From Planctomycetota bacterium (GTDB taxonomy: Bacteria; Planctomycetota; B15-G4; SIAN01): a DNA stretch of 64,000 nucleotides. A program made the position numbers and the translations under genes. The notes under the pieces were generated by a model. The model was not told the origin of the DNA. It was given only the letters and a program-made list of their open reading frames with translations, and did no database searches. Positions 1 through 64,000 of this stretch are shown here, one piece after another. Location of the stretch: assembly GCA_009691715.1 (NCBI GenBank), contig SIAN01000004.1, positions 13,101 to 77,100 of the forward strand, written 5' to 3'. How positions within the stretch are numbered: position 1 is the first letter of the stretch; every line of letters starts with the position of its first letter.

Positions 1-48
1 CCACGGCAAGGATTGCGCCCGCGCGCGCAGCACGGTTCGCCGCACCAC

Positions 49-1194
49 TCATGGCGCCCCCCCATCGCCTTCCGCTTCGTTTTCACCGCCCGCTTCGGGT
101 GCGGCGGCGGGCCGGATGCCGCGTTTGGTGAGATGGGCCTGCTCGCGCAAGTGCCAAGCGGGCGGCCACTCCGGCACGACGCTCAACAGTGCATCGCACA
201 GCCGGATCGCGGCGTCGGCATCTCCCAACTTCAATTCGAGCGCTGCGAACTGCAACCGATGCTCGACATCCAGCGGGTTCAGCTCGGCAAGCTCGCGCAG
301 GATCACGCGGCGTTCCTCGTCGTCGGGCGCGCTGGCGCTGGCGACGCTGTCGGTCAGGCGATTCAGCCGCTTCCAGATCTCCAGATGGCGGCGGGCCCCT
401 TCGCGATCACCGGTGCGTTGGCAGCAGACCCGCATCGCGGCGTGCGCGGCCTTGTGGCCCGGCGCGGCATCGATCGCCACGTTGAGGTCGGTGAGCGCCT
501 CTTTGTGCCGATCGGCGTGCATCAACGCCTCGGCCCGCATGACGCGCGCCGCGGCCGATCGCGGCGCGGCGGCGATCGCGCGATCGAGATCGCCGAGCAT
601 GGTCACGGTCGCCGCCGGGTCGCTTGCGCCGCGCTTGATCGCGATATCGGCGCGCAACACCAAGAGCTCGGCGAGCTTCGCTCCCGCGACCGGCGGCGGC
701 GCGCCATCGCACAGCTCGGCGATCAACGGCAACGCCTCGTCGAACTCGACCAGCCGGGCATGGGCCACCGCGAGCGCCGAGATCACGTCCGGACGGCGGC
801 CGAGCACCTTGAGCGCGCGCGTCGCCGCCGACTTGGCGCGTGCGTCGCGCCGGAACGGCCAATCCGGCGACAGGTGCACGTAGGCGAGCGCGAGCCACGC
901 TTCGCCGTCGTCGGGCTGCTTCTTCACCAGTGCCTCGCCGGCCTTCGCGGCATCGATGAAGCGGCGTTGCTCGACCAGGGCGCGCAGCCCGCGGATCGCC
1001 TCGCTCTCCCCTCCAATCGGGCGCACGACTGGAGCGCTGCTCGCTTGCAGCGACGCGCGCGGCGTTGCGCTCGCCGAAGCACGCTGCGCGGCGGCGGCGC
1101 AGAGGCCGGACGAACCGGTCGCGCCGACCAGGAACGCCACGACCGCCGCGCAGAGTGGCACGAGTAAGACGCGCGCGCGTGGACGAGACACCAT
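49..1194 (-). CDS. Secreted TPR-like repeat protein
   Basis: The 381-aa ORF has an N-terminal signal peptide (RVLLVPLCAAVVAFLVGATGSS) followed by repeated Ala/Leu-rich helical TPR-like units. The overlapping + strand ORF 13..1167 is Arg/Gly/Pro-rich junk. Confidence 0.55.
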   Translation of the reverse strand: MVSRPRARVLLVPLCAAVVAFLVGATGSSGLCAAAAQRASASATPRASLQASSAPVVRPIGGESEAIRGLRALVEQRRFIDAAKAGEALVKKQPDDGEAWLALAYVHLSPDWPFRRDARAKSAATRALKVLGRRPDVISALAVAHARLVEFDEALPLIAELCDGAPPPVAGAKLAELLVLRADIAIKRGASDPAATVTMLGDLDRAIAAAPRSAAARVMRAEALMHADRHKEALTDLNVAIDAAPGHKAAHAAMRVCCQRTGDREGARRHLEIWKRLNRLTDSVASASAPDDEERRVILRELAELNPLDVEHRLQFAALELKLGDADAAIRLCDALLSVVPEWPPAWHLREQAHLTKRGIRPAAAPEAGGENEAEGDGGAP

Positions 1195-1352
1195 CGAGAT
1201 TCCCTGAAGAGCGAGGAGACGATAGCCGCCGCGCGCAGCCGCGCCGCGCCCCGACGAACGCGCGCGCCGCGTCGCATGATCGCGGTACCATCGGCCGCCT
1301 GTTCGGCCTCACCCCACGCCGACGTCGACAGCAGGAGCGACGCACTCCACCC

Positions 1353-2633
1353 ATGGCGGCGACGACGCGACGGAAGATCCTTCTCGGCGCGGCTCTCTGG
1401 GTGGCGCTCATCGGTGCCGCCAGCCTTGCCGTGACGCAACTTCCGGCGGCGCAACGGATCAAGCTCGACTTGGTGCGTCTCGAACTGTCGCGCGCGCTGT
1501 TCGGCACGGCGCCCACCTACGACGCCGTTTTCGCCGGCGGCACGCTGATCGAGCGCGGCAATGGCGTGATGGCGCAGGTCGACGGCCGCCTCGAACGGGT
1601 GGGCGAGGTCGTGCGGGTGCGCACCGATCCGACCCGCCGCGCGGTCCGCGCGACCTTCGCACTCGACCGCCACAAGGTCGGTGTCGAAGAGTGGCGGCCG
1701 CGCTCCGGCGCCGTCGCCGTGCGCCGCTCGCAGGGTGCCTCGTTCCTGTTCGCGGTGAAGAAACTGCTCCCCAGCGGCCGCCTCGAGCGCGTGAAGCAGG
1801 AGTGGGCGATCTTCCGAACGCGCCATTCGCGGGAGCTCGCGCTCGAACTTCAACCCGTCGCGACCGAGCTGGCGAAGCAGGCGCTCGGCACCATCCTTGA
1901 CGAGCTGCCCGACGCGCTCGCCCGTCATCGCCGCGAGATCGATCTGCTCGGAACCGCGTTGCAGGGCGAGCTCGCCGGCGAGCCGATGAGCCGTCTGCTG
2001 GCCCAGGAACTCCTGCCCATCGTCGAGCGCCACGCCGCCGCGCCGGCCGAGGCGATCGGCCGCGAGCTGTGGGATCGCGTGCCGCTGATGAGCTTCGCGC
2101 TGCGCGCCGCCGCGGATCGGGTGCTGGAAGAACGGCCGGTGCGAGTCGAGGAGCGCTGGCGCAAGTTCGTCGACGAGGAGGCGCTGCCGGTCCTGCGCGC
2201 CCATCAGGCGGAGATCGAATCGGCGCTCGCGGCCATCGCGCGCGATGCCGCCGGCGATCCGGAACTTCGCGACGGCCTGAAGACGATCGCGGAGCGGGTG
2301 AAGAACGACCCGCTGGTGCAGGAGCTCTCACGCCGCCTGCTGCGCGAGCTCGTGACCGAGAATCCGCGCCTCGAGGCGTGGCTGCGCGAACTGCCTCAGG
2401 ATCCCGCATTGCGCGCGTGCCTCGAGCGGGCGTCGGCACAACTGCAGGAGTTCCTCGATCCGCTCGGCGACCTGCTGTTCCTCGACGCGACTGGACAAGG
2501 CATCAATCCCGACCTCGCGGAGCTGATTCGCCTGCTGCTGCTGCGCCGCGACGCGCAACTGCTCCACGTGGAGGGGAACGACGGCGAGCCGCTCGCGCCG
2601 GGCGGCGAGCTCGAAGGTCGCCATGACGGGTGA
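1353..2633 (+). CDS. Membrane-anchored hypothetical protein, possible ABC-transporter accessory
   Basis: There is an internal ATG at 1353 (MAATTRRKILLGAALWVALIGAAS) with a single N-terminal TM helix, and the ORF upstream of it is Arg-rich junk. The 3' end overlaps the ABC transporter start by 11 nt. Confidence 0.45.
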   Translation: MAATTRRKILLGAALWVALIGAASLAVTQLPAAQRIKLDLVRLELSRALFGTAPTYDAVFAGGTLIERGNGVMAQVDGRLERVGEVVRVRTDPTRRAVRATFALDRHKVGVEEWRPRSGAVAVRRSQGASFLFAVKKLLPSGRLERVKQEWAIFRTRHSRELALELQPVATELAKQALGTILDELPDALARHRREIDLLGTALQGELAGEPMSRLLAQELLPIVERHAAAPAEAIGRELWDRVPLMSFALRAAADRVLEERPVRVEERWRKFVDEEALPVLRAHQAEIESALAAIARDAAGDPELRDGLKTIAERVKNDPLVQELSRRLLRELVTENPRLEAWLRELPQDPALRACLERASAQLQEFLDPLGDLLFLDATGQGINPDLAELIRLLLLRRDAQLLHVEGNDGEPLAPGGELEGRHDG

Positions 2634-4248
2634 ACCGGTCGCAGCAGCGCTGGCGCCACCGGCGATCGAGGCGCGCGCGCTCACCCTCTCGATCGGCACG
2701 CATGTGCTCCTGCACTCCGCGTCGTTCGACGTGCGCCGGGGCGAGCTCGTGCTGCTGTGCGGGCCGTCGGGCGCCGGCAAGACGGTGCTGCTCAAGCTGC
2801 TGGCGGGCGTGCTGCGCGCGGGCACCGGCGCGTTGACTGCGGACGGCGAACTGCGCTTCGAGGCGACCGACCTGCTGGCGCAGCCGCCACCCCCCGGCCG
2901 GGTCGGCGTCCTGTTCCAGAACCACGCGTTGTTCGATGAACTCTCGCCCGAGGAAAACGTGCTCTTCGCGCTGCGCCATCGGGCGCCTCCACGCGCGGGC
3001 GCCGCGGCGGCCGGCACTTCGTCCGCGAGCACGCCGCCAACCGACCGCGAGCGCGCGCACGCGCTCCTCTCTGAGCTCGGCGTCGCGGGCATCGGCAAGC
3101 TGCGCCATCTGAGCGGAGGCCAGCTTCAGCGGGTGGCTCTGGCGCGCACGCTCGCGCTCGATCCCGACCTGCTGCTCTACGACGAGCCAACCACCGGCCT
3201 CGATCCCGCCAACGCGAAGAACGTCGCTGCGATGATTCAGTCCGCGCACGCCGCGCGGCCGCGCACCACCGTGATCGTGACCCACGACCTCGCCGCGTTC
3301 CGCGGCATCGCGCGCGAGGTGCTCTGGCTCGCGCCGGAAGAGCGGGCGCTGCTCCGCCTGCCGCTCGACCGCGCAGTCGAGCGTGCCGAGACCCGGCATC
3401 GGACCGAAAAGCCCGCCGCCGATGAGGCGCTCCCGTTCTGGATCATCCGGTTCCTGGCGAAGAGCGGCGAGGCGCTCGAGGCGTTCGCGACCGCGTTGCT
3501 GCGCCTCCTCCCGACCTGGCCGCGCGCGCGCTACGGGGTGCGCTACCTGCTGCACTACCTGCGCATCGCCGCCTCGCCGGGCGCGTTCCTCTACGTGGGC
3601 GCGGCCGGTCTGCTGCTCGGGTTCGTCGCCACCTACTTCGCGTTCGAGAAGATGCCCAAGCGCGGGTTCATCGAACCGCTCTTCGTCGACGACGTGCTCT
3701 CCGCGCTCGGCTTCATGATGTTCCGCGTGCTCGCGCCACTGCTGGTCACGTTGCTGATCGCCGCGCGCACCGGCGCCGCATTCGCCGCGGACATCGGCGG
3801 CAAGGTCTACGCCCGCCAGTTCGACGCGCTGCGCTCGTTCGGCGTCGACCCGTCGCGCTACCTGCTGACCGCGCTCTCCTGGTCACTGCTGCTGGCGATG
3901 CCGCTCTTGGTCTGGACCATGTGGTGGACAGCCGAGATCTCAAGCCTCGGCGTCTTCCTCTGGAGCCATCCAGAACGCAACGCCTTCTATTGGGAACGCG
4001 CCTTCACCCGCGGACTGGTGAACGAAGACTTCCCGCTGCATTGGGGTTGGGACTGGGTGGTGGCGAAAACCGAGGTCTGCGCGCTCGGGATCGCGGCCGC
4101 CGCGTGGTTCATCGGCTCGCGGGAGAAGCTCGCAGCGGACGACGTGAGCCGTTCGGTCACGCGCACCGTGATCGGCGCGTCGCTGTGGGTCCTCTTCGTC
4201 CACTTCCTGTTCGCGTTCGTCGAGTTCAAGAGCAACAACACGACCTGA
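2623..4248 (+). CDS. Fused ABC transporter ATP-binding protein / MlaE-family permease
   Basis: The N-terminal part has a Walker A motif (GPSGAGKT), the ABC signature LSGGQLQRVALAR and a Walker B motif (LLLYDEPTTGLD). The C-terminal part is a TM domain with clear MlaE/Ttg2B-type motifs (LAPLLVTLLIAARTGAAFAADIGGKVYARQFDALRSFGVDPSRYL). Confidence 0.8.
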   Translation: MTGEPVAAALAPPAIEARALTLSIGTHVLLHSASFDVRRGELVLLCGPSGAGKTVLLKLLAGVLRAGTGALTADGELRFEATDLLAQPPPPGRVGVLFQNHALFDELSPEENVLFALRHRAPPRAGAAAAGTSSASTPPTDRERAHALLSELGVAGIGKLRHLSGGQLQRVALARTLALDPDLLLYDEPTTGLDPANAKNVAAMIQSAHAARPRTTVIVTHDLAAFRGIAREVLWLAPEERALLRLPLDRAVERAETRHRTEKPAADEALPFWIIRFLAKSGEALEAFATALLRLLPTWPRARYGVRYLLHYLRIAASPGAFLYVGAAGLLLGFVATYFAFEKMPKRGFIEPLFVDDVLSALGFMMFRVLAPLLVTLLIAARTGAAFAADIGGKVYARQFDALRSFGVDPSRYLLTALSWSLLLAMPLLVWTMWWTAEISSLGVFLWSHPERNAFYWERAFTRGLVNEDFPLHWGWDWVVAKTEVCALGIAAAAWFIGSREKLAADDVSRSVTRTVIGASLWVLFVHFLFAFVEFKSNNTT

Positions 4249-4284
4249 CGCGGGGCAGCCGGAAGCGGTTCATCCGGACGTAGC

Positions 4285-5466
4285 TCAACGGCCCGCGGCC
4301 CGCGTGCGACCGCGAGCGCGCGCGACGATCCAGTCCCGCATCGCGGGCACCGTCTGGCGCTCGAACTCGGCGGAGAGGCGCAGTTCGAGGAACGTCGCGA
4401 ACAGCCCGTCGACGACATCGCACAACTCGAACAGCCAGCCGGCGCGCTGCTCGTCGCCGGCGCGCAGGTTCTCGTCGGTGATCTCCTCCGCCTCGGCCTC
4501 GATCTTGATCGACTCAAGGTCGAGGGTCGCACCACTCAACGAGACGTTGAAGCTCTTCTCACCGCGGGCGATCACCAGGCGCGCCTTCTGCGGCAGCTTT
4601 CCGGCAAGGAGGGCCGATCCCGCTTCCGCCGCGCGCGTCGGCGTCTCACCGCGCACGGTCACGCGCCCGCCACCCTCGCCGCCGCCGAGCTCGAGCAGCG
4701 AATCGAACGCGACGCCGACTTCGCCGAGGTCTTGCAGCTCGAACTTTCCGCCCGCCGCTTCACACTGGTGCCAGAGCCAGAGCAGGAACTCGGCGCCAAG
4801 GAACGCCGGCGAGTCGGGGACCGCGACCACGCCGCCATCGATGAAGATTGCTGGGCTGACTTCGGCGATCTTTTTCGCAGCCCCTTTCGAGGCGCCCGCC
4901 AGCTGCACGGCCAGCGCCGCGGTCGGCAACGGCTCCGGTGAAGTCCCAAAAGTCTCGTTGAACAACGCACGGAAGGCGACGTTGGCGCCATCGGCGGTGG
5001 TGTTGAGCAGCAGCCGGCCGCGCTCCGGCTCGAAGAACATCGCGTAGAGCGCGGTCGCCGGGACGACGCGGGCCATCAGCTCGCTCTCGAGCTTTTCGAC
5101 GATCTCGCGCCGACGGGCCGGTGCGATCCGCTCGCCCGCCTCGCGCCGCTCGCCCGCCTCCGCCTCCATGCGCCGCACGCGAAGCGCGCCCGCCGGGAGC
5201 TTCTTCTGGTCGATGCGGACCGCCGCGCCGAGGACCTTCCCGAGCCAGTGATCCTCGGCCACGAAGCCGCGCGGCGTGGTGCCATCGGGGCGGCACCAGC
5301 CGACCGAACTCACCTCGCTACCGGCCGCGTCGATCGAGCGGAAGCGGTTCGACTGCAGCCGCTTCTCGAGCGCTTCGCCGTCGTCGCGTAGTCGGCGCGC
5401 ACCGCCTTCGAGCGCCTTCGAGTCGAGCAGGTAGCGGCGGAACGAGCCGGAAGCGCGGACACGCAT
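4285..5466 (-). CDS. RdgC-like recombination-associated protein
   Basis: The reading begins at the internal ATG MRVRASGSFRRY. At about 390 aa, its size and conserved segments (GWCRPDG, acidic C-terminus) resemble the RdgC family. The upstream part of the listed ORF is low complexity. Confidence 0.5.
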   Translation of the reverse strand: MRVRASGSFRRYLLDSKALEGGARRLRDDGEALEKRLQSNRFRSIDAAGSEVSSVGWCRPDGTTPRGFVAEDHWLGKVLGAAVRIDQKKLPAGALRVRRMEAEAGERREAGERIAPARRREIVEKLESELMARVVPATALYAMFFEPERGRLLLNTTADGANVAFRALFNETFGTSPEPLPTAALAVQLAGASKGAAKKIAEVSPAIFIDGGVVAVPDSPAFLGAEFLLWLWHQCEAAGGKFELQDLGEVGVAFDSLLELGGGEGGGRVTVRGETPTRAAEAGSALLAGKLPQKARLVIARGEKSFNVSLSGATLDLESIKIEAEAEEITDENLRAGDEQRAGWLFELCDVVDGLFATFLELRLSAEFERQTVPAMRDWIVARARGRTRAAGR

Positions 5467-5750
5467 GGGGCAGGGTGCCGATGGAGCAGCGGAAGAGCAG
5501 CGCTGCAGTGCGGGCCGAGGCGCGACCGCCATCCGGCGCATCTCGGCCCGCATGCAGCGGCGCGGAGTTGTAGCGAGGACGCGGACGGTGAAAAGAGGGT
5601 CGCGGAATTCGGCCGCAATCGCGCGACGACCGCGAGCGGTTCGATGCGCGCGTTGGTCAACACTTGTCCACAGCTTCGGCAACGCGGCGCGAGGCTCGCG
5701 CGGCGCGCCGCGCTTGCAACGGCGCCGCGCCCTGCTCTAGAAACGGCGCC

Positions 5751-6317
5751 GTGAATCCGTCACCCACGCGCGTGCTCGTGCTGTTCGCCACCGGTTTCGA
5801 GGAGATCGAGACCATCACGATCGTCGACGTGCTGCGGCGCGCCGACCTCGAGGTGGTGACCGCGAGTCCGGGCGGCGGACTCATCACCGGCAGCCACGCG
5901 ATCGCAGTCGAGAGCGAGCGGCGTTTCGCCGAGCTTTCGGCGCGCGACTTCGCAGCGGTGGTGCTGCCGGGAGGGATGCAAAACGCGCGCACGCTGTCGA
6001 CCGATCGCGAGGCACAACGGCTGATCCGCGAGGCGCGTGATCTCGATCGCGTCGTCGGCGCGATCTGCGCTGCACCGATCGCGCTCAAGACCGCGAACGT
6101 AATCCGCGGTGCACGCATCACCAGCCATCCGGGGGTCGCGAGCGAGCTCGCCGGCGAGCGCTACGGCGAAGAGCGCGTCGTGCGCGACGGCAAGCTCATC
6201 ACCAGTCGCGGCCCCGGTACGGCGCTCGAATTCGCGCTGGCACTGGTCGCCGAGCTGTGCGGCCCTGAACACGCCGCCGCGGTCGCCGCGCCGATGGTGC
6301 TACTACCGAGGGCGTGA
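5751..6317 (+). CDS. DJ-1/PfpI (ThiJ) family protein
   Basis: It contains VLVLFATGFEEIE and AICAAPIALK with a nucleophile-elbow cysteine, and has the typical ~190 aa length. A GTG start at 5751 is proposed, but the ATG at 5664 is also possible. Confidence 0.75.
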   Translation: MNPSPTRVLVLFATGFEEIETITIVDVLRRADLEVVTASPGGGLITGSHAIAVESERRFAELSARDFAAVVLPGGMQNARTLSTDREAQRLIREARDLDRVVGAICAAPIALKTANVIRGARITSHPGVASELAGERYGEERVVRDGKLITSRGPGTALEFALALVAELCGPEHAAAVAAPMVLLPRA

Positions 6318-6318
6318 C

Positions 6319-6633
6319 ATGCATGCCGCCGCCCGCTTCGAATGCACGCTCTGCGGCAATCCGCTCGGGGCGCGGCGCGTCCGACAGGGAGTGACCACCC
6401 ATCCCGGTTGCCGTCGCGCCTTGGCCCCCACCGAGGTCGAACGAGCGCTGGCCGTGGCCCAGGCGACGCTCGAACGGCTGAGCGTGCCGGGAGTCGCCGT
6501 CGATGCCGACGCCGAGCTCGGACGCCTGCTGAAGCTGGCGACGCGCCAGGCGGCAGAGCTGATCGGCGACTTGAAGCAGTTGCGCAGCTACGTCGGCGGT
6601 GCGCCCGACCATACTTCCCCGCGACCGCGGTGA
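6319..6633 (+). CDS. Small zinc-ribbon-like hypothetical protein
   Basis: The 104-aa ORF starts with ATG directly after the DJ-1 stop. A CTLCGN...HPGC pattern suggests a zinc ribbon. Confidence 0.3.
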   Translation: MHAAARFECTLCGNPLGARRVRQGVTTHPGCRRALAPTEVERALAVAQATLERLSVPGVAVDADAELGRLLKLATRQAAELIGDLKQLRSYVGGAPDHTSPRPR

Positions 6634-6674
6634 ACTCGACCACGCACTCGGGAATGAGATCGGAGCAGAGCCTC

Positions 6675-7418
6675 ATGATGCGATCGAACCTGCGACTCGA
6701 TGCGGAGCGCGCCACGGCGACGTGTCTCCGCGGAGTCCTCCTGACCGCCGCGCTCGCGCTCGCAGCGTGCGCAGCCGCTGGCGCAGACGCGCTGGTGGAC
6801 GAAGATGCCGAGCAGCCTTCGATCGCGGGCTGCGAGCGCGCGCTCGAAGCGGCGCGCGCCGAGTTCGACAAGTGCGCGGTCGATCTCGTGGCGCAACAGC
6901 GCGCCGCGATCGCCGCTGCCGGCGAGGCGCAGGATGAACTCGCCGACGCGCAGCGCGCCCGGGCTGCGTTCGAGCGATCGCGTCCACTCGCGCAACGCAA
7001 GGCCGCGCTCGAGGTCGACACCGCGCGCACCGCGCTGGCCGAGAACGAGGAGGAGCTGGTTCAGCTCGAATTGATGTACGCCGAGCAGGACCTCGCGGAC
7101 AAGACCCGCGAGCTGGTGCTGGCACGCACGCGGCGACGGCTCGAGCAGAGTCGCGCGGAGCTCGCGCTGGCGATCGACCAGCTGGCACTGCAGGCCGCGG
7201 TCGCGCACCCGGCGGAGCAGGCGACGCTCGACGCCGCCGTCGAAGCGAAACAGCGCGCGGTCGACGGCGCGGCAGCCGGCAGCTTGGCGGCGTCGCGAGG
7301 ACAGCAGATCGCCGAGCTCAAGGCGCGCCACGCCGTCGCGGATGCCGAGGAGGCGCTGGCGAAGGCGCGGGCCGCACTCGAAAAGAGCAGGGAAAGCAGC
7401 CCGGGCGATCGGAAGTGA
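6675..7418 (+). CDS. Coiled-coil lipoprotein
   Basis: The start ATGATG follows a GGAG SD. A lipoprotein signal with lipobox (LALAAC) is followed by a long Ala/Glu/Gln-rich coiled-coil region. Confidence 0.5.
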   Translation: MMRSNLRLDAERATATCLRGVLLTAALALAACAAAGADALVDEDAEQPSIAGCERALEAARAEFDKCAVDLVAQQRAAIAAAGEAQDELADAQRARAAFERSRPLAQRKAALEVDTARTALAENEEELVQLELMYAEQDLADKTRELVLARTRRRLEQSRAELALAIDQLALQAAVAHPAEQATLDAAVEAKQRAVDGAAAGSLAASRGQQIAELKARHAVADAEEALAKARAALEKSRESSPGDRK

Positions 7419-8656
7419 GCGGGATGCGGCCGCTGCGGGCGCCGCGACGGGTCGTGATCGCGGTTGCGGCGATCTGCGCGGTGGTTTTCGGCGCGAGCGC
7501 GAACGCAACGCAGGAGGCGCCCGCCGCTCCAACGAGCCGCGCGGTGCCGCCGCTCGCCATCCGCAGCGCGCCGCCATCGCTCACCGAAATCGATGCCGGA
7601 TTGGCTCGCGCGATCGCGTGGCTGCGCCCCGCGCAGAAGCCGTGCGGAGCGTGGGGCGGCGCCGGCAACACGCTGGCGCATGAGGTCTGGCCGAACGTCG
7701 AAGCGCACCGCTCATGGCAGGTGGCGACCACGGGACTGGTGGTCGAGACGCTGCTGCGGCATGGCGGCGCAGAGGACGCCGAATGCCGGGCGCAGGTGGA
7801 GCGCGCGGTCGACTGGATGGTGGCGAACCACGACTTGCGCCGCTGCGACGACTGGGACATCGACAACGTCTGGGGCTTCGTCTACGGGCTCGAGGCGCTC
7901 GCCGTCGCAAAGGTGCACCCTTGGTTCGCCGACTCGCCGCGCCGTCCCGCGATCGACGCGGCGATCGCCAAGCTGCTCGTGCGGATCGCGGCCTACCAGT
8001 CGCCCAATGGTGGGTTCGGCTACTACGCCAACGCGATTGACGCTTGGCGGCCGCAATGGGCAACCTCGTTCACCACCGCGGCGATGGTGCTGGCGATCGA
8101 GAAGGCGCGCGCGGCAGGCGCCACGTTTCCGCCGGAGCCGCTCGCAGCCATGCGCCGCGCCGTCGCCCGCAGCCGGCTCCCGAGCGGCGCCTTCACCTAC
8201 GACGTGATGGCGCTGCCGGCTCCCGACTCGGTCGACGGGATCAACGATCCGCGCGGTTCGCTCGGCCGGATCGCCGTGTGCGACCTGGCGCTTCTCAACT
8301 CGCGAAGCGCGCCGTCCGCGGCAACGCTCGCGCGCGGCGTCGACCTCTTCTTCCGCCACCACGCGTATCTCGACATCGCGCGGATGCGGCCGATGCCGCA
8401 CGAGGCCTTCCACTTCAACTCCGGCTACTTCTATTGCTTCGGCCACCACTACCTCGGCGAGCTCCTGCCGCAGTTGCCGCCGGCGCTGAAGCGCGATGCC
8501 GCCGGCAAGCTCGCCTTCGAGGTGCTGAAGACGCAGGAGCGCGATGGCGCCTGCTGGGATTACTACTTCGCCGACCACTCCAAGGCCTACGCGACCGCCT
8601 TCTCGGCCATGGCGCTCGGCAGCGCGCGCAGGGCGCTGTCCGTTGCCGGCGACTAG
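7415..8656 (+). CDS. Secreted alpha/alpha-toroid (prenyltransferase/terpene-cyclase-like) repeat protein
   Basis: It has a signal peptide. Repeats such as QSPNGGFGYY and CGAWGG resemble the prenyltransferase/squalene-oxidase repeat. The start overlaps the stop of the upstream lipoprotein gene (GTGA). Confidence 0.5.
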   Translation: MSGMRPLRAPRRVVIAVAAICAVVFGASANATQEAPAAPTSRAVPPLAIRSAPPSLTEIDAGLARAIAWLRPAQKPCGAWGGAGNTLAHEVWPNVEAHRSWQVATTGLVVETLLRHGGAEDAECRAQVERAVDWMVANHDLRRCDDWDIDNVWGFVYGLEALAVAKVHPWFADSPRRPAIDAAIAKLLVRIAAYQSPNGGFGYYANAIDAWRPQWATSFTTAAMVLAIEKARAAGATFPPEPLAAMRRAVARSRLPSGAFTYDVMALPAPDSVDGINDPRGSLGRIAVCDLALLNSRSAPSAATLARGVDLFFRHHAYLDIARMRPMPHEAFHFNSGYFYCFGHHYLGELLPQLPPALKRDAAGKLAFEVLKTQERDGACWDYYFADHSKAYATAFSAMALGSARRALSVAGD

Positions 8657-10389
8657 CCCAACCGCCGTTCCGGATCGAGCCGCTCGATCTTGTGCCGACG
8701 CGCCGGGTACTTGCGGTGCGTCAGGTCGTGCGCCAGCTCGACCTCGACCTGCGCGTCGCGCCCCCGACCGGTCACGCGCGTGACGCGGCCGAGCCAGCGG
8801 CCGTCAATGCGGACGAAATCGCCGCGGGCAATCTCGATGCGGACGGCAGCGTCGCGCAGGGCAGTGTCGCGCTCCGTCGCGCGCGCGGCCGTTGCCGGTG
8901 GATCCGCCGCATGGCTCGCCGCCGGCAGGTTGCGCGCCAGCCAGTCCTCGCGGTCGACGCAGTTGTCGCACGCGTCGCAGCGCGTGGCCGGCGCCGCGAT
9001 CCCAAAGTAGCGGTTGAAGAACGCGCGCCGACACTCCTTCGTGCGCACATAGTCGACGACCTTCTGCAGCCGCTCGAGATCGCGCTGCTGCTTCTCGGGC
9101 CCTAGCTCCTCGGGCTCCTCGTCCGGCGCGATCGGTCGCACCAGCCGCGCCTTCCCGCGCTCGAGATCGCCCTCGAGCAGGCCAAGCGCGGTGAGCCAGG
9201 CGAGGCAGGTGTCGATCCGGCCATCGGGACCGCCCTTGCCGGCGATGGCACGTTGCAGCGACTCGCGGTCGAAGCTCTCGCCGCGCGCCCCCCACTCGGC
9301 GAGGCGCTGCGCGACTTCGCGGAACAGTCGCCGATCGGGATTGGCGGTGCGGACGAACTGCATCTGGATCGCCAGATCGTCCGGTGAATAGAGCAGCTCG
9401 CACCAGGACGGCTGGCCGTCGCGTCCGGCGCGACCGATCTCCTGCCAGAGTTCCTCGAGACTGCCCGGCAACTGATGGTGCAGCAGGAAGCGCAGGTCCG
9501 GCTTGTCGATGCCCATGCCGAAGGCGCGCGTGGCCAGCACGCGTTGCGCACCTGGCGCCTGGAACTTCCGGTGCATCGCGCGCCGCTCGTCGCGCGAAAG
9601 ATCGCCGTGGTAGACGAGCAGGCGCTGGCCGCCGCGCAGCAGCTCGTCCTCGAGCCGGTGAAGATCGCGGATCAGCGCGCCGTAGACGATTCCCGCGCCA
9701 GGGATGCGTCGCAGCAGCGTGGCGATGCGCGCCCACTTCGCCGCTTCGTCCACCGGCTCGGTCGCGGTGAGAAAGAGGTTGTCGCGCGCGAGACCCTGGT
9801 GATCGATTCGCGGATCGCGCAGCGCGAGGCGTTCGCGGATCTCCGCCATCACCGCAGGCGTCGCAGTGGCGGTGAGCGCGATCGTCGGCGGCATGCCGAG
9901 CCGCTCGCGGATCTTGCCGACGCGGCCGTACTCGGGCCTGAAGTCGTGGCCCCATGAAGAGATGCAGTGCGCCTCGTCGACGGCGAGCAGGCCGACCCGC
10001 GTCCCGGCGATCGCGGCGAGGAACGGCTCGCTGCGAAAGCGCTCGGGCGTGACGTAGAGCAATGGCACGCGCCCGGCGGCGAACGCGGCCGCGCGCCGCT
10101 CGCGTTCGCCGCGATCGAGCATCGAGTGCAGGCAGCTCGCCTCGATGCCGCGCGCGCGCAGCGCCGCGACCTGGTCCTCCATCAACGCGATCAGCGGCGA
10201 CAGCACGAGCGTCGGCGACGCCTGGACCTGCGCGGGGAGCTGGTAGAGCAGCGACTTCCCGCTGCCGGTCGGCCAGACGACCAGCGCGTCGCCGCCGGCG
10301 AGCAGATGCTCGACGATCGGCCGTTGCCCCGGCCGGAAGCCGGGGACGCCGAAACGATCGCGAAGGGTGCGCAGCAGTCGGTCGTCCAT
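8653..10389 (-). CDS. recQ: ATP-dependent DNA helicase RecQ
   Basis: It shows a DEAD/DEAH helicase (TGSGKSL, DEAH box LAVDEAHCISSWGHDFR), a helicase C domain, and a Zn/RQC region (CRRAFF...CDACDNC). The start is taken at MDDRLLRTLRDRFG. Confidence 0.85.
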   Translation of the reverse strand: MDDRLLRTLRDRFGVPGFRPGQRPIVEHLLAGGDALVVWPTGSGKSLLYQLPAQVQASPTLVLSPLIALMEDQVAALRARGIEASCLHSMLDRGERERRAAAFAAGRVPLLYVTPERFRSEPFLAAIAGTRVGLLAVDEAHCISSWGHDFRPEYGRVGKIRERLGMPPTIALTATATPAVMAEIRERLALRDPRIDHQGLARDNLFLTATEPVDEAAKWARIATLLRRIPGAGIVYGALIRDLHRLEDELLRGGQRLLVYHGDLSRDERRAMHRKFQAPGAQRVLATRAFGMGIDKPDLRFLLHHQLPGSLEELWQEIGRAGRDGQPSWCELLYSPDDLAIQMQFVRTANPDRRLFREVAQRLAEWGARGESFDRESLQRAIAGKGGPDGRIDTCLAWLTALGLLEGDLERGKARLVRPIAPDEEPEELGPEKQQRDLERLQKVVDYVRTKECRRAFFNRYFGIAAPATRCDACDNCVDREDWLARNLPAASHAADPPATAARATERDTALRDAAVRIEIARGDFVRIDGRWLGRVTRVTGRGRDAQVEVELAHDLTHRKYPARRHKIERLDPERRLG

Positions 10390-10427
10390 CACGTCCGATA
10401 TGGTGCGGCAGCGAGGATGCCGCGTCC

Positions 10428-11450
10428 ATGAGCGAGTCAAACTACGAGATCCGTCCCTACCTCCCCGGCGACGAAGCGGGCCTCATCGAGCTCTGGAACG
10501 CGGTCTTCGGCGAAGGCGCTGCCGACTTCGCGCCGCGCACCCTCGCGCAGTGGCGCTGGCTGTGGGCCGACAACCCGATGGGCCGCCAGATCATGGTGGC
10601 GGCGGCGGAGTCGGGGCAGCTCATCGCCCACTACGGCGCGATCCCGGCGCGCATCCAGATCGGTACCGAGGTGCACGTGTCGGCGCAGATGATCGACTCG
10701 ATGGTGCACCCGGAATGGCGGCGCGGACTCCAGCGCGAAGGGGTGTTCCTGAAGACGGCGCGCACCTTCTTCGAAAAGTGGGGCCATCTGCCGGAGAACG
10801 GCGTCCACTACGGCTTCCCCAACAAGCGCGTCTACCCGATCGGACGGCGCTACCTGAAGTACTCCTCGTTCATCGAGCCGGTGCCGGTCGTCCATCGCAA
10901 CTTCTTCGAGGACGGCGACGACGACGCCGTCGGGCGCGCGCATGCCGATGCCGCGGAGGCGGTCGCGATCGAACGGTTCGGACCCGAGTTGAACGAGCTC
11001 TGGGAGCGCCTCGCCCCGGCCTACCCGTTCGCCCACGTCCGCGATCTGGCCTACCTGCGCTGGCGCTACGACGGCTGCCCCTGGCTCCCCTACCGCCGTT
11101 TCCTGATCCGCGGGCGCGGCGGCGAACTGCGCGGCTACTTCGTGCTGCGGGAGAAGTGGCAGAACCTGCCGATCCTCGCGCTGACCGACCTTTTCGTCGC
11201 GCCCGACGACGCGGCGGCGGTCGCGGTGGCGCTGCGGGCGGCAACCCGCCACGCGCGCGCCACCGGCCACGCGCGGATCGAGGGGTGGCTGCCGGAACGC
11301 CATCCGACCTTCGCGCACGCGCTCGCCGCGGGATTCCGGACCGAGCCCGGGCTCTACGTGATGTGCATGAACCTGTTCGTCCCGACGCTGTCACGCGAAC
11401 AGGCGCTGGCGCAGTGCTACTACACGATCGGCGACAGCGACGTCTGGTAG
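10428..11450 (+). CDS. GNAT-family N-acetyltransferase
   Basis: The start is the internal ATG MSESNYEIRPYLPGDEAG. It has an acetyl-CoA binding motif (QIMVAAAESGQLIAHYG...RRGLQREG). Confidence 0.65.
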   Translation: MSESNYEIRPYLPGDEAGLIELWNAVFGEGAADFAPRTLAQWRWLWADNPMGRQIMVAAAESGQLIAHYGAIPARIQIGTEVHVSAQMIDSMVHPEWRRGLQREGVFLKTARTFFEKWGHLPENGVHYGFPNKRVYPIGRRYLKYSSFIEPVPVVHRNFFEDGDDDAVGRAHADAAEAVAIERFGPELNELWERLAPAYPFAHVRDLAYLRWRYDGCPWLPYRRFLIRGRGGELRGYFVLREKWQNLPILALTDLFVAPDDAAAVAVALRAATRHARATGHARIEGWLPERHPTFAHALAAGFRTEPGLYVMCMNLFVPTLSREQALAQCYYTIGDSDVW

Positions 11451-11629
11451 CGCGGCCGGCGGAATACAGCGCGACTTGGTGCTGATTCGGTCGCACGCTC
11501 CGCGCCGCACCGCAGGCTGGAGTCGCTAAAGCTCGCCAGTATCATCCGCCGACCTTTGGCCAAAGGCGGGTGCCCCACGAGGGCGCCAGGCGAAAGAGGC
11601 TCGACTCACCAGAACGAGGAGATTCGTCC

Positions 11630-11929
11630 GTGACCTACGTCGTCGGCAAGCCGTGCGTGAAGTGCAAGTACGGGGACTGCGTCGAGGTGTGCCCCGTCGA
11701 GTGCTTCTTCGAGATGGAAGACATCCTGATCATCGAGCCGGCCACCTGCATCGACTGCAGCGCGTGCGAGCCGGTCTGCCCGCCGCAGGCGATCACCGCG
11801 GGCGATCGCGCCGACGCGGAGTACACGGCGCTGAACGCCGCGGGGCCGTTCCCCGAGGACAAGAAGCGCAACAAGAAAGACCAGGTCACCCACGGTCCGA
11901 ACTGGGACGCGGGATTGGCTGGCGGCTGA
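11630..11929 (+). CDS. fdxA: 7Fe ferredoxin ([3Fe-4S][4Fe-4S])
   Basis: A GTG start follows a GGAG SD. The N-terminus [27 protein letters not shown] is the canonical FdxA sequence, and a second cluster motif [12 protein letters not shown] is present. Confidence 0.85.
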
Positions 11930-11998
11930 GCGCGCCTTGATCGTCGAACGATCCGACTGCGGCCTCGCGCGGGGTTCCTGCGCGGGGCCGCGCGCGTC

Positions 11999-12562
11999 TC
12001 AGCCGCGTTCGATGTCGGTCAGCAGAGCTGCGATCGCGGCGGTGAGCGGGTGCGGGAAGCAACTCGCGAGTCGTTCGTGGACGCGGCGGTAGTAGTCGAG
12101 CGTCGGCTCGCGGCCGCGGCGGAAGAGCCTCCAGACCTCGGCGCCATTCGTTGCCAGCAGTTGGCGCAGATCCGCGAGGTTGTGGACCTTGTCAGCGGCG
12201 GTCACGGCGCGTGCGCCAAGGCTCATCGAGCAGATCGCGTCGATCGTGTGCTGTTTGCGTTGCTCCCACGTGAGCGACTTTTCCTCGCTCACCTCGGCCA
12301 CCAGCGCCGCGACCGTCGAGCCGAGCAGAGTGGCGATCTCCGGCAGCCCGATCCCGCTGTCCTCCACCACGTCGTGGAGGATGCCGGCGGCGACCACGTC
12401 GACCTCGAAGCCGTGCCGCGCCAGCAGCACGCCGACGTGCAGCGGGTGAACGACGTAGGGCACTCCCGCCTGGCCTTTCCGTTCCTGACCGGCGTGAGCG
12501 CGCAGCGCCAGCGCGATCGCCAAGTCGAGACGCGGATCGCAGCCGTCAGGAAAGATCGTCAT
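11999..12562 (-). CDS. HD-domain phosphohydrolase (RelA/SpoT-HD-like)
   Basis: It contains the HD motifs LRAHAGQERK, HPLHVG and ILHDVVED. The start is at MTIFPDG. Confidence 0.7.
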   Translation of the reverse strand: MTIFPDGCDPRLDLAIALALRAHAGQERKGQAGVPYVVHPLHVGVLLARHGFEVDVVAAGILHDVVEDSGIGLPEIATLLGSTVAALVAEVSEEKSLTWEQRKQHTIDAICSMSLGARAVTAADKVHNLADLRQLLATNGAEVWRLFRRGREPTLDYYRRVHERLASCFPHPLTAAIAALLTDIERG

Positions 12563-12575
12563 CGCGGTTCGCCGG

Positions 12576-13421
12576 TCAGATCGTGACGCCGAAAACGCCC
12601 TTGAGACCGAAGGCTGCGACGATGGTGAGCACCACGAAGACGAGGACCAGGCCGGCCTCGCTGCCGAAGCTGAGATCGAGCCCAAAGCAGGGGAGCGGCC
12701 GGACTGGATACGACGTGAGTGCGATCTTCTGGAACCGCGAATCGGCGCCGAACGAGTTCTCACCGGGGTAGAGCAGCTGGTCGAGGAAGCCGTTCGAGCG
12801 GACCGGCGCGACCATCGGCGTGCCGGGAAGCGGGCCGACGTGGATCAGCTTCGTGACCGTCTCGCCGCCGCTGGTGAACTTCAGCGTGTGGACGCCCGGC
12901 AAGGTGGCCGCCAGCTTGAACGCCACATGGCCGCGTGCCGGCAGATGCACGACCCGGGAGCGCAGCTCAAGCCCGGGCGGCAGCTCGACGGCGGTGTCGG
13001 CGCCATCGCCCTTCGCGAGATCGAGCTCGGCGCGAACATCAACCACTGCGCCAACGTCGAGGGGCCGGATCCCCAGTCGCATCTGCATCTGCGCGAACAG
13101 CAGCACGAACGGGATCAGCATCACGAACATCGGCTTGAACTGCTCGCCGACGTAGCCGCAGAGCCAACCAAGAGTCTTGCCGAGCGAGCTGAAGACGACG
13201 CCGATGCTGTCACGGAAGAGCAGGATCGCGATGATGTTGCCCATGCAGCGATCCTTGAAGACCGCGACACGCTTCGCATTGGTGGTCCACTTCATCGCCA
13301 GCAGGGCCATCACGCCGAACAGCGCGCCGAGCACCAGCAAGCCGACCCACTCCGGCAGCGCCGCGAACGGCGCCCAGATCAGGTCGAACACCACCGCCAT
13401 CGCCGAATTGACCGCGTCCAT
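12576..13421 (-). CDS. Hypothetical membrane protein
   Basis: It has hydrophobic helices at both termini with a central soluble region. It lies in an operon-like arrangement downstream of the RHH gene. No recognisable family was found. Confidence 0.4.
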   Translation of the reverse strand: MDAVNSAMAVVFDLIWAPFAALPEWVGLLVLGALFGVMALLAMKWTTNAKRVAVFKDRCMGNIIAILLFRDSIGVVFSSLGKTLGWLCGYVGEQFKPMFVMLIPFVLLFAQMQMRLGIRPLDVGAVVDVRAELDLAKGDGADTAVELPPGLELRSRVVHLPARGHVAFKLAATLPGVHTLKFTSGGETVTKLIHVGPLPGTPMVAPVRSNGFLDQLLYPGENSFGADSRFQKIALTSYPVRPLPCFGLDLSFGSEAGLVLVFVVLTIVAAFGLKGVFGVTI

Positions 13422-13463
13422 CTCGCTTCGCACTCCGCGCAACGTGTCGCACCAAGCGTCCGC

Positions 13464-13667
13464 TCAGGAGATGTAGCCGAGCCCGCGCAGCTTCTCGCGC
13501 ATCTTCTCGGGGTCCTCGGTCCCGCCGGTGTCCATCGATGCCAGCTCGCGCTCGAGGATGTGGTTCACGAACTCGTCGAGCGAGCTGTAGCCCGCCGCCT
13601 CGGCGAACTTCTTCAGTTTCTCGAACACGTCCTTCTCGAGCTTGATCTTGTTGCCGCCGAACATGTC
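13464..13667 (-). CDS. Ribbon-helix-helix (CopG-like) small DNA-binding protein
   Basis: The 67-aa sequence MFGGNKIKLEKDVFEKLKKFAEAAGYSSLDEFVNHILEREL follows the RHH beta-alpha-alpha pattern. The C-terminus ...KLRGLGYIS is shared with the paralog at 20329..20589. Confidence 0.5.
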   Translation of the reverse strand, partial: DMFGGNKIKLEKDVFEKLKKFAEAAGYSSLDEFVNHILERELASMDTGGTEDPEKMREKLRGLGYIS

Positions 13668-13753
13668 TTGTCTCCATCGAGGCCGACCTCGCGCGGTGCG
13701 CGCGGCCGGAAGTGGTTGTGGGTGTCGCGAGGTCGTCGCCCCGCCATCGCTGC

Positions 13754-15685
13754 TCAGTAGAGGCTCTTGCCGCGCATGTCGGCCGTCGGCTTGACGCTGA
13801 AGTGATCGAGCAGGGTCGCCGTCACGTCGTAGAGGCACGGTTCAGTCGGCGACAGCTTGCGGCTCGACAAGAAGACGCCAGGGACGACTTCGGGCGCCAT
13901 CAAGTGGTTGCCGCTCCAGCGCAGTTTGTTGTCCTCGACGATCGGATCCTTGGGCTGCACCTGACCGAGCGCGGCGGTGTCGGACGCGCCGTATCCGCGG
14001 TCGTATCCGACCACGAGATCGGGTGCATGCTCGAGCTGTCCGCCGTGATAGGCCTCCTCGCGGAGGTCGACCCGGCGCACGACCTTCGCGCCGGTCTTCG
14101 GATCAACCAGCGCGAGCAGCTTGCCGCGGATCTCCGTGAGCAGCGCTAGGCGCTCCCCCTGAACGACGGAGCCTTCCTTCTCCCGCCCCTTCAGGTTCAC
14201 GTAGATGCCGTTGAAGCCCACGGCATAGGCACGGGTGGTGGCGCGGTCGATGCCGCCCTTCTCTGCGAGGGAGTAGACGCCTCGTGGACTCGCGGCCGCC
14301 TCCGCTGTGACCTGGAGATACCCCTCCTGCAACAGCCAGTTATTGAGGTTCACCTTGCGCAGGAACGGTGAGAAGCCGTGATCGGAGAGCACGACCAGCT
14401 CGGTCTCCATTCCGATCTTCTCGCGCAGGTGGCCGAGCGCCTGGTCCATCAGGACATAGGAGTCCTCGATCGACTTCGAGTACTTCGTCGCCAAGACCTC
14501 GTCGCGCGCCGGATGGCCGGGCTCGATGTGGCGCCACATCATGTGGCTGCGCAGATCGATGGTGGAGAAATAGAAGAACAGCAGCCCGCGGTCGAAGCGC
14601 TGCACCGCGTAGTCGAGCATCTTCATCCGCTCGTGATGGATGTCGTCGCAGTTCGAGATGAACTCGCGGTCGTCGAGCGTCCCTTCATCGAGCGCCTTGG
14701 TCTCTTCGGCCAGACCCTGGGTGTAGAACGGCCCGATCGCCTCGGCGAGATCGATCACCGCGGCGTCGTCCGGCGTCGAGATCGACATGCATGGGTTGCG
14801 CGGATCGATGTTGACCGGTGAGCAGTAGAGGCGCAGCTCCGGGTGCACCTGCTGCAGATAGAATTTCACCATGCCGTTCATCGATTCGGTGTAGAGCGGC
14901 AGGAAGGTCTCGAGCTCGAACGAGCAGGCGAGCCACTCGCTCCACTGCCCTTCTTCGAGCAGGCACGACTCGCCGTCCGCGATCTCGATCTCGACGATCG
15001 GCTGGTCGGGATCGATGAAGACCGAGAACGCACACTCGCTCTGCGGCACGACGTTCTTGCCCTCCGGCGGCGAAGCATGCGGGCTCGCCGGGCCGAAGAG
15101 CGTGGCGTCGACGCGCCCCTTCAGGTTCCTCACCTTGCTCCACTTGCCGCCGTGGATCTTGTCGAAGTTGTCCGGCACGTCGGTCGTGTAGTAGACGTAC
15201 ATGCCGTCGATGCCGCCCTGCAGGTCGGGCGTGCCCATGTCGGAAAGCGTCAACTGCTCGCTCGGCTGGATCGGGTAGGCCGCCGGCATCCGGTAGACCT
15301 CGCACTTCACGCCTGTCTCGCCGAGCAGATCCCAGAACGGCCGGCGCTCCTCCATCGCTCCCGACGAGCTGACCGGCAGGTAGGTCTGCGGATCGCGGTG
15401 CAGGAAGTCGAACACGCCGTGGCCGCCCGGATCCATGCCGGTGATGAAGTTCGACCAGGCGACCGGCGACTGCGGCGGGTTGCTGGTGCAAAGCGGCACG
15501 AAGGTGCCGGCATCCGCCAACGCCTTGAAGTTCGGCATCCGGCCGGCGTCCATGTACTCGCGCAGCAGGTTCGGATCCATCCCGTCGATGCCGACCACGA
15601 CCAGCTTTCTGCCGTCCTGTGCGACCGTTTCGCTGCACGAAACGAACGAGAGCGCAGCGGTCGCGGCCGTCGCAGCCGCCAGCAT
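13754..15685 (-). CDS. Alkaline-phosphatase-superfamily phosphodiesterase (type I phosphodiesterase/nucleotide pyrophosphatase-like), paralog 1
   Basis: It has VVGIDGMDP, TSNPPQSPVAWS and SDHGF motifs, and a lipoprotein-like N-terminus (MLAAATAATAALSFVSC). It is paralogous to 15747..17930 and 21664..24168. Confidence 0.7.
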   Translation of the reverse strand: MLAAATAATAALSFVSCSETVAQDGRKLVVVGIDGMDPNLLREYMDAGRMPNFKALADAGTFVPLCTSNPPQSPVAWSNFITGMDPGGHGVFDFLHRDPQTYLPVSSSGAMEERRPFWDLLGETGVKCEVYRMPAAYPIQPSEQLTLSDMGTPDLQGGIDGMYVYYTTDVPDNFDKIHGGKWSKVRNLKGRVDATLFGPASPHASPPEGKNVVPQSECAFSVFIDPDQPIVEIEIADGESCLLEEGQWSEWLACSFELETFLPLYTESMNGMVKFYLQQVHPELRLYCSPVNIDPRNPCMSISTPDDAAVIDLAEAIGPFYTQGLAEETKALDEGTLDDREFISNCDDIHHERMKMLDYAVQRFDRGLLFFYFSTIDLRSHMMWRHIEPGHPARDEVLATKYSKSIEDSYVLMDQALGHLREKIGMETELVVLSDHGFSPFLRKVNLNNWLLQEGYLQVTAEAAASPRGVYSLAEKGGIDRATTRAYAVGFNGIYVNLKGREKEGSVVQGERLALLTEIRGKLLALVDPKTGAKVVRRVDLREEAYHGGQLEHAPDLVVGYDRGYGASDTAALGQVQPKDPIVEDNKLRWSGNHLMAPEVVPGVFLSSRKLSPTEPCLYDVTATLLDHFSVKPTADMRGKSLY

Positions 15686-15746
15686 CGCCAGTCGAAGATC
15701 TCGCGAGTTCACCGATCCGTCTCCGATCACCGTTCCGTCTCCAATT

Positions 15747-17930
15747 TCAGCGGGCGGCAGGAGCCGGAACACGTTTCCGCGGCGCCGCGGCAGCAGGCGC
15801 ACCACCCGGCGGCGAACTGCGCTCGCCGAAGAGGCGCTGCCCTTGCATGTAGGTCGGCGGCTTAATCCCAAACAAGTCGAGCACGGTCGGCGCGAGGTCG
15901 AGGATGTTCGGCGTCGCGGTGTTGATCTTGCGGTTGCAGAAGAAGACGCCCGGCACGATGCGCGGGTCCATGCAGTGATCGCCGCTCCAGCTCTTGGTGT
16001 TGTCGCTGAAGACGTTCTCGCTGGTGCAGCCGACCGCGCAGTCCCACGAGTGGCGATAGCCCGCCTCGTAGCCGATCAACAGGTCGGGCGCCTCGTAGCT
16101 ATAGGGCCCGGCGAAGTTGGCCTGCGTGTCGAACACCTCGCGGATCGCGCGAATGCCGTCTCGCTTGCTGTCGAGAAGGTGGCGCAGCTTGTCGGCGATC
16201 TCGTTCTTCAGGCGGTGGAGCTCGTCGCCGTCATCGACGATGCCCTTCACCTCGCGGCCCTTGCGATTGATGAAGACGCCAGTGAGGCCCATCGAGAACG
16301 CCTTGGTCTTGCTCCAGTCGACGCCTTCGAACCAGTCACCGCCGGTTCGCTTGCCGTCCTTCAAGACGAGATAGCCCTCGTCACGCAGCCACGCATTCAA
16401 GTTGACGCCGCGCTGGAACTGCTTGAAGCCGTGGTCCGACATCACCACGAACACCGTGTTCTTGTCGGCGCACTTCGCGCGCGCGCGTCCGACGAACTCG
16501 TCGCACCAGCGGTAGACGTCCTCGACCGCGTTCTTGTGCAGCACCGTGTCCTTGCCGACGTTCGCCGGGTGCTTCGGGTCGAGGTAGCGGAAGAACATGT
16601 GCTGGATGCGGTCGGTCGTGTCGAAGACCGTCGTGATGAAGCCGTTCTTGGTCTTCGCCACGGCGTCCCAGAACATCGCCTCGCGTTCCTGTCCGTAAAG
16701 GTACGCCTGCTTCAGGAACGCCGCTTCGTCGATGCGCCGTTCGTTCAGCGCCCAGGTGTCCTCGGCGAGGCCAAGCGTGCCGAACGGGCCGATGATCTTG
16801 GCGAGGTAGGCCGAATAGACCTGCGGCTCGCTGATCGGGAGGATCGGATTGGCCGGATCGATGTGGACCGGCGTGACGTAGAGCTCGACCTCGGGATCAG
16901 CCTTCTGCAGATAGAAGCGGGCGATGCCGTTCATGCCCGGAAAATCGACGCGCAGCCACGGCGAGTAGTCGCCGAGCTTGAGCTCGACCGTCTCGCGCCC
17001 GATCTTGAGCTTCGCGCCCTTGCGATCCGCGGCGAGCGTCAGCTTGAACGGGCAGGAGAGCTTCTGACTGCCGATCGACGGACCTTCGATCGCTGCCTCG
17101 ATCACGTCGCCGACGCGGCGCACCTCGGTCTCGGTGCCGCCGGCGTTTTCGGCACCCATCCCGGCCGTCTCGTCCTGGATGCGGCCGCTCAACTTCGTGG
17201 TGAAGAACGAAAAGCTGCCCTGCGAGCCCTTCAAGTCGGGCACACACATGCCGGAGAGCAGCACGCCGTTCTTGAACTTCTCCGGCGGGAAGGTGATCGG
17301 CACGCGCTGGATCGCGCTGCTCACCCAGTTGTCGCCGAGGATCTTCCAGAACGGCTGGCTGCGTCGCAGCATGCGATAGAACGACTTGTGGAAGGTCTTC
17401 TTGAAGATGCCGAAGCCGAAGGTCGTCTCGCTCTCCGCGATCTTGGCCGACGACAGGACCGGCATGTAGGTGCAGACGTCGCGCGTGATGAAATCGAAGA
17501 TCCCATGCTTGCCGGGATCGACGCCGGTCATGAAGCTCGACCACGCGACCGGCGACATCGACGGCGTCGCCGTCGTCAGCGGCAGGAAGATCCCGTCGTC
17601 GGCGAGACGCTTCAGGTTCGGCAGCTTGCCCTCGGCCATGAAGCGGTTCGCGAGCTCCGGATCCATGCCGTCCATGCCGACGATCACGACCCGCTTCGCC
17701 TTCTGCCGCGAGCGCCGGTCCGCCGTCTTGAACCAGCGGATCGTCATGCGCACCGGCAGGATCAAGAGCGCGCCGAACGCCGCCAGCAGCGCGAACGCCA
17801 CGACGAACACGGCACCGGCGGCCGCAATGCCCGCGCCCGGCCCGATGTAGCCGTAGGCCGTAGTCGGCCCGAAGCAGACCACCGCGAACAGGGTGGCAGC
17901 GATCAGTCGGAGCTTCAGCGAACGGGCCAT
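15747..17930 (-). CDS. Alkaline-phosphatase-superfamily phosphodiesterase, paralog 2 (N-terminal TM anchor)
   Basis: It has VIVGMDGMDP, TTATPSMSPVAWS and SDHGF motifs. The N-terminus has a signal/TM segment containing AYGYIGPGAGI. The start was verified at MARSLKL. Confidence 0.7.
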   Translation of the reverse strand: MARSLKLRLIAATLFAVVCFGPTTAYGYIGPGAGIAAAGAVFVVAFALLAAFGALLILPVRMTIRWFKTADRRSRQKAKRVVIVGMDGMDPELANRFMAEGKLPNLKRLADDGIFLPLTTATPSMSPVAWSSFMTGVDPGKHGIFDFITRDVCTYMPVLSSAKIAESETTFGFGIFKKTFHKSFYRMLRRSQPFWKILGDNWVSSAIQRVPITFPPEKFKNGVLLSGMCVPDLKGSQGSFSFFTTKLSGRIQDETAGMGAENAGGTETEVRRVGDVIEAAIEGPSIGSQKLSCPFKLTLAADRKGAKLKIGRETVELKLGDYSPWLRVDFPGMNGIARFYLQKADPEVELYVTPVHIDPANPILPISEPQVYSAYLAKIIGPFGTLGLAEDTWALNERRIDEAAFLKQAYLYGQEREAMFWDAVAKTKNGFITTVFDTTDRIQHMFFRYLDPKHPANVGKDTVLHKNAVEDVYRWCDEFVGRARAKCADKNTVFVVMSDHGFKQFQRGVNLNAWLRDEGYLVLKDGKRTGGDWFEGVDWSKTKAFSMGLTGVFINRKGREVKGIVDDGDELHRLKNEIADKLRHLLDSKRDGIRAIREVFDTQANFAGPYSYEAPDLLIGYEAGYRHSWDCAVGCTSENVFSDNTKSWSGDHCMDPRIVPGVFFCNRKINTATPNILDLAPTVLDLFGIKPPTYMQGQRLFGERSSPPGGAPAAAAPRKRVPAPAAR

Positions 17931-18086
17931 GCATTCCTCGGCGGGCCTTCGATGCCAACGAAACAAGCGGCGGCGCCGGCCGGCGCGAGCCGCAGGAACG
18001 TGGAAGCAGCGATCGTCGGAACAGTGAACGTCAGATTCAACCCTCGGGCTTGAGCCCCCTGCGGCCGGTGGCGAAGCGACACCGCG

Positions 18087-18476
18087 TCAGCGGGCCGTAC
18101 CGTCCACCCGACGCGCGCCTCGATCCGGAAAAGTCGGCCGGAAGCAGCACTCGAAGACGAACACCATGGCGATCGCGGCCGCCACGGCACCCACAAGCGC
18201 CCCGTGCTCGGTGAGCCATTGGACGAGGGTCTCATCCCAGGTTGGGGTGCGGATCCCGATGCCCGGTGGGATGTAGGCCTGCGCTTGCGGCGCCCCCAGC
18301 GACGCGGCCCCGGCGACGCACAACAGCCACAGAGCCTGCAACCGACGCCGCCGCGGGCCATGCGACGGAAACGGAAGCGGCGGGGCGTTCGGTCGCGCGA
18401 TGAACGGCATGACCTGGCTCCTTGGCGCCCCGGCCGGCGCAGACGGCTTCGACGGAGTCGCCGTCGAGCCGTCCAC
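18087..18476 (-). CDS. Possible small membrane protein resembling the N-terminal module of phosphodiesterase paralog 2
   Basis: It contains AQAYIPPGIGI followed by a TM helix and a basic tail, the same architecture as the first 80 aa of 15747..17930. It could be a remnant or leader-like ORF. This call is weak. Confidence 0.2.
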   Translation of the reverse strand: MDGSTATPSKPSAPAGAPRSQVMPFIARPNAPPLPFPSHGPRRRRLQALWLLCVAGAASLGAPQAQAYIPPGIGIRTPTWDETLVQWLTEHGALVGAVAAAIAMVFVFECCFRPTFPDRGARRVDGTAR

Positions 18477-18495
18477 GTCAGCGAGTCCGAGCGGG

Positions 18496-19101
18496 TCAGA
18501 TGAAGCCCTTGGCCTTCAGCGAGCGCATCGCCGCGGCCTCGGCGGCCTGATCGACGCCGTCGCCGCCGCCCTGCTTGATCAGGCCGCGCGCCTCGAGCGC
18601 TGCCAGCACGCGCTCGTAGCTCACGTCCTGGCTTTCGCTCGCGGTGTTGCACTTCACTTCGGGGCTCGTCGGCGGCTCGTACGGATCGTCGACGCCGGTG
18701 AAATTCTTGATCTGGCCGGCGCGCGCCTTCTTGTACAGGCCCTTCACGTCGCGCGCTTCGAGCGTGTCGAGGTCGCACTCGGTGTAGACCTCGAAGAAGC
18801 GCCCGATCTTCTGGCGCTGCTCGTCGCGCGTGTCGCGGTAGGGCGAGATCGCGGCGGTGATCGCCACGACGCCGTTGCGCGTCAGCAACTTCGCGACGTA
18901 GCCGATGCGGCGGATGTTGGTGTCGCGGTCTTCCTTGCTGAAGCCGAGACCCTTGCTGATCGTCGTGCGGAACTCGTCGCCGTCGAGCAGTTCGACCTTC
19001 ATGCCGCGCTCGAGCAGCTCATTCTTGATGCGTTCCGCGAGCGTGGACTTGCCCGAGCCCGAAAGCCCGGTGAACCAGAGCGTGAAACCTTCCATGTCCA
19101 T
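18496..19101 (-). CDS. cysC: Adenylylsulfate (APS) kinase
   Basis: It contains [22 protein letters not shown] (P-loop) and is a canonical 201-aa APS kinase. It lies 8 nt downstream of sat. Confidence 0.9.
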
Positions 19102-19109
19102 CGTTCCTT

Positions 19110-20264
19110 TCACTTGGCCTTGAGGGCGTTGATGAGAATCTGGGCGATCTCGGGGCGGGTGAACTCGACCGGCGGGATGGTGCCGGCACGCAGCATGTCG
19201 CGCACCTGCGTACCGGAGAGGTTGATGCGCTCTTCCGGCGTGGCCGGGCTCGACTTGGTCGACGCCATGCCGTTGGTGCGCTTGCACCAGAACGAGTTCT
19301 CGAACTTGAGCAGGTTGATCCCGATCTCGCCGGGCGAGTACTCGTCGAAGATCTTCTGCGCGTCGTAGCTGCCGTAGTAACTGCCGACGCCGGCATGGTC
19401 GCGACCGACCAAGAAGTGGCTGACGCCGTAGTTCTGGCGGCAGATCGCGTGCAGGACCGCTTCGCTCGGCCCGCCGTAGCGCATCGCCTGCGGATAGACG
19501 ACCAGCGCCGTGCGCTCCTTCGGGTAGTAGCTGGCCAGAAGCGCCTCGTAGCACTGCATGCGGACATCGGCCGGGACGTCGTCGCTCTTGGTCTCGCCCA
19601 TCAGCGGGTGGAGCATCAAGCCGTCGACGATCTCGAGCGCGACCTTGGTCAGGTACTCGTGCGCACGGTGGATCGGGTTGCGCGTCTGGAACGCGGCGAC
19701 CGTCTTCCAGCCCTTCTGCTTGAACAGCACGCGCGTCTCGACCGGGTCGAGGCGGCGGTTGTTGTACTTGTCGTACTTGAGGCGATTGACGACCGAGATC
19801 CGGCCACCGAGGTAGGTGTCGCCGATCGAATCGAGGTAGCCGACGCCCGGGTGCGCCTTGTCATCGGTGCGCAGGACCTTCCGCGCTTCGTCGCCCTTGT
19901 CCATCTTCCACTTCGCCGCGAGGTGGAGCACGGCGAGAAGTTGCCCGTCCTGCGTCTCGAGCGCGACGTCACTGCCTTCCTTGAACTGACCCGCGTCGTC
20001 ACCCGGCTTGACCGAAAGGACGATCGGCACCGTCCACGGCAGGCCGTTCTTCAAGCGGCGCGTTGCAAGCACGGCCGCGTAGTCGGCCTGCTCCATGAAG
20101 CCCTCGAGCGGGCTCATGGCACCGACGGCGATCATGTCGACGTCGGCCATTTCGCGCGCGTTCAACACGACCTTGTGGAGCTTCGGCGCCAGGCCGAGGA
20201 GGCGGTCGCGCTCGCCACCTTCCACCACGCGATTCACCAGCCGTCCACCATGCGGTGCGATCAT
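19110..20264 (-). CDS. sat: Sulfate adenylyltransferase (ATP sulfurylase)
   Basis: It contains [11 protein letters not shown] (HxxH motif) and the GRDHAG motif, with length and fold consistent with single-chain Sat. Confidence 0.9.
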
Positions 20265-20328
20265 CGATGTCCTCTTCGCTGTCCTGGTTGCTGCCTTGGG
20301 TCACGAAACGCCGCGGGATCGCGGCGCG

Positions 20329-20589
20329 TCACAGGTATCCGAGATTCTTCAGCTTCTGCTTCACGGCCGCGAGGTCGCTCGCGTTGAAGTCCTCGGCCGC
20401 CTCGATCGCGCTCGCCGACGCGCCAGCGGCCGCTGCGGCTGCGCCCTTCAGCTCCGCTTCGCCGAGCAGGTCGCGCAGGACGAACACAATGAAGTCGGTC
20501 GGCGACGAGAAGCCTGAGTTTTCGATCACCAGCTGGACCTTGCGGTAGAGCGGGCGCGGGATTTTGACCGTGACCTTGCTCTCTCGCAT
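20329..20589 (-). CDS. Ribbon-helix-helix (CopG-like) small DNA-binding protein
   Basis: The 86-aa sequence MRESKVTVKIPRPLYRKVQLVIENSGFSSPTDFIVFVLRDLL is a clear RHH. The C-terminus ...KLKNLGYL is shared with the paralog. It is the first gene of the RHH-sat-cysC arrangement. Confidence 0.55.
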   Translation of the reverse strand: MRESKVTVKIPRPLYRKVQLVIENSGFSSPTDFIVFVLRDLLGEAELKGAAAAAAGASASAIEAAEDFNASDLAAVKQKLKNLGYL

Positions 20590-20644
20590 CGGACCCTCAC
20601 GTGGGATTGCGGGCATCTCGACACACGCTGGGGTGCGGGAGGAA

Positions 20645-20688
20645 CGCACTCCAATCGCACTCCAATCGCACTCCAATCGCACTCCAAT
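20645..20688. repeat. Perfect tandem direct repeat, 4 x 11 bp (CGCACTCCAAT)
   Basis: Read directly from the sequence: cgcactccaat cgcactccaat cgcactccaat cgcactccaat. It lies in the divergent intergenic region 56 bp upstream of the RHH gene start and 175 bp upstream of the lipoprotein gene. Confidence 0.9.
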
Positions 20689-20861
20689 AAGGCGCCATCT
20701 AGATACCGCCCGTTTTCTTGATGTCAAGCCGTCGGTCGCCCGCTGAGCCGCCGCCATGAACTGAGGTACGGTTCCCCGCCGCTGCCGGCGTTGACGGGTG
20801 CGATGGGTCGCCGTCGAACGCCCGGTACCCTCGCGCCCCCGAATCCCCCAGGAGCCTGCCC

Positions 20862-21437
20862 GTGATGCGTAGGTCGATCGCTGTCTCCCTCCTCCTTGCG
20901 TTTGCTGGGTGCGGTGACAAACCAGAATCGGGAGGCAACACTGCCTCCGCCCCTACCGCCGGTAAATCCGCTGCGCAGCTCCTGAGCGACGCCGAAACTG
21001 CGGAGCAGGCGCAGGATTGGAAGGCGATGCTTGCCTGCGCCGACGGCGCGCTTGCCGACGCCAAGGCGACCGGCGAAGAGAAGCAGCAGGCGTGGCTGAT
21101 CAAGATCGCCGCGACCGCCCACACGAACGGCGGCGATGCCGCGAAGGGTGCGATCACGGCAATGAGCGCGTCGAGCGACGTTCCGTCGGCGTCGAAGCTG
21201 GTGAGCCTTGCGACCGATCTCGTCGAAGCGGACCTCGCCGCCGTCGCCGTTGACGTTGTGGCGGCGGCTGACGCGAAGTACGGCAGCGACCCGGACGCGA
21301 AGAAACACCTCAAGAAGGTCGCCAAGATGTGCAAGGCGAAGCTCGAGGAGAGCGGCGACGCCGGCGCGCTCGCGCAACTGCAGGCCCTCGGCTACCTGAG
21401 CGCGTCGGACGACGAAGAAGAGATCGAGGACAGTTGA
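20862..21437 (+). CDS. Lipoprotein, Ala-rich helical
   Basis: It has a signal peptide with lipobox LLAFAGC. The C-terminus ALAQLQALGYLSASDDEEEIEDS contains the same LGYL motif as the two RHH proteins. Confidence 0.55.
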   Translation: MMRRSIAVSLLLAFAGCGDKPESGGNTASAPTAGKSAAQLLSDAETAEQAQDWKAMLACADGALADAKATGEEKQQAWLIKIAATAHTNGGDAAKGAITAMSASSDVPSASKLVSLATDLVEADLAAVAVDVVAAADAKYGSDPDAKKHLKKVAKMCKAKLEESGDAGALAQLQALGYLSASDDEEEIEDS

Positions 21438-21663
21438 GCCGGCTGCGGCACTTCGCCGTGCCACGCATCCGATCCTGACGCAACGATCGCGGGCGGCCCC
21501 TCGCAGCCCGTTGGCGCAGTCGCCGCGAGTCCGGCGAGTGGATTTCGAGTCGGGACGAGGAGGAGGTTCGAAGCCAACTCCCCAGAGAGTTGTCGAGAAT
21601 CTCCGACGAAGTCCCGGCTTGAAAGACGCCGCCCGCGCTGCTTTCCGATGCTTCGCCTGTCAG

Positions 21664-24168
21664 CTACTCCGGCGCCACCAGCGACTCGCGGTTCGCGCGA
21701 CCGCCGACGTGCGCCTTCGCCTTCGCTTCGAGCCCGGCGAGCGGGATCACGTGGCCGTCCATGTCGTCCGGTACCGGCACGCCGTGGATCGCAAGAATCG
21801 TCGCCGCGAGGTCCTGGAGGTGTGGCGCCGCGCCGGCCGCGACCTTCTTGTTGCTGAAGAAGATGCCACGCACGAGGTACGGGTGCACCGAAGTGTGGTC
21901 GCCCGACCAGCGGTTCTTGTTCGGGAAGACGATCGCTTCCTTGCTGCGATCGCCCATCGCCGTGCCCCAACCGACGCGGTAGCCGAAGTTGAATCCGACC
22001 TGAATGTCGGCCGCGCCTTCGGTGCATCGGCCCTTCGCGTCGCGCAGGTCGGTGGCGAACGGTCCGGCGAGGTAGTCGCCGCGCTTCCACGCGCCCTTGA
22101 ACACCTGACGATCGTTGGACGTGGTCTCGTTGGGATTCCGGTAAGCCAGCATCTTCGCGATCATCTGGTCGCAGACGGCGTCGTAGTCCGCAGCGTCGAC
22201 GCTTCCGTTCGGCTCACGGCCCTTCAAGTTGACGTAGATGTTCCCGATCCCGACCGAGTAGGCCTTGGTCTTTTCCCAATCGACGTACATCAGGAACTGC
22301 TTGTTCGTCGTCGGCTTGCCGTCCGGCTCCTTGCGCAGCGTCATGAAGCCCTGGTCGATCAGCCAGGCGTTCAGCTCGACCTCTTCGCGGAACGGGCTGA
22401 AGCCGTGGTCAGAGCAGACCATCAGCGTGCAGTCGCCGAGGCTTCCTGACTCGATGCGCTGCATGACGATCCCGATGGTCTTGTCGACCTCCGCGTAGAT
22501 CGCCGGGATCGCGTCCTTGGCCAAGATCGTCTGCGGGCCGAAGCGGATGGTCTTGTTGGCCTCTTCGGCCTTCCACTGCGGGTGCTTCTCATCGAAGAAG
22601 CGATACATCATGTGGCAGACGCGATCGGTCTCGCCGAAGACCTGGAACAGCGTGGTCCAGTCGTTCTTGTCGAGCTGCGCCTCGAGCATCTTGCGGCGCC
22701 ACTGGATCGTGTCCCAGATCGCCGACATGAACGACAGATCACCGATCTCATCGTCCTTGAGCGCGTGCGTCTGGCACGACCAGCCGATGGTGTCGAAGTA
22801 GCCGACGTCCTTCACCAGCTCGGCGCCGAACGCGACCGGCGAAGTGACCGGCATGTTGGGCGGCATGCCATCGGTCGCGACCGTGATCGCCGGCAAATAG
22901 AACTTCACGTCCTCGGCGTCGGGATTGCACTGCGATACGTGCAGGTGAGCGGTCGCCTTCATCGCGAAGGCATTCTCGATCTCGAACGTGACCGGGATGT
23001 AGGGCGCCCACTCGCCCTCGGCCAATGTCACTTCGCGCCCAGCCAGCGCGAACTTGATCGTCTTGTTGGCCTTGTCCACCCAACCAACGAGCGGGACGGA
23101 AGCGTTGCCCTTCTCCCCTTCCCACTTCTTCTTGTCGTTCTTGGCGGTGTTCAATTCCTTGGTCAGCGTCTGGTGCTCCGCCGTTCCCGGCTCGACGGCC
23201 TTCCACTTGTCCTCGATCTCCTTCACCTTGCGCGCCCACTTCTGCGCCTCGACGAAGTTCTCGGGCCCGGAGAGCTTGGTCTCGAAGTAGCCGATTTTGT
23301 TGCCGTCGGCGCACTTCGAGCAGCCCTTGGTGAACGTGAAGCTCTTGTTCTTGCACTTCGGGCAGATCGTCCTGAACTTCATCACCTGCCCGCCGTTCCC
23401 GGTCGGGCGCGGGAAGTCCCACTCGCTGTTGGTGTAGACGAGGTACGTGCCCGGTCCGCCGCGCACGTCGGGAACCGACAGTCCGGCGAGGAGCTTCGTG
23501 TTCGGGCCGGCGGCCGCCGGGTAATTGCACGCCACCTGCAGAACGCGTGACGACAGGTTCGCCGCGTCGAGCAGGTCCCAAAAGTTCTTGACCGCGAGGT
23601 CGTTCTGGTGCGACGGCATCGTGAAGCCGTCTTTCCACGGCAGGTCCGCTTCGCGCGAGTAGCCGATGGTCGGGATCACGCTGCCGATCAACTTCGGCTG
23701 CTTTTGGTCGTCCATGATCTCGGACCATCGGAACGTGCGGCGGATGAAGCCGAAGATGTTGGTCTTGCCGGGATTCTGGCCGCTGTTGACCGACGCCCAC
23801 GCGACCGGCGACTCGGCCGGGTTGGCGGAGCCGAGCGGCAGGAACGATCCCTGCTCCATCAGCTTCTTCGCCCATGGCATCCGCCCTTCGGCGATGAACT
23901 GCTCGGCGAGATGGTGCGACGCGCCGTCGAAGCCGATCATCACGACCCGCGGTGCGGCGACCGCTGTCGCTTTCGCTGCCGGCGCCGTCACTGCCGTCGG
24001 CACCGCCGCGTTCGCCGGCGCGGGATCCCCGGACAGCGCCGTCACTGGCGCCGCGGAGAACGGCGCGGCCGCGAGCGGTAGGGCGTTCTGTGGCCAGCAC
24101 GCCACCGCCGCGCTCGCCAGCGCCACCGTCGCCAGCAGTCCACCCACGAACCAGTGCATCGCTCGCAT
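21664..24168 (-). CDS. Alkaline-phosphatase-superfamily phosphodiesterase, paralog 3 with zinc-ribbon insertion
   Basis: It has VVMIGFDGASHH, GSANPAESPVAWAS and CSDHGFSPF motifs. An inserted C4 segment (ICPKCKNKSFTFTKGCSKCADG) is absent from paralogs 1 and 2. It has an N-terminal TM anchor, and a GGAGA SD precedes the start at M47. Confidence 0.7.
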   Translation of the reverse strand: MRAMHWFVGGLLATVALASAAVACWPQNALPLAAAPFSAAPVTALSGDPAPANAAVPTAVTAPAAKATAVAAPRVVMIGFDGASHHLAEQFIAEGRMPWAKKLMEQGSFLPLGSANPAESPVAWASVNSGQNPGKTNIFGFIRRTFRWSEIMDDQKQPKLIGSVIPTIGYSREADLPWKDGFTMPSHQNDLAVKNFWDLLDAANLSSRVLQVACNYPAAAGPNTKLLAGLSVPDVRGGPGTYLVYTNSEWDFPRPTGNGGQVMKFRTICPKCKNKSFTFTKGCSKCADGNKIGYFETKLSGPENFVEAQKWARKVKEIEDKWKAVEPGTAEHQTLTKELNTAKNDKKKWEGEKGNASVPLVGWVDKANKTIKFALAGREVTLAEGEWAPYIPVTFEIENAFAMKATAHLHVSQCNPDAEDVKFYLPAITVATDGMPPNMPVTSPVAFGAELVKDVGYFDTIGWSCQTHALKDDEIGDLSFMSAIWDTIQWRRKMLEAQLDKNDWTTLFQVFGETDRVCHMMYRFFDEKHPQWKAEEANKTIRFGPQTILAKDAIPAIYAEVDKTIGIVMQRIESGSLGDCTLMVCSDHGFSPFREEVELNAWLIDQGFMTLRKEPDGKPTTNKQFLMYVDWEKTKAYSVGIGNIYVNLKGREPNGSVDAADYDAVCDQMIAKMLAYRNPNETTSNDRQVFKGAWKRGDYLAGPFATDLRDAKGRCTEGAADIQVGFNFGYRVGWGTAMGDRSKEAIVFPNKNRWSGDHTSVHPYLVRGIFFSNKKVAAGAAPHLQDLAATILAIHGVPVPDDMDGHVIPLAGLEAKAKAHVGGRANRESLVAPE

Positions 24169-24396
24169 GCGCAGTCTCTCCAGGCGCGCCCGAGATGAAG
24201 CGGCGCAATGGGTTGCTCTTTCGGGCTTGAGGCGGCGCAGAGTAAAGCGACCCGTGTCCGGACGATCGCGCGCTCCTGCGTCGATTCGGCACAAGGGGCG
24301 CGCCACGCTGCGCCGCCGGCCCCGTGGCGCAATGGGACGAAGCTCGGGGACCGATGTTTGCGGTGGGCCGCCGCTTTCCTCCCGGAGGCTCGATTG

Positions 24397-27300
24397 ATGA
24401 AGCGACTTGGGCCTTGGCTCGTGGCCACGATCGTTGCGATCGGGTGTTTCGCCTGGTGGAGTTCACGCAAAGGCGACCCGCCACGACTCGCCCCGGCCGC
24501 TCCGCTCACCGCTGCCGACGCCGCCGCAGATTCGACCGCCGACTCGACCGCCCCCTCGATCGCGCCTGCTGCCGACCGCGCCACCGACCCGGCCCCCACC
24601 TCGAGCGACGCCATCGTCGCGGACGTGATCGGCACCGGGAGCCTGCGGATCGAAGGGCAAGTGGTCTTCGCCGCCGATGGACGCCCCGCCGCTTTTGCGC
24701 GGGTCCGCGCGTTCGACCGTTTCCCGGCCTTGACGCCACGCTCGATGCGCGGCGGCGCGGATGGCGTCGAGTCGGAACCGACGACGCACCGGCACTCCGG
24801 ACAAGCGGTCCACGACCTCGCCGAACGAGACGCCTCGAACTTCGCTCGGAACGAGGACTTCGACGACGCCACCGACGATGCGGAACGCACGCCGAAACCA
24901 CCCGCCGAGGCGCTCGCTGAAACGACCGCCGACGCGACCGGCGCTTTCGTCCTCGCCGGCCTCACGCGCGGCACGGTGCACGTCGATGCGATCGCCGAAT
25001 TTGCGTCGTGCGAACAGCCGCAGGTCATTTCGCTCACGGACGAGTCGACCGTCGACTCGATCCGGCTCCTGCTCACCGATGGAGCCGCGCTGCGCGGGCG
25101 CGTCGCCGATCCGTCCGGCGCGCCGGTCGCCGGAGCGCGCGTGGTCGCCACACCGCCCTTCGATCCATTCGCAATGTTCGCCGCCGGCGGAATGCAGATG
25201 CGCGAGCCGTGGATCGCGCTGACCGACGCATCCGGTCGCTTCGCGCTGCCGGGACTCGCGGCGGGTCTCACGCTCGACCTCACGGCCACCGCCACTGGCT
25301 TCGCACCATCGGCACACCAGAAGGTCGTGACGGCGCTGCGCCAGACCGTGCAAGCGGATCTGATCCTGCAGAAGAGCGGGCGCATCGACGTGATCGTGCA
25401 CGACTCTTCAGGCCAGCCGCTCACCAACGTTGCCTGCACGCTCGGCGCAGCCGAACTCAAGCTCGATGAGCTCGCGACCAGCGCGGAGTCGTTTCGCGGC
25501 ACGCGACGCCAACTGGACCCGCAGGGGCGTGCGACCTTCGAGGGACTCGCCGTCGGCAAGTGGCAGATCCGCATCGATCGCGCGCCATGGCTCGAAGCCA
25601 AGCGCGCGGTCGAACTGCGCGAGACGGGCGAGACGGCGACGGTCGAGTTTGTGGTCGAGCTCGGCAAGGAGCTGCAAGGGCGGGTCGCCGCCCGTGACGG
25701 CACTCCGCTCGCCGGTGCGCGCGTCACGGCCGTCGAGCCGCCCTCGATCATGAACGTGATGCGCGCCGCGCGCGGTTCTGGCCGCCGCCAGGCCACGACT
25801 GACGCCGACGGGCGCTTCCTCCTTTTGGGACTCGGTGCCGGGCAGTTCGACGTGACCGCTCGCGCCATCGGCTACGACGAGGCAACGGTCAGTGCAGCAG
25901 CCGGCGGCCCGCCGATCGAGATCGTGCTGCCGACGCGCGGCGCGTTCGAGGGCATCGTCATCTCGCAACAGTCGGGAAAGCCGCTCCACGAGTTCACGCT
26001 CCACCTCGAGCGCAAGAGCACCGGCGGTGGCGGCATGTTCGACGTCGCCGACATGCAGCGCACCGTGCCGCTCTCGCTGGCGTTCGCCCATGAGCAGGGC
26101 AAGTTCCGCGTCGCCGGTGTCGCGCCCGGCGAACTGCGCATCGCCATCACGGCTGCCGGCCACGGCCGCTGGCAGGGCGCCTGGTTCACGCTCGCGGACG
26201 GCACCACGCGCAAGGGGATCATCGCGACGCTTGGTCCGGAGGCCGTCATCGAGGGCATCGTCGTCGCCGCCGCGGACGGCGCCCCCATCGCCGGCGCGCA
26301 ACTGCGCCTCGTCGCTGCGGACCAGGCGATGATGCAGAAGCTCATCGCAGGCATGCTCGGCGACACCGCCGCCACCAGCGGCGCGGACGGCCGGTTCCGC
26401 ATCGGCGAGCTCGGCGCTGGATCGCACAAGCTCGCGGTGAAGAAGGACAGATTCGTCGAGACCGAGCCGCCTGCGATCACGCTCGCGGAGGGCGAGACTT
26501 CGGCGCTGCTGCGCATCGAGCTCGCGTCGGGTGCCGAGATCTTCGGCAACGTCGTCGACGCCGACGGCCACCCGCTCGCCGGCGCGAGCCTGATGTGCCA
26601 GGACATTGCACGCATGGCGATCCGATCGGCCAAGAGCGATGCCGCCGGCAACTACCGGTTCGAGGGTCTCGCGCCCGGCAACTTCGCGCTCACCCGCATG
26701 CCAGCGGAGATGGCGATCGGGAGCGACAAGTTCTTCGAGCAGATGCAGGGGCAGATCGAGACGCGCACGATCAAACTCAGCGCGGGCGAATCACTGCGCG
26801 TTGATTTTGGGGCGCAGATCAAAGGCAGCGCCGTCCTGGTCGGACGCGTCGTCTCCGGCGGAGCGCCCGTCCCCGACGCGCTGGTGCAGGTGATCGCCAG
26901 CGAGCAGGGCGGCAAAGTCGGCAGCGTGGGTGGCGGGGTGGCGATGGGCACGTGCGACCACGACGGTCGTTTCCGCGTCGAGCGCTTGCACGCCGGCCGA
27001 GCGTTCGCGCAGGTGAATCTCGGCGATCCAGGCGGCGGTGGGATGAACGCGGTGCTGGTGCCGGTCCTGCTGGAAGCTGGCGCTACGACCGAGGTGACGC
27101 TCGAGGTGCCGGCGGCGAGCGTCTCCGGCGAAGTCCTCGAGGTAGGAAGCCGCAAGCCGTTGGCCGGAATCGCGGTTTACGTTGGAGCAGCGCCCGACGC
27201 ACCGACGGCCGGCATCGAGATGGCGATGCGCCGCTCGCTTGCGGTGCGCACCGACGCGAACGGCAAGTTCCGCCTCGACCACGTGCGGCCGGGCCGCTGC

Positions 27301-27972
27301 CGGGTCGTCGCCGGCGCGGGCGATCTGCTCGGAGGCGGATCGAGCGATTACGGCGTGGGTTCGTCGCCGATCGTGGTTCCGGCCGTGGGCGCGGTCGATG
27401 CCGGCACGTTGCTGCTCGCACCCGCGGCTCGCATCAGCGGACAACTCGTCGACGGCACCGGCAAGCCACTCGCGCAAGGCTCGATCTTCCTGCGCGATGC
27501 TGCAACCGGCGGATACCTCGAGGAATGGAGCAGCACCTCGAGCGACGAGAACGGCGAGTTCGAGTACGCGGGCGTCCCCGAAGGCAGCTGGGATGTCGTC
27601 GCGCGCGCGCCGGGCTACGCGACGGCGGTGGCACGCGGGATCTCGGCGCGTCCAGGTGGAATCAATCGAACCCGCATCAAGCTTGTCGGCGGGACCGAGG
27701 TCTTCGCGCTCCTGAACGCGGTCCCGTTCGCAGACCTGTTGACGCTGTCGGCGGCAGTCGATGGGCCCGACGGAGCGATCCCGCTGACGCTGTTCGGACT
27801 CTCCGAGCTGGCGGATGCGATGCAGCAGCCATGGCAGCCCGATGTGGTGCGGCTCGGACGCTTCGGGCCGGGCCGCTACCGCGTTCACGGCCAGCTCCGC
27901 GGCACTCCTTTCGAGCAGACATTCGAGCTCGCTGGCGAGCCGGAACTGCGGATCCCGATCCGCTTCGATTGA
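24397..27972 (+). CDS. Large secreted protein with >=10 carboxypeptidase-regulatory-like (CarbopepD_reg) beta-sandwich repeats
   Basis: A GGAGG SD precedes the start. An N-terminal TM/signal segment is present. The motif ...G.V.D..G.PLAGA.V... recurs about every 90-100 aa (ALRGRVADPSGAPVAGARV, ELQGRVAARDGTPLAGARV, EIFGNVVDADGHPLAGASL, ARISGQLVDGTGKPLAQGSI). Confidence 0.7.
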   Translation: MKRLGPWLVATIVAIGCFAWWSSRKGDPPRLAPAAPLTAADAAADSTADSTAPSIAPAADRATDPAPTSSDAIVADVIGTGSLRIEGQVVFAADGRPAAFARVRAFDRFPALTPRSMRGGADGVESEPTTHRHSGQAVHDLAERDASNFARNEDFDDATDDAERTPKPPAEALAETTADATGAFVLAGLTRGTVHVDAIAEFASCEQPQVISLTDESTVDSIRLLLTDGAALRGRVADPSGAPVAGARVVATPPFDPFAMFAAGGMQMREPWIALTDASGRFALPGLAAGLTLDLTATATGFAPSAHQKVVTALRQTVQADLILQKSGRIDVIVHDSSGQPLTNVACTLGAAELKLDELATSAESFRGTRRQLDPQGRATFEGLAVGKWQIRIDRAPWLEAKRAVELRETGETATVEFVVELGKELQGRVAARDGTPLAGARVTAVEPPSIMNVMRAARGSGRRQATTDADGRFLLLGLGAGQFDVTARAIGYDEATVSAAAGGPPIEIVLPTRGAFEGIVISQQSGKPLHEFTLHLERKSTGGGGMFDVADMQRTVPLSLAFAHEQGKFRVAGVAPGELRIAITAAGHGRWQGAWFTLADGTTRKGIIATLGPEAVIEGIVVAAADGAPIAGAQLRLVAADQAMMQKLIAGMLGDTAATSGADGRFRIGELGAGSHKLAVKKDRFVETEPPAITLAEGETSALLRIELASGAEIFGNVVDADGHPLAGASLMCQDIARMAIRSAKSDAAGNYRFEGLAPGNFALTRMPAEMAIGSDKFFEQMQGQIETRTIKLSAGESLRVDFGAQIKGSAVLVGRVVSGGAPVPDALVQVIASEQGGKVGSVGGGVAMGTCDHDGRFRVERLHAGRAFAQVNLGDPGGGGMNAVLVPVLLEAGATTEVTLEVPAASVSGEVLEVGSRKPLAGIAVYVGAAPDAPTAGIEMAMRRSLAVRTDANGKFRLDHVRPGRCRVVAGAGDLLGGGSSDYGVGSSPIVVPAVGAVDAGTLLLAPAARISGQLVDGTGKPLAQGSIFLRDAATGGYLEEWSSTSSDENGEFEYAGVPEGSWDVVARAPGYATAVARGISARPGGINRTRIKLVGGTEVFALLNAVPFADLLTLSAAVDGPDGAIPLTLFGLSELADAMQQPWQPDVVRLGRFGPGRYRVHGQLRGTPFEQTFELAGEPELRIPIRFD

Positions 27973-28056
27973 CCGGGCGACGGCGTTGGAACCGGCGCGT
28001 CGGTGAGTCGTGTTCGGTAGTCTCCCTGCCCCGTCCTGCTCTGGATCCAAGGAGGA

Positions 28057-29217
28057 TTGTCGATGTTGTCGCGTTCCGCGAGCGCAGCCCTGATCCTGTC
28101 CCTAGTCGGCGCCACGATCGCGTCGGCCCAGACACCCGCCCCGACCGATCAGGGCACGCCACCGGCCGCACCGGCCGCGGCGCCAGCAGCAGCAGCGCCG
28201 CAGGCCGCGCCGCAAGGCTCCCCGCGCCACACCGCGACGGTCACGCTCGGAACGGCGACGCTCACGCTCGAGCACGGCCAGCCGCCATGGAACGATCAAC
28301 GACTCGGCCAGATGGCGCAGATGGCGCAGCAGGGTCAGGCGTGGCGCATGGGCTCGGAGGGTGCGACGACCCTCGAAGTGACCGGCGGGCCAGTCTTCTT
28401 CGGCGACGAGCTGGTCCAGCCAGGTCGCTATGGCATGAACCTGCAGCCGGCGGGCGAAAACGCCTTCAGCTTCGTCGTGTTCGAGCCGCTCCACCTCGAT
28501 CAATCGCCGCAGATGCTCGGCGATGAGCCGAACCAGCTGATTCCGACCGTGTTCAAGGGCGACGCGGCCGATCTCACGCCAGCGCTGGTGCTCGACTTCG
28601 TCGCGGCCGGTGATACCGCGGCCTGCACACTGTCGTGGGGCCCGCTGCGTGCGAGCGCGCCGTTGGCGGCCGCCGGCATCTCGACGGCCGAGATCGAGCT
28701 GAACGGCAACCCGACGGACACCACTTGGTACCGCCGCGCGCTCGCCGAGGGCTTCGACTGCTCCAAGCCGATGATCGCCGGCAAGATCGACTTCGCGATC
28801 GACGAGCAGGATTGCTCGATGAACGTCTACGTCATGCTCGAAGGCGACCAACTCGTCGCCGTCATGCGCAATCGCGAACGCGAACAGGCCGAGGCGCAGA
28901 CCCTGTCGCTCGAAGAAGGCATGAAGCGATTCGACGCGGCGATCCAGCAGTTCGGCGAGCTGGCGGCGGCGCAGATCGCGCCGTTGAAGCGGCAGGCACA
29001 GCGTCAGCTCGTGAAGAACGAGCTGACGCTCGAGGACACCGTGAACCTCCCCGACAACTTGAAGTTCTCGGCACCGTGCGAGGCCGGCAAACCGGGCGCA
29101 CTGGCCTGCGAGATCTTCCAGACGCGCCGTTCGATCAATCTCGAGGTGCTGCTCGGCGGAAAGAAGGGCGTGATCCGGATCGACGAGAGCCTGTTCGCGC
29201 TGAAGAGCTCGTCCTGA
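28057..29217 (+). CDS. Secreted hypothetical protein
   Basis: A strong AAGGAGG SD precedes the start. It has a signal peptide (AALILSLVGATIASAQ) and a Pro/Ala-rich linker, with no recognisable domain. Confidence 0.55.
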   Translation: MSMLSRSASAALILSLVGATIASAQTPAPTDQGTPPAAPAAAPAAAAPQAAPQGSPRHTATVTLGTATLTLEHGQPPWNDQRLGQMAQMAQQGQAWRMGSEGATTLEVTGGPVFFGDELVQPGRYGMNLQPAGENAFSFVVFEPLHLDQSPQMLGDEPNQLIPTVFKGDAADLTPALVLDFVAAGDTAACTLSWGPLRASAPLAAAGISTAEIELNGNPTDTTWYRRALAEGFDCSKPMIAGKIDFAIDEQDCSMNVYVMLEGDQLVAVMRNREREQAEAQTLSLEEGMKRFDAAIQQFGELAAAQIAPLKRQAQRQLVKNELTLEDTVNLPDNLKFSAPCEAGKPGALACEIFQTRRSINLEVLLGGKKGVIRIDESLFALKSSS

Positions 29218-29240
29218 ATTGACGCTCCGAACGGCCGGAG

Positions 29241-30215
29241 TCACTCCGCCGGGTCGGTGGGTCCGTCGATCGCGCGCTCCTCGCGTGCGAGCAGATCGGG
29301 GCGCACGAGGCGCCAGAAGGTGGCCGGGACGTGGCGGAGCTTCCGCCGCAGCCCGGCCATCTGCGCTTTCAGGCGCGCCACGGCCAGCTGCGACGGCGTC
29401 GCCAGCGGACCTGCGGGCACATATCCGTGCTGCGAAAGCGCCTTGCCAGCAACGTGCTCGACCACCGCGATTTCGTCTTGCGTGAGCTCGCTGCGCCAGC
29501 GTTCGACACGGGACTTCTCAAGCGCGCCCTGCGCCCGGTCAAACCACCAGCGATCGGTCTTCTTCGCACTCGTCTCGAGCATCGCGGGCTCGAAGGCGAC
29601 ACCGACGAAGGCGCAAAGTCGTTCGAGTGCGCTGTCCGGCGCCGCGACCACGTCTTCGTAGCGGACGCGCAGAAAGCGCGGGTCGGCGGAGCACGCCTCG
29701 GCTCCCATGACGCAGGCGTTCCACGTCTGCGCATCTCCGAGCCGGCTGCCGCTGCCCCATGGCATGCGCTTCAGCGATGCGACGACGTCACGCGGATCGC
29801 GAACCAGATGGATCAGCCGCGCTTCGGGATACCAGTCGAGCAGCGTCCTGCTGGAGAGCGCGTGCTGCGGCGTCTTCTCGCCGCCGATCGGCTTGCCCTG
29901 CGCGCGCGAATAGAAGCGCAGCAGCGCCGCGAAAAACGCCGGATAGCTCACCGCCTCTTGCTGCAGGCAACCGCGCAACGCAGCGAGGTCGAGGCCGAGG
30001 CGGAGGATCCGGCGCGTCTCCAAGAACCGGTCGATTGCCCGCGCGCGACGCGCCGGATCGGCGAGGTCGCCGAAGACGCGCTGCCGTTGCGCCACCCAGT
30101 AGACGAAAAACGTCTCGTCGCAGAGCCCGATGCGCGAATGACGGTTCAGCATCGCCCGCAGCAGAGTCGTCCCGCTGCGCGGTGCGCCGACCACGAAGAG
30201 CAGCGGCTCGGCCAT
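29241..30215 (-). CDS. PAPS-dependent sulfotransferase
   Basis: The 5'-PSB motif FVVGAPRSGTT and the 3'-PB motif LIHLVRDPRDVVAS are present. The start ATG overlaps the stop of the upstream flippase gene (ATGA). Confidence 0.8.
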   Translation of the reverse strand: MAEPLLFVVGAPRSGTTLLRAMLNRHSRIGLCDETFFVYWVAQRQRVFGDLADPARRARAIDRFLETRRILRLGLDLAALRGCLQQEAVSYPAFFAALLRFYSRAQGKPIGGEKTPQHALSSRTLLDWYPEARLIHLVRDPRDVVASLKRMPWGSGSRLGDAQTWNACVMGAEACSADPRFLRVRYEDVVAAPDSALERLCAFVGVAFEPAMLETSAKKTDRWWFDRAQGALEKSRVERWRSELTQDEIAVVEHVAGKALSQHGYVPAGPLATPSQLAVARLKAQMAGLRRKLRHVPATFWRLVRPDLLAREERAIDGPTDPAE

Positions 30216-31486
30216 CACGCGCCTCCCGCGACTCGTCGCACCGGCAATGCCCGGTCGCGCCACGCCGCCGCGAATGCGGCGAGCGTCAGCAGCAGTCCAA
30301 ACCCTTCGGCCACAAGCAACGCCATCGCCGCACCGGCGACCCCAGACTGCCGCGTCCACCACGGGATCAGCGCCGCCAACGCGAGCGTGCCCGCCACCGA
30401 GCAGACGAGCTCGAGCCGGCTGCGACCGAACGCCAACAGCGTCATGCGCGCGTGGCCGCGGCAGGCCAGCAGGGGCAGCACCGCGACCAGCAGTCGCAGG
30501 CAGCTCGCGCTCTCCGCGTCGCAGAGCTCGGGCCGGAACAGGAGCCGCAGCAAGCCGTCGGCGTTCGCCGCGACGCAGAGCGCCAGCGCCAGCGTGCCGC
30601 CGACCGCGATCGCGGTCGACCGCAGCAGCAGCGGCTTCAGGATCGCGCGCGGACCGCGGGCAGCGCGCGAAAGACCGGGAAAGAGATTGGTGAAGTACAT
30701 GGTGAGAACCGCCTGCAGCACCATCATCACGCGGTGCGCGACGGCATATCGGCCCACCGCCTCCTTCGGAACGAGGTGCCAGAGCAGCAGCGTCGCCAGG
30801 AACATGCGCAGCGCCCAGAGCAGCTGCGACACTCCCATCGGCGCCGCCTCGCGCAGCATGGCCGTCGCTCCAGGCGCAGGACCGATCGCAGATCGGCCGC
30901 CGATGCGCCCGCGGCGCCACGCCCACTGCGCCAGCAGCGCCGCACCGCCGACCGCCACCACTTCGAGCCACGGCAATCGAGCGAGGTCGCCGCTGCTGCG
31001 GACGAGCGCGGCGGTGAGCAGCAGGAAGAGCCCCTGGCGCAGGACGCCGGGCGCCGCGATCCAGTGCATCGCACCGCGTCCCTGGAACGCCCACGGCACC
31101 AGCCACGGCAGCAGAAGCAGGGAGGCGGCGTAGACCGGGAGCAACGTGCCAAGCTCCGGCCCCAGCCAGCCAGCGGCGCGCGCCAACCATGCGAGCGCAA
31201 CGAGCAGCACGGCCGCGCCGCACTGCAGACGCAGCACCGTCGGCGCGAGGCGCTGCTCCGCCGTCGGATCGCGCGCCACCTCGCGCGCCGCCAGCAGCGG
31301 AAAGCCGAGCTCGACGAAGAGCGCGGCGAACATCATGGCCGACAGCGACACCTCGACAGCGGCGTAGTCCGCAGGCGCGAGCCGGTTCGAGAGCAGCCAG
31401 ATCGCCACGAACGACAGCAGCCGCTGCGCTCCCTCGCCGGTCAGCAGCACGAAGAGCCCGCGCATCGATGCGAAGCGGGGTTGCAT
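30215..31486 (-). CDS. Polysaccharide flippase (Wzx/MOP-family polysaccharide biosynthesis protein)
   Basis: It has about 12 predicted TM helices. The layout is typical of oligosaccharide-unit flippases. Confidence 0.6.
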   Translation of the reverse strand: MQPRFASMRGLFVLLTGEGAQRLLSFVAIWLLSNRLAPADYAAVEVSLSAMMFAALFVELGFPLLAAREVARDPTAEQRLAPTVLRLQCGAAVLLVALAWLARAAGWLGPELGTLLPVYAASLLLLPWLVPWAFQGRGAMHWIAAPGVLRQGLFLLLTAALVRSSGDLARLPWLEVVAVGGAALLAQWAWRRGRIGGRSAIGPAPGATAMLREAAPMGVSQLLWALRMFLATLLLWHLVPKEAVGRYAVAHRVMMVLQAVLTMYFTNLFPGLSRAARGPRAILKPLLLRSTAIAVGGTLALALCVAANADGLLRLLFRPELCDAESASCLRLLVAVLPLLACRGHARMTLLAFGRSRLELVCSVAGTLALAALIPWWTRQSGVAGAAMALLVAEGFGLLLTLAAFAAAWRDRALPVRRVAGGA

Positions 31487-31489
31487 CGC

Positions 31490-32632
31490 TCAGCCGGAGC
31501 CGGCGCGGCCGGTGATGAGCGCGCGAGCGACGGGGGACTTCAGCAGCTCGTCCTTGAACCGCTCGAACAGCAGTTGGTAGCCCGCTGGATTCGGATGGTG
31601 GTCGATGTCGCTCACGCGCAGCGGGCGCAGATCAGGTACGTCGGCGAAGGTCGACACCAAGTCGAGCGTCACGATCCCGCGCTCGCCCAGCGCCGCGCGC
31701 GCGGGCTCGAAACGCGCCTCAAGCCGCGCCACCTCGCCGACCGCCGGCAGCAGCACGACCGCCAGCTCCGCCCCACCCGCGCGGCAGCTCTGCTGCATGG
31801 TTGCGAGCGCCCAGCGCACGAACTCGTCGCTGAAGGGAGCCAGCTTGGCGTCGGTCACGGTCGGAGCGTCGTCCTGCTTCAGTGCGGCACGCGCCGCCAG
31901 TTCGCGCAAGTACGGGTATTCGAGGTCGATGCCGTCGTGCACGAGGCACGCCAGATGGTGGCCCCAGATGCGCGTGACCGACAGGTCGGAGAGGCCGACC
32001 ACCACGACGTCGGGATGGAACCGCGGCAACGCCTCCTCGACCACCTTCACGAACTGCGTGGTGCGGTAGCCCTCGACCGCGAGGTTCATCAGCTCGAAGC
32101 CGACGACACCGTCGCCGACCTGCGACTCGTTCAACCACCGCTCCACGTTGGGCTCGAGCGCCTGGCCGAACGGAGCACCGAGTCCGCGCGACAGCGAGTC
32201 GCCGACCCAGACGAGGCGGCGCACGCCCGGCGTGCGCGCCTCAGGGTAGTCGCGATCGAAGAGGCCGGCGCGGTTGGTCACGACCGTCGCCGTCGGATCC
32301 GCGGGATCACCCAGCGAAGGCTTCGGCCGATAGAGCAGGAACGACTCGAGCCGCTCCTGCGTCGACCCGCGTGCCAGCGCCTTGTCCCACAGATCGTCGG
32401 TGTTGCCGGCGTGGATCGTGTCGCGGCTCGCGTTCAGCAGTTCGTCGTAGTAGCCGGCCAGCAGCCCGAGTTCGTCGTCGGCATTCGCGCCGTGGTAGAC
32501 CCACTCGCGCACTTCGCGCTGGATCGCCTTCGGGATCGCGGTGATTCCATTGGCGGGGTGCGCGCGCTCCACCGCAAGCAACGCCAGCAGCGTGGCCGTC
32601 GAGGCGACCACCGACTTCGCGAACGGCGTCAC
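31490..32632 (-). CDS. SGNH/GDSL hydrolase-fold protein (DltD/AlgX-like transferase/esterase)
   Basis: It has a GDSL block VWVGDSLSRGLG and a distal catalytic block DHHPNPAGY. A GTG start overlaps the stop of the adenylating enzyme (GTGA). An N-terminal signal/TM anchor is present. Confidence 0.6.
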   Translation of the reverse strand: MTPFAKSVVASTATLLALLAVERAHPANGITAIPKAIQREVREWVYHGANADDELGLLAGYYDELLNASRDTIHAGNTDDLWDKALARGSTQERLESFLLYRPKPSLGDPADPTATVVTNRAGLFDRDYPEARTPGVRRLVWVGDSLSRGLGAPFGQALEPNVERWLNESQVGDGVVGFELMNLAVEGYRTTQFVKVVEEALPRFHPDVVVVGLSDLSVTRIWGHHLACLVHDGIDLEYPYLRELAARAALKQDDAPTVTDAKLAPFSDEFVRWALATMQQSCRAGGAELAVVLLPAVGEVARLEARFEPARAALGERGIVTLDLVSTFADVPDLRPLRVSDIDHHPNPAGYQLLFERFKDELLKSPVARALITGRAGSG

Positions 32633-34242
32633 GGCGACGGCTCCGACGACTTGGCCTTGAGCGCCTGGTAGTCGACTTTTTCGGTCGAGGTGCGCGGCAG
32701 CGTGGCGTGGAACACGAAGCGATCGGGGCTCATGTAGGGCGGCAGCGCGTCGGCGCACCACTTCTTCAGCGCGATGATCGACAGCGGCGGCGTGACCGGC
32801 GCGACGTGGGCGTCGATGCGGACGCCAGCGGCCGAGTCGGGCAGGGAGATCACCGCGGCCTCGCGTAGAGCTGGATTGCGTTGCAGCGCCGATTCGACCT
32901 CGCCGAGCTCGATCCGGTAGCCGCGCCGCTTGACCATGCGATCGCGGCGGCCGACGTAGACGAAGCCCTCGCCATCGACGTGACGGACGACATCGCCGGT
33001 GTTGTACCAGCGCCGACCCGCACGGGTCTGGAACACGTTCGCGTCGAGGTCGGGCCGCCCGAAGTAGCCCTGGAACAGCGACGGTCCCGCGATCCAGAGC
33101 AGCCCCTCCGCGCCCTTCGCGACCTCGACCTGCTGTTCGTCGAGGACCAGCCCATCGCAGTGCGAGCAGAGCGGCCCGATCGGGTAGGGCCGCGTGCGCT
33201 CGTCGGGTACCGGCAGCGGGATCTCGGCGTAGTTGCAGACGTTGGTCTCGGTCGGTCCGTAGAGATTCCAGTAGCGCGGTCGCGGAAGGAGTCGCGTCAG
33301 CCGGCGCAGTCCCGGCACCGGGAAGACCTCGCCCGCGAAGAGCACGTGGCGCAGCGCCGAGAGATCGAGCGTGTCGAGCTGCCCGAACTCCGCCATCAAC
33401 GACAGCACCGACGGCGTCGAGTACCAGATCGTGAGGCGCCGGTCAGCGGCGAAGCGCGCCAGCGCCTTCGGGTCCTTGCCGAGCTCCTCGCCCACTAGAT
33501 GGAGCGTCGCGCCGTGCTTCAGCGCCACGTAGAGGTCGAAGATCGACAGGTCGAAATGGAACGGCGCGTGGCTGGAGAAGCGATCGTCCGCGGTCGGCGC
33601 GTAGAGCTCGCTGCACCAATCGACGAACGAAAGCGCGTTCTCGTGGGTGAGCGTCACGCCCTTGGGCACGCCGGTCGAGCCGGAGGTGTAGAGGATGTAC
33701 GCGAGGTCGTCGCGGCGGCGAGGGGATGCCAGCTCGGCGAGCGGCGCGTGCGCCAGCGCGGCGGCGAAGTCGTGCGCGCCTAGCGGGAACGGATGCATGA
33801 CGTTGGCGTGCGCCGCGGCGGAGCCCGTGGCGCTCATCGGCACGCGCACGAGCAGTTTCGGCAGCGTTCCAGCCGGCCACTCCGCGAGCACGTCGTGGCG
33901 CGCCTCGCCGAGGAACAGCGCCGCCACCTTCCCATCGCGGTGAATCGTCGCGTTGCGCGCGGCCGGTCCGTGCCAGTCGACCGGCACGTAGCCGGCGCGC
34001 GCCTTCATCGCACCGAACAGCACCGTGACGCTCGCCAGGCCCTTCGGCAGGCAGAAACCGACACGATCGCCTGGCACCACGCCGTGCGCGCGCAGGAACC
34101 CCGCGACTCGCGAGGCCGCAAGGTCGAGCTCGCCGTAGGTGAGCGTGCGGCCGTCGGGCGCGACGATCGCGATGCGTCCTGGGTCGCGCCTTGCGGACGC
34201 CTCAAGCAGGTCGGCGAGGCTCGCAGTGGCGGCGCCGGCCAT
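32629..34242 (-). CDS. Carrier-protein-dependent adenylating enzyme (DltA-like AMP-binding ligase)
   Basis: It contains the A-domain core motifs LAYILYTSGSTGVPKGV (A3), NLYGPTE (A5), YNTGD and GRRDRMVKRRGYRIELGEVE (A8). The start was verified at MAGAATAS. Confidence 0.8.
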   Translation of the reverse strand: MAGAATASLADLLEASARRDPGRIAIVAPDGRTLTYGELDLAASRVAGFLRAHGVVPGDRVGFCLPKGLASVTVLFGAMKARAGYVPVDWHGPAARNATIHRDGKVAALFLGEARHDVLAEWPAGTLPKLLVRVPMSATGSAAAHANVMHPFPLGAHDFAAALAHAPLAELASPRRRDDLAYILYTSGSTGVPKGVTLTHENALSFVDWCSELYAPTADDRFSSHAPFHFDLSIFDLYVALKHGATLHLVGEELGKDPKALARFAADRRLTIWYSTPSVLSLMAEFGQLDTLDLSALRHVLFAGEVFPVPGLRRLTRLLPRPRYWNLYGPTETNVCNYAEIPLPVPDERTRPYPIGPLCSHCDGLVLDEQQVEVAKGAEGLLWIAGPSLFQGYFGRPDLDANVFQTRAGRRWYNTGDVVRHVDGEGFVYVGRRDRMVKRRGYRIELGEVESALQRNPALREAAVISLPDSAAGVRIDAHVAPVTPPLSIIALKKWCADALPPYMSPDRFVFHATLPRTSTEKVDYQALKAKSSEPSP

Positions 34243-34246
34243 CGCC

Positions 34247-34534
34247 TCACGTCCCCCGCTTGCGCCGCACCAGCGCCGCGATGTCGGCGATGCGGTCGAA
34301 GTGCTCGACGCCGGCTTCATGCGCCTCGACTTCGATCGAGAAGCGTTGCTCGACGAACGACACGACCTTCAGCGTCGCCACCGAATCGAGGATGCCGCCG
34401 GTGCGCAGCGGCGTGTCGTCGCGCAGATTGGCGGCGCTCTCGCCCGGCAGGAACTCCGCCAAGATGAAGCGCCGCAGCTCGTCGGCGATCTCGACGGATG
34501 GGTCGCCGGGCTGATTCTTGTTGGTCGTGTTCAT
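34247..34534 (-). CDS. Acyl/aminoacyl carrier protein (DltC-like)
   Basis: The 95-aa protein carries the phosphopantetheine attachment motif GGILDSVATLKVVSFVE. It lies 4 nt upstream of the adenylating enzyme. Confidence 0.75.
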   Translation of the reverse strand: MNTTNKNQPGDPSVEIADELRRFILAEFLPGESAANLRDDTPLRTGGILDSVATLKVVSFVEQRFSIEVEAHEAGVEHFDRIADIAALVRRKRGT

Positions 34535-34609
34535 GGGGCGGTGATTCTGCGGGTTGGTGGTGGCGCGGGCAATCGTCGTCCCGCGCTGCGTCGCCGTCCG
34601 CGGCCGCGG

Positions 34610-35923
34610 TCAGCCGACCTTCCACCAGGTCAGCAGCTCGATCCAGGCCGCGAACGACTGCGCGTTCCACATCGACCAAAGGACGGTCAGGAGTGTGAGC
34701 GTGCCGGCGATTCCGAGCGCCCGGCGCACTCCGGTCGGCGCCGCGGCTCCGCTGCCGCGGCGCAGTTCGAACGCGAGGTTCACCATCACCAGCACGCCCA
34801 AGATCGACCAGAAGGCGACGTCGGTCGAGCGCAGCAGGAACCTGCCGGTCAGGAAGAAGGTCTGCGCCGCATGCAGGAACCAGGTGACGACGAAGACCAG
34901 CGCGGTGGCCTGGATCTGCGCCCGCTTGTCGCCCAACTTGCGCCAGCGGAAGTAGGCCGGGAACCAGACCAGCTTCACCATGAAGTCCTTCCAGTAGATG
35001 TTGATCCGGCGCCAGAAGTCGGTCAGCGATGACGAAAGCAGCCAGCTCCGATGCGTCGGCGGCAGGTCGTAGCCGAACAGATGCAGCAGCCCGATCACGA
35101 AGTGGAAGGTGCCCGACAGGCGCAGGTAGAGCAGGTAGACCCGTGCCATGCAGACCAGCAGCGCGCCGAGGCTGGTGATCTCGTACGGATCGGCGTTCCA
35201 TTCGGTCGCGTTGTAGAGACGCAGGTAGATCAGCAGTTGCACCAGCCCGCGCGTCATCGAGGCGACGCCCTCCTGCGCGATCAGGTTCTGGTCGCGAGCC
35301 AGGAAGCTCTTCTTCAGCGTGTGGAAGTCCACGACCGGGAAGAGCAGGCAGCCCCAGTTCGGCAGCATGAAGCAGTAGGCGAGGAACTCCGAGAGCGCCG
35401 GCGGCTCCTTCATGTGGCGCCGGTCGTAGAGCCAGATCGGCAGCCGGAACAGGAACAGCGAACCGACCAGCGGCCAGAGTTCGTCGGGCAGGCCGGGCAG
35501 CCAGGCGGCGCGGCCGGCGACACAGGGAGCCGCAAGCAGCAGCGTCCACGTCACGCGCCAGCGCTGCGGCATCGCGCTGCGGCCGATCGCAAAGAAGCCG
35601 AGGCCGAGCGCAATCAGCAGCGCACCCGTCAGCGGTCCGGCGATCCACGGCAGCGCCGCCAGCGACAGCAGAACCCAGAACGGCTCCTTAAGCCGCAACG
35701 GCAGCCAATAGTGCAGCGCGAACCCGCCGGCCGATGCGACGCTCACGCGCCAGAAGCCTTCGCCGAAGAGCTCGTGCAGCTTGAACGCGCGAAACACCAC
35801 GAGCAGCAGCGCGATCTCGGCGACGAGGACGGCGAACGTGCGCGGATCGCGGCGGCAGCGCTGAGCGCGCGCGATGTCCAACGCGCTCGCGCTGGCGTCG
35901 ACCGAACCGGTCGCCACACTCAC
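34610..35923 (-). CDS. MBOAT-family membrane-bound O-acyltransferase (DltB/AlgI-like)
   Basis: It is a multi-TM protein with the FWRRINIYWKDFM motif characteristic of MBOAT (cf. FWRRWHISL) and a conserved His. A GTG start overlaps the acyl-CoA dehydrogenase stop (GTGA). Confidence 0.75.
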   Translation of the reverse strand: MSVATGSVDASASALDIARAQRCRRDPRTFAVLVAEIALLLVVFRAFKLHELFGEGFWRVSVASAGGFALHYWLPLRLKEPFWVLLSLAALPWIAGPLTGALLIALGLGFFAIGRSAMPQRWRVTWTLLLAAPCVAGRAAWLPGLPDELWPLVGSLFLFRLPIWLYDRRHMKEPPALSEFLAYCFMLPNWGCLLFPVVDFHTLKKSFLARDQNLIAQEGVASMTRGLVQLLIYLRLYNATEWNADPYEITSLGALLVCMARVYLLYLRLSGTFHFVIGLLHLFGYDLPPTHRSWLLSSSLTDFWRRINIYWKDFMVKLVWFPAYFRWRKLGDKRAQIQATALVFVVTWFLHAAQTFFLTGRFLLRSTDVAFWSILGVLVMVNLAFELRRGSGAAAPTGVRRALGIAGTLTLLTVLWSMWNAQSFAAWIELLTWWKVG

Positions 35924-37065
35924 AGACCGAGCCCGCGGGCGATCAGGTTGCGCTGGATCTCGCTGGTCCCGGAATAAAGCGTGCTGCCGACCGCGTCGCG
36001 CAGCTCGCGCTCGAGCTCGTACTCGGTCATGTAGCCGTAGCCGCCGAAAACCTGGATCGCGTCGAGGCCATTCTTCACGAAGCAGTCGGAGACGTGCAGC
36101 TTGGCCAGCGCCGCCTCAACCGTGCAGTCGCGCCCCGCCTCCTTCATCCGTCCGATCCGGTAGACGAGCGGGCGGCAGGTGTCGATCCGCAGGCGCATGT
36201 CGACCATCCGGTTGGCGACCGACTGGAACTTGCCGATCGCCTGGCCGAACTGCCGGCGCTGGCGGGCGTGGGCCACGCAGCGCTCGAGCTGGCGACGCAT
36301 CACGCCGAGGCAACTGGCGAGGATGCAGCCGCGCTCCCACTCCATCGACGACTCGAACACCGCGACGCCACGCCCTTCGCGGCCGAGCCGGTCGGCGACC
36401 GGCACGCGCACGCCTTCGAACACGACTTCCGCCATCGGCGAGGTGCGCAGCCCCAGCTTCTCGATCTTCTTGCTGATCGTGACCCCCTTCGCATGGGCGT
36501 CGACGATGAAACCGGTCACCCCCATCGCGCCAAGCTTCGGGTCGATCGTGGCGTAGGCGACGATCACGTCGGCGACCGGCGCGTTGGTCACGAACATCTT
36601 GGTGCCGTCGAGCACGTAGACGTCGCCGTCGCGCCGCGCACGCGTCCGCATCGCGAAGACGTCGGAGCCGGAGTCGGGCTCGCTCGCACCATTGGCGCCG
36701 ACCTGCGAGCCGTCGATGAGGCCGGGCAGCCAGCGCGCGCGCTGCTCGGGCGTGCCCCACTGCACCAACGGCATCGTGTTGGTCCAGAGGTGCGCGTTCA
36801 ACGAGAACAGCAGCCCCTGATCCTTGGCACCGTAGCCGAGTCCCTCCATCACCGCGATCACCTCGGTGATCGGCAGCCCGAGCCCGCCAAGCTCCTTGGG
36901 CACCGGCATCGCCAGCACGCCGAATCCGGCGGCCGCCTTCCACGCCGCGCGATCGAACGTCTCGTCACGGTCGGCCGCGATCACGTCGCCCGCGAGGTGG
37001 CGGCGCGCGAAGTCGGCCGCGGCGTCGTGCCACTCGCGCTGCGCATCGTTGAATTCGAGGTCCAA
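35920..37065 (-). CDS. Acyl-CoA dehydrogenase family protein
   Basis: All three ACAD domains are recognisable: N-terminal helical, middle beta (GSDV...) and C-terminal helical (QVFGGYGYMTEYELERELRDA, SGTSEIQRNLIAR). Confidence 0.85.
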   Translation of the reverse strand: MDLEFNDAQREWHDAAADFARRHLAGDVIAADRDETFDRAAWKAAAGFGVLAMPVPKELGGLGLPITEVIAVMEGLGYGAKDQGLLFSLNAHLWTNTMPLVQWGTPEQRARWLPGLIDGSQVGANGASEPDSGSDVFAMRTRARRDGDVYVLDGTKMFVTNAPVADVIVAYATIDPKLGAMGVTGFIVDAHAKGVTISKKIEKLGLRTSPMAEVVFEGVRVPVADRLGREGRGVAVFESSMEWERGCILASCLGVMRRQLERCVAHARQRRQFGQAIGKFQSVANRMVDMRLRIDTCRPLVYRIGRMKEAGRDCTVEAALAKLHVSDCFVKNGLDAIQVFGGYGYMTEYELERELRDAVGSTLYSGTSEIQRNLIARGLGL

Positions 37066-37326
37066 GGGCGCTCCTCGGGCACAAGCGGTTCGTTCCCGCC
37101 ACGACCGGATGGGCGCCGCGTTTTAGCCGCAGCGGCGCCGCTTTCCCCGATCGGCGGGCCGGGTACCACGACTGCAGACGGCCGCGCCACTTCCGGGTGA
37201 AGGTCCGCATCGGCGTCGGTAACGAGCCCCCGAGTCGCCCGCAGCGTCTCGCGCCACCCGCCGTGCGGTCACGGTCGACAGGCGGCACGCCCGTTGCCGA
37301 CTGTCGCGAAACCCCGAGGCCCGATC

Positions 37327-38943
37327 ATGACCGCCAAGACGCTCCACTTCCGTTCCGAGGCGCGCGAGAAGCTCCTCCGCGGCACGACCGCGCTGACGAA
37401 CGCCATCCGCGTGACGCTCGGTCCGCGCTCGAAGTGCGTGCTGATCGAGCGGAAGTGGGGCGCGCCGCTGGTCTGCAACGACGGCGTGACGATCGCCAAG
37501 GAATTCGAGCTGCCCGATCCCGAGGAGAACCTCGGCGTCCGCGTCCTCCGGCAGGCGGCCGAGCGGACCGGGGACGCCGTCGGCGACGGGACCAGCACCG
37601 CAACCCTCCTCGCCCATGCCATCTACTCGGAGGGGGTGAAGAACGTCGCCGCCGGCGCGAACGCGATCGACCTGAAGCGCGGCATCGACCGCGGTCTCGT
37701 CGCGGCCATCGCCGCGCTCAAGGCGCTGTCGCGGCCGGTGAAGAGCCGGAAGGAGAAGGTCCAGGTCGCCACGATCTCGGCCCACAACAACCCGCGCACC
37801 GGGGAACTCGTCGCGGATGCCGTGGAGAAGGTCGGCGGCGAAGGCGTCATCACGGTCGAGGAGGCGAAGGGCACCGAGACGACGTTGGAAGTCGTCGAGG
37901 GCATGCAGTTCGACCGCGGCTGGCTCTCGGGTTACTTCGTCACCGACGCGGAGAAGCCGGACGTCGTGCTCGAAGATCCTCTGATCCTGCTGCATGAGAA
38001 ACGGATCACCTCGGTGAAGGACCTGCTGCCCCTCCTTGAACAGGCGGCGAAGAGCGGCCGGCCGTTCCTGATCATCGCGGAGGATGTCGAAGCCGAGGCT
38101 CTCGCAACGCTGGTCGTGAACCGGATCCGCGGGACGCTGGCCTGCGCTGCCGTGAAAGCGCCAGGATTCGGCGATCGCCGGCGCGAACTGCTCGAGGACA
38201 TGGCGATCCTGACCGGCGCGCGCATGGTCTCCGCCGATCTCGGCATCGCGCTCGAACACGTCAAGCTCGGCGAGCTCGGCAAGGCGCGCCGCGTCCTCAT
38301 CTCCCGCGATCACACCACGATCATCGGCGGCGCCGGGAAGCGGTCCGCGATCGACGCGCGCGCGCAGCAGCTGCGGACGCAGTGCGAGGAGGCGACCAGT
38401 GACTGGGACAAGGAGAAGCTGCGCGAGCGGCTCGCGAAGCTGGCCGGCGGCGTCGCCGTGATCCGCGTCGGTGCCCCGTCCGAAACCAAGATGAAGAGCC
38501 TGAAGGAGGTGTTCGAGGATGCGATCAGCGCGACCAAGGCGGCGGTCGCCGAGGCCATCGTCCCTGGCGGCGGACTCGCCCTGATCCGGCTCCAGGAGAC
38601 CGTCCTGCGCGAGGCCGTCGCCTGCGATGGCGACGAGCGCACCGGCGTACGGATCCTCGCGAAGGCGCTCGAAGCGCCAGCACGGCAGATCGCCGAGAAC
38701 TCCGGCGTCGAGGCCGGCGTGATCGTCCAGGAGATGCGCACCGGATGCGGCGGTCGCGGCTTCGATGCGGCGCGCTGCGAATGGGTCGATCTGTTCGAGG
38801 CCGGGATCATCGACCCGACCAAGGTGCTGCGCATTGCGCTCGAGAACGCCGCCTCGGTCGCCGGCGTGCTGCTGCTGACCGAGGCAGTCCTGACCGAGAT
38901 CCCGGAGCAGAGGCAAGAGCCGGTCGCCGCACCCACTGACTGA
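37327..38943 (+). CDS. groEL: Chaperonin GroEL (Hsp60)
   Basis: It has the canonical MTAKTLHFRSEAREKLLRG N-terminus and the motifs GDGTSTATLLA and IVPGGG. A Gly/Met-rich tail is absent, and no groES is adjacent. Confidence 0.95.
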   Translation: MTAKTLHFRSEAREKLLRGTTALTNAIRVTLGPRSKCVLIERKWGAPLVCNDGVTIAKEFELPDPEENLGVRVLRQAAERTGDAVGDGTSTATLLAHAIYSEGVKNVAAGANAIDLKRGIDRGLVAAIAALKALSRPVKSRKEKVQVATISAHNNPRTGELVADAVEKVGGEGVITVEEAKGTETTLEVVEGMQFDRGWLSGYFVTDAEKPDVVLEDPLILLHEKRITSVKDLLPLLEQAAKSGRPFLIIAEDVEAEALATLVVNRIRGTLACAAVKAPGFGDRRRELLEDMAILTGARMVSADLGIALEHVKLGELGKARRVLISRDHTTIIGGAGKRSAIDARAQQLRTQCEEATSDWDKEKLRERLAKLAGGVAVIRVGAPSETKMKSLKEVFEDAISATKAAVAEAIVPGGGLALIRLQETVLREAVACDGDERTGVRILAKALEAPARQIAENSGVEAGVIVQEMRTGCGGRGFDAARCEWVDLFEAGIIDPTKVLRIALENAASVAGVLLLTEAVLTEIPEQRQEPVAAPTD

Positions 38944-38954
38944 ACGAAACGGTC

Positions 38955-38972
38955 TCCGCGCAACCGCGCGGG
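38955..38972 (+). terminator. GC-rich hairpin downstream of groEL
   Basis: The hairpin tcCGCGCaaccGCGCGga lies 12 nt after the groEL stop, with no U-tract. Confidence 0.3.
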
Positions 38973-39021
38973 ACTGGAGCACGGTGCCCGCGCAACTGCG
39001 TGGGCTACAAGGAGGAATCCC

Positions 39022-39489
39022 ATGCTGCCGACGTTGTTCCGTGAGACCGAGCGTTCACCGCTGTTCGGACTGCGCAACCGGATCGACCGGGTGTTCGAGG
39101 AACTTTTCACGCATCAAGGTAACGGGAACGAGTGGGTCGACCCGTGGGCGGGCGGCGCCAACTTCCTGCCCGCGCTCGACCTGCGCGAGACCGATGACGC
39201 GCTGATCGCCGAGGTCGAACTGCCTGGCCTGAAGAGCGAGGACGTCCACGTGCAGGTGCAGGACGACATGCTCGTGCTGCGCGGTGAGCGCAAGCAGGAG
39301 AAGACCCTAGAAGACCAAGGGCTGGCACCGGACGGAGCGCAGCTACGGCCGCTTCGAGCGCCGGATCGCCCTGCCGAGCTCGGTCGATGCCGAGAAGATC
39401 GAGGCGTCGTTCAAGGACGGGATGCTCACCGTCACGATGCCGCGCGCGGTGAGCGCGAAACCGAAGACCATCCCCGTCAAGGTCCGCTG
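39022..39489 (+). pseudogene. Hsp20/alpha-crystallin small heat-shock protein with apparent +1 frameshift near 39316
   Basis: A strong GGAGG SD precedes the start. The N-terminal frame gives ...LVLRGERKQEKTLEDQ. The canonical continuation GWHRTERSYGRFERRIALPSSVDAEKIEASFKDGMLTVTMPRAVSAKPKTIPVKVR* is in the +1 frame ending at 39489. One extra C around 39316 separates the frames. Confidence 0.6.
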
Positions 39490-39532
39490 AAGTGGTTCGC
39501 CGCGCTCAGGCGACTGGTCGCAGCAGACCCAC

Positions 39533-40573
39533 TCACTGCGATCGGCGCTCGAGCGGCGGCAGCGTCCCGCGCGGCGGCTCGGGCGCGAATCGCAGCTTTC
39601 GCTCCACGACGCACCAGACGAAGGTGGCGGCGCCGTAGGCGAAGTAGAGCTGGTGCAGGAACAGGCCGGCCAGCGCCGTCGCCAGGCCGGCCGCGCGCCA
39701 CAGCACGACGTAGAACGGCGCGCTGACCAGCGCCGCCACCAACAGGAGCCCGAGCGCCGCACCGAGAAACGGTCGATGCATCAGGCCGAGCGCCGCCGTC
39801 GCGAAGAACGCGCCTGCAATCAGCGCTTTCAGCCGCTCGGCGTTGCTGACGTTCAGCACGGCACCGGCGAGCTCTGGATGCTGCAGCAGCCGGCCCCACG
39901 GCAGCGCGCGGCGGAAGACGTCGGTGTGGAGCATGCTCCGAAGCGTCCAGCGCTTGAGGTGGGTGCCCTGCACCTCGGGCGCGAGCAGGATCTTTCCACC
40001 GGCGCGTCGCAGCCGGTAACCGAGCTCGATGTCCTCAATCGATGGGACGGTGTAGTAGTCGGCGTCGAAGCCCCCCGCCGACAAGAACGCGTCGCGTCGC
40101 ACCGCGCCGCAGCCGGCCCAGAAGGTCGACGCCTCGCCGGCGTGCGTCGTGTGGGTGTGGTGGTGCAGCAGGTTGCGGTAGCGCGAGACGACGCCGGGAG
40201 CGTTCGGCTGCTCGTCATAGGCGCCGAACAGGGCGACGATGTCGGCGCGCCGCGCGAAGTGGCGCGCGACCAGCTCCGGCACGTCGTCGTGCATCACGAC
40301 GTCGGAATCGACGAACAGCAGGATCGCGCCGCGCGCCGCGAGTGCACCCTGGTTGCGGCAGGCGCCGGGCCCCTTGCGCCCACCGGACGGGATGACGGTG
40401 AAGCCCGCGGCCTGGCACTGCCGTGGCCCATCATCGGTGCAGCCATCGTCGACGACGATCACTTCGGCGACACGGCCCGCGGCGAGCGCGCGCTGAAGCG
40501 GCGGCGCCACCCGCGTGAGGTAGCTCGCGGCGTTGTACATCGGCACGACGATGCTGATCGCGGCGCTGCTCAT
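39533..40573 (-). CDS. Family 2 glycosyltransferase
   Basis: It starts ISIVVPMYNAASYL and has the VVDDGCTDD DxD region. Its start overlaps the deacetylase stop (ATGA). Confidence 0.75.
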   Translation of the reverse strand: MSSAAISIVVPMYNAASYLTRVAPPLQRALAAGRVAEVIVVDDGCTDDGPRQCQAAGFTVIPSGGRKGPGACRNQGALAARGAILLFVDSDVVMHDDVPELVARHFARRADIVALFGAYDEQPNAPGVVSRYRNLLHHHTHTTHAGEASTFWAGCGAVRRDAFLSAGGFDADYYTVPSIEDIELGYRLRRAGGKILLAPEVQGTHLKRWTLRSMLHTDVFRRALPWGRLLQHPELAGAVLNVSNAERLKALIAGAFFATAALGLMHRPFLGAALGLLLVAALVSAPFYVVLWRAAGLATALAGLFLHQLYFAYGAATFVWCVVERKLRFAPEPPRGTLPPLERRSQ

Positions 40574-41322
40574 GCGCCGTACGCCGCGCCCTTGACGCGT
40601 CGCAGGAGACGCCGCCACGCGATCCATGCACGCGTGCGCGGCGCGAAGAGCGGTAGCCGGCGCGCCGGATCGCGCAGGTACCAGCTGTCGAGCCGAGGCC
40701 ATTCGTGGACGCGAGCGGCACGCCTGGCCGCAACCTCGGGCAGATAGTCGAGCAGCGTCGTGACCGCGCTCGACCAGTGCAGAGCGACCTCTGCGCGGCT
40801 CGCGGCGTCATGCCAGCCGTAGGGATAGGCGAAGTGGCTCACCCGCGAGCCAAACCGCTGCTCGAGCGCGGCCTTGCTGTCGACCAGTTCGCGGCGCGCG
40901 GCATCGGGGGCGAGCGCACGGCAGTCGACGTGGTTGGCGGTGTGGCCGCCGATCGTGCCACCGGCGGCGAGCAGTTCCTGCAGTTCCGTCTGGCCCATCA
41001 GCTCGAACCGCGGGATGGCCGCCGTCTGGCCAGGCCAGCGGTTGTCGCGGCCGATCCAGTCGGAGACGACATAGGCCGTGAACGGCAGTCCGCGCCGCGC
41101 GAGTCGCGGCAGCGCGTCGGCATGCACGGAGCGAAAGCCGTCGTCGAAGGTGAGCGCCACGCGCGGCGCGGCTCCCGTTGACGGCACCCGCAGCGCGTCG
41201 AGCGCGACGATCGCGACTCCCTCCGCCTGCAGGCCATCGAGCAGCCGCTCGAAGTCTTCCGGCGAGTAGGAGAGCACCGAGCCGCTGCGGTCGATGCCAT
41301 GGAAGGTGAGGAGCGCGTCCAT
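40570..41322 (-). CDS. Polysaccharide deacetylase (NodB-homology domain)
   Basis: It contains LTFDDGFRSV (the TFDDG motif) and a His-rich metal site. Its start overlaps the GT4 stop (ATGA). Confidence 0.75.
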   Translation of the reverse strand: MDALLTFHGIDRSGSVLSYSPEDFERLLDGLQAEGVAIVALDALRVPSTGAAPRVALTFDDGFRSVHADALPRLARRGLPFTAYVVSDWIGRDNRWPGQTAAIPRFELMGQTELQELLAAGGTIGGHTANHVDCRALAPDAARRELVDSKAALEQRFGSRVSHFAYPYGWHDAASRAEVALHWSSAVTTLLDYLPEVAARRAARVHEWPRLDSWYLRDPARRLPLFAPRTRAWIAWRRLLRRVKGAAYGA

Positions 41323-42527
41323 CAGCGCGCCTCCGTGGCGACCGCGCGCCGGAAGCAGGCGACCGCGTCGGCGGCGCCGCGCTCCCAGGTGAAACGGCGC
41401 GATCGGGCAAGCGCTTTCGCGGCGAGCAGCGCGCGCTGCTGCGGCCGACCCAGCACTTCCGACAGCGCCGCCTGCAGCGCCATCGCATCGAGCGCGGGCA
41501 CCAGCAGGCCGCCGTCGCCCACCACCTCCGGCAGCGAGCCGGCGTCGCTCGCCACCACCGGCGTCGCGCAGCTCATCGCCTCGAGCGCCGGCAAACCGAA
41601 GCCTTCGAGCAGCGACGGCAGGACCAGCGCGCACGCTCCTTGATAGAGCGGCACGAGATCGTCGTCGGCGACGAAGCCGGTCCAGTGGACGCGCGCGGCG
41701 AGCCGCGCATCGGCGGCGATCTGCTGGCGCAGCGGAGCGGCGCTGTCGAGGAAGCCGTCCGCCTTGGGATCGCCCACCAGCACGAGCGTTGCGTCGCCGC
41801 TTGCGCCATTGCTTGCGTTGGCGAGCAAGCGCGAGAACGCCGTGAGCAGCGTCGCAAGGTTCTTGTGTGGGCTGATGCCGCCGACGAACAGGAAGTAGGG
41901 TCGATCCTCCGGGATTCGCAGTCGTCGCAACGCCGCCGCGAGCGCCGCGTGATCGGTCGGCGGCCGGAAGCGCGCGTCGGCGCCCTCGCTCACCACGTCG
42001 ATCCGATCGGCGGCGATCCCGTAGACGCGGCCGACGTCACGCCTCGACGCCTCGCTCACCGTCATCACGCGCGTCGCCTGACGCGCCGCGAGCCACGATT
42101 TCGCCCGCCAGAACCACTCGCTCTTCCGATCGGGGAAGACCATCCTCGGGAAGGTCTCGGCGATCGCGTCGTGGAAGCAGACGACCGCGCGCGTGCCGGG
42201 CCAGAGCGGGAAGGCGCTGTAGACGGCCGGCAGGAACAGCAGGTCGGCCTGGCAACGACGAGCCGCGCGCGTGAACGCAAACAGCTCAGCGGGGCGACGC
42301 GCATCGCCGGCGACGGCAGCGTCGGTCACGCTGCGGCCGGGTTGCGCGTTCAAGCGCGGCAGCGCCAGGAGCGGTTCCGGCAGATCGCCCGGCGCGGCGT
42401 CACGGTCGACCAGAAGCACGAAGTCGAAGCCGTCGCTGCGGCGCGCCAGCGCGGCCAGCAGCTCGCGCGCGAAACGCCCGAAGCCGCGGCGGTTGAAGCA
42501 GCAGGAGGCGTCGACGGCGATGCGCAA
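41322..42527 (-). CDS. Family 4 (GT-B) glycosyltransferase
   Basis: The C-terminal EGFGLPALEAMSCATPVVASDAGSLPEVVGDGG is the canonical GT4 E-X7-E region. Confidence 0.8.
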   Translation of the reverse strand: MRIAVDASCCFNRRGFGRFARELLAALARRSDGFDFVLLVDRDAAPGDLPEPLLALPRLNAQPGRSVTDAAVAGDARRPAELFAFTRAARRCQADLLFLPAVYSAFPLWPGTRAVVCFHDAIAETFPRMVFPDRKSEWFWRAKSWLAARQATRVMTVSEASRRDVGRVYGIAADRIDVVSEGADARFRPPTDHAALAAALRRLRIPEDRPYFLFVGGISPHKNLATLLTAFSRLLANASNGASGDATLVLVGDPKADGFLDSAAPLRQQIAADARLAARVHWTGFVADDDLVPLYQGACALVLPSLLEGFGLPALEAMSCATPVVASDAGSLPEVVGDGGLLVPALDAMALQAALSEVLGRPQQRALLAAKALARSRRFTWERGAADAVACFRRAVATEAR

Positions 42528-42699
42528 CCGGAGCGACCTCAGAGTGCCTGACAGAATGGACGCGTGACGCCGAGGCCAAGCGAGGGCACCTGGGGCGAGG
42601 AGACCGAAGCAGGCGACTCTGAAGAGTCGCCGATGGAGGTCGACGAAGTCCTGGGTGACCGCAGCCAGCCAAACGTAGTGGACCTTCTGTCAGGCACTC

Positions 42700-44154
42700 T
42701 CAGTCCTCGACCACGTGGGTCGCGAAGACCGCACGATGCTTCGCCCACGCGGCGCGGTCGAACTCGGCGCCGGTGAGGCAATCGACTGCTGCCCATGCCA
42801 TCGCCAGCGCGTGGTGGGTGTTGTCGTGGGCGAAGAGTCCCTGCCGCCCGTAGGTGAGGAAGCGCGGCAGCGTGTCGCAGAAGCGATCGACCTGTTCGAG
42901 CGGCTGCTCGTAGCCGTTCAGGTAGATCGGATAGGCCTGCGGCAAACGCATCACCTTCACCGCAGTCGGCGGCGCCGGCAGCGGCAGGCCGGCGCGGGCG
43001 AGATCGGCCGCAACGACCGCACCGAGCTCCGCCTCGCTCATCTTCCAGAAGCGATCGCCAGCGTCGCACGGCAGCTCGGCGCAGAGCGTGGTCGCGCCCG
43101 CGGGTGCGCCGAGGTCGCCGTAGTTCTTCGGTTCCGACAGGCGCGTAATCGTGATCTCGGCTTCGGGGAAATAGTGGGCGTCGTACTCGGTGAACTGCGC
43201 CACTGGGAGGCGCAGGTAGACCAGCAGCATCGCGCGGTAGCTCACCTGCGCCGCTGCCGCGAACACCGGCGCGGGCGGCGGTTCCGTGAGCAGTTTCGGG
43301 ACGAGCGTGACCGGCAGCGTCGACCAGACGTGGTCGGCTTCAAGCACGGACTCGCGGCCGCCACGATCGATCGCGATCCGCCACGGCGCGTCTCCACGCG
43401 GCGCTTGCAGCGACTTCACCCGATGTTCGAGCAGCAGCTCGGCGCCTGAGGACTGCGCGGCGCGCGCCAAGGCGTCGGAAAGCTGTCCGTAACCGTGGCG
43501 CGGGTACCAGAACCGGCCGCTGCCGGGCTTTTTGAAGCCGGGAACCGCGTTCAAGACCTTGCGCACCAGCTTCAGCACGGTGCCGGCGGAGACGCGACGA
43601 CGCGCCTGGATGCCCGACAGCTGTTCCGGTCCGCGGCCCCAGATCTTGCGCGCGTACGGAAAGTAGAAGCGATCGCACATGGTCGGTCCGAGGTTCTGGC
43701 TCAGGACCGATTCAAACGTGTCCGGCGTGCCGGGCGCGGGACGCCGCAGTCGCTTGGTCGCGCCGTCGTAAGCGAGCGACACGCCGAAACTCGGCGGCAG
43801 TCGCGTCAGCAGATCGAGCGGCTTCAGCGGAAAATGGATGAAACGGCCGAGCAATCGGATGCGGCCGTGGCGCGGGCGGTCGAGCAGATCGGCGCCCAGC
43901 AGCTGCTTCAGATCGGCGAGGATCGACGGCTCGCAGGCGGGATGGAGCCGATGGCTGCCGAAGTCGAGCTTCTGGCCTTCCCACTCGAAGCTGCCGGCAT
44001 TGCCGCCGAACCACGGATTCTGTTCGACCAGCGTGACCGACGCCTTCTTCTGCAACGCGAGCTGCCACGCGCCACCGAGTCCGGCCGGGCCTCCGCCGAG
44101 CACGACCACGCGTGGGCGCCCCGCACTGCCAACGCGGTCATTCGTGACGCTCAT
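42700..44154 (-). CDS. FAD-dependent oxidoreductase (amine-oxidase/UDP-galactopyranose-mutase-like Rossmann fold)
   Basis: It has an N-terminal dinucleotide-binding motif VVVLGGGPAGLGGAWQLA followed by FGGNAGS. Its start overlaps the upstream membrane protein stop (ATGA). Confidence 0.65.
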   Translation of the reverse strand: MSVTNDRVGSAGRPRVVVLGGGPAGLGGAWQLALQKKASVTLVEQNPWFGGNAGSFEWEGQKLDFGSHRLHPACEPSILADLKQLLGADLLDRPRHGRIRLLGRFIHFPLKPLDLLTRLPPSFGVSLAYDGATKRLRRPAPGTPDTFESVLSQNLGPTMCDRFYFPYARKIWGRGPEQLSGIQARRRVSAGTVLKLVRKVLNAVPGFKKPGSGRFWYPRHGYGQLSDALARAAQSSGAELLLEHRVKSLQAPRGDAPWRIAIDRGGRESVLEADHVWSTLPVTLVPKLLTEPPPAPVFAAAAQVSYRAMLLVYLRLPVAQFTEYDAHYFPEAEITITRLSEPKNYGDLGAPAGATTLCAELPCDAGDRFWKMSEAELGAVVAADLARAGLPLPAPPTAVKVMRLPQAYPIYLNGYEQPLEQVDRFCDTLPRFLTYGRQGLFAHDNTHHALAMAWAAVDCLTGAEFDRAAWAKHRAVFATHVVED

Positions 44155-45176
44155 CCGTGGCGCACCTTCATCTCCGGGTTGATCTTTGGAGTCGCCAGCG
44201 GCGAACGGCGCCGGAGCACCAGCCACACCGCGCCGCAAAACAGGCTGCCGACGATCAGCACGCCTTGCCACAAGAACGACGCGGCCAATGCGCGCGCCTT
44301 CACCTCATCGAACGGCAGCGCGGTGGCGACGACCAGCGGCGCGAACAGCACCGCGAACACGCCATCGCGCACGCCGATGCCGTTGAAGCTCGCCGGCGCC
44401 AGCCCCGCCAGCTTGGCGAGCGACCAGGCGAATACCCACGCGGCCGCGCTCGCCTCGAGCCCGAGCGCGCGGCCGAGCACCGCATTCAGCGCGATCAACG
44501 AGCCCTGCATCGCCACTCCGCCCGCGAGCGAGAAGAACAGCACCTTCGGTCGGCGGCCCTGTCGACGCAGCGCGATCAGCAGTTGCGCGATCCGCCGGCG
44601 CCAACGCGGCGGCCAGCGTTTGAGCGGCCGTCGCACCAGCACCAGCAGCGCGACGACGCCAGCGGCAGCAGAGAGCGCGACGACCAGCACCAGCAGCGTC
44701 CCCGCGGTTCCTTGCCGATCGAGGCCGACGAACGCACCCGCGGCCACCACCAGCACGCCAAGCGCCATCAGATCGAGCAGACGGTCGGCCACGCCGCCGA
44801 GCACGGCACCTTCCATCCGGCCGCTCTTCCTCCCCGCGAGCAGCGCGCGCAGCACGTCGCCGCCGACGATGCTCGGCAGGAACAGGTTCGAGAACAGGCC
44901 GGCGCAGTAGCACTCGACCGACTGCCGCAGCGTGAGGCGCGCGCCGGCTTGGCCAATCACCATCCGCCATTTGAAGACGCCAAACAGGTGGCAGGCGACG
45001 AAGCCAAGGACCACCAGGAAAAACGTCGACGGCGGGACACTCGCGAGCGCGGCGCGCAGTTTCTGCCATGGCACCATGCGCACCAGCAGCGCCAACACCA
45101 GCGCGCTCGCGGCGAGCCGGAAGGCGAGCTTGCGCCGACTCGATGCGGCGACCGGGCCTGGCGGCGCGCGGTTCAT
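44151..45176 (-). CDS. Multi-TM membrane protein, lysylphosphatidylglycerol-synthase-TM-region (MprF flippase-like, UPF0104) family
   Basis: It has about 8 TM helices with basic loops. It resembles the flippase-like TM domain found with GtrB-type enzymes. Confidence 0.55.
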   Translation of the reverse strand: MNRAPPGPVAASSRRKLAFRLAASALVLALLVRMVPWQKLRAALASVPPSTFFLVVLGFVACHLFGVFKWRMVIGQAGARLTLRQSVECYCAGLFSNLFLPSIVGGDVLRALLAGRKSGRMEGAVLGGVADRLLDLMALGVLVVAAGAFVGLDRQGTAGTLLVLVVALSAAAGVVALLVLVRRPLKRWPPRWRRRIAQLLIALRRQGRRPKVLFFSLAGGVAMQGSLIALNAVLGRALGLEASAAAWVFAWSLAKLAGLAPASFNGIGVRDGVFAVLFAPLVVATALPFDEVKARALAASFLWQGVLIVGSLFCGAVWLVLRRRSPLATPKINPEMKVRHG

Positions 45177-45180
45177 GCGA

Positions 45181-46074
45181 TCAGCGCTTCATCGCCATCC
45201 GCGCGTTCTGGTCGGCGAGGAGGCCCACGGACCAGACGACGAGCGCACCGAGCAGCGCCAACACGGCACTCTCCGACAAGTTGTCGAGGAAGCAGTCGTA
45301 GGCGAACTTCGCGGTGCCGGCGGCGAACAGCAGCGCACCCACCGGCAGGAAGAACTTGAGCGGGTGGAACAGCACCACCGTCCGCAGGATCAGCAGCAGG
45401 AAGTCCCACGCGTGGCGCGGCCGGATCTTGCTGGCACCGTGCCGCTTGCCGTAGTCGATCGCCACGAACTTGATCGGGTGCCCGTTGCAGGCGCACGACA
45501 GCGTGATCGTGGTGGTGAAGGAGAAACCTTGCGGCAGCAGGTGCTCGTAACGCTTGACCAGCGACTTGCGCATGAGCCGCATGCCGGAGTTTAGATCGGG
45601 GATGCGCAGTCCCGAGAGGTAGCTCGCCAATCGGGTGAGCACCCACTTGGCCGGCCGGCGCACCAGCGGGATGTTCACGTTGGCACCGATGCGGGCGCCG
45701 ACGACCATCTCGTGCTGTGCCGCCTGTTCGAGGAGTTGCGGGATCGCGGCCGACGGGTACGTGCCGTCCGCGTCGGTGATCAGGATCCAACCATGCTTCG
45801 CGGCGTTGATGCCGGTCTTCAAGGCCGCGCCGTAACCCTCGTTGCGGACCTTGCGCAGCACGCGCGCGCCGGCAGCGGATGCCTCTTCGGCGGTCGCGTC
45901 GCGCGAACCGTCGTCGACGACGATCAGCTCCCATTCCCAGCCGCTCTTCGCCATCGCCTCGGCGACGGCGCGAACCTGTGCCGCGACGTGCGGCCCCTCG
46001 TTGAACGCGGGGATCACGACGCTGACGGCGCGCTCTTTCGCGCCCAATGCCGGTTCGCCGACCTCCTCGATCAA
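45181..46074 (-). CDS. GT2 polyprenyl-phosphate sugar transferase (GtrB/ArnC/DPM1-like)
   Basis: It contains VVIPAFNEG...LIVVDDGSRD...ITDADGTYP and two C-terminal TM helices. A TTG start after a G-rich SD is proposed. Alternative starts exist up to 46233. Confidence 0.7.
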   Translation of the reverse strand: MIEEVGEPALGAKERAVSVVIPAFNEGPHVAAQVRAVAEAMAKSGWEWELIVVDDGSRDATAEEASAAGARVLRKVRNEGYGAALKTGINAAKHGWILITDADGTYPSAAIPQLLEQAAQHEMVVGARIGANVNIPLVRRPAKWVLTRLASYLSGLRIPDLNSGMRLMRKSLVKRYEHLLPQGFSFTTTITLSCACNGHPIKFVAIDYGKRHGASKIRPRHAWDFLLLILRTVVLFHPLKFFLPVGALLFAAGTAKFAYDCFLDNLSESAVLALLGALVVWSVGLLADQNARMAMKR

Positions 46075-46239
46075 GAGCCGCCCCCCGCCTTGCCGCCGTG
46101 GACCGCCGTCTGCACTGCCCTGCCACTGCCTGCCGCCTCTTCGGTGGCGCCGCAGTCGGAGCTTGACCGCGGATTGTAGGGCGCCGGAGCGGAAGGCCGT
46201 TCCGCATCGCGCGACGCGGCGTCGGCTGCTCACTCCAGT

Positions 46240-47763
46240 TCAGTGACCCGCGCGCGCCACGAAAACCGTCCCGCCCCCCATCGATCCGGGCAGCTCGGCG
46301 ACGACCTCGAAGTCGCGCTGCACCACCTCCCAGACATCAGGTCGCGCGGCCGCGAGCTGTTCGGGCAACGTGTAGACCAGCCAAGTCGTTGCGGCAGCGG
46401 CGCGGATCGCGGCGAGATCGGCCGCCGTGTCGGCCTTCGTCCAACTCGGCGCGTAGTAGTCGGGCAACGCCCGCTTCGCCGGCCCGACCGCAACCCGGGC
46501 GTCGTTCGGCTTCGCGCGCGCCTCGACCAAGTCGCGCGCGCCGACGAAATCCTGCTTCGGGTGGGCATAGACCCGTTCGAGCGAGAGCGAGGATGCCGCC
46601 GCCACCGCGAGCACGACGGCGATCCCCCACAGCTCGGTCCGGCGCACCTTGCAGCCCGGCAGGTTGCACGACAGCCAACCGCCGCTGATGCGCGCGCCGC
46701 GCACGACGACGATCGCCACGAAGCCGGCCTCGAAGAAGAAAAAGCGCGGATAGAGGTGGCGATGGAGCGTGAGCAGGACCGCAAGCGCGAGCGGCGGCGC
46801 CAGCAGGTGCATCAGCACGAAGGCGCGCCGGCCGTTGCGCCAGAGCGAAACCGTGCCGATCAGCGCCAGCACGCCGGCGGCAGCGATGCCGATCAGCGCG
46901 AACGGCGATACGCCGAGGCTTTCGATCATTTGGCGCACGGCCCACAAGGGGCTCGTCCACGGCTCGACCTTGGCAACGGTGACGCTCGCGCCGCTGGCGC
47001 GCGCGGTGAACGCAGCGACCAGATCGCCGGCGAGTGGCGCGTAGAGCAGCAGCGCCAGGGCCGCCGCGCCGCCCATCGCGGCGAGGGCCGTCGCGGTCGC
47101 ACGCGGCAGCGGTGCTGGGGCGCAGTCGACCAAGGGTCGCACCGGTCCCGTCGCCGTCGTCTGCGCCGGCCAGAACCGGAGCCCGGCCCACACAAGCGCG
47201 TGGCCGACGAATGCGAACACCGCCGTCAGGTGGGTGTACGCGGCAAGAGCGGCGAACAGCGCGTAACGCCACGCACCACGGCGCGTCGGCGCCGACAGGA
47301 GGCGCAGGAACTCGCTGGTCGCCAGCACCGTGAACAGCAACATTCCGGTGTAGCCGCGCGCGTTCTGCGAGAACCAGACATGGTGCGCCGAGACCGCGAG
47401 CAGGAGCGCTGCCAGCAGTCCGGTCGTCTCGTCGATCAGTTGCCGCCCGAGTCGGGCGACGGCGAACAACGACGCCACGCCGAAGAGCAGTGCCGGCAGG
47501 CGGACGATCGCCTCGCTCTCGCCGAACGCGACCACTGCCAGACGCGCCAGCACTGAATAGAGCGGGTGCTGGTTCTCGCTGCCGTAGCTAATGACGATCG
47601 TCGCAAGCGGCTGGCGCACGATTGCGACCAGAGTGTCGACCTCATCGATCCAGAACGACGACGACAGGCCGACGAGACGCAGCCCGAGGCCGAGCACGAG
47701 CAGCGCCGCCAAGAGCAGCATCCCGCGCCGACCGAAGCCGGCCGTCGGCGCTGCTTCGGTCAC
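46240..47763 (-). CDS. GT-C family glycosyltransferase (ArnT/PMT, family 39/83-like)
   Basis: It has about 12 TM helices and an N-terminal DE motif region (FWIDEVD), typical of lipid-linked sugar transferases. A GTG start overlaps the stop of the small ORF upstream (GTGA). Confidence 0.7.
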   Translation of the reverse strand: MTEAAPTAGFGRRGMLLLAALLVLGLGLRLVGLSSSFWIDEVDTLVAIVRQPLATIVISYGSENQHPLYSVLARLAVVAFGESEAIVRLPALLFGVASLFAVARLGRQLIDETTGLLAALLLAVSAHHVWFSQNARGYTGMLLFTVLATSEFLRLLSAPTRRGAWRYALFAALAAYTHLTAVFAFVGHALVWAGLRFWPAQTTATGPVRPLVDCAPAPLPRATATALAAMGGAAALALLLYAPLAGDLVAAFTARASGASVTVAKVEPWTSPLWAVRQMIESLGVSPFALIGIAAAGVLALIGTVSLWRNGRRAFVLMHLLAPPLALAVLLTLHRHLYPRFFFFEAGFVAIVVVRGARISGGWLSCNLPGCKVRRTELWGIAVVLAVAAASSLSLERVYAHPKQDFVGARDLVEARAKPNDARVAVGPAKRALPDYYAPSWTKADTAADLAAIRAAAATTWLVYTLPEQLAAARPDVWEVVQRDFEVVAELPGSMGGGTVFVARAGH

Positions 47764-47963
47764 TTGTCGGCGATGTCTTCCGAGCCGTACGGCAGACGCG
47801 TCTGGATGTCGCCGACGTCGAGGTCAAGTTCACCGTCGCCATCACGACGGACCGCCGCGGTCTCCCCTGGCTTGCCCATCGGCAAGGTCGCGTCGAACTG
47901 CGATCCCGGCACGGGCTTGCCCGGCTCGATCTCGCCGGCAGCCTTCTGATCCTTCGCTTCCAT
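47760..47963 (-). CDS. Small acidic protein (67 aa), candidate modified peptide/substrate
   Basis: An AGGGAGAG SD precedes the start, and the ORF is translationally coupled to the GT-C gene. The product is hydrophilic and Asp/Glu/Gly-rich (…DGDGELDLDVGDIQTRLPYGSEDIADK). Confidence 0.4.
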   Translation of the reverse strand: MEAKDQKAAGEIEPGKPVPGSQFDATLPMGKPGETAAVRRDGDGELDLDVGDIQTRLPYGSEDIADK

Positions 47964-48023
47964 CGCGGCGCTCTCCCTGTCAGCACGCAGCCTGTCAGCG
48001 CGAAGCTGAGCCGCGCGCGAAGT

Positions 48024-48239
48024 TCAACGCTCCTGGCCCGTGAACCCTTCCTTCAGCCGATCCGTCGGCGCGATCTCCTCGATCGCGAAGTCGAATCCGT
48101 CCGCTGCCACCGCCGCCGGCAACCCGGTCGCGGCGGCGGTCGGCGCGGAAGGCGACGGCGAACCTGCTGGCGCAACGGTCGAGTCGCGCGACGGTCGAAC
48201 CGCGTCGCCATCCGCCATCGGTCGGTTGTCCATCGTCAT
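48024..48239 (-). CDS. Small Ala/Pro/Ser-rich acidic protein (71 aa), candidate modified peptide/substrate
   Basis: A GGAG SD precedes the start, which is 25 nt after the rSAM stop. The C-terminus DGFDFAIEEIAPTDRLKEGFTGQER loosely resembles the C-terminus of the next small ORF. Confidence 0.35.
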   Translation of the reverse strand: MTMDNRPMADGDAVRPSRDSTVAPAGSPSPSAPTAAATGLPAAVAADGFDFAIEEIAPTDRLKEGFTGQER

Positions 48240-48264
48240 CGTGGCGCTCCGCCTGAAAGGGCCG

Positions 48265-50769
48265 TCAAACCGCCGACGGCTTGCAGTAGAGGTGCATCGT
48301 TTCGGCGACTCGCACCGGATCGGCGGCAGCCGGAGCGACGGTGAGATCGCCCGTCCCGTTCGCCGCCGATGCCGAAGACGCCAACGACGACGCCAACGAC
48401 GACGCCGAAGGCGACGCCGCAGTTCCTCGCGGCCGCTCGCTGACGCCGAACGGTCGCGCCGTGACCAGCCCGCGCACCAACAACTCGCCGAGGAACTTCT
48501 CGACCTTGGGCTGCTGCGCTGCAGTGAAGCCGCCGACGATCTCCGCCACCGTCTTGCGCCCATCGCACGCCTCGAGCAGGCGCGCCGCATCCTTGCCGAC
48601 GTGCAGCAAATCGCTTGAACGCGCGCGGTAGACGGCGAAGTTGCGCGCCGGTGGCGCGGCCGGTACTTGGCTCGACATCTCCTCGAACAGCTTTTCCTTG
48701 AAGTTGCCCGACTGGTAGCGCGGCTTGAGGACGGCGCATTCCGCCTCGTTCAGCTTCTCCGCGATCGTGCGCAGGTCGTAGGGCATCTCGACCAGCCGGT
48801 TGCCATCGGGCAGCCGCAGGCGAGCGGTGGCGAGCTCGGCGGGTGCCGTCTCGGCGACCGTGACCTCGCTCTTGCCGTGCAGGAACGACAGATCCCCGTA
48901 ACGGCAGAGGTAGAGGAAGTAGTGGCTCTTCAGCTCGAAGAGCAGCAGGTTGTCGCCGCGGAAGAGCGGGAACTCCTCGCGCAGCACCTTCATGAAATCG
49001 AAGAAGAGCTCGCGTGCTTCGCGCCGCGACATGCCGCCGTCGACGATCTGCGTCGCGGAGCCGCTGCTGCCGTCCTGGCAGGAGGCGCCGTCGGGATGGC
49101 CGTGGTCGTCGCCGTGGGTCTTGCCGTACTGCTTCACCACCGGCAGCGTCGTGCCGGCGCGCGCCGGAATCCAGTCGTAGTAGACCTGCAGATCCTTCTC
49201 GGGATCGATCAGGATGCGCTCGACGCCGTAGGTCTGCGGGTGCTCGAAGACCTTGCTCAGGTGGTCGACATAGAAGATCCGCAGCGACACCTCGTCGACG
49301 CAGTCCTTGTGCGAACGCAGCCAGGCGAGCGTCTCGAGCGCTTCCTCGCGCGTCTCGGTCGGGAAGCCGATCATCGTGTAGAGCGTGTTGCTGATGCCGA
49401 CCTTGGCGAGCCGGCGCAGGATCCCCTCCGCCTCTTCGATCGCGGTGCCCTTCTCCATCAGGTCGAGCAGGCGTTGCGAGCCACTCTCGAAGCCGAACGC
49501 GATGCGCCGGCAACCGGACGCGTAGAGGTCGCGGCAGAGCTCGTCGGTGAAGAGGTTCTTCTCCAGGCGCGCGTCGGTCCACCACTTGATGGCCAGGTCG
49601 CGCTTCTTCAGTTCGATCGGGAGCTGCTTGAAGACCGGTGGCGGCATGTCCTCGACGACGAAATAGATGACGTCGCTGTTCCAGAGCTTCGTCACCTTCG
49701 CGATGTCGTCCATCACCTTGTCGAGTCGACGCTGGCGGAAGCCGGGGCCGATCACCTTGTACAAGGTGCAGAAGGCGCATTTCTCCCAGTAGCAACCGCG
49801 CGTGATCGCAAGCGGCAGCGCCAGCTTCGGCGAGTAGTAGCGCTCCATCGGCATGCCGTCGAACTCGGGCGTCGGCAGCGAGTCGATCGAGAGCGGGCTC
49901 GCCGGCGCATTGACGACGACCTTGTCGCCGTCCTTCCAGATCGCGTTGCCGACCCCGTCAGCGGGATTCTCCTTGCCGGCCGCGACGTTCTTCGCCAGCT
50001 CGAGCAGCGGCCCTTCGCCTTCGAGCACGATCGCACTGTCGATGGCGGCGAAGACCTTTCCGCTGCGGGTCGCTTTCTCCCCGATGTAAGCGAGCAGTCC
50101 GCCGCCGACGGTCACATGCACGTTCGGCAGCGCCTGCTTAATCATGCGGGCAAGTGCCAAGCCCGGAATCACCTGGCTGGTGTAGGTGAGCGAGATCCCG
50201 ACCAGGTCGGGCTTCATCGCGATGATCTCGGGCAACGCCTTGTCGCGGAAGTATTCGCAGAAGAAGTTGGCCTGCTCGTCGAAGACGGCGGCGAGAACCT
50301 CCGCCTCCTTCTCGATCGACCACGACAGCGTGTAGTTGTGCGGCGTGAGCGAACTCGGGTAGTGCTCGGCCGAGATCAGGCGGAACGCGCGGTCGAGAAG
50401 CTTCACTGCGCGCAGGTAGCGGTCGTAGTCGTAGAACGCCTCGTCGTTGCGCAGCGTGAAGAGCGCCTCGTCGATCCCCTCCACCACCGAGTCGGCCGAA
50501 GCGTGCGCCTCGGCCAGCACGCGGAAGCGGTCCATCTGCGGCAGCGGCAGCGGCCGATCGACCGGGTGCGCGGCGAACGCGGTCGCGACCCGATCGCGCG
50601 CCAGCGCGAGACGCTCCTTGGCCAGGAACCACTCGTGCGCTTCGAGGTTGAGATCGCGCTGGTGGCTGTCGGCGAAACCGTTCGCGCGCAGGAAGGCGAC
50701 CAGTGACGGCAGGGCGAGGTACGGTTGCGTCGGGTGAGCCTGCGGCGGGAAGAGCAGAAGAGTGCGCAA
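48265..50769 (-). CDS. B12-binding-domain radical SAM enzyme with long C-terminal extension (possible PqqD/RRE-like segment)
   Basis: It has an N-terminal B12-binding-like domain (LLLFPPQ...). The rSAM cluster LAITRGCYWEKCAFC is a Cx4Cx2C spacing variant. It is 834 aa long, and the C-terminus contains LLEACDGRKTVAEIVGGF...FLGELLVRGLV. A TTG start follows a GGAGGA SD. Confidence 0.75.
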   Translation of the reverse strand: MRTLLLFPPQAHPTQPYLALPSLVAFLRANGFADSHQRDLNLEAHEWFLAKERLALARDRVATAFAAHPVDRPLPLPQMDRFRVLAEAHASADSVVEGIDEALFTLRNDEAFYDYDRYLRAVKLLDRAFRLISAEHYPSSLTPHNYTLSWSIEKEAEVLAAVFDEQANFFCEYFRDKALPEIIAMKPDLVGISLTYTSQVIPGLALARMIKQALPNVHVTVGGGLLAYIGEKATRSGKVFAAIDSAIVLEGEGPLLELAKNVAAGKENPADGVGNAIWKDGDKVVVNAPASPLSIDSLPTPEFDGMPMERYYSPKLALPLAITRGCYWEKCAFCTLYKVIGPGFRQRRLDKVMDDIAKVTKLWNSDVIYFVVEDMPPPVFKQLPIELKKRDLAIKWWTDARLEKNLFTDELCRDLYASGCRRIAFGFESGSQRLLDLMEKGTAIEEAEGILRRLAKVGISNTLYTMIGFPTETREEALETLAWLRSHKDCVDEVSLRIFYVDHLSKVFEHPQTYGVERILIDPEKDLQVYYDWIPARAGTTLPVVKQYGKTHGDDHGHPDGASCQDGSSGSATQIVDGGMSRREARELFFDFMKVLREEFPLFRGDNLLLFELKSHYFLYLCRYGDLSFLHGKSEVTVAETAPAELATARLRLPDGNRLVEMPYDLRTIAEKLNEAECAVLKPRYQSGNFKEKLFEEMSSQVPAAPPARNFAVYRARSSDLLHVGKDAARLLEACDGRKTVAEIVGGFTAAQQPKVEKFLGELLVRGLVTARPFGVSERPRGTAASPSASSLASSLASSASAANGTGDLTVAPAAADPVRVAETMHLYCKPSAV

Positions 50770-50782
50770 GGATGTTCCTCCG

Positions 50783-51133
50783 TCAGTTTGGCGAGGTGAA
50801 GCTATCGGCCGGCAGCGCCAGAATCACGCTGGCGATCGCACCGCGCGCCTCATGGAGACGGAAACCGCGTGCCGCCAGTTCCCGCTTGGCTTCGCCGCTG
50901 AAGGCGAGCGCGATGACCCAACCGCAGTCGGCGACGAGGTTTGCCAGGGCCAAATAGTCCCGGAACACCCGGCCGGGCGATGCCGGCAACGCGCGCCGAT
51001 CGACGAAGCGGACTTCGTTCCCGTGCCGCTCCCAGACGACGCAGTCGGCGGCGCGATGGAAGCGCTCGTTGACGCCGATGCCGTCGCGCGAGATGACGGC
51101 GATCCGTCGCGAGGGCCGTGCGTCGTGCGACAC
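50783..51133 (-). CDS. NifX/NifB-type (dinitrogenase FeMo-cofactor-binding domain-like) small protein
   Basis: The 116-aa sequence RIAVISRDGIGVNERFHRAADCVVWE...VRFVDRR matches the Nitro_FeMo-Co domain pattern. The GTG start is 2 nt after the upstream stop. Confidence 0.45.
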   Translation of the reverse strand: MSHDARPSRRIAVISRDGIGVNERFHRAADCVVWERHGNEVRFVDRRALPASPGRVFRDYLALANLVADCGWVIALAFSGEAKRELAARGFRLHEARGAIASVILALPADSFTSPN

Positions 51134-51135
51134 CG

Positions 51136-53157
51136 TCAGTAGCCCGCGGCCGGGTCGACGACGGACAGGAGCTGCTCGCCCGCGGCGAAGCGCCGCAAGT
51201 TCTCGCGGTAGAGCAGGAACTGCCGCTCTGCCGCGCTCGCGCTGTCGGCCGCGACGTGCGGGGTGATGACGACCTGCGGGAAGCGCCAGAGCGGGTGGTC
51301 GGGCGGCAGCGGCTCGGGATCGGTCACGTCGAGCGCGGCACCAGCGAGCCGCCCCGACTCGAGCGCGGCGATGAGCGCGGCGGTGTCGACGCACTTCCCG
51401 CGCGCGACGTTGCAGAGCCGAGCGCCCGGCTTGAGCGCGGCGAAGAAGCGCTCGTCGCAGAGCCGCGTCGTCGCGGGGGTGAGCGGCACGCAGATGAAGA
51501 CGATGTCGGCGAGCGGCGCCAGCTCGAGCAGCCGATCGGGCGGCTCGACGCGCTCGACTTCGGAGGAGACGCCGCGACCGGAGGGGGTGGTCGCGATCAC
51601 TCGCGCGCCGAAGGCCGCGGCGCGCCGCGCGATCTCGCGGCCGATGCCGCCGAGGCCAGCGATCAGGACCGTCTTGCCGCGGAGCTCGTCCATGCCCGCG
51701 GGCGCGACGTCGCGCCATTCGTGCGCGCCGCGCTGGTTCTCGCCAAAGGCCGGCAGCCCGCGCATCAGCGCCAGCATCATCCCGAGCGCGTGATCGGCGA
51801 TCTCCGGGCCGTAAAGCCGCTGCGCGTTCGTGAGCGCGACGCGACGCTGCGCGATCGCCGGAATCCCGACGTAGCGCTCGACTCCCGCGGAGCCGACCTG
51901 CGCCCAGCGCAGCATCGTTCCGCGCGCCAGCAGCTCGGCACTGCAGGCACCGATCAGCCCGTCAGCATCGACGACGTGCGCCAGCGCGGCGGCCGGGTCG
52001 ACTGCGGCGACCAGCTCGAGTTCGGGGACGGCAAGGCGCAGCCGCGCGACCAACGCATCATCGCTGTCGACGACCAAGACCTTGCGCGGCGCCTTCCAGC
52101 CGGGCGCTTCGCGCGACGGCGATGGGCCCGGCACGAGGCCGAGCTCTTCAGTGAGCAGCAGTGGCGGTCGGCGCCCGGTGAACTCGCCGAAGACGTGAGC
52201 GACGTTCTCTGCGCGCGAACTCGCCGCGACACCGGTCCATTCCTGGTACCACGGCAGGTCGAGCCCCGACAGGATCCCGCCTTCGTCCTGTCCCGTCGCG
52301 ATGCCGACGGCGACCGCGTCGCGCAGATCGATCAACCAGCGTCGCTGGCGGAGGAGCAGCTCGGGCCCACCCTCCGCGCCGTGCCCCGGACAGACGATCC
52401 GAGGTCGCAGCGCGATCAGCCGGTCGAGCACTGCAATCCAGTTCTCGCTGTCGCTGTCGCCGAGGAAGTTGTGCGCCCCGTTGACACAGAGGTCGCCGGT
52501 GAAGAGCACGCGTTCTTCCGGCAGCCACGCGACGGCGTCGCCGCGAGTGTGGCCGCGGCCGTAGTGCAGGAACTCGACGCGGCGGGCGCCGCTACCGACG
52601 ACCAGTCGCTCGTCGAATCGGAGCGATGCGCCGACGAAGCGGGTGCCGGCGAGCTGCGTGCGCTCGGCCGCGTCGGTCGACTGCTCGATGCGGCGGAACG
52701 CGGCGAGGCCGCGCGTTTCGAGCAATTCGGCGCACCGCGAATGGGCGGCGACCAGTGCGCCGCCGTCGGCGTGGACGGCGTTCCCGAAACTGTGGTCCCA
52801 GTGGTCGTGGGTGTCGAAGACCAGCCGCACCGGCAACGCGCTCCGTTGCGCGATCTCCTCGCGCAGCGCGCGCGCGACCACCGGCATGCTCGCCTCGATC
52901 GCGACGATCTGGTCGTCCTGAAGGACGAAGCCGCTGTTCGCGCCCTCGAACACCGGCGCGATCGACGCCTCGGCGAAGAAGACGCCGGGCGCAACTTCGC
53001 GGACGGTCGGCCGCGAAGTTGCGGCAAGTGGCGCAGTTGGCGCAGCTACCGCGGCAGCGGCAGCCGGCGCGTGCGCAGCCGTCGGATCTGGCAGCGGCCA
53101 GCAGAACGGTGCCGCAGCCAACACCGCGACGATCGCGATCCTCGTGCTCGAAACCAT
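51136..53157 (-). CDS. Fusion protein: secreted metallo-beta-lactamase-fold hydrolase + D-isomer-specific 2-hydroxyacid dehydrogenase (NAD-binding)
   Basis: The N-terminus has a signal peptide (MVSSTRIAIVAVLAAAPFCWPLP) and MBL motifs (VFDTHDHWDHSFGN, CPGHG). The C-terminus has GKTVLIAGLGGIGREIARRAAAFGARVI and ITPHVAADS. The + strand ORF 51118..53226 is Arg-rich antisense junk. Confidence 0.75.
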   Translation of the reverse strand: MVSSTRIAIVAVLAAAPFCWPLPDPTAAHAPAAAAAVAAPTAPLAATSRPTVREVAPGVFFAEASIAPVFEGANSGFVLQDDQIVAIEASMPVVARALREEIAQRSALPVRLVFDTHDHWDHSFGNAVHADGGALVAAHSRCAELLETRGLAAFRRIEQSTDAAERTQLAGTRFVGASLRFDERLVVGSGARRVEFLHYGRGHTRGDAVAWLPEERVLFTGDLCVNGAHNFLGDSDSENWIAVLDRLIALRPRIVCPGHGAEGGPELLLRQRRWLIDLRDAVAVGIATGQDEGGILSGLDLPWYQEWTGVAASSRAENVAHVFGEFTGRRPPLLLTEELGLVPGPSPSREAPGWKAPRKVLVVDSDDALVARLRLAVPELELVAAVDPAAALAHVVDADGLIGACSAELLARGTMLRWAQVGSAGVERYVGIPAIAQRRVALTNAQRLYGPEIADHALGMMLALMRGLPAFGENQRGAHEWRDVAPAGMDELRGKTVLIAGLGGIGREIARRAAAFGARVIATTPSGRGVSSEVERVEPPDRLLELAPLADIVFICVPLTPATTRLCDERFFAALKPGARLCNVARGKCVDTAALIAALESGRLAGAALDVTDPEPLPPDHPLWRFPQVVITPHVAADSASAAERQFLLYRENLRRFAAGEQLLSVVDPAAGY

Positions 53158-53323
53158 GGCCTGCGCGCCTCCTCCGACCCGAACACTCGATCCGTCGCGC
53201 ATCGGCGGCGCAATGAGGTGGGATGAGGGTCGTACTGCGCCGAGCACGTCGCAAAGATTCGCCGGTATCACCCGCAAACGACAGTCGGAGGACCTGCCTG
53301 CGCGCGGCGAAAACCGGGGTCGG

Positions 53324-53400
<77 letters not shown>

Positions 53401-53476
53401 CGTTCCGATCGGGAAGGGCTAAGAAGCTAGGAGCGCTCCGCTCAGGAATCAAGACCGCGGCCAAGCAGACTGGGCT

Positions 53477-53995
53477 TCACGGCAAGTGATTCCGCTCGCC
53501 CACTTGCCACCAGTCGAGCCGCGAATCGCGGCAGAGCGCGTCACGCAGCAGCTTGAGGTCGGCCGCCCAGGTGATCACCGTCCCGGCGATTCGCGGTCGC
53601 AGGACGAACCAGAGCCGCCCCTGGTGCACCGCCTCGATGATCCAGAGCGACGAGGTGCGGCGCCCGGCGATCAGCAGCGTGCGCGCGAGCCGGTCGAGCC
53701 ACTCGAGCGGCTGGCGGGACAACGCGAAGTAGATCGCGGGCGGGGCGGAATGACCGGCGGCGGTAGAGAGCGAGCGCTCGACCACGATGCCACCGGTTGC
53801 CTCGAGCGCCGTGAACAGGCCGACGAGCTCGGGCGACACACTGAGCGATTCGGCTTCGCGAATCTCCCGCACGCGCTCGACCGCCGCCGGATCGCCCTGC
53901 AGTTCGCCGCATAGCCCACACTCCTCGACCAGCAGGCCATAGAGGTGCTGGCGCCGCAGGTCGTGGCTGCCGCATTCGTCGCAGGTCGAAACCAT
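53477..53995 (-). CDS. Hypothetical protein with N-terminal C4 zinc ribbon
   Basis: It contains MVSTCDECGSHDL...CGLCGEL. No family was assigned. Confidence 0.4.
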   Translation of the reverse strand: MVSTCDECGSHDLRRQHLYGLLVEECGLCGELQGDPAAVERVREIREAESLSVSPELVGLFTALEATGGIVVERSLSTAAGHSAPPAIYFALSRQPLEWLDRLARTLLIAGRRTSSLWIIEAVHQGRLWFVLRPRIAGTVITWAADLKLLRDALCRDSRLDWWQVGERNHLP

Positions 53996-54096
53996 CCCGC
54001 CTTGATGCCGGCGGCGCACCGTGCGGTCAAGGGATCGCCGGCGCGCGCGGCGGCATCGCCCCGGTCGCAGGCACGTCGTTCGCTACATTCACCGCG

Positions 54097-54789
54097 ATGA
54101 AAGGGCTCTGGATCCTCGCTGGCCTCGCGGCGGCCGCAGTCGTTCTCGCGGTCTTCCTCATGCGCGACTCGACTGCTGACGTCGAGCGCCTCTACATCGA
54201 CACGGTGCGGGAACGCGCGACGATCCGCGATGCGCTCGAAGAGTGCGGCGACCTCGTGCGCTACTTCAACGAGATCAAGCCGACGGAACGCAAGAAGAGC
54301 GAGCTCGAGACGCTGCGACGGAAGTTCGAGACGCTCGAGCAGGCGGCGAGCTCGGCGCGTGATGACGAGGCGCTGCCGCGTGAGGAGCGCCGGAAGTCGC
54401 TTTCACGGATCGAGGAGGATTTCTGGGAGCTGAAGCGCGACGCCGAGGATCTGCGCGCACGGCTGACGGAGATGAAGAACTACGAGGCGGCGCTGCGCCC
54501 GGCGATCGCGCGACTTGGCGAGCTGACCCAGAAGCTGCTGGCCGTGCAGTCGGGCGCGCCACCCGACTTCCAGCAGCGGTCGAGCCACTTGATCGAAGAG
54601 GGCCGCAAGTACCGCAGCCTCGCCGAGAACGCGCTGCGAACGCTGTCGGTCAAGATCGGCGAAGGGCGGACGATCGGGGTCGCGGCCCTGAAGGAGCTCG
54701 ACGCGGTCCTCGGCAACATGGCCGAACTGCTTGCGACTCGCGAAGCGAAGGCAGAGCCGGAGGCGACCGGAGCGCGCGGCGGCGACTGA
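54097..54789 (+). CDS. Membrane-anchored coiled-coil hypothetical protein
   Basis: It has an N-terminal TM helix (LWILAGLAAAAVVLAVFL) followed by Glu/Arg/Lys-rich helices. Confidence 0.5.
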   Translation: MKGLWILAGLAAAAVVLAVFLMRDSTADVERLYIDTVRERATIRDALEECGDLVRYFNEIKPTERKKSELETLRRKFETLEQAASSARDDEALPREERRKSLSRIEEDFWELKRDAEDLRARLTEMKNYEAALRPAIARLGELTQKLLAVQSGAPPDFQQRSSHLIEEGRKYRSLAENALRTLSVKIGEGRTIGVAALKELDAVLGNMAELLATREAKAEPEATGARGGD

Positions 54790-54813
54790 CGGCGGCGACG
54801 GGCGACCGCCGCG

Positions 54814-56769
54814 TCAGCCACCCTTCCCAGCAGCGATCTTGCTTTCGCGCACGAATCGCTTGTCCCCGCTGCGCACCGTGAGTCCGCTGCCGTCGAAGTG
54901 CTCAAGCAGCGGGATCATGAACTTGCGCGACGTCTTGAGCGCGTCGCGCAGCTCCGGGATCACGACCTCGCCGGCGTGCGCCTTCGCGATCCGGATCAGT
55001 TCGCTGCGCGCGCGTTCGTAGGCGGCCTGCACGAAGAACAGCGGTCCGACCCGCATGACCTCGCCCTCGTCGGCCAGTAGCGCGAGCAGGCTCGCAACTT
55101 TCTTGTGCAGCGCGTGGAGCTTTTCGGCGGCCTCCTCCGCGAGCGGAGGCTGCAGATCGGCGGCCGCGTACAGGGCGCGCAGTTCACCCAACAGTCGCTC
55201 GTCGTCGGCGGAGATGGCGGGCCGATGCGATGTGAGGCGGAGGTGACCGGGCAGCCCCTCCTCGATCACCGCACCGCGCTTGATCAGCAGCTCCCGCGCA
55301 AGCGAAAGCGTCGACTCCGGCAGATCGGCGCTGGCGCGAAGCTCGCGGATCTCGACCAGCTTCTTCAGCGGATGGGCCTTGTGCAGCTTCTTGAGCGCGG
55401 CTTGCACCGCCTCGGTGGCCTCGTCGGCGAACTTCTTCGACAGCAACTGCCCGCGCCCGACGTCGACCAGCGCGCCCGCCGACTGCAGTTCGCGCGCAAG
55501 ACCCTGCGCGTCGGCGAGCGTCAGCGCGACGTCGGTCGCGAGGTCGCGCAGCTCGAAGGGCTCGAATCGGCGCTGCTCGGCGGCGAAGCGCAGCGCCAGC
55601 GACGGGTCCGCCAGCGCCTGCTCGCGCTGCTCGAGCGCCTCGATGTGCCATTCCTTGAGCCGCCGCCGGTGGGTGCGCGCGGCGCCGAACAGAGTTCCGC
55701 CGCCGAGCGTCACCATCGGCGACACCTGGCGCACTAGGAAGCGGTCGCCGGCGCAGGCGACCACCGGTTGCTCGACCTCGATCTGAACGAGGCCCTCCTC
55801 GCCGGGCCGCAGCATCGGCTTGTCGACGATGCGGACGCGCCCGATCACCTCCGAGGTGCCGACGTGGAGCCGGATCGGCGTGCGATGTTCGACGGGCTGC
55901 TCGCGCCCGCCGAGGACGCGCAGACGCGCTTCGAACAGGGTCGCCGCCTGGAAGAAGCCGGGCTCTGCCGCGACCATCCCGCGTGTCAGCTCGCGGTAGT
56001 CGACGTCGGACAGATTGAGAGCGCAGGAGTGGCCCGCGGTCGCGCGCTCGCGCGATTCGCCGTAGGCGTGGATGCCGCGGATGCGCGCCCGCTTGCCAAG
56101 CGGCAGCAGCTCGATCTCGTGTCCGATCTCGACCGTCCCGGAGAGCGGCACGCCGGTGATCACGGTGCCGTGGCCCTTGGCCGAGAAGACGCGCTGGATC
56201 GGCAGGCGGAACAGTCCGTCGGGCGGGCGCGGCCGGACGGCGGCGACGCGGCGTTCGAGCTCCGCCTTCAGCTCGGGGATGCCGGCCCCGGTCACGTTGC
56301 TCACCGGGAGGATCGGCTGGCCGTCGAGGAAGGTGCCGCGGATCAGCGTCTGCACGTCGTCGACGGCAAGCTCGCGCAGGTCGTTGTCGACGAGGTCGAT
56401 CTTGGAGAGGACCACGAATCCGCTCTGCACGCCGAGCAGGCCGAGGATCTCCAAGTGCTCGCGCGTCTGCGGCATCACGCCGTCGTCGGCGGCGATCACC
56501 AACATCACGATGTCGAGCGAGGTGGCGCCCGCCACCATGTTCTTGACGAAGCGCTCGTGGCCGGGCACGTCGATGATCCCGACCAACCGTCCGTCGGCGC
56601 CGCGCATGCGCGCGAAGCCGAGGTCAATGGTCATGCCGCGCTCCTGCTCCTCGGGCAGGCGGTCGGGGTCGATGCCGGTGAGCGTGCGCACCAGGCTCGA
56701 CTTGCCGTGGTCGATGTGGCCGGCGGTGCCGACGATGACGTTGGCGATGCCGGACACGGGCGGCGTCAC
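54814..56769 (-). CDS. selB: Selenocysteine-specific translation elongation factor SelB
   Basis: It has the GTP-binding domain [21 protein letters not shown]...[12 protein letters not shown]...SKIDL, EF-Tu-like domains II/III, and C-terminal winged-helix repeats, and is about 650 aa. A GTG start overlaps the upstream stop (GTGA). Confidence 0.85.
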
Positions 56770-57503
56770 CAGCTCGCCGCAGTCGTCTCGGCGAGGTAGA
56801 GGATCCGCTCGCAGCTCCGGCAGAGCACCAGCTCGTTGCCGGTGTGGAGCCGGGCGTAGTCGTTGGCGGTGATGCTCATCGAGCAGCCGCCGCAGATGCG
56901 TGAATCGGCCGGCACCATCGCCTTGCCGTCGCGCACGCGCAGCACACGGTCGTAGACCGACAGCGGCCCCGCCGGGATCGACTTGGCTTGCTCGGCGCGG
57001 TGCTTCGCCCGCTCGGCCAGTTCGGCGCGGTATTCGGCCTCGTCCTTCTTCCACTGGACGAGGTCGACGTCGACCTCCTTCTGCAGCGCGGCGCGCGTCG
57101 ATTGGAGGTCGATCAGTTCGCGCTCGATCGACTCGACCTGCGTCAGGTGCTCGAGAATCCGGTCCTCGATCGCCCGCGTGTCCTTCTTCAGGCGGGTCAC
57201 GTGCTCACCGAACGCCCGAAACTCCTCGTTCGTGCGTGACTGCCCCTGCGCGCCCTGGATCTTCGCGATCTCGGCATCCTTGCCCTTGACCTCGAGCTCG
57301 GCCAGGCCGGCCTGCTTCTTCAGGTCCAGGATCCGGGCCAGCGCCGTGGCGACCCGCGCCTCGCTCTGCCGGAAGCGCTCGCCGCGCCGCTCGAGGATCT
57401 GCGGCATCTCCTGGATGCGCTGCTGGATGCGCCGCGTCTCCTGGTCGACCTTCTGCAGCGCGAGCAACCCCGCCAGAGTCACCTTCAGGTCTGCCGTCGC
57501 CAT
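56766..57503 (-). CDS. Coiled-coil protein with C-terminal C4 zinc ribbon (COG1579/DUF164-like)
   Basis: It has a long coiled coil and a C-terminal CGGCSMSI...CRSCERILY zinc ribbon. Confidence 0.6.
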
Positions 57504-57572
57504 CCATCCCTCCGCGCTTCCTGCATGTCCCGTTCGCGTCCGGCCGTCCTGTCGCTGGCGCTCACGGAGGCG

Positions 57573-59240
57573 TCAGCTCGCACCACCTTCGCGCTCGAGG
57601 AATCCCTCGAGTAGGCGGCTGCGGATCGGGTGCTGCAACTTGCGCACGGCCTTCGCCTCAATCTGGCGCACGCGTTCACGCGTGACCTTGAAGATCCGGC
57701 CGACCTCCTCAAGCGTGTAGGTGTACCCGTCGCCGATGCCGTAACGAAGCTTGATGATCTCGCGCTCCCGGAACGACAGGGTCTGCAGCACCGAGGAGAT
57801 GCGGTCCTTCAGCATCTCCTGGCCAGCGCCCTCGACCGGCGACTCGACCGTCTCGTCCTCGATGAAGTCGCCGAAGTAGCTGTCCTCGCCGTCGCCGATC
57901 GGGCGGTCGAGCGAGATCGGATGGCGGGCGATTTTGGTGACGCGCTTGGCCTCTTCGAGCGGCACCTTGGCCTCGCTCGCGACCTCCTCGATCGTCGGCT
58001 CGCGGCCCATCGACTGGACCAGCTTCTTCTGCACGTTCCGCAGCTTGCTCATCGTCTCGATCATGTGGACCGGGATGCGGATGGTCCGCGCCTGGTCGGC
58101 GATCGAGCGGGTGATGGCCTGGCGGATCCACCAGGTGGCGTAGGTCGAGAACTTGTAGCCGCGGCGGTACTCGTACTTCTCAACCGCCTTCATGAGGCCG
58201 GTGTTGCCTTCCTGGATCAGGTCGAGGAAGGAGAGGCCGCGGTTGCGGTACTTCTTCGCAATCGACACGACCAGGCGGAGATTGCCCGACGACAGCGCGC
58301 GCTTGGCGTAGTCGTAGCCCTTGTAACGCGTCTCGATCACGGAGAGGCGGCGCTCGAGACGGTCCGGCGACTCCATCGCGCGGAGCGCCCATGCCTCGTA
58401 GTTGGCCTGCGCCTCCGCGGCGGAGTCGCTCTCACGCGACTTGAGCCGCTTCCACTTCCGCTGCAGCTCGCGTCCCTTCTCCCACTCGTCCTTCAGGATC
58501 TCGATCAGCGGCTTCACCTTCTTCAGCTGGATTTGCAGCTCTTCGAGCAGGCGCGCGCACTTGCGGCGGCGACGCACCATCCGGCGAACCAACGCTTTGC
58601 GCTCCGACGCCGGCACCTCGCCGCGAAGCTGCAGCTCGAGCTCCGACTGGTTCTTCAGGTAGAGCTTGCGCAGCGTGAGCAGGTTTTCCTGGAGCCGCTC
58701 CTGGATTTCGCTCTTCGCCGGCTCGGTGCCGCTGGTCGGAACCTTGAGCGTGCGGTCGAAGGCGAGCTTGCCGTCCTTCACATCCTCGAGGATCTGGATG
58801 CCCTGGCGGATGCCGAAGCCGGCGGCCAGCAGCATGCGTCGGAATGCCGCGCGCGTCTCCTCGATCTGGCGCGCCAAGTTGATCTCCTGGTCGCGCGTGA
58901 GCAGCGGGATCTCGCCCATCTGGGTGAGATACATGCGCACGGGATCATCGATCTTCTCGCTGGTGCCGGTCTTGGCGAGCTTGCGCGGAACCGCCTCCTC
59001 TTCCTCGACTTGGCGGACGCGCCGGGTGTCGTCCTCGATCTCGGACTCGTCGACCAGCTCGATGCCGTTCTCTTCGAGCGTCGACAGGACGTGATCGATG
59101 TTGTCGACCGCATCCTCCGGAAGCTCCTGATTGAGCTCGTCGTAGGTGAGGTAGCCCTTCTTGCGCGCATTGTCGATCAACGCGCGCACGTAAGGGTCCA
59201 TGCGGTCGCGATCGCGGGTCTCAGTCGAGTCCTTGCCCAT
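57573..59240 (-). CDS. rpoD: RNA polymerase primary sigma factor (sigma-70)
   Basis: It has region 1.2-4.2 motifs ([61 protein letters not shown], and the region 4 [31 protein letters not shown]) and an acidic region 1.1. The start is at MGKDSTE. Confidence 0.9.
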
Positions 59241-59308
59241 CCGTTTCCGTTCTCCGTCGGAGCGCACGCGCCCCGTTCTGTTCCGATCTCGAATCTGATT
59301 TCGAGGCT

Positions 59309-61213
59309 CTAGCGAGTGCCGCTGCCCTTGCGCACCTGGTCGTACTGCCGCAGAAATTCCGTCGCGGCGTTCGGATCTCCGGCGCCGATCGCGCTCTTGA
59401 AACGTTCGAGGAGTTCGTCCGCCCGCAACTTGCGACGGCGTTCGCCGAACCAGCGCCACGCCCCGTCGAACAACTCTCCGGGGTCCGCAGAAACGGGTCG
59501 GCTTAACAGATCCGCGAGCGTTTGTTGAGCCTCCGGCTCCGCGACGAGTTTCCCGAGCAGTACCTCTACCAGTGCGCCAGGGTCAGTGACGCTCTCTTCC
59601 ACGAGGCAGTGGAATAGCCGAGCTCTTCGAGGATCACCAAACTCCAGGGGACAATCGTGTTGGCGCGCGGCCGCTCGCAGGGTCGGCTGACGCAGCAGTG
59701 CCGTCAGAACGTCTTCTTCTGCAAGGACTTGCGCCATCGGGAGCAAAACGCCGGCGGTGACGGCGGGCGGAACTTTCCTGTCCAACGAGGCCGGAACCGG
59801 CGGCGAATCGCCCGCGCCGGCACCGACTCCCTGGCGGCGGTCGACCTCAGACCAGGGTGCGCGGCGACCGCCCCCCACCGCGATGGCAGCGTCGAGGTTT
59901 TCCGCTGGCAGATCGAGCGTGCGTGCAAGGTGTTCGATCAGCGCAGTTCGGACCAGCGGGTCGCGCACATCAGCGAACGCGGCACCGACCTTCCGGGCGA
60001 CCGCGATCCGCTCGTCGATTCCGCCACCCCCGCGCGCCGCCTTGCCGCCGGCACGCGCGATCAGGAACTCGATCGCGGCGACGCCTTCCCGCTGCAGCAG
60101 TCCATCAAATCCCTCGCGGGTTGCGCCGCGAGCGAAGAAGTCACCCGGGTCCTTGTCCTCGCGCAACACGAAAACGCGCACATCGATCTTCTCCGCCAGC
60201 AGGATCGGCACGGCGCGTTCGGCGGCACGTTGGCCCGCCTCGTCGCTGTCGAGGAAGAGCACCGCTTTCGGTGCCATCCGACCCAACGCCTTCGCATGCT
60301 CCGGCGTCACGGCGGTGCCGAGTGCCGCGATCGCGGAAGTTAGCCCGCCCTGATGGGCGAGGATCACGTCCATGTAGCCCTCGACCAAGACGACCTGCCC
60401 CTCCTTCAGGATCTGCGGTCGCGCCCGATCGAGTCCGTAGAGCACTCGGCTCTTGCTGAAGAGCAACGTCTCGCGCGAGTTGATGTACTTCGCCTCGCGC
60501 GAGTCGGGCAGGTCGCGCAGACGCCGACTGCCGAAGGCGATGATGCGACCGCGTTCGTCGCGGATCGGGAAGGTCACGCGATCGCGCACCAGCGGCGCGT
60601 CGATCGTCGGTGCGGCTTCGCCGTCGGCGCCGCCGCCTTCCGTGATCGACACGCCGATCCCGGCCGCGACGATGTCCTCGCGCCGATGCCCCGCCTTCAC
60701 CAAACGGTCTGTAATCACGGTCGAGTGGAAGCGGTCGTTCGGGTTCGCCGGCGCGAAGCCGAGCCCGAAGGCCTCGATGATGGCTGGCGTCAGCTTCCGT
60801 CGCACAAGAAGTTCGCGCGCCTCATTCCCAAGCGGGCTGACAAGAGCGCGGCGGAACAGCTCCTGCGCCTCCGCCAGGACCTTCAGCGCACGATCCCGCG
60901 CCTCGCGCGCCACGCCTTCGCCAGAGAGGTCACGTGACAACGTGATCCCGCGCTCTTCCGCGAGCTGGCGCAACGCCTCACCGCGCGAGATGCGCAGGTG
61001 TTCCGACAAGAAGGTGAAGACGTCGCCGCCTTTGCCGCAGCCGAAGCACTTGAAGAAGCTCTGCCCGATCGGGATGCCGAACGACGGCGACTTCTCGGCA
61101 TGGAATGGGCAGCAACCGACCATGCGCGCGCCGGCACGCTTGAGCTCGACGCCGTTGCGCGACACGACGTCGACGAGGTCGACGGACTCGCGGACGCGGG
61201 TGAAGTCATCCAT
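59309..61213 (-). CDS. dnaG: DNA primase
   Basis: It has a CHC2 zinc finger ([12 protein letters not shown]...[13 protein letters not shown]), a TOPRIM domain (VLVEGYMDV) and a C-terminal helicase-interaction domain. It forms the classic dnaG-rpoD pair. Confidence 0.9.
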
Positions 61214-61225
61214 CCCGGCGGAAGC

Positions 61226-62146
61226 CTATCCGGGCGTGGAAGGCGTGGCGGCGGTCGCTGCCGGGGACGCCGCAGGCGGTACCGCTTTCCCGGCAGCGGC
61301 GAGCGCGTCGGCCAAGGCGAACCAATCGTCGAGCGACAGTTCCTCTGCCCGCCGCTTCAACATCGCGGCGTCGACCATCGAAAGCGCTTCGGCGCCAGCG
61401 ACCTCGAGCAGGCCGTTCCGAAGCGTCTTGCGTCGCGCCTGGAAGGCGGCGCGCACCAGTGGCTCGAGCTGCGGCCGCCGCTGGAGCGCGGCGCTTCGGC
61501 CGGCGTCAGGCACGATCTCGACCACCGCGCTCTCGACCTTGGGCGGTGGCGCGAACGCGCCGGCCGGCACCAGGAACTTTCGTTTCGCGGTCGCGCGGAG
61601 CTGGATCAGGAAGGTCAGCAGACCGACTTCCGGCGATCCAGGGCCGGCGACGATGCGGTCGGCCACCTCGCGCTGCACCATGACGATCATCCGCTCAGGC
61701 GGCAACCCGGCACGGACCATGTCGACGAGCAGTGGAGACGCGACCCCATACGGCAGATTGCTGACGACGATCGGTGCGTTGCTGCTTCGCTCCGACAGGC
61801 GCGCGACGACCTGCGTCGCCGTCGCCATCGCGTCCTCGACCCGCAAGTCGAGCGAGCCGCGCCCCACCAGAGCCAGAGCGGTCGCACGGGCCCACTCTGG
61901 GTCAAGCTCGATGGCGGTCACATGCGCGCCCGCCTCGAGCAAAGCCGCCGTCAGACCCCCTGGCCCCGGCCCGATCTCGACGACGTCGCGACCGCGCAGG
62001 TCGCCCGCCAACGCGACGATCCGGCGCAAGAGCCCTGCGTCGAGGAGGAAGTGCTGGGACATACGCTTTCGCGCCACGAGGGCGCGCGAGCGCAGCGCCG
62101 AGCGCACCGCTGCCAGGTGGCGCTCAAGGAAACCGTCGGCGACCAT
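61226..62146 (-). CDS. rsmA: 16S rRNA (adenine1518/1519-N6)-dimethyltransferase
   Basis: It contains RKRMSQHFLLD, VVEIGPGPGGLT (the SAM motif) and VVSNLPYGVASP. The start is chosen at MKMVADG after a G-run SD. Confidence 0.8.
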   Translation of the reverse strand: MVADGFLERHLAAVRSALRSRALVARKRMSQHFLLDAGLLRRIVALAGDLRGRDVVEIGPGPGGLTAALLEAGAHVTAIELDPEWARATALALVGRGSLDLRVEDAMATATQVVARLSERSSNAPIVVSNLPYGVASPLLVDMVRAGLPPERMIVMVQREVADRIVAGPGSPEVGLLTFLIQLRATAKRKFLVPAGAFAPPPKVESAVVEIVPDAGRSAALQRRPQLEPLVRAAFQARRKTLRNGLLEVAGAEALSMVDAAMLKRRAEELSLDDWFALADALAAAGKAVPPAASPAATAATPSTPG

Positions 62147-63818
62147 CTTCATCCCCCCCATCGCGCAGCACCTCTCGGCGCCGCACCGCAAATTCGAAAT
62201 CCTCGACCAGGCGAGCACTCCCCGGTTCGGGCGGCGCGAGCCGCACCAGCCGTCCATCCTGCAGCGACAGCCACGGCTCACCGACGCCATCGCGATCCGC
62301 ATCGAGGACGAGCACGCTGCGGATCGGCGTCCGTTCCAGACCGATGGCATCGACCGGCGCGCCTTCTGCAAATCGCCAAATGCGCGCCACATAAGTCGAC
62401 GGACGGCTCACGACGACAGCGTCATCAGCGACGGCGAAGAGTTCGACGTCGATCGTCGCCTCTCCTCGCGAATCACGTTCGAACACAACCTCGCGTCGCG
62501 TGAGCGACCAGCCGACCCACTTGCCACCGCGCGTTCCAAGCAGCAGGTTGCCGGCGCCCGGATCACACGCGGCGAACGTCGGCGCCTCGTCGAGCGCGAG
62601 CGCTCCAGTGAGCCGTTCCGGAGCTTCCGCCGGGTCGATCCGCCACAGTTGGTTCCCGTCCAGACTGACCAGAAAGGGCGCCGCGATTTGTCCGCCGCAG
62701 ATGGGCGCGACGGCGGTCGCCACCGACTTCCCGGCATGCACCGTCGCCAGCTGACGGGGCGCGTCGATCCGCCCCTCCGCGGCATGGATGAGCCACGGAG
62801 CTCCGCCGCCGTCGTCGAGCACATACGCGTTCGCCAGATCGAGCGGGACGACGTAGCGCTGGGCACCTGCCGCGGTGTCGATCTCGGCGGCTGCGACCTG
62901 TTCGCCGCGTGCGACGAATCGCCAAATGAGCCGCTCCCCACCGTCACAGAGTCGCAGGTCGTCGGCGATCAGCCACTCGTCTCGCGTCGTCAGATCCGGC
63001 GCAAGAAGCTGCGCCGCGACCCACGCGAACGCGGAGCTGGTGCGTTGCACTCCGTCGCGGTCTCCGATCGGCAGCTTGATGTCCAACCGATCGATGGTCA
63101 GCAGCAGGAGTCCGTCCGCGCCGGCGCGCGGCGGCGTGACGTAGCGCTCGCCGGATAGCGTCCGTTGTCCGATCTCGCCGCCGCGACCGAAGCGGACGAC
63201 CCGCGTGAACGGCAGCGGCGCGCGCGCATTTCCTGCGTCCGCATCTGAGTTTGCGGCGTCGAGTTCGCGTGGCAACTGCTGCACGAACCAGACGGCGCCG
63301 TCTGCGCGAGCGTCACTCACCAGATCCGTCGACACGTCGAGCTCGACCGATCCTTCGGGCGCCGGTGCGATGGTTGCGCGGCCACTCGCGAGGTCGACCA
63401 GCGCGATCTCACCGCGAGGGCCGACGACCCACGCGCTGTCGCCGCCGTCCGGCGCCGTCAACCAAGGCGAACGCGCCGTCTCCGTCGCGAACGGCAACCC
63501 GATCGTGCGCGTCGGCGTGCCGTCACGGCCATCGAGGAATCGAAGCTTTCCGGGTTCGCACACCACCAGCGCCTTGCCCCCAGGAGCCACGCGGACATCG
63601 CCGCGAAATCCATCGCCTTCGCCGCTCGCGAGCGTCCGCGTCACCGCGATTCGCCGCTCGAACGCGCGCGTGCGCAGACGCGCCAGCATCCGATTGTCGT
63701 CGGAATCCGACTCATCGACTGCGACCAATTCGTGGAGCGCCGTCGCTCGCGCGTCTCCGACCAACGACTCGACGCGTCCGGCCGCGGCTTCGAGCACGGC
63801 GCGAGCGTCCCTAATCAC
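62124..63818 (-). CDS. Hypothetical protein (possible beta-propeller)
   Basis: The 564-aa ORF has Gly/Asp-rich repeats and no assigned domain. Its upstream context is cut by the window end. Confidence 0.4.
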   Translation of the reverse strand: MIRDARAVLEAAAGRVESLVGDARATALHELVAVDESDSDDNRMLARLRTRAFERRIAVTRTLASGEGDGFRGDVRVAPGGKALVVCEPGKLRFLDGRDGTPTRTIGLPFATETARSPWLTAPDGGDSAWVVGPRGEIALVDLASGRATIAPAPEGSVELDVSTDLVSDARADGAVWFVQQLPRELDAANSDADAGNARAPLPFTRVVRFGRGGEIGQRTLSGERYVTPPRAGADGLLLLTIDRLDIKLPIGDRDGVQRTSSAFAWVAAQLLAPDLTTRDEWLIADDLRLCDGGERLIWRFVARGEQVAAAEIDTAAGAQRYVVPLDLANAYVLDDGGGAPWLIHAAEGRIDAPRQLATVHAGKSVATAVAPICGGQIAAPFLVSLDGNQLWRIDPAEAPERLTGALALDEAPTFAACDPGAGNLLLGTRGGKWVGWSLTRREVVFERDSRGEATIDVELFAVADDAVVVSRPSTYVARIWRFAEGAPVDAIGLERTPIRSVLVLDADRDGVGEPWLSLQDGRLVRLAPPEPGSARLVEDFEFAVRRREVLRDGGDEDGRRRFP

Positions 63819-64000
63819 GCAGCGGAACCCGACGTCGCTGCGCCGCAGTTCGGGCGACAGACGATCCAGCCACGGATCGAGACGATCCTCGAAGGCGTCT
63901 GGACGTGTGGAGACGGCCGTGGCGAAGCGGGAGTTCTCGTCGCTGTCCGCGGCGACGCAATGGCGTAGGAACGACCCGCCGAGCAGGAAGCGCGTTTCGG

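Follow-up and report, generated by a model that had tools for sequence, protein, structure and literature searches.

A sat-cysC pair embedded in a conserved cluster of alkaline-phosphatase-superfamily enzymes in an uncultured Planctomycetota bacterium: a probable source of PAPS for sulfation

The window analysed here comprises 64,000 nucleotides of ordinary chromosome from an uncultured Planctomycetota bacterium, represented by a metagenome-assembled genome (metagenome contig). Positions 18496-20589 contain three minus-strand genes, coding for an RHH-like protein, an ATP sulfurylase (Sat) and an APS kinase (CysC). They are part of a larger cluster comprising the following features, where PDE_A, PDE_B and PDE_C are paralogs assigned to the alkaline-phosphatase (AP) superfamily:

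11999-12562, minus strand: HD_4 (RelA/SpoT-type HD) hydrolase, 187 aa (public gene call, PF13328)
12576-13421, minus strand: DUF106/EMC3/Oxa1-like polytopic membrane protein, 281 aa, with an Ig-like insert
13464-13664, minus strand: small66, a second RHH-like protein, with the tail ...REKLRGLGYIS
13754-15685, minus strand: PDE_A, 643 aa, 36 % identical to PDE_B, with a lipoprotein-type signal peptide
15747-17930, minus strand: PDE_B, NPP-fold AP-superfamily enzyme, 727 aa (Pfam Phosphodiest, E=1e-33)
18496-19101, minus strand: cysC, APS kinase, 201 aa (Pfam APS_kinase, E=7.5e-62)
19110-20264, minus strand: sat, homo-oligomeric-type ATP sulfurylase, 384 aa (PUA_2 and ATP-sulfurylase domains, Pfam E=1e-89)
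20329-20589, minus strand: RHH-like small protein, 86 aa, 64 nt upstream of sat (Pfam RHH_8, E=0.031)
20645-20727, minus strand: promoter-like element (-35 TTGACA at 20727-20722, -10-like TATCTA at 20705-20700) and tandem repeat
20865-21437, plus strand: divergent small lipoprotein-like gene, 190 aa, with ...LQALGYL near the C-terminus
21664-24168, minus strand: PDE_C, third paralog, 834 aa, 29 % identical to PDE_B, with a lipoprotein-type signal

Both enzymes of the pair, reported at these positions in a preliminary description of the window, exceed the curated NCBIfam cut-offs. Sat was identified as sulfate adenylyltransferase (NF003166 / TIGR00339; 509.5 bits against a cut-off of 387, and 414.7 against 322.95) and CysC as adenylyl-sulfate kinase (NF002059 / TIGR00455; 261.5 bits against 244). 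The translations contain the Sat active-site motifs QxRNPxHxxH and GRDHAG and the P-loop GLSGSGKST of CysC. The latter protein also presents a C-terminal extension of ~25 aa, kept in three Planctomycetota MAGs (L001-3), with analogous tails on CysC of L109, L116, L139, L154 and the KSB1 locus L163. The two genes are separated by 8 nt (19102-19109), as first described, if cysC starts at the ATG at 19101, and by 14 nt if it starts at 19095, the start in the public gene call. A dissimilatory (reverse) Sat was dismissed, given the tight coupling with cysC and the absence of aprAB. The spacer between cysC and PDE_B is 565 nt long and non-conserved, and co-transcription of these two genes is a candidate arrangement only; a scan for promoters and terminators that could mark the operon limits returned nothing above chance. 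The small reading frame in this spacer (orf129/orf107, 18087-18476) is doubtful as a real gene, having no homolog in L001-3, no Pfam match and ambiguous codon statistics.

The gene upstream of sat had been called an RHH regulator. The gene itself is confirmed, whereas its assignment to the RHH fold stays sub-threshold by sequence, both for Pfam (RHH_8 as listed, RHH_4 E=0.083, Arc E=0.24) and for the family profile against the RHH domains of NikR (E=0.026-0.2, in register). The family is small, with 189 representatives among 1.84e9, and its C-terminal tail (...KQKLKNLGYL in the window) is conserved, an LGY-type tail being kept in 91 of the 150 best family members. The gene lies directly 5' of sat in Planctomycetota and in the Krumholzibacteriia locus L054; in L093 a homolog is fused to CysC. 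After the -10-like element, four perfect 11-nt tandem copies of ATTGGAGTGCG were identified at 20645-20688 (TRF score 88, 100 % matches), the top array within 12-32 kb; a 19-mer from the repeat occurs 3 times against 0.07 expected. The combination of this promoter and phased GGAG(T/C)G repeats recurs 5' of the RHH-sat genes in L001-3, in the cultured Rohdeia mirabilis Pla163 (L081), in L083, L089, L097, L109, L116 and L139, and in Krumholzibacteriia L054. A strict promoter scan did not pick up the element at 20645-20727, and no Rfam riboswitch or leader family matched the repeat region. The repeat is given here as a candidate operator, and the RHH-like protein is probably the autoregulator of the sat operon. 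As in the NikR, MetJ, Arc and CopG repressors, the predicted N-terminal beta-alpha-alpha segment is in register with NikR and the tandem, helically phased operator-like repeats overlap the promoter. Differences are the uniformly sub-threshold sequence matches and the replacement of a C-terminal sensor domain by a short acidic linker and the LGY[IL] tail.

The preliminary description omitted the three large Phosphodiest-family genes that flank sat and cysC. The bimetallo site (D87, S126, D440, H444, D499, H500 and H652) is invariant in 33 sequences including PDE_A, PDE_B and PDE_C. An AF2 model of PDE_B (pLDDT 83.7) has as best Foldseek matches Xac NPP, PafA, SPAP, PhnA and ENPP1/3, at 10-14 % identity, with probability 1.00 against NPP, PafA and PhnA. 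By metal ligands, nucleophile and core fold the three proteins belong to the NPP clade (PF01663) of the AP superfamily. They share with NPPs and their relatives (Xac NPP 2gsn/7n1s, PafA 5tj3, SPAP 3q3q, PhnA 1ei6) the core fold and the bimetallo site, in which the alkoxide nucleophile precedes a T-G motif by nine residues and an H-G-I motif comes after. They differ in the low identity, in a nucleophile that is Ser rather than Thr, in a beta-rich insertion of ~200 residues and in being anchored to the membrane through YIGPGAG; they match no curated family, the NCBIfam search with PDE_B included. The Asn contacting the substrate phosphoryl in NPPs presumably corresponds to a Phe in the PDEs, judging by eye from the motifs. 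A formylglycine sulfatase (PF00884) was ruled out, the motif C/S-x-P/A-x-R being absent: the nucleophile region reads T-P-S-M-S-P-V-A-W, with no Arg at +4. PDE_B begins with a signal/TM segment followed by a conserved AYGYIGPGAG motif, a TM helix and a basic stretch, which suggests that its catalytic domain faces the cytoplasm. PDE_A, by its signal peptide, is probably exported. PDE_C is syntenic in L001-3. An initial equation of PDE_B with the a-type and PDE_A with the b-type of KSB1 and Chloroflexota was withdrawn because most second PDEs also score as a-type in a survey of all PDE-cluster ORFs.

The remaining members of the cluster are smaller. Among the 50 PDE loci with at least 3 kb of downstream sequence, small66 was identified in 48 and the DUF106-like protein in 44. 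The family profile of the latter matches PDB 5c8j (MJ0480) at E=7.9e-10, and 10 of 41 members match Pfam EMC3_TMCO1 (PF01956; best E=1.4e-5), the window protein by itself staying below threshold (E=0.018); by profile similarity it is predicted to belong to the DUF106/EMC3 branch of the Oxa1 superfamily. The HD_4 gene, found in 6 PDE loci, is 40 % identical to the one at the same position in Pla163. At the position of the divergent lipoprotein-like gene, homologs or analogs with a ...LRSLGYVE tail were identified in L001, L002, L083, L085-87 and L096-98. The LGY tail motif is present in 3 of the 649 ORFs of the window, all inside the sat/PDE cluster, and in none of the shuffled sequences. Such shared C-terminal tails may tether the components of the cluster together.

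The order of the cluster is RHH-sat-cysC, two NPP-fold AP paralogs, the second RHH-like protein, the DUF106/Oxa1-like protein and the HD_4 hydrolase. Its core is nearly invariant in 82 loci anchored on the AP enzymes; the PDE_B-anchored set comprises 80 loci from metagenomes. One or more PAPS-pathway genes were identified in 35 of the 82 loci: Sat of either of two clades or CysDN, CysC, a CysQ-like protein or a small sulfotransferase. Both sat and cysC are inside the flank in 15 of 52 PDE loci; the chance of such proximity in a Mb-scale genome would be well under 1 % by rough estimate. CysD/CysN take the place of Sat in 4 loci, a CysQ-like gene is present in 6-7 PDE loci, and a sulfotransferase of ~207 aa, absent from the window, abuts the module in 14. 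L001-3 share the synteny RecQ...PDE_A-PDE_B-cysC-sat-RHH-...-PDE_C-...-ST, where ST is a sulfotransferase. In Pla163 the order is small RHH, Sat, short AP, CysC, PDE, PDE, a 65-aa ORF, a 285-aa ORF and HD_4, adjoined by CysQ-like and rhodanese genes; its Sat is only 31.5 % identical to that of the window. The Chloroflexota locus L056 encodes Sat and AP in a single ORF. Of the top 120 homolog clusters, at least 7 contain such fusions, and L035 has a 4-nt overlap between its sat and AP ORFs. A KSB1 exopolysaccharide cluster (L163) contains, in order, Wzc-like, Sat, AP, CysC, ST, AP, epimerase, ST, epimerase and Wzx. The conserved partner of the PAPS operon is thus the adjacent AP-family enzymes and not the sulfotransferase that lies 9 kb away in the window. 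This association was not found in the literature on COG3379, on ATP sulfurylase, APS kinase and sulfotransferase of Planctomycetes, or on sulfation in Planctomycetes.

On an ordinary assimilatory reading, the PAPS from Sat and CysC would go to a PAPS reductase whose gene lies elsewhere, the genes around sat-cysC being incidental or merely co-regulated by sulfur supply. In E. coli-style genomes sulfate activation and reduction genes lie in separate operons, and in the Bacillus-type operon the order is cysH-cysP-sat-cysC. The window pair resembles the latter operon, and sat-cysH pairs, in the Sat and CysC families and their tight linkage, and differs in its other neighbours, in lacking cysH, cysP and sir, and in an RHH-like regulator instead of one of the CymR, CysB or S-box type. 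The preliminary description had reported no cysH, cysI/J or cysD/N in the window, which is upheld: no PAPS_reduct, NIR_SIR or CysD/N domain was identified in any called gene, and tblastn with CysH, CysD, CysN and CysQ queries found nothing, CysN matching only SelB. The 64 kb contain no cysH, sir or cysteine-synthesis gene, the 3.8 kb past the left end no sulfur gene, and neither cysH nor sulfite reductase is linked to sat in the window or in L001-3. A wider survey is more favourable to assimilation, since cysH adjoins this type of Sat in 13-20 of 80 genomes. Among these Sat-anchored genomes sat-cysH was identified in 20 loci, sat-cysC in 16 and both in 2, so that cysC seldom accompanies cysH beside this Sat (2/16); the screen with the ECG[LI]H motif probably under-counts cysH, Bacillus-type loci being unflagged, and tblastn lifted the count to 20. 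One PDE locus only (L136) has a cysH-like ORF, ~5 kb away. The recruitment of CysQ-like genes and sulfotransferases by the cluster, and the position of the sat-AP-cysC triad inside the exopolysaccharide cluster of KSB1, also count against an assimilatory role. By its context sat-cysC is not an assimilation operon, and we regard this explanation as unlikely; if cysH and sir are elsewhere in the genome, the same PAPS could also, or only, serve assimilation.

A second possibility is that sat-cysC is a dedicated second copy feeding a sulfated-polymer island of sulfotransferase, flippase and glycosyltransferase genes 9-28 kb away, the AP genes being bystanders. These genes, announced in the preliminary description, are all present:

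29241-30215, minus strand: PAPS-dependent sulfotransferase (ST), 324 aa (Sulfotransfer_3, E=6.9e-34)
30215-31486, minus strand: Wzx-type flippase (Polysacc_synt), its stop overlapping the ST start by 1 nt
39533-47763: GT2, GT4, GT2 and PMT_2 genes

The ST keeps the 5'-PSB PRSGTT, the 3'-PSB RDPRDVVAS and a Glu aligned to the catalytic Glu of TPST2, and the mutated PSB motifs that might have made it inactive were not encountered. It is a predicted PAPS-dependent sulfotransferase (PF13469 / PF00685). Among solved structures it is closest to TPST2 and the CurM/OLS ST domains, and its best NCBIfam match, sub-threshold, is NoeE; it is also the sole recognisable PAPS consumer in the window. In favour of a dedicated island are this intact ST, its translational coupling to the flippase, and its distance of less than 10 kb from sat-cysC in the window and in L001. 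The KSB1 cluster offers a precedent, since one of its sulfotransferases is a distant homolog of the window ST (28 % identity, E=6e-13), one gene from the flippase. Rhizobial NodPQ/NodH, with PAPS-synthesis genes inside the Nod-factor cluster, are a known case of dedicated supply. In Vibrio sp. KMM 8419, cysNDC and sulfotransferases lie within the CPS locus (PMC11641403). The window shares with the Vibrio and Nod systems activation genes away from cysteine-biosynthesis genes, a nearby PAPS-dependent ST with glycan export genes, and PAPS as the putative sulfuryl donor. It differs from them in a Sat-type instead of a CysDN activation enzyme, in the separation of sat-cysC from the ST, and in having AP enzymes, RHH-like proteins and a DUF106-like protein as invariant neighbours.

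Several observations speak against a single island. Sat-cysC and the ST are separated by two plus-strand genes (24358-29217) and by PDE_C, which does not favour a single unit, and by its context sat-cysC is not part of the ST/flippase operon. Island is moreover a loose term because groEL, rpoD, selB, ksgA and recQ share the window with the glycan genes, groEL splitting them. The proximity of less than 10 kb is kept in close relatives only (L001), and the linkage is lost beyond them whether followed from the sat side or from the ST side: three distant ST homologs keep flippase or GT2, PMT_2, LPG_synthase_TM, AMP-binding and ACAD genes, although neither sat nor cysC lies within 10 kb of them, L167 and L168 again pair a flippase with an ST, and none of the 82 PDE-anchored loci contains an ST of the window type. 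The invariant neighbours are the AP genes, up to fusion with Sat, and not the ST. We consider a dedicated island somewhat improbable. The earlier conclusion that PAPS is made here for sulfation and not for assimilation holds as regards a PAPS unit with no assimilation genes nearby, and is weakened as regards the ST, whose linkage is limited to close relatives.

The AP enzymes could also belong to a sulfur (or phosphorus) scavenging unit, in which esterases of the periplasm and cytoplasm free sulfate (or phosphate) from organic esters. The sulfate would then be taken up by Sat-CysC, with the RHH-like protein turning the genes on under starvation. The AP superfamily consists mostly of hydrolases, PDE_A and PDE_C carry export signals, and Planctomycetota are rich in sulfatases; canonical PF00884 sulfatases are nearby in 11 loci and in Pla163. 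L165 has a short-AP pair beside Na/Pi-cotransporter and PhoU genes, with no sat. Since about 70 % of the PDE-module loci are also without a PAPS gene within 10 kb, the role of the AP enzymes is taken to be wider, possibly phosphate-related. On the other side, the PDEs have an NPP-type Ser-Pro nucleophile in place of the formylglycine motif, a cytoplasmic Sat-AP fusion is unlike a scavenging enzyme, and cysC, the CysQ-like genes and the abutting sulfotransferases are left unexplained. Scavenging appears distinctly unlikely as the function of the window locus.

The reading we favour, and consider fairly probable, is a regulated PAPS-synthesis operon that forms the upstream arm of the AP-enzyme cluster, with PAPS probably as sulfuryl donor. 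Sat would form APS and CysC would phosphorylate it to PAPS, the RHH-like product of the first gene probably autoregulating the operon through the candidate 11-bp-phased operator. The core would be the two AP paralogs, PDE_B membrane-anchored and probably facing the cytoplasm and PDE_A exported. The cluster is centred in Planctomycetota, and since its core repeatedly recruits interchangeable PAPS-pathway parts, PAPS would most likely donate sulfuryl groups to a product of the envelope or a glycoconjugate, the ST being the one identifiable consumer in the window. We infer that the PAPS goes to sulfation rather than to reduction. The AP enzymes may be accessory hydrolases of the PAPS cycle, removing PPi and thereby pulling Sat, and/or removing PAP, or may act on the sulfated product; to our knowledge no AP-superfamily enzyme acts in the PAPS cycle. 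PPi removal is proposed because of the analogy with eukaryotic fusions of ATP sulfurylase and inorganic pyrophosphatase, known in stramenopiles and haptophytes (PMC2275785). As in those fusions, Sat is joined or tightly coupled to a domain of phospho-anhydride hydrolase type, and the logic of pulling the unfavourable APS-forming equilibrium may be the same. The fused domain is here an NPP-fold AP-superfamily domain and not a family I/II PPase, and the window relatives are separate genes of 640-830 aa whose products are membrane-anchored or exported. Export of PDE_A and PDE_C fits poorly with cytoplasmic hydrolysis of PPi or PAP.

A more elaborate version, to which we give a low probability, would make of the AP pair, the DUF106/Oxa1-like protein, the HD_4 hydrolase and the RHH-like proteins a membrane-associated machine for sulfation or sulfate-ester turnover, with docking tails, a tail-gated repressor and a new AP step. 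The ...L-[KR]-x-L-G-Y-[ILVM] tail would dock onto the AP enzymes both the RHH-like proteins and the cytosolic enzymes of PAPS formation, namely CysC and, where CysDN is present, also CysD. The RHH-like protein encoded upstream of sat would at the same time be a repressor, binding DNA according to whether its tail is engaged, and the AP enzymes would remove PPi or PAP at the membrane or transfer the sulfuryl group via a sulfo-Ser intermediate.

Bacterial sulfation of polysaccharides, lipids and peptides is poorly mapped, and its usual predictor is the presence of sulfotransferase genes with or without cysDNC or sat-cysC. In at least four phyla (Planctomycetota, Chloroflexota, KSB1 and Krumholzibacteriia) PAPS genes are tied, sometimes by fusion, to an uncharacterised branch of the AP superfamily, and also to a rare RHH-like family with a conserved operator-like repeat. 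This association points to accessory machinery for bacterial sulfation that was previously undescribed. Rohdeia mirabilis Pla163 is a cultured carrier of the cluster that forms an extensive extracellular matrix, which makes the sulfation idea directly testable. If the AP enzymes are the missing step of by-product removal or transfer, they would be a third standard component of the sat-cysC module; sulfated products would be better predicted from genomes, and improved PAPS-regeneration cassettes for biotechnological sulfation could follow.

Genes were called by third-position GC (the window is about 70 % G+C) and then annotated with Pfam and NCBIfam. This stretch of a metagenome-assembled Planctomycetota contig is ordinary chromosome, with groEL, rpoD, selB, ksgA, recQ and one tRNA-Pro. 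The features discussed below are the following:

11999-12562, HD_4 hydrolase
12576-13421, minus strand, 281-aa membrane protein
13464-13664, minus strand, small66, a 66-aa second RHH-like protein
13754-15685, same strand as sat-cysC and downstream of it, PDE_A (PF01663)
15747-17930, same strand as sat-cysC and downstream of it, PDE_B (PF01663)
18496-19101, minus strand, cysC, APS kinase (Pfam E=7.5e-62; NCBIfam 261.5 bits, cut-off 244; P-loop GLSGSGKST)
19110-20264, minus strand, sat, Sat-type ATP sulfurylase (PUA_2 and ATP-sulfurylase E=1e-89; NCBIfam 509.5 bits, cut-off 387; HRAH and GRDHAG motifs)
20329-20589, minus strand, 86-aa RHH-like protein with the N-terminal beta-alpha-alpha pattern of ribbon-helix-helix (RHH) proteins
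20645-20688, tandem repeat
21664-24168, upstream of sat-cysC, PDE_C (PF01663)
29241-30215, minus strand, ST, PAPS-dependent sulfotransferase (Sulfotransfer_3 E=6.9e-34)

The identities of sat and cysC and the 8 nt between them (14 nt with the alternative ATG of the public gene call) agree with the preliminary description, and the predicted Sat to CysC route to PAPS is intact. Also as described there, genes for PAPS reductase, sulfite reductase and CysD/N, and in addition CysQ, are missing among the called genes of the 64-kb window, in agreement with tblastn. The direct flanks, missed in that description, are the three large Phosphodiest paralogs, PDE_B and PDE_A being followed by small66, the membrane protein and the HD_4 hydrolase. 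The PDE/sat/cysC stretch (12001-24000) has a G+C of 0.63-0.665 against about 0.69-0.72 in most of the window. An ORF between cysC and PDE_B (18087-18476, minus strand) resembles the PDE_B N-terminus (AQAYIPPGIGI, TM helix, basic stretch); the close relatives lack a homolog of it, and it may be spurious or a remnant. Further away are a SelB-type selenocysteine elongation factor (54814-56769, minus strand), implying that the organism uses selenoproteins, and tRNA-Pro(CGG), the sole tRNA (53325-53402).

The comparison anchored on Sat comprises the 80 genome loci with the most similar protein. Close relatives are only three Planctomycetota MAGs (87-89 % identity), which share the recQ-to-sulfotransferase arrangement with the window; the remaining loci are at or below 58 %. 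Beside sat, cysH was identified in 20 loci, cysC in 16 and both in only 2, so that the sat-cysC arrangement is distinct from the sat-APS-reductase arrangement of assimilation. Plain assimilation, in which the PAPS made by sat-cysC would feed assimilatory reduction, is an unlikely reading. A PF01663 gene adjoins sat in two Chloroflexota loci: in L056 (1365-4040) a single 891-aa ORF encodes Sat and the alkaline-phosphatase (AP) domain, with cysC and sugar-modifying genes after it; in L035 they are two ORFs with a 4-nt overlap. Among the top 120 homolog clusters of the AP domain, at least 7 contain such Sat-AP fusions (P0124, P0129, P0130, P0155, P0157, P0179 and P0183). A separate stretch of the window (48265-53202, minus strand) encodes an 834-aa B12-binding radical-SAM protein, a NifX-like protein and a metallo-beta-lactamase/2-hydroxyacid-dehydrogenase fusion; in four Chloroflexota/Limnocylindria loci (L024, L039, L043 and L080), sat-cysC has homologs of the metallo-beta-lactamase and dehydrogenase parts at a distance of a few kb.

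Homologs of PDE_B, about 720 aa long, number at least 8,000; they come mainly from Planctomycetota and are annotated only as 'AlkP superfamily phosphohydrolase/phosphomutase'. The cultured Rohdeia mirabilis Pla163 presents the order sulfatase, small RHH-like protein, Sat, short AP, CysC, PDE, PDE, 65-aa ORF, 285-aa ORF and HD_4, with CysQ-like and rhodanese genes opposite the module; its Sat shares only 31.5 % identity with the window Sat. A metagenome scan with the PDE_B alignment as anchor gave 80 loci at 45-55 % identity, in which unbiased clustering of all flanking ORFs, with Pfam on representatives, brought out three recurrent neighbours beyond the core and sat-cysC (CysD plus CysN, CysQ-like genes and a small ST). 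The core PDE-PDE-small66-membrane protein is almost invariant (48/50 and 44/50 loci with enough downstream sequence), and of the 52 loci whose upstream sequence is long enough, 15 carry sat and cysC within the flank, usually in the order RHH, sat, (AP), cysC, PDE, PDE, small protein, membrane protein. At least one PAPS-pathway gene is present in 35 of 82 PDE loci, many of them incomplete. CysD and CysN replace Sat in 4 loci, CysQ-like genes occur in 6-7 and only one cysH-like ORF was identified across all. That three non-orthologous ATP sulfurylases stand in the same position argues that the linkage was selected repeatedly and not simply inherited. The linkage of PAPS genes to these AP enzymes is conserved, with fusion in some lineages. 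Outside Planctomycetota, a short soluble AP version is found in an EPS locus of KSB1 (Wzc-like, Sat, AP464, CysC, ST, AP448, epimerase, ST, epimerase, Wzx), which is the clearest case of a Sat-AP-CysC triad apparently serving polysaccharide sulfation.

All three PDE paralogs retain the complete bimetallo site of the AP superfamily, with a nucleophile Ser in an S-P motif that precedes T-G by nine residues, the same spacing as in NPP enzymes. Formylglycine sulfatase was rejected as an identity, the formylglycine motif being missing from the paralogs. The AlphaFold model of PDE_B (pLDDT 83.7, pTM 0.83) matches Xac NPP, PafA, SPAP, PhnA and ENPP1/3 at only 10-14 % identity, and differs from them in a large beta-rich insertion; no NCBIfam model matches PDE_B. 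The N-terminus of PDE_B orthologs runs from a signal/TM segment through an AYIGPGAG motif to another TM helix and a basic stretch, so that the catalytic domain would be cytoplasmic (positive-inside rule); PDE_A and PDE_C orthologs carry lipoprotein or signal peptides. The membrane protein, which in Planctomycetota accompanies the PDE pair almost without exception, is a predicted bacterial member of the Oxa1 superfamily, DUF106/EMC3-like, with an inserted Ig-like domain (family profile against the archaeal YidC-like MJ0480, 5c8j, E=7.9e-10). The AP enzymes would work in the PAPS cycle, most simply by removing PPi and/or PAP; the analogy is with the ATPS-pyrophosphatase fusions of eukaryotes (PMC2275785). 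Alternatively, their substrate could be the sulfated product, or they could take part in the turnover of phosphate/sulfate esters. In L165 (8001-16762) a short soluble AP pair adjoins Na/Pi-cotransporter and PhoU genes, with no sat or sulfur genes, so the AP enzymes are not exclusively sulfur-linked; this context hints at a phosphate-related activity. Ester scavenging by these enzymes is an improbable account of the locus.

The ST has intact PAPS-binding loops and catalytic Glu, and its start codon overlaps with the stop codon of the gene for a Wzx-type flippase; at 39.5-47.8 kb there are GT2, GT4, GT2 and PMT_2 genes. The sulfotransferase, flippase and glycosyltransferases reported earlier are therefore confirmed, the predicted PAPS-dependent enzyme being intact and coupled to the flippase. 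Between sat and the ST operon are PDE_C and two genes on the plus strand, coding for a 1204-aa CarboxypepD_reg-repeat protein and for a DUF2911 protein. Among 364 detectable homologs, three on long contigs were examined (46-50 % identity): the flippase is directly upstream in two (L167 and L168), two keep the accessory set of the window at 29-48 kb (GT2, PMT/PMT_2, LPG_synthase_TM, FAD oxidase, AMP-binding, acyl-CoA dehydrogenase), and no sat or cysC lies within 10 kb of any of the three. The ST thus belongs to its own conserved glycan/lipid cluster. An ST of about 207 aa abuts the PDE module in 14 loci; no homolog of it is present in the window, and the window type is absent from every PDE locus. 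The single glycan island first proposed, literally sat-cysC with its sulfotransferase, is doubtful: the two are close in the window and in the close relatives, but this proximity is lineage-specific. The ST needs PAPS from somewhere, and sat-cysC is the only source within the window. As a separate observation, the ST gene set (29241-47763) recurs in other phyla (L166, L168) with flippase, AMP-binding ligase, acyl-CoA dehydrogenase, GT2, PMT_2, LPG_synthase_TM and an FAD amine-oxidase/desaturase-like gene, which suggests a conserved, uncharacterised pathway for a sulfated glycolipid or glycan.

The regulator said to lead sat belongs to a rare family (189 representative clusters among 1.84 billion) and all its matches to RHH families are sub-threshold (RHH_8 E=0.031), as are those of the family profile to NikR RHH domains (E=0.026-0.2, in register). 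About 60 nt upstream of the gene, directly after a promoter-like TTGACA-N16-TATCTA, are four perfect tandem copies of ATTGGAGTGCG, unique in the window and with no Rfam family matching. The same promoter with 2-5 phased GGAG(T/C)G repeats, at times with inverted copies, precedes RHH-sat in diverged Planctomycetota, Pla163 and a Krumholzibacteriia MAG. This conserved repeat has the look of an RHH operator and supports the regulator reading better than the protein sequence does; the RHH-like protein would repress its own operon. In L093 the ORF directly upstream of sat (ending at 2501) is CysC fused to an RHH-like domain with an LGYLE tail, which raises the question of whether this module is only a DNA-binding regulator.

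CysC (18496-18570), the RHH-like protein (20329-20360) and small66 (13464-13490) end in ...L-[KR]-x-[LK]-G-[YF]-[ILV], a tail found on only these 3 of 649 window ORFs and on none after shuffling. In many loci (L081-L163) the tail, in the wider form ...L-[KRQ]-x-[LK]-G-[YF]-[ILVM](x), closes members of at least six unrelated families: RHH-like, small66, CysC (in several architectures, KSB1 included), CysD, PF00884 sulfatases and a divergently transcribed lipoprotein. E. coli CysD ends in ...KKRQGYF. The tail may be a docking peptide; it occurs on cytoplasmic as well as exported proteins.

Placement of PAPS genes with a sulfotransferase has a precedent in NodPQ/NodH. PAPS genes with sulfotransferases in a glycan cluster are also known from Vibrio CPS (PMC11641403), and the finding as first written would be a further, unproven instance. 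New relative to these clusters, and not found in the literature searched, are the AP-superfamily module association, the Sat-AP fusion, the RHH family with its operator-like repeat and the shared tail. The several readings are not mutually exclusive; the one we find reasonably probable is a PAPS operon with AP enzymes serving the PAPS cycle, in which PAPS would be mainly the sulfuryl donor for an envelope product. This is of relevance to specialists in sulfur metabolism and in the cell envelope, and the hypothesis is directly testable in a cultured strain.

Follow-up and report, generated by a model that had tools for sequence, protein, structure and literature searches.

The four perfect 11-bp repeats at positions 20645-20688 of the window, the 64,000-nucleotide stretch of Planctomycetota DNA that was analysed here, are most likely the operator of the ribbon-helix-helix (RHH)-like regulator encoded directly downstream of them, a previously uncharacterised member of a familiar type of switch. 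We consider it highly probable that the array is a cis-regulatory DNA site to which a protein binds. Binding by the adjacent RHH protein itself, with repression of its own operon, has, by our estimate from comparative sequence analysis, a probability of about 0.7. The first-pass annotation of this DNA had proposed an autoregulatory RHH operator controlling sulfate activation. The proposal gains from the conserved motif, the helical phasing, the position at a promoter and the genomic linkage described below, and it is from these features that we infer the RHH protein as the binder, the repression that follows binding and the position of the transcription start.

The array consists of exactly four identical head-to-tail copies of CGCACTCCAAT, which read ATTGGAGTGCG on the minus strand, the strand of the genes. 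Tandem Repeats Finder reports it with a period of 11, 4.0 copies, 100% matches, no indels and a score of 88, the highest among the 85 rows returned for the window (the runner-up scores 69), in agreement with the four perfect tandem repeats that had been annotated from the letters. An exact repeat of 44 bp is far beyond chance. Apart from these four copies, no occurrence of the 11-mer with at most one mismatch was found on either strand of the 64-kb window. The array is located 56-99 bp upstream of the start of an 86-aa ORF (ATG at 20589, minus strand) and 174 bp from the start of a divergent ORF at 20862, and its earlier placement relative to both genes was correct. The features of the locus are:

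20645..20688, minus strand: predicted operator array of four 11-bp units ATTGGAGTGCG (20688-20678, 20677-20667, 20666-20656 and 20655-20645)
20722..20727, minus strand: predicted -35 element TTGACA of the RHH-sat-cysC promoter, based on the TTGAC that is invariant in 14 aligned upstream regions from the window's clade
20700..20705, minus strand: predicted -10 element TATCTA, 16 nt after the -35, proposed from the invariant TA in the same 14-region alignment
20594..20598, minus strand: Shine-Dalgarno-like GAGGG, 4 nt before the regulator ATG, read from the sequence and conserved in the related loci L010, L021 and L119
20329..20589, minus strand: gene of the 86-aa RHH-like regulator, from its translation and the alignment of homologues
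19110..20264, minus strand: sat (sulfate adenylyltransferase), second gene of the operon, with matches to PF01747 (E=1e-89), PF14306 (E=5e-49) and NF003166 (E=3.9e-153)
18496..19101, minus strand: cysC (APS kinase), overlapping the sat stop, with matches to PF01583 (E=7.5e-62) and NF002059 (E=3.1e-78)
20862..21437, plus strand: divergent lipoprotein-like gene, an ORF encoding a signal peptide and the lipobox-like LLAFAGC, which has the 272-bp intergenic region in common with the regulator gene

The profile matches of sat and cysC, together with the common minus strand of all three genes, bear out the earlier statement that the array precedes an RHH-sat-cysC operon. This gene order is kept in every related locus for which more than ~1 kb of downstream sequence is available, and it persists even where Sat has only ~33% identity to that of the window. 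A sulfatase-like gene is sometimes found between sat and cysC in the related loci, and a gene of the alkaline phosphatase superfamily usually follows cysC. The CysC protein of the window carries a 25-aa C-terminal extension ending in ...RSLKAKGFI, a tail that is conserved among the CysC proteins of the window's clade, and a paralogous RHH gene encoding a similar C-terminal tail is located at 13464-13664 within the same gene string. The divergent ORF at 20862-21437, which may be co-regulated by the array, has no match in Pfam or NCBIfam. Across all clades, most related loci contain a divergent gene that encodes a signal peptide, a lipobox and the C-terminal sequence ...LKGLGY[VL]GDD.

Orthologous loci were collected by exact protein look-up and by a metagenome scan, the latter contributing 80 loci, and 71 non-redundant upstream regions, each 250 bp long, served to build a PWM; among their loci regulator identity goes down to ~57% and the types of sat differ. 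The resulting unit consensus is ATnGGAGTGYn, with the core GGAGTG; at 17.9 bits, where the PWM allows at most 18.2, each unit of the window is a near-maximal match. At least one unit is found upstream of the orthologous regulator gene in all 71 loci and at least two in 69 of them, the number per locus ranging from 1 to 7 with a mode of 3-4. The units are linked exclusively to this gene cluster: ~250 of them occur in 17.75 kb of upstream DNA, compared with 89 isolated PWM matches in 292 kb of flanking DNA from the same loci, which corresponds to a rate at or below that in shuffled sequences. These 292 kb contain no 11-bp-phased clusters of strong units, and the two close pairs detected there are low-scoring and were taken as chance occurrences.

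The spacing and orientation of the units were analysed in the same loci, with the centre of each unit set at its seventh base. Neighbouring units are exactly 11 bp apart in 157 of 190 cases and a multiple of 11 bp apart in 169, whatever their orientation, and the helical phasing suggested by the first-pass annotation for a single array is a general property of the family. For neighbours in the same orientation the distance is 11 bp in 118 of 133 cases. Forward units, pointing toward the gene, number 163, and a further 98 (37%) are inverted, both kinds fitting one PWM. In 38 loci the two members of an inverted pair have the AT of the unit in common, so that the junction reads CACTCCnATnGGAGTR. 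The window array has direct units only, without inverted copies. Two related loci carry three degenerate 11-bp repeats at the same place as the array of the window, namely TTGGAGTGCGA TCGGAGTGCAA CTGGAGTGCAT in L002 and TGAGAGTGCGA TCGGAGTGCGA TTGGAGTGCGA in L010. On the strength of these alignments the unit can be regarded as a predicted regulatory DNA site that is conserved across Planctomycetota. The unit lacks palindromic symmetry, in contrast to the pseudo-symmetric half-sites that many RHH dimers prefer.

A scan of positions 20200-21000 with consensus models of promoters and terminators called nothing. The -35 and -10 elements listed above were missed by the scanner because the -10 (TATCTA) is weak, and the promoter proposal therefore rests on conservation instead. 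All 14 aligned upstream regions from the window's clade contain an invariant TTGAC, and a TA, likewise invariant, follows the TTGACR hexamer at a distance of 16-17 nt. From this TA to the first unit the distance is 11-15 nt (in the window, 11 nt from the -10), and the array of the window would cover about +5 to +48 of a transcript from the predicted promoter. A different layout is seen in the other clades. There, the forward unit that comes first after the inverted/direct junction carries GGAGTA at 33 of the 38 loci, as compared with an A at this place in 10 of 185 other units. Combined with the AT of the next unit, GGAGTA creates TACGAT, TATGAT, TACAAT and similar hexamers (TAYNAT/TAnnAT), always oriented toward the gene, and TAYNAT may represent a -10-like hexamer embedded in the array. 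No TTGACA-like -35 was found at the right distance from it in these clades. Either promoter arrangement would put the bound protein where RNA polymerase must sit.

Comparison of neighbouring units at the three unconstrained positions of the motif gives agreements of 0.28, 0.49 and 0.29, close to the 0.30, 0.51 and 0.32 expected. Such chance-level agreement at degenerate positions suggests that the units are old and that their core has been kept by selection, and not by recent copying. In five population variants of one relative all three units are invariant and the flanking intergenic bases vary. Unlike the units of the relatives, those of the window are identical at all 11 positions, and they equal the promoter-distal unit ATTGGAGTGCG of the nearest relatives (L010, L021 and L119), each of which has three diverged units. 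Both observations point to recent slippage or conversion over an ancient three-unit operator, and the perfect fourfold array would be the recent expansion or homogenisation of the promoter-distal unit in one lineage. The perfection of the array, on which the first-pass annotation laid weight, is thus exact in the window and specific to its lineage. In a second assembly of the same organism (L001), the short-read contig ends inside the array.

A Planctomycetes/Planctomycetota MAG encodes a protein that is 100% identical to the 86-aa protein and is annotated by NCBI as 'CopG family transcriptional regulator'. At E<=1e-3 the 86-aa protein has 1423 homologues, and JGI lists several of these as 'Arc/MetJ-type RHH'. 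Alignment of 30 homologues reveals an N-terminal beta-alpha-alpha domain (residues 1-46) with the invariant sequence ...KVTVKIPRPLYRK..SGFSSPTDFIVFVLRDLLGE, an Ala-rich, low-complexity linker of very variable length, and the invariant C-terminal tail ...DLxxVKxKLKNLGYL. The protein has no matches at E<=0.01 in Pfam and NCBIfam; against PF17723 (RHH_8) it scores 14.8 bits, below the gathering cut-off of 25.4. The same family is matched by 23 of the 30 homologues at E<1 (the best at 9.4e-4), and one homologue (P0004) has a precomputed PF17723 match. The profile of the regulator family matches the RHH domain of NikR (PDB 2bj1) over residues 5-81 in the expected register, with E=0.54. Alignment with Arc by hhalign also shows the correct structural register, with VTVKIPRP paired with FNLRWPRE (E=0.026). 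The hhalign comparison with CopG covered the tail only and is meaningless, and a match to a phage tail-terminator in a single-sequence PDB search was judged spurious.

An RHH fold comprises ~45 aa and runs from a strand through helix A and a G-x-S/T/N turn to helix B. The AF2 model of the single chain has a mean pLDDT of 62, with block means of ~79-85 over residues 11-40, and consists of an extended N-terminus (1-11) and helices 12-25 and 30-51, with a turn that reads SGFSSPT. The best Foldseek matches of this model are mostly RHH proteins (NikR, ParD, PrpA, Reg576, VapB), every one at E>1, as is expected for so small a domain; NikR of H. pylori, likewise at E>1, superimposes with an rmsd of 1.1-1.4 A over 40-44 columns. 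These sub-threshold sequence and fold matches suggest that the protein is likely RHH-like. Its earlier description as an RHH protein of the CopG/Arc/omega-like kind is in line with the RHH-type matches and with the NikR and Arc register, but the threshold of the curated family is not reached.

A pattern of three phased units, GGAGTN3ATNGGAGTN3ATNGGAGT, was scanned against one genome per species (185,579 species) and gave at least 120 matches. At least 18 of them have an RHH homologue within ~250 bp and come mostly from Planctomycetota MAGs, the rest being from unclassified MAGs; most of these 18 listed matches also have a match to sat and/or cysC on their downstream side. Approximately 100 of the 120 matches listed are unrelated exact 11-bp tandem repeats, mainly from Bacteroidota and also from other phyla. 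Since the loose pattern also collects generic 11-bp microsatellites, it cannot define a regulon. Three matches were considered as possible second operators and were not convincing: L104 (Planctomycetota) has no RHH gene nearby, the surroundings of L197 are mobile or defence-like, and L211 is an unrelated match upstream of a PstS-like gene. A search for a second target in the window and the 292 kb of flanks gave only isolated single sites at chance level, such as that at 30828 inside a coding region. The first-pass annotation had suggested a search for the 11-mer that would define a regulon: the exact unit proved to be confined to the array within the 64 kb, and no regulon beyond the operon promoter emerged in the sequence searched. 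The same note had also considered that the array might be common and show no positional bias, which does not agree with the absence of phased clusters from the remainder of the window and from the 292 kb of flanks. As far as seen, the system is restricted to Planctomycetota.

The proposed model of regulation is as follows. The array would act as the operator of the RHH-like protein encoded directly downstream, controlling the regulator-sat-cysC operon and perhaps also the lipoprotein gene on the divergent side. One 11-bp unit with its core GGAGTG would be the docking site of one RHH dimer, which would insert its two-stranded beta-ribbon into the major groove, with base contacts predicted for K5, T7 and K9 of the invariant strand KVTVKIP. 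Both this strand and the DNA core are invariant, so that there is no protein-DNA co-variation to exploit. Units spaced by one helical turn would place the dimers on one face of the DNA, making cooperative binding possible, and the orientation of a unit would be immaterial, as with the heptads of omega and the ACTC boxes of ParG. Once coated, the operator would keep RNA polymerase out or prevent its escape, and PAPS synthesis would be under negative autoregulation. A signal, possibly acting via the invariant C-terminal tail, would bring relief.

The tail of the regulator, ...VKxKLKNLGYL, recurs in CysC (...RSLKAKGFI), in the RHH paralogue (...KLRGLGYIS) and in the divergent lipoprotein (...LKGLGYVGDD). 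A speculative and rather improbable interpretation takes this peptide as a shared docking motif, by which CysC or Sat could compete for or capture the tail of the repressor. If true, operator occupancy and PAPS synthesis would be set by the state of the enzyme, a 'trigger-enzyme' feedback operating via a short linear motif.

Linkage of the units is to the operon as a whole and not to the regulator gene specifically, and another factor could therefore be the binder, with the adjacent RHH protein doing something else. An OmpR/PhoB-type response regulator and the RHH paralogue at 13464-13664 can be named here. The paralogue has the same C-terminal tail and belongs to the same gene string. Direct repeats of 11 nt are a hallmark of PhoP/PhoB sites and are typical of OmpR/PhoB-type regulators (PMC2275107), and the unrelated pattern match at L211 lies upstream of a PstS-like gene. 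We nevertheless hold a different binder to be unlikely, as several features of the loci depart from such sites. Sites of the OmpR/PhoB type are composed of head-to-tail direct repeats only and usually replace or overlap the -35. In contrast, 98 of the 261 units are inverted with a fixed palindromic junction, unlike the tandem sites of winged-helix proteins, and the window's clade has its units downstream of the -10 and not in place of the -35. Moreover, the conserved cluster contains no response-regulator gene, although one could be encoded at an unlinked place. In the portion of the cluster surveyed for every locus, no predicted DNA-binding gene other than the RHH-like one always adjoins the array.

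Two further explanations dispense with a DNA-binding protein. Given the predicted promoter the four units would be transcribed (~+5 to +48), every unit holds GGAG, and the inverted and direct copies of the other clades could pair as CACUCC with GGAGUG; the repeats might thus act in the RNA 5' leader, with GGAG/GGA as decoy Shine-Dalgarno or CsrA-type sites or with stems between inverted copies. An RNA element was rejected, and we judge it very improbable: no Rfam family matches at E<=1, the leader of the window folds no better than shuffled sequences (z = -1.15), and there is no covariation, since inverted pairs agree at their degenerate positions in 7/38, 23/38 and 14/38 cases, where fractions of 0.30, 0.51 and 0.32 are expected, and show no compensatory identity. 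The direct units of the window's clade make a hairpin impossible, and the inverted copies elsewhere retain the full motif and its flanks, which fits the recognition of double-stranded DNA. If TAYNAT is the -10, these inverted units would moreover be located upstream of the transcription start and not in the RNA at all. The array could also be taken as a neutral 11-bp microsatellite (VNTR) arising by replication slippage and having no function. Recent copying is indicated by the identity of the four units at all 11 positions, including the three unconstrained ones; exact 11-bp arrays fitting GGAGTN3ATN are common in unrelated genomes (~100 of the 120 matches listed), and the short-read contig of the same organism stops within the array. 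The unit is, however, kept at the same place in 71 diverged loci, where core, phasing and promoter position are conserved in a way not seen in neutral tandem repeats, and neighbouring units there differ at the unconstrained positions and never in the core. The comparative data refute a pure VNTR as the full explanation, to which we assign next to no probability; slippage would account only for the step from three to four copies and for their homogeneity.

An operator bound by its own RHH-like regulator accordingly remains our preferred reading of the array. RHH autorepressors with iterated operators are textbook, and the system as a kind is therefore not surprising. Transcriptional control in Planctomycetota is poorly characterised, and our survey of the literature yielded neither a regulator of sulfate activation (sat-cysC, PAPS synthesis) described from this phylum nor anything relevant on the present regulator or on RHH_8/PF17723. 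The present analysis provides a phylum-wide candidate regulator/operator pair with the unit ATnGGAGTGYn in a strict 11-bp register and with a predicted promoter layout and predicted contact residues. It also offers a natural series of operators, with 1-7 units that are direct only or mixed with inverted ones and with the -10 outside or inside the array, which would be useful for understanding how RHH proteins read iterated sites. The element could in addition become a compact regulatory part for Planctomycetes genetics.

The regulator and its predicted operator can be compared with several established RHH systems. NikR provides the best sequence-profile and fold match to the N-terminal domain of the regulator. 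It binds the two half-sites of a dyad and has a C-terminal ACT-like domain for nickel binding and tetramerisation, in place of which the regulator described here has only the linker and a helical tail of ~15 aa. Arc and Mnt of phage P22 and CopG of pMV158 bind as two or more RHH dimers in successive major grooves on one face of the DNA, ~11 bp from centre to centre, and their operators overlap the promoter and mediate autorepression. These operators are single pseudo-palindromes of 13-21 bp, whereas the Planctomycetota loci contain open-ended arrays of 2-7 units, and the similarity of the proteins is marginal (hhalign E=0.026 to Arc). MetJ of E. coli is an RHH repressor of a sulfur-metabolism regulon that binds 2-5 tandem repeats cooperatively at promoters, including its own. 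The metboxes are 8-bp palindromic units, AGACGTCT, the co-repressor is S-adenosylmethionine, and many operons are controlled. In the system described here, by contrast, one promoter was detected, the unit is 11 bp long and non-palindromic, and the regulator showed no sequence relationship to MetJ.

The iterated operators of RHH proteins are built from at least two contiguous units at fixed spacing, and this arrangement is found in the window (four units at 11 bp) and in 69 of the 71 loci. Both orientations are used in the related loci; the window has direct units only. Omega of the inc18 plasmids (pSM19035) binds non-palindromic repeats asymmetrically as the RHH dimer omega2, with a minimum of two contiguous units, accepts direct and inverted arrangements, and has arrays that overlap promoters including its own. 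Its heptads of 7 bp are contiguous and its dimers wind round the helix, in contrast to the 11-bp period and single face proposed here, and omega differs from the Planctomycetota system in DNA sequence, protein family and biological role. ParG of plasmid TP228 autorepresses parFG from the OF operator/parH, with one dimer bound to each 5'-ACTC-3' box and with boxes that may be direct or inverted and are separated by spacers containing A/T (PMC3130281). ACTC is also the centre of the core described here (CACTCC/GGAGTG, followed by nATn), a likeness that may be coincidence. The period is 11 bp (6-bp core and 5-bp spacer) as opposed to 8 bp (4+4) for ParG, and the arrays have 2-7 units as opposed to 8-20. 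Furthermore, the locus is a chromosomal metabolic one (sat-cysC) without a ParA partner, and not a plasmid partition locus, and the tail of the regulator is C-terminal, whereas the flexible tail of ParG is N-terminal. By analogy, it is the iterated operators of omega and ParG to which the predicted element is closest.

The PAPS-synthesis genes of the window are surrounded by large genes of the alkaline-phosphatase superfamily, and three proteins of 705-880 aa encoded in the window belong to the Phosphodiest family (PF01663). The superfamily genes are:

13754-15871, minus strand, alkaline-phosphatase-superfamily gene
15747-17966, minus strand, alkaline-phosphatase-superfamily gene
21664-24306, minus strand, alkaline-phosphatase-superfamily gene

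The arrangement in distant clades includes an inserted sulfatase-like gene (318 aa) that separates sat from cysC, and an upstream sulfatase of family PF00884, as illustrated by the related locus L062 (sulfatase-type genes at 5560-6516 and 1591-3039). The synteny of PAPS-synthesis and alkaline-phosphatase-superfamily genes is kept across clades, and this conserved gene order suggests a role in a sulfate-ester pathway rather than in plain cysteine assimilation.

Four proteins of this gene string share a short C-terminal peptide, h-x-x-[KR]-L-[KR]-x-[LK]-G-[YF]-[LIV], whose copies are located as follows:

20329-20373, minus strand, RHH regulator, C-terminus ...KLKNLGYL
18496-18540, minus strand, CysC, C-terminus ...RSLKAKGFI
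13464-13510, minus strand, second RHH-like protein, C-terminus ...KLRGLGYIS
21378-21400, plus strand, divergent lipoprotein, ...LQALGYLSASDDEEE

Comparison of the related loci L010-L092 revealed that the peptide is invariant in all homologues of the regulator and that, in almost every clade, the divergently encoded lipoprotein contains it as ...LKGLGY[VL]GDD. The CysC copy, carried on a 25-aa extension past the kinase domain, is confined to the clade of the window. The second RHH-like protein (66 aa, MFGGNKIKLEKDVFEKLKKFAEAAGYSSLDEFVNHILEREL...KLRGLGYIS; 13464-13664, minus strand) is paralogous to the regulator, and its gene shares the strand of the sat-cysC operon and follows the third Phosphodiest gene after ~90 bp. 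The 66-aa protein and the 86-aa regulator are 24% identical (pairwise E=8e-6) and have the tail in common; the 66-aa protein is also weakly matched by RHH_4 and Arc. No GGAGTG units were found upstream of its gene.

Immediately past the fourth unit of the array, the stretch 20627-20644 of the window (minus strand) reads TTCCTCC and then CGCACCCC. The CGCACCCC segment is an inverted, degenerate version of the unit core and scores below the threshold of the position weight matrix for the unit. It could pair with the last unit at the RNA level (7/8 pairs); the fold of the leader in the window showed nothing unusual. A short-read contig of the same organism (L001, Logan contig SRR8561391_386760, positions 1-30) stops within the array after 2.7 units, the array being an assembly breakpoint in this contig.

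Clades that combine inverted and direct units (e.g. L037, L048, L059 and L074, in the region upstream of the RHH gene) have GGAGTA instead of GGAGTG as the first forward unit in 33 of 38 loci, and because of this substitution a -10-like hexamer, TAYNAT, arises inside the operator. At the expected -35 position these mixed-orientation clades lack a TTGACA-like hexamer and have an inverted unit (CTCCnA) instead.

Exact tandem repeats with an 11-bp period and the form GGAGTnnnATn are also frequent in unrelated genomes, above all in Bacteroidota, among the matches listed from the species-genome scan (L093-L212). These repeats resemble satellite families with an 11-bp unit, each peculiar to one genome. 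Examples of the units are GGAGTATCATA, GGAGTTCAATG and GGAGTAGTATT, of which GGAGTAGTATT is found in arrays of 12 or more copies on many contigs of a single MAG (CAMNLA01). GGAGT-type 11-bp repeats followed by a closely similar tail are common to three unrelated MAGs:

L197, 5372-5440, Planctomycetaceae, tail GGAGTTCATGGGTYCRAGCCTCCA
L171, ~5570-5640, Pseudomonadota, tail GGAGTTCATGGGTYCRAGCCTCCA
L112, ~5350-5420, Gemmatimonadota, tail GGAGTTCATGAGTCGGACCCTCC

This repeat-and-tail element has no match in Rfam, and the Fic/RhuM-like and Schlafen/AlbA_2-like genes next to it in L197 suggest a mobile or defence context. In an unclassified MAG (L211), three phased GGAGT units preceded by CACTCC (1831-1857) are located just upstream of a gene for a PstS-like phosphate-binding protein (ORF 1896-2897), followed by a PstC-like gene. 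These units may constitute a pho-box-type site, and they caution against taking 11-bp direct repeats as a hallmark of RHH proteins.

What the first reader, a model, noticed from the sequence alone, without database searches (positions are those of the whole stretch)
29241..37065. Dlt-like carrier-protein acylation module fused in one coupled operon with an acyl-CoA dehydrogenase, a Wzx flippase and a sulfotransferase
Six or seven minus-strand genes are chained by 4-nt start/stop overlaps or very short gaps. These overlaps are GTGA at 35920-35923, a 4-nt gap between the carrier protein and the adenylating enzyme, GTGA at 32629-32632, and ATGA at 30215. The gene order is acyl-CoA dehydrogenase, MBOAT (DltB/AlgI-like), carrier protein (DltC-like), adenylating enzyme (DltA-like), SGNH hydrolase (DltD/AlgX-like), Wzx flippase and sulfotransferase.

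The Dlt logic applies: activate an acid, load it on a carrier protein, pass it through an MBOAT across the membrane, and let an SGNH protein transfer it to a polymer. Here it is combined with an ACAD, which in PltE/PltL-type pathways oxidises carrier-protein-bound substrates, and with PAPS-dependent sulfation. I do not recognise this combination as a described system. It predicts an exopolysaccharide or glycolipid carrying an unusual, possibly desaturated acyl or aminoacyl substituent plus sulfate.
Basis: partly seen in the sequence, partly recalled or inferred. Interest (0 to 1): 0.85.

Follow-up and report, generated by a model that had tools for sequence, protein, structure and literature searches.

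The report
Dlt-like proline-derived envelope acylation cassette
This operon joins the three enzymes that make carrier-bound oxidised proline (the starter unit of pyrrole antibiotics) to a DltB-like membrane acyltransferase and an SGNH partner, which predicts an undescribed decoration of bacterial surface glycans that is widespread in Acidobacteriota, Planctomycetota and other soil and water bacteria.

Summary
Seven minus-strand genes (29241-37065) are chained by overlaps or gaps of 4 nt or less, plus one 75-nt gap. They match GenBank proteins MSR46014-MSR46020 of a Planctomycetota MAG exactly.

The adenylating enzyme is not DltA. Its specificity code, DLFYLALVCK, matches the proline ligase PltF at 9 of 10 positions. 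The carrier's best solved relatives are prolyl carriers (Bmp1-ACP, PltL, PigG). The ACAD's best relatives are the prolyl-carrier dehydrogenases AnaB, PigA and Bmp3.

The "hypothetical" membrane protein hits no MBOAT sequence model. Its AF2 model, however, matches DltB best, and all of the top 29 fold hits are MBOATs.

The conserved unit is five genes: ACAD, MBOAT, carrier, A enzyme and SGNH. Of 80 species-level loci, 60 carry a proline-type code and 49 of those also carry the ACAD. MBOAT and SGNH are fused into one protein in at least 12 loci.

Wzx and the sulfotransferase are lineage-specific additions (4 of 80 loci).

Predicted function: a proline-derived acyl group, probably pyrrole-2-carboxyl, is moved across the membrane onto a glycoconjugate. 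I found no published description. No biochemistry exists, and the acceptor is unknown.

The parts
35920..37065 (-). ACAD-family flavoprotein, predicted prolyl-S-carrier-protein dehydrogenase (381 aa, TTG start; MSR46020.1)
   Evidence: Pfam Acyl-CoA_dh_N/M/1. NCBIfam PigA 431 bits and RedW prolyl-PCP dehydrogenase 411 bits, against 268 bits for the next acyl-CoA enzyme; both are below the equivalog cut-offs. Best PDB matches are AnaB 4irn (E 1e-117, 46% identity ungapped over 380 aa), then PigA 5zw0 and Bmp3 6cxt_B. The SMEWERG segment that I recall as holding the catalytic Glu is identical to AnaB.
34610..35923 (-). MBOAT-fold membrane acyltransferase, DltB-like in size and architecture (437 aa; annotated as hypothetical protein EXS13_02960)
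   Evidence: No Pfam, NCBIfam or PDB-profile hit. AF2 model has pLDDT 87.6 and pTM 0.85. Best Foldseek PDB matches are DltB 8jem_A (E 1.2e-8, TM 0.64/0.67) and 6bug_C, and ranks 1-29 are all MBOATs. Invariant residues in 34 homologues include H274, H281, N308 (FWRRIN) and H351 (TWxLH).
34535..34609 (-). 75-nt intergenic spacer with a GC-rich hairpin; the only non-coupled junction in the operon
   Evidence: Sequence and RNAfold give -27.2 kcal/mol. The corresponding 67-nt gap in relative L001 also folds (-22.9), but no shuffle control was run.
34247..34534 (-). Free-standing carrier protein (95 aa), phosphopantetheine site Ser51 in GILDS
   Evidence: PDB best matches are Bmp1 ACP 6cxt_A (7e-10), 2my5, PltL (2e-4) and PigG (5e-4); DltC reaches only 0.013. 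NCBIfam NF052616 scores 110.8 bits, below its cut-off of 130. The motif DDTPLRTxGxLxS (the residue before the Ser is Asp in six loci and Ser in L005) is conserved in 7 loci.
32629..34242 (-). Stand-alone adenylating enzyme (537 aa), predicted L-proline-specific
   Evidence: TIGR01733 amino-acid adenylation domain scores 334 bits, above its cut-off; DltA models score 257/249, far below their cut-offs. Best single-domain PDB hit is PltF 6o6e_B (E 6e-86, full length). Specificity code DLFYLALVCK against PltF DLLYLALVCK.
31490..32632 (-). SGNH protein (380 aa) with an N-terminal hydrophobic helix and an invariant GYYxxL motif (residues 60-65) ahead of the catalytic domain; GDS Ser146
   Evidence: Pfam Lipase_GDSL_2. 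AF2 model pLDDT 73, with residues 46-87 below 50. Foldseek returns generic SGNH esterases or transferases, with PatB at rank 10. GYY is present in 71 of 76 partner proteins. Fused to the MBOAT in at least 12 loci.
30215..31486 (-). MOP-family (Wzx-type) flippase, 423 aa; a lineage-specific accessory gene
   Evidence: Pfam Polysacc_synt 94 bits. Orthologues occur beside the cassette in only 4 of 80 loci and in L001.
29241..30215 (-). PAPS-type sulfotransferase, 324 aa, no signal peptide or TM segment evident in the N-terminal sequence; a lineage-specific accessory gene
   Evidence: Pfam Sulfotransfer_3 118 bits and Sulfotransfer_1 48 bits. Weak NoeE similarity. The PRSGTT (5'-PSB) and RDPRD motifs are visible in the translation (motif identities are from my own knowledge).
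39533..47823 (-). Upstream glycan-synthesis block, probably the source of the acceptor: GT2, polysaccharide deacetylase, GT4, FAD oxidoreductase, flippase-like LPG_synthase_TM protein, polyprenyl-P-hexose-synthase-like GT2, PMT_2 GT-C
   Evidence: Pfam and NCBIfam. The GT2 to GT2 part of this block, in the same order, runs directly into the ACAD gene in relative L001, with no GroEL between; PMT_2 lies outside the stretch fetched for L001. The FAD-oxidoreductase/flippase-like/GT2/PMT_2 set recurs beside the cassette in 9 Acidobacteriaceae loci.

Best explanation
The operon encodes a Dlt-like trans-membrane acylation pathway whose acyl donor is made by a thiotemplated proline-oxidation module.

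Proposed steps:
1. The stand-alone A enzyme activates L-proline and loads it on Ser51 of the 95-aa carrier protein. This is inferred from the specificity code and from homology.
2. The ACAD-family flavoenzyme oxidises prolyl-S-carrier. The most likely product is pyrrole-2-carboxyl-S-carrier by four-electron oxidation, as with PltE, RedW, PigA and Bmp3. The alternative is delta-1-pyrroline-5-carboxyl by two-electron oxidation, as with its closest solved relative AnaB. This step is inferred from homology.
3. The carrier docks on the cytoplasmic face of the DltB-like MBOAT, which passes the acyl group through the membrane using the conserved Asn308/His351 pair. This is inferred from the fold and the invariant residues.
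4. The membrane-anchored SGNH partner takes the acyl group on Ser146 and esterifies an extracytoplasmic acceptor. An invariant juxtamembrane GYYxxL tyrosine may take the role of the DltX/PatA FxYxxF acyl shuttle. This part is hypothesis.
5. In this genome the acceptor is probably the glycoconjugate built by the adjoining GT2/GT4/deacetylase/GT-C genes, flipped by the Wzx and sulfated by the PAPS sulfotransferase. The product would then carry both sulfate and a proline-derived ester. This is inferred from context only.

The five-gene core is an ancient, mobile cassette. The Wzx and the sulfotransferase are local additions.
For: Proline activation:
- The code is DLFYLALVCK, against DLLYLALVCK in PltF.
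- All 7 hand-checked loci have one of these two codes.
- 60 of 80 species-level loci have DL[LFM]Y.ALVCK-type codes.
- PltF is the best single-domain PDB hit.

Carrier: its nearest solved relatives are prolyl carriers.

ACAD:
- AnaB E 1e-117, then PigA and Bmp3; NCBIfam PigA and RedW are the top models.
- The ACP + Pro-adenylase + ACAD triad is the textbook thiotemplated pyrrole module (PMC10849742).

MBOAT:
- The fold search returns DltB first and only MBOATs in the top 29.
- The invariant N308 and H351 lie 43 residues apart. DltB His289/His336 lie 47 apart, and other MBOATs have comparable Asn/His pairs (PMC11035591).

Functional coupling:
- The genes are translationally coupled.
- The five-gene set is conserved across Planctomycetota, Acidobacteriota, Gemmatimonadota, Burkholderiales and delta-proteobacterial MAGs, with shuffled gene order.
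- The ACAD tracks the proline-type A enzyme: 49 of 60 against 2 of 20.
- MBOAT and SGNH are fused in at least 12 of 80 loci. Most of the best-scoring 50%-identity representatives are 820-960 aa long, and four of the five I checked with Pfam carry a C-terminal GDSL domain.
- In the fusions, two extra TM helices precede ERGYYENL and the SGNH domain. That is the topology of the PatA/AlgI C-terminal shuttle extension (PMC12148441).

Context:
- The glycan genes are contiguous with the cassette in L001.
- Sulfotransferases, GTs, Hepar_II_III and CysNC/CysD flank it in L006 and L007.
- An ATP sulfurylase lies at 19110-20300.
Against: - There is no experimental datum for any member of the cassette.
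- The MBOAT is invisible to Pfam PF03062, to NCBIfam and to a family profile searched against PDB sequences. Only the predicted fold supports it, with TM about 0.65 and 13-14% identity.
- The MBOAT C-terminus (LLTWWKVG) has no invariant Tyr, and no DltX-like ORF exists. The known shuttle mechanism is therefore not demonstrably present.
- The GYY segment is modelled with pLDDT below 50 and matches FxYxxF only loosely.
- The closest solved ACAD (AnaB) stops at the two-electron product as far as I recall, so the pyrrole assignment is uncertain.
- 11 of 60 proline-type loci lack an ACAD nearby. Singulisphaera isolates lack both the ACAD and the carrier within 8 kb.
- No Wzy polymerase or export (OPX/PCP) genes were found in the annotated part of the window, so the acceptor may not be a classical polymer.
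- Pyrrole-2-carboxyl thioesters are poor electrophiles, and three successive acyl transfers may be slow. The only precedent I know is CloN2/CloN7 transfer to noviose, recalled from memory.
Confidence: 0.6

Rival explanations
1. The cassette transfers a different oxidation state of proline. Either the delta-1-pyrroline-5-carboxyl (dehydroprolyl) group, as made by AnaB, or plain L-prolyl is the group moved. In the second case the ACAD would serve another role or act only in some lineages.
For: AnaB, which I recall as a two-electron oxidase, is the closest solved relative by about 95 bits over PigA (396 against 302 bits). 11 of 60 proline-type loci have no ACAD in the locus; examples are L028 and L047, which have full flanks.
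Against: Most characterised members of this ACAD clade (PltE, RedW, PigA, Bmp3) perform the four-electron oxidation (PMC10849742). NCBIfam ranks PigA and RedW first. A cyclic imine ester is hydrolytically and chemically labile for a three-step relay. The ACAD is translationally coupled to the MBOAT here.
Confidence: 0.22
2. The acceptor is not a polysaccharide but a membrane lipid or small glycolipid, for example lipid A, a hopanoid or carotenoid glycoside, or an aminolipid. Alternatively the SGNH protein acts as a hydrolase, and the system simply exports free pyrrole-2-carboxylate.
For: In L005 and L008 the cassette stands alone, outside any glycan cluster. The recurrent neighbours are a polyprenyl-P-sugar synthase GT2, a flippase-like protein and a PMT_2 GT-C, which is a three-component set that I recall as typically modifying lipids or existing glycoconjugates rather than building polymers. 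Eukaryotic MBOATs acylate lipids. The carrier's nearest NCBIfam model is an aminolipid-associated ACP. No Wzy or export genes were seen.
Against: Every characterised bacterial MBOAT+SGNH pair acylates an envelope polymer (PMC12148441). GT, deacetylase, Wzx and sulfotransferase genes are contiguous with the cassette here and in L001, L003, L006 and L007. A hydrolytic export route would waste ATP and FAD turnover.
Confidence: 0.15
3. It is an ordinary Dlt-type D-alanylation system or an AlgI/PatA-type O-acetylation system, and the ACAD is an unrelated neighbour.
For: JGI automatic annotation calls many homologues 'DltB' or 'AlgI'. DltA structures appear among the weaker PDB hits.
Against: DltA models fall far below their cut-offs (257 against 476 bits). 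The code is PltF-like. The carrier is nearer to PltL, PigG and Bmp1 than to DltC. The ACAD overlaps the MBOAT start and is co-conserved. A carrier and an A enzyme would be superfluous for an acetyl-CoA-dependent system (PMC12148441).
Confidence: 0.02

Closest known systems
[quoted passage not shown]
   Same: The logic is the same: a stand-alone adenylating enzyme, a small carrier protein, an MBOAT of DltB size (437 against about 415 aa; best fold match), and an SGNH protein with an N-terminal membrane helix. Until now it has been the only bacterial MBOAT/SGNH system said to use a carrier-protein donor (PMC12148441).
   Different: The substrate is proline, not D-alanine. An ACAD is added that modifies the carrier-bound substrate. 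There is no DltX and no FxYxxF motif. The MBOAT is too divergent for PF03062. The SGNH is not DltD family. The hosts are diderm phyla without teichoic acids. MBOAT and SGNH are often fused.
Thiotemplated pyrrole or dehydroproline starter modules: PltF/PltL/PltE (pyoluteorin), RedM/RedO/RedW, PigI/PigG/PigA (prodiginines), Bmp4/Bmp1/Bmp3, AnaC/AnaD/AnaB (anatoxin-a)
   Same: All three components are present and each is the best or near-best match: PltF, Bmp1-ACP/PltL/PigG, AnaB/PigA/Bmp3. The proline code is identical to PltF in four of the seven hand-checked loci and is the commonest code among the 80 loci.
   Different: No PKS, NRPS, halogenase or condensation partner follows. The carrier-bound product is handed to an MBOAT-SGNH pair inside a glycan locus. 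This is envelope decoration rather than secondary-metabolite assembly.
Acetyl-CoA-dependent MBOAT-SGNH polymer O-acetyltransferases (PatA/PatB, AlgI/AlgJ/AlgX, WssH/WssI)
   Same: It is an MBOAT plus SGNH pair in Gram-negative-type bacteria. In the fused forms, two extra TM helices follow the MBOAT core and lead to a conserved Tyr-containing motif, which is the same topology as the PatA/AlgI C-terminal extension (PMC12148441).
   Different: The donor is a carrier-protein thioester, not acetyl-CoA. The motif is GYYxxL at the start of the SGNH protein rather than FxYxxF at the MBOAT C-terminus. The acyl group is a heterocycle.
CloN1/CloN2/CloN7 transfer of pyrrole-2-carboxyl to noviose in clorobiocin and coumermycin (recalled from memory, not tested here)
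   Same: It is a precedent that a pyrrole-2-carboxyl thioester can be O-transferred onto a sugar hydroxyl.
   Different: That system is cytoplasmic and soluble, uses unrelated acyltransferases and has a small-molecule acceptor.

Membership tests
Dlt D-alanylation system | DltA: D-alanine-specific carrier-protein ligase | tested here: not met
   NCBIfam DltA models NF003417 and TIGR01734 score 257 and 249 bits against cut-offs of 476 and 560. The specificity code is DLFYLALVCK, which is PltF-type proline.
Dlt D-alanylation system | DltC: small carrier protein with a Ser-phosphopantetheine site | tested here: inconclusive
   A 95-aa carrier with GILDS Ser51 is present. DltC matches are only marginal (PDB E 0.013; NCBIfam 19.5 bits against cut-off 68) and prolyl carriers score better.
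Dlt D-alanylation system | DltB: MBOAT with catalytic His and a DltC docking site | tested here: inconclusive
   The fold is met, with DltB as the best Foldseek hit, and a candidate N308/H351 pair is invariant. Sequence-family membership (PF03062) is not met in any of 34 members. Docking was not testable.
Dlt D-alanylation system | DltX microprotein with a C-terminal FxYxxF acyl-shuttle motif | tested here: not met
   No ORF of 25-90 aa with such a C-terminus lies in 28900-39000. In the relatives the gaps between adjacent cassette genes are 68 nt or less in L001 and L005-L008, which leaves no room.
Dlt D-alanylation system | DltD: membrane-anchored SGNH acyltransferase | tested here: inconclusive
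   The SGNH fold, an N-terminal helix and GDS Ser146 are present. There is no DltD-family Pfam hit, and DltD is not among the top 50 fold hits.
Thiotemplated proline-to-pyrrole module (PltF/L/E type) | Stand-alone A enzyme with a proline specificity code | tested here: met
   9 of 10 positions match PltF here, and the code is identical in four of the seven hand-checked loci. The alignment to 6o6e_B is full length, E 6e-86.
Thiotemplated proline-to-pyrrole module (PltF/L/E type) | Type II prolyl carrier protein | tested here: met
   Best PDB relatives are Bmp1-ACP, PltL and PigG.
Thiotemplated proline-to-pyrrole module (PltF/L/E type) | ACAD-family prolyl-S-carrier dehydrogenase with catalytic Glu | tested here: met
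   AnaB 1e-117, PigA 4e-89, Bmp3 2e-85. The SMEWERG segment is identical to AnaB; assigning the catalytic Glu to it rests on my memory of the AnaB structure paper. NCBIfam equivalog cut-offs for PigA (500) and RedW (650) are not reached (431 and 411 bits), so it is a member of the clade but not an orthologue of either.
Thiotemplated proline-to-pyrrole module (PltF/L/E type) | Four-electron oxidation to pyrrole-2-carboxyl-S-carrier | not testable with these tools
   This needs intact-protein MS. The nearest solved homologue, AnaB, stops at two electrons as far as I recall.
Bacterial MBOAT-SGNH polymer O-acyltransferases (PatAB/AlgIJX type) | MBOAT with a C-terminal FxYxxF acyl-Tyr shuttle on two extra TM helices | tested here: not met
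   The C-terminus LLTWWKVG is conserved but has W or Y, not an invariant Tyr. A GYYxxL motif sits instead after the TM helix of the SGNH partner, or after two extra TM helices in the fusions.
Bacterial MBOAT-SGNH polymer O-acyltransferases (PatAB/AlgIJX type) | Functional pairing of the MBOAT with an extracytoplasmic SGNH protein | tested here: met
   The two are adjacent in 76 of 80 loci and fused in one ORF in at least 12. Four of five fused representatives checked carry a C-terminal GDSL domain.
OlsH/OlsI ornithine-lipid pathway (lead from NCBIfam NF052616) | GH3-like OlsH and alpha/beta-hydrolase OlsI next to the ACP | tested here: not met
   The carrier scores 110.8 against a cut-off of 130. 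No GH3 or alpha/beta-hydrolase gene is in the operon. The OlsH paper states that OlsH needs no ACP (PMC12493201).

The most novel reading that the evidence does not exclude
This would be a second carrier-protein-dependent MBOAT-SGNH pathway, after Dlt. It would install a heteroaromatic pyrrole-2-carboxyl ester (or a reactive cyclic-imine ester) derived from proline on surface glycoconjugates of diderm bacteria. It would use a tyrosine shuttle motif (GYYxxL) that has moved onto the SGNH partner. It would be a major, so far unseen, envelope modification across Acidobacteriota, Planctomycetota, Gemmatimonadota and some Proteobacteria (at least 313 species genomes and 709 protein clusters at 50% identity).
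Probability: 0.45. Interest if true: 0.85.

Novelty: new variant of a known kind. Interest (0 to 1): 0.78.

Why it matters
Mechanism. A 2025 paper on MBOAT-SGNH mechanism states that pathways other than Dlt lack a carrier protein (PMC12148441). This cassette would be a counter-example. It would also show that natural-product starter-unit chemistry (Pro to pyrrole on a carrier) has been recruited for cell-surface decoration.

Chemistry. I found no report of a pyrrole-2-carboxylated or dehydroprolylated polysaccharide, LPS or lipid in the searchable literature. Such a group would change the charge, hydrophobicity, UV absorbance and enzyme or phage susceptibility of the surface.

Ecology. The hosts are abundant, poorly cultured soil and freshwater phyla whose envelopes are barely characterised.

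Testability. The first three steps use soluble proteins, and a mass-shift assay is straightforward. The fused MBOAT-SGNH forms offer a single-polypeptide system for studying trans-membrane acyl relay.

Tried and rejected
1. Sequence-based MBOAT assignment failed. Pfam at E up to 10, NCBIfam, Pfam on all 34 family members, and a family profile against PDB sequences gave nothing relevant. Only the fold search worked.
2. The OlsH/OlsI ornithine-lipid lead from the carrier's best NCBIfam model was followed into the paper and dropped. The score is below the cut-off, there are no OlsH or OlsI genes here, and OlsH needs no ACP.
3. A search for a DltX-like microprotein and for a C-terminal FxYxxF on the MBOAT found nothing.
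4. The AF2 model of the SGNH protein was meant to place the GYY motif relative to Ser146. The N-terminal 46-87 segment came out below pLDDT 50, so the geometry is uninformative.
5. The fold search with the SGNH model did not single out DltD, AlgX or AlgJ.
6. The promoter and terminator scan of 28900-37500 found 0 promoter-like sites and a terminator-like count no higher than in shuffles, so it is uninformative for this high-GC genome.
7. Four literature searches for the combination (MBOAT / pyrrole / prolyl carrier / SGNH / ACAD / polysaccharide, and DltX / Acidobacteria / Planctomycetes) returned nothing relevant. Absence from this library is not proof of absence.
8. I considered whether the amine-oxidase-like FAD protein beside the GT2 points to carotenoid glycoside acylation (CrtN/Q/O-like). 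NCBIfam places it in the uncharacterised PRK07208 group, with only N-terminal FAD-fold similarity to CrtI and HpnE, so I did not pursue this.

Full report
**1. What is in the sequence**

The window has about 70% G+C, so I called genes by third-position GC and by translation.

Seven minus-strand genes fill 29241-37065:
- ACAD: 35920-37065
- a 437-aa membrane protein: 34610-35923
- a 95-aa carrier protein: 34247-34534
- a 537-aa adenylating enzyme: 32629-34242
- a 380-aa SGNH protein: 31490-32632
- a 423-aa MOP/Wzx-type flippase: 30215-31486
- a 324-aa sulfotransferase: 29241-30215

All seven translations are exact matches to consecutive GenBank proteins MSR46020.1 to MSR46014.1 of a Planctomycetota MAG. 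Their public names are generic: 'acyl-CoA dehydrogenase', 'hypothetical protein', 'acyl carrier protein', 'amino acid adenylation domain-containing protein', 'SGNH/GDSL hydrolase family protein', 'hypothetical protein' and 'sulfotransferase'.

- GTGA at 35923..35920.
- A 4-nt gap before the A-enzyme ATG.
- GTGA at 32632..32629.

One detail is wrong. The Wzx/sulfotransferase junction reads CGTGATGGC. That is a TGATG 1-nt overlap or a GTGA overlap, not ATGA.

There is also an unreported 75-nt gap between the membrane protein and the carrier. It folds into a GC hairpin.

The operon ends 23 nt from a convergent DUF2911 gene. Upstream, a divergent and genuine groEL separates it from further glycan genes.

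**2. The donor half is a proline-oxidation module, not DltA/DltC**

Adenylating enzyme:
- It passes the amino-acid-adenylation model TIGR01733 (334 bits).
- It falls far short of the DltA models (257 bits against a cut-off of 476).
- Its best single-domain solved relative is PltF, the L-proline--[prolyl-carrier] ligase of pyoluteorin synthesis (6o6e_B, E 6e-86, full length).
- I read the ten Stachelhaus positions off the HMMER alignment to PltF. The GrsA numbering I used to locate them comes from my own knowledge. The window gives DLFYLALVCK and PltF gives DLLYLALVCK.

Carrier protein:
- It fails PF00550 (E 0.031).
- Its best solved relatives are the prolyl carriers Bmp1-ACP (7e-10), PltL and PigG. 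DltC reaches only E 0.013.

ACAD:
- Its best solved relatives are the prolyl-carrier dehydrogenases AnaB (E 1e-117, 46% identity with no gaps), PigA and Bmp3.
- In NCBIfam, PigA (431 bits) and RedW (411 bits) lead by more than 140 bits over any acyl-CoA enzyme. Both are below their equivalog cut-offs.

An ACP, a proline-specific adenylase and an ACAD are exactly the three components of thiotemplated pyrrole formation (PMC10849742).

**3. The acceptor half is an MBOAT-SGNH pair, shown by fold and by fusion**

The 437-aa membrane protein gave no hit in any of these searches:
- Pfam at E up to 10
- NCBIfam
- Pfam on all 34 aligned family members
- a family profile against PDB sequences

.

An AF2 model built on 34 homologues is confident (pLDDT 87.6, pTM 0.85). 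Foldseek against the PDB returns DltB first (8jem_A, E 1.2e-8, TM 0.64/0.67; then 6bug_C). HHAT, PORCN, LPCAT3, MBOAT7, DGAT1 and ACAT follow. All 29 top hits are MBOATs, and non-MBOAT hits begin only at E above 0.4.

The family alignment has invariant H274, H281, N308 (in FWRRIN) and H351 (in TWxLH). N308 and H351 are 43 residues apart. I take them to be the counterpart of the Asn/His-His pairs of MBOATs, such as DltB 289/336 and ACAT1 421/460 (PMC11035591). This is an inference from sequence pattern, because I had no residue-level structural alignment.

The SGNH protein has Pfam Lipase_GDSL_2, a GDS Ser146 and a D-x-H block before HPN. Its model matches SGNH esterases and transferases in general, with PatB at rank 10 and no DltD or AlgX among the top 50.

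The strongest evidence that the two proteins work together is a Rosetta-stone fusion:
- They form one ORF in at least 12 of 80 species-level loci.
- Most of the best 150 representatives of the family at 50% identity are 820-960 aa long. Four of the five I checked with Pfam carry a C-terminal GDSL domain.

**4. Conservation: what belongs together**

Six hand-inspected loci carry ACAD, MBOAT, carrier, A enzyme and SGNH together. They come from Planctomycetota, a delta-proteobacterial MAG, Bryobacteraceae, Vicinamibacterales, a JGI metagenome and Eiseniibacteriota. One of them has a rearranged gene order with two SGNH copies.

Most are Acidobacteriota and Planctomycetota. Gemmatimonadota, Burkholderiales and Rhodanobacteraceae are also represented. 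Nearly all are MAGs, apart from three Singulisphaera isolates.

I built HMMs from the seven-locus alignments and searched them against the ORFs of the best 80 loci:
- 60 loci have a proline-type code, overwhelmingly DLLYLALVCK, which is identical to PltF.
- 49 of those 60 also have the ACAD. Among loci with at least 6 kb on both sides the figure is 35 of 43.
- 48 loci have all five genes.
- Only 2 of the 20 loci without a detectable proline-type A enzyme have the ACAD, and both are short, truncated loci (5.6 and 9.4 kb).

Two variants are informative:
- Seven Acidobacteriaceae loci keep MBOAT, SGNH and carrier. They replace the A enzyme with a different adenylate-forming enzyme that lacks Asp235 (code AHAPFALS-K) and they have no ACAD. 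The relay is therefore modular with respect to its acyl group.
- Some Planctomycetota, including Singulisphaera, keep the proline enzyme but show no ACAD or carrier within 8 kb.

By contrast, orthologues of this window's Wzx, sulfotransferase and DUF2911 genes accompany the cassette in only 4 of 80 loci, all of them close relatives. Other sulfotransferases, GT4s, heparinase-II/III-like proteins and CysNC/CysD do flank it in Vicinamibacterales and in a JGI locus.

**5. The acyl-shuttle question**

Bacterial MBOAT-SGNH systems relay the acyl group through an acyl-tyrosine. The tyrosine lies in an FxYxxF motif. The motif sits either at the C-terminus of DltX or at the MBOAT C-terminus after two extra TM helices (PMC12148441; the DltX motif is FLYFGF, PMC11035591).

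Here the MBOAT is DltB-sized. Its conserved C-terminus, LLTWWKVG, has no invariant tyrosine. No DltX-like ORF exists.

Instead, 71 of 76 SGNH partners carry an invariant GYYxx(L/I/M) shortly after their N-terminal helix. In the fused proteins the order is MBOAT core, two extra TM helices, ERGYYENL, then the SGNH domain. That is topologically where PatA and AlgI carry their shuttle.

I therefore propose that the shuttle tyrosine has moved onto the SGNH partner. This is a hypothesis only. The segment is modelled at pLDDT below 50 and resembles FxYxxF only in having Tyr and a hydrophobic residue at +3.

**6. Likely mechanism and its uncertainties**

Shown by computation:
- gene structure and translational coupling
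- family and fold assignments
- the proline code
- co-conservation
- fusion

Inferred:
- L-Pro is loaded on Ser51.
- The ACAD oxidises prolyl-S-carrier.
- The MBOAT passes the acyl group outward.
- The SGNH protein esterifies an extracytoplasmic acceptor.

I favour pyrrole-2-carboxyl at about 55%, because PltE, RedW, PigA and Bmp3 all perform the four-electron oxidation (PMC10849742). The closest solved relative, AnaB, stops at delta-1-pyrroline-5-carboxyl as far as I recall, so I give that product about 30%.

The acceptor is unknown. The adjoining minus-strand genes are:
- a GT2
- a polysaccharide deacetylase
- a GT4
- an FAD oxidoreductase
- a flippase-like protein
- a polyprenyl-P-hexose-synthase-like GT2
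- a PMT_2 GT-C

.

In relative L001 the GT2 to GT2 part of this block runs directly into the ACAD gene. The FAD-oxidoreductase/flippase-like/GT2/PMT_2 set recurs beside the cassette in nine Acidobacteriaceae loci. Together with the Wzx, the cytoplasmic PAPS sulfotransferase and an ATP sulfurylase 9 kb away, this points to a sulfated, acylated glycoconjugate.

No Wzy or export genes were seen, however, and two loci carry the cassette alone. A lipid or LPS acceptor therefore remains possible.

**7. Comparison with known systems, and novelty**

The system works like Dlt but fails membership on the defining substrate enzyme and on DltX. It contains a complete PltF/PltL/PltE-type module but none of the downstream assembly enzymes. 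It resembles PatAB and AlgIJX in the MBOAT-SGNH pairing but uses a carrier-protein donor.

A 2025 mechanistic paper states that non-Dlt MBOAT/SGNH pathways lack a carrier protein (PMC12148441). NCBIfam (June 2026) has no model for this MBOAT or this SGNH protein. Four full-text searches found no description of the combination or of pyrrole-carboxylated glycans.

I classify it as a new variant of a known kind (MBOAT-SGNH envelope acylation). It is predicted from strong comparative evidence but has no experimental support yet.

Noticed in passing
window 37324-38943 (+): A full-length, genuine GroEL (NCBIfam 781 bits). No groES was noted beside it, but the flanking ORFs were not screened. It lies divergently between the acylation operon and the upstream glycan genes. 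In the 67%-identical relative L001 it is absent and a GT2 gene runs straight into the ACAD gene, so it looks like an insertion that split one longer operon.
   Followed up: partly
window 39533-47823 (-); loci L020, L022, L026, L029, L035, L038, L040, L045, L049: A set of FAD oxidoreductase (PRK07208-like, uncharacterised), flippase-like LPG_synthase_TM protein, polyprenyl-P-hexose-synthase-like GT2 and PMT_2 GT-C recurs next to the MBOAT-SGNH cassette in distant phyla. It accompanies both the proline/ACAD version and the variant with a different adenylating enzyme. It may make the acceptor sugar.
   Followed up: partly
loci L026, L033, L035, L038, L040, L045, L049 (Acidobacteriaceae MAGs): A variant cassette keeps MBOAT, SGNH and carrier but has a different adenylate-forming enzyme (code AHAPFALS-K, no Asp235, so probably not an amino acid) and no ACAD. 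The relay appears to be modular for the acyl group.
   Followed up: partly
L073, L075, L077, L080, L087 (Singulisphaera sp. Ch08, GP187, PoT; cultured isolates): There are two copies per genome of the MBOAT in Ch08 and GP187, and one was recovered for PoT. L075, L077 and L080 also carry two SGNH genes and a proline-code A enzyme. No carrier or ACAD lies within 8 kb. The carrier's nearest NCBIfam model (ACP_for_OlsHI) belongs to a pathway that was described in Singulisphaera, so the missing carrier may be encoded elsewhere in those genomes.
   Followed up: no
window 34535-34609: The only long intergenic gap in the operon (75 nt, before the carrier gene) folds into a GC hairpin of -27 kcal/mol. 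The equivalent 67-nt gap in L001 also folds (-23). It could be a processing or stability element, or just a GC-rich sequence; no shuffle control was run.
   Followed up: partly
window 13754-24306 and 19110-20300 (-): Three large tandem paralogues with type I phosphodiesterase / alkaline-phosphatase-superfamily domains (773-880 aa) surround an ATP sulfurylase. This may be related to sulfate or phosphate-ester metabolism feeding the sulfotransferase. No APS kinase was found between them.
   Followed up: no
window 24208-27972 (+): A 1254-aa protein made of repeated CarboxypepD_reg / prealbumin-like domains. An orthologue occupies the same position downstream of the DUF2911 gene in L001.
   Followed up: no
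window 48265-50823 (-), 51136-53418 (-), 53325-53402 (-), 54814-57204 (-): An 852-aa B12-binding radical SAM protein lies at 48265-50823. An ORF at 51136-53418 joins a metallo-beta-lactamase domain to a D-2-hydroxyacid dehydrogenase domain. The 5' end of its stop-to-stop frame overlaps a tRNA-Pro(CGG), so the true start must be further in. A SelB selenocysteine elongation factor lies at 54814-57204.
   Followed up: no
protein family: The MBOAT-like family has 709 clusters at 50% identity with E of 1e-30 or better (2685 at E 1e-3). Most top representatives are MBOAT-SGNH fusions of 820-960 aa. The split form in this window is the minority architecture.
   Followed up: partly
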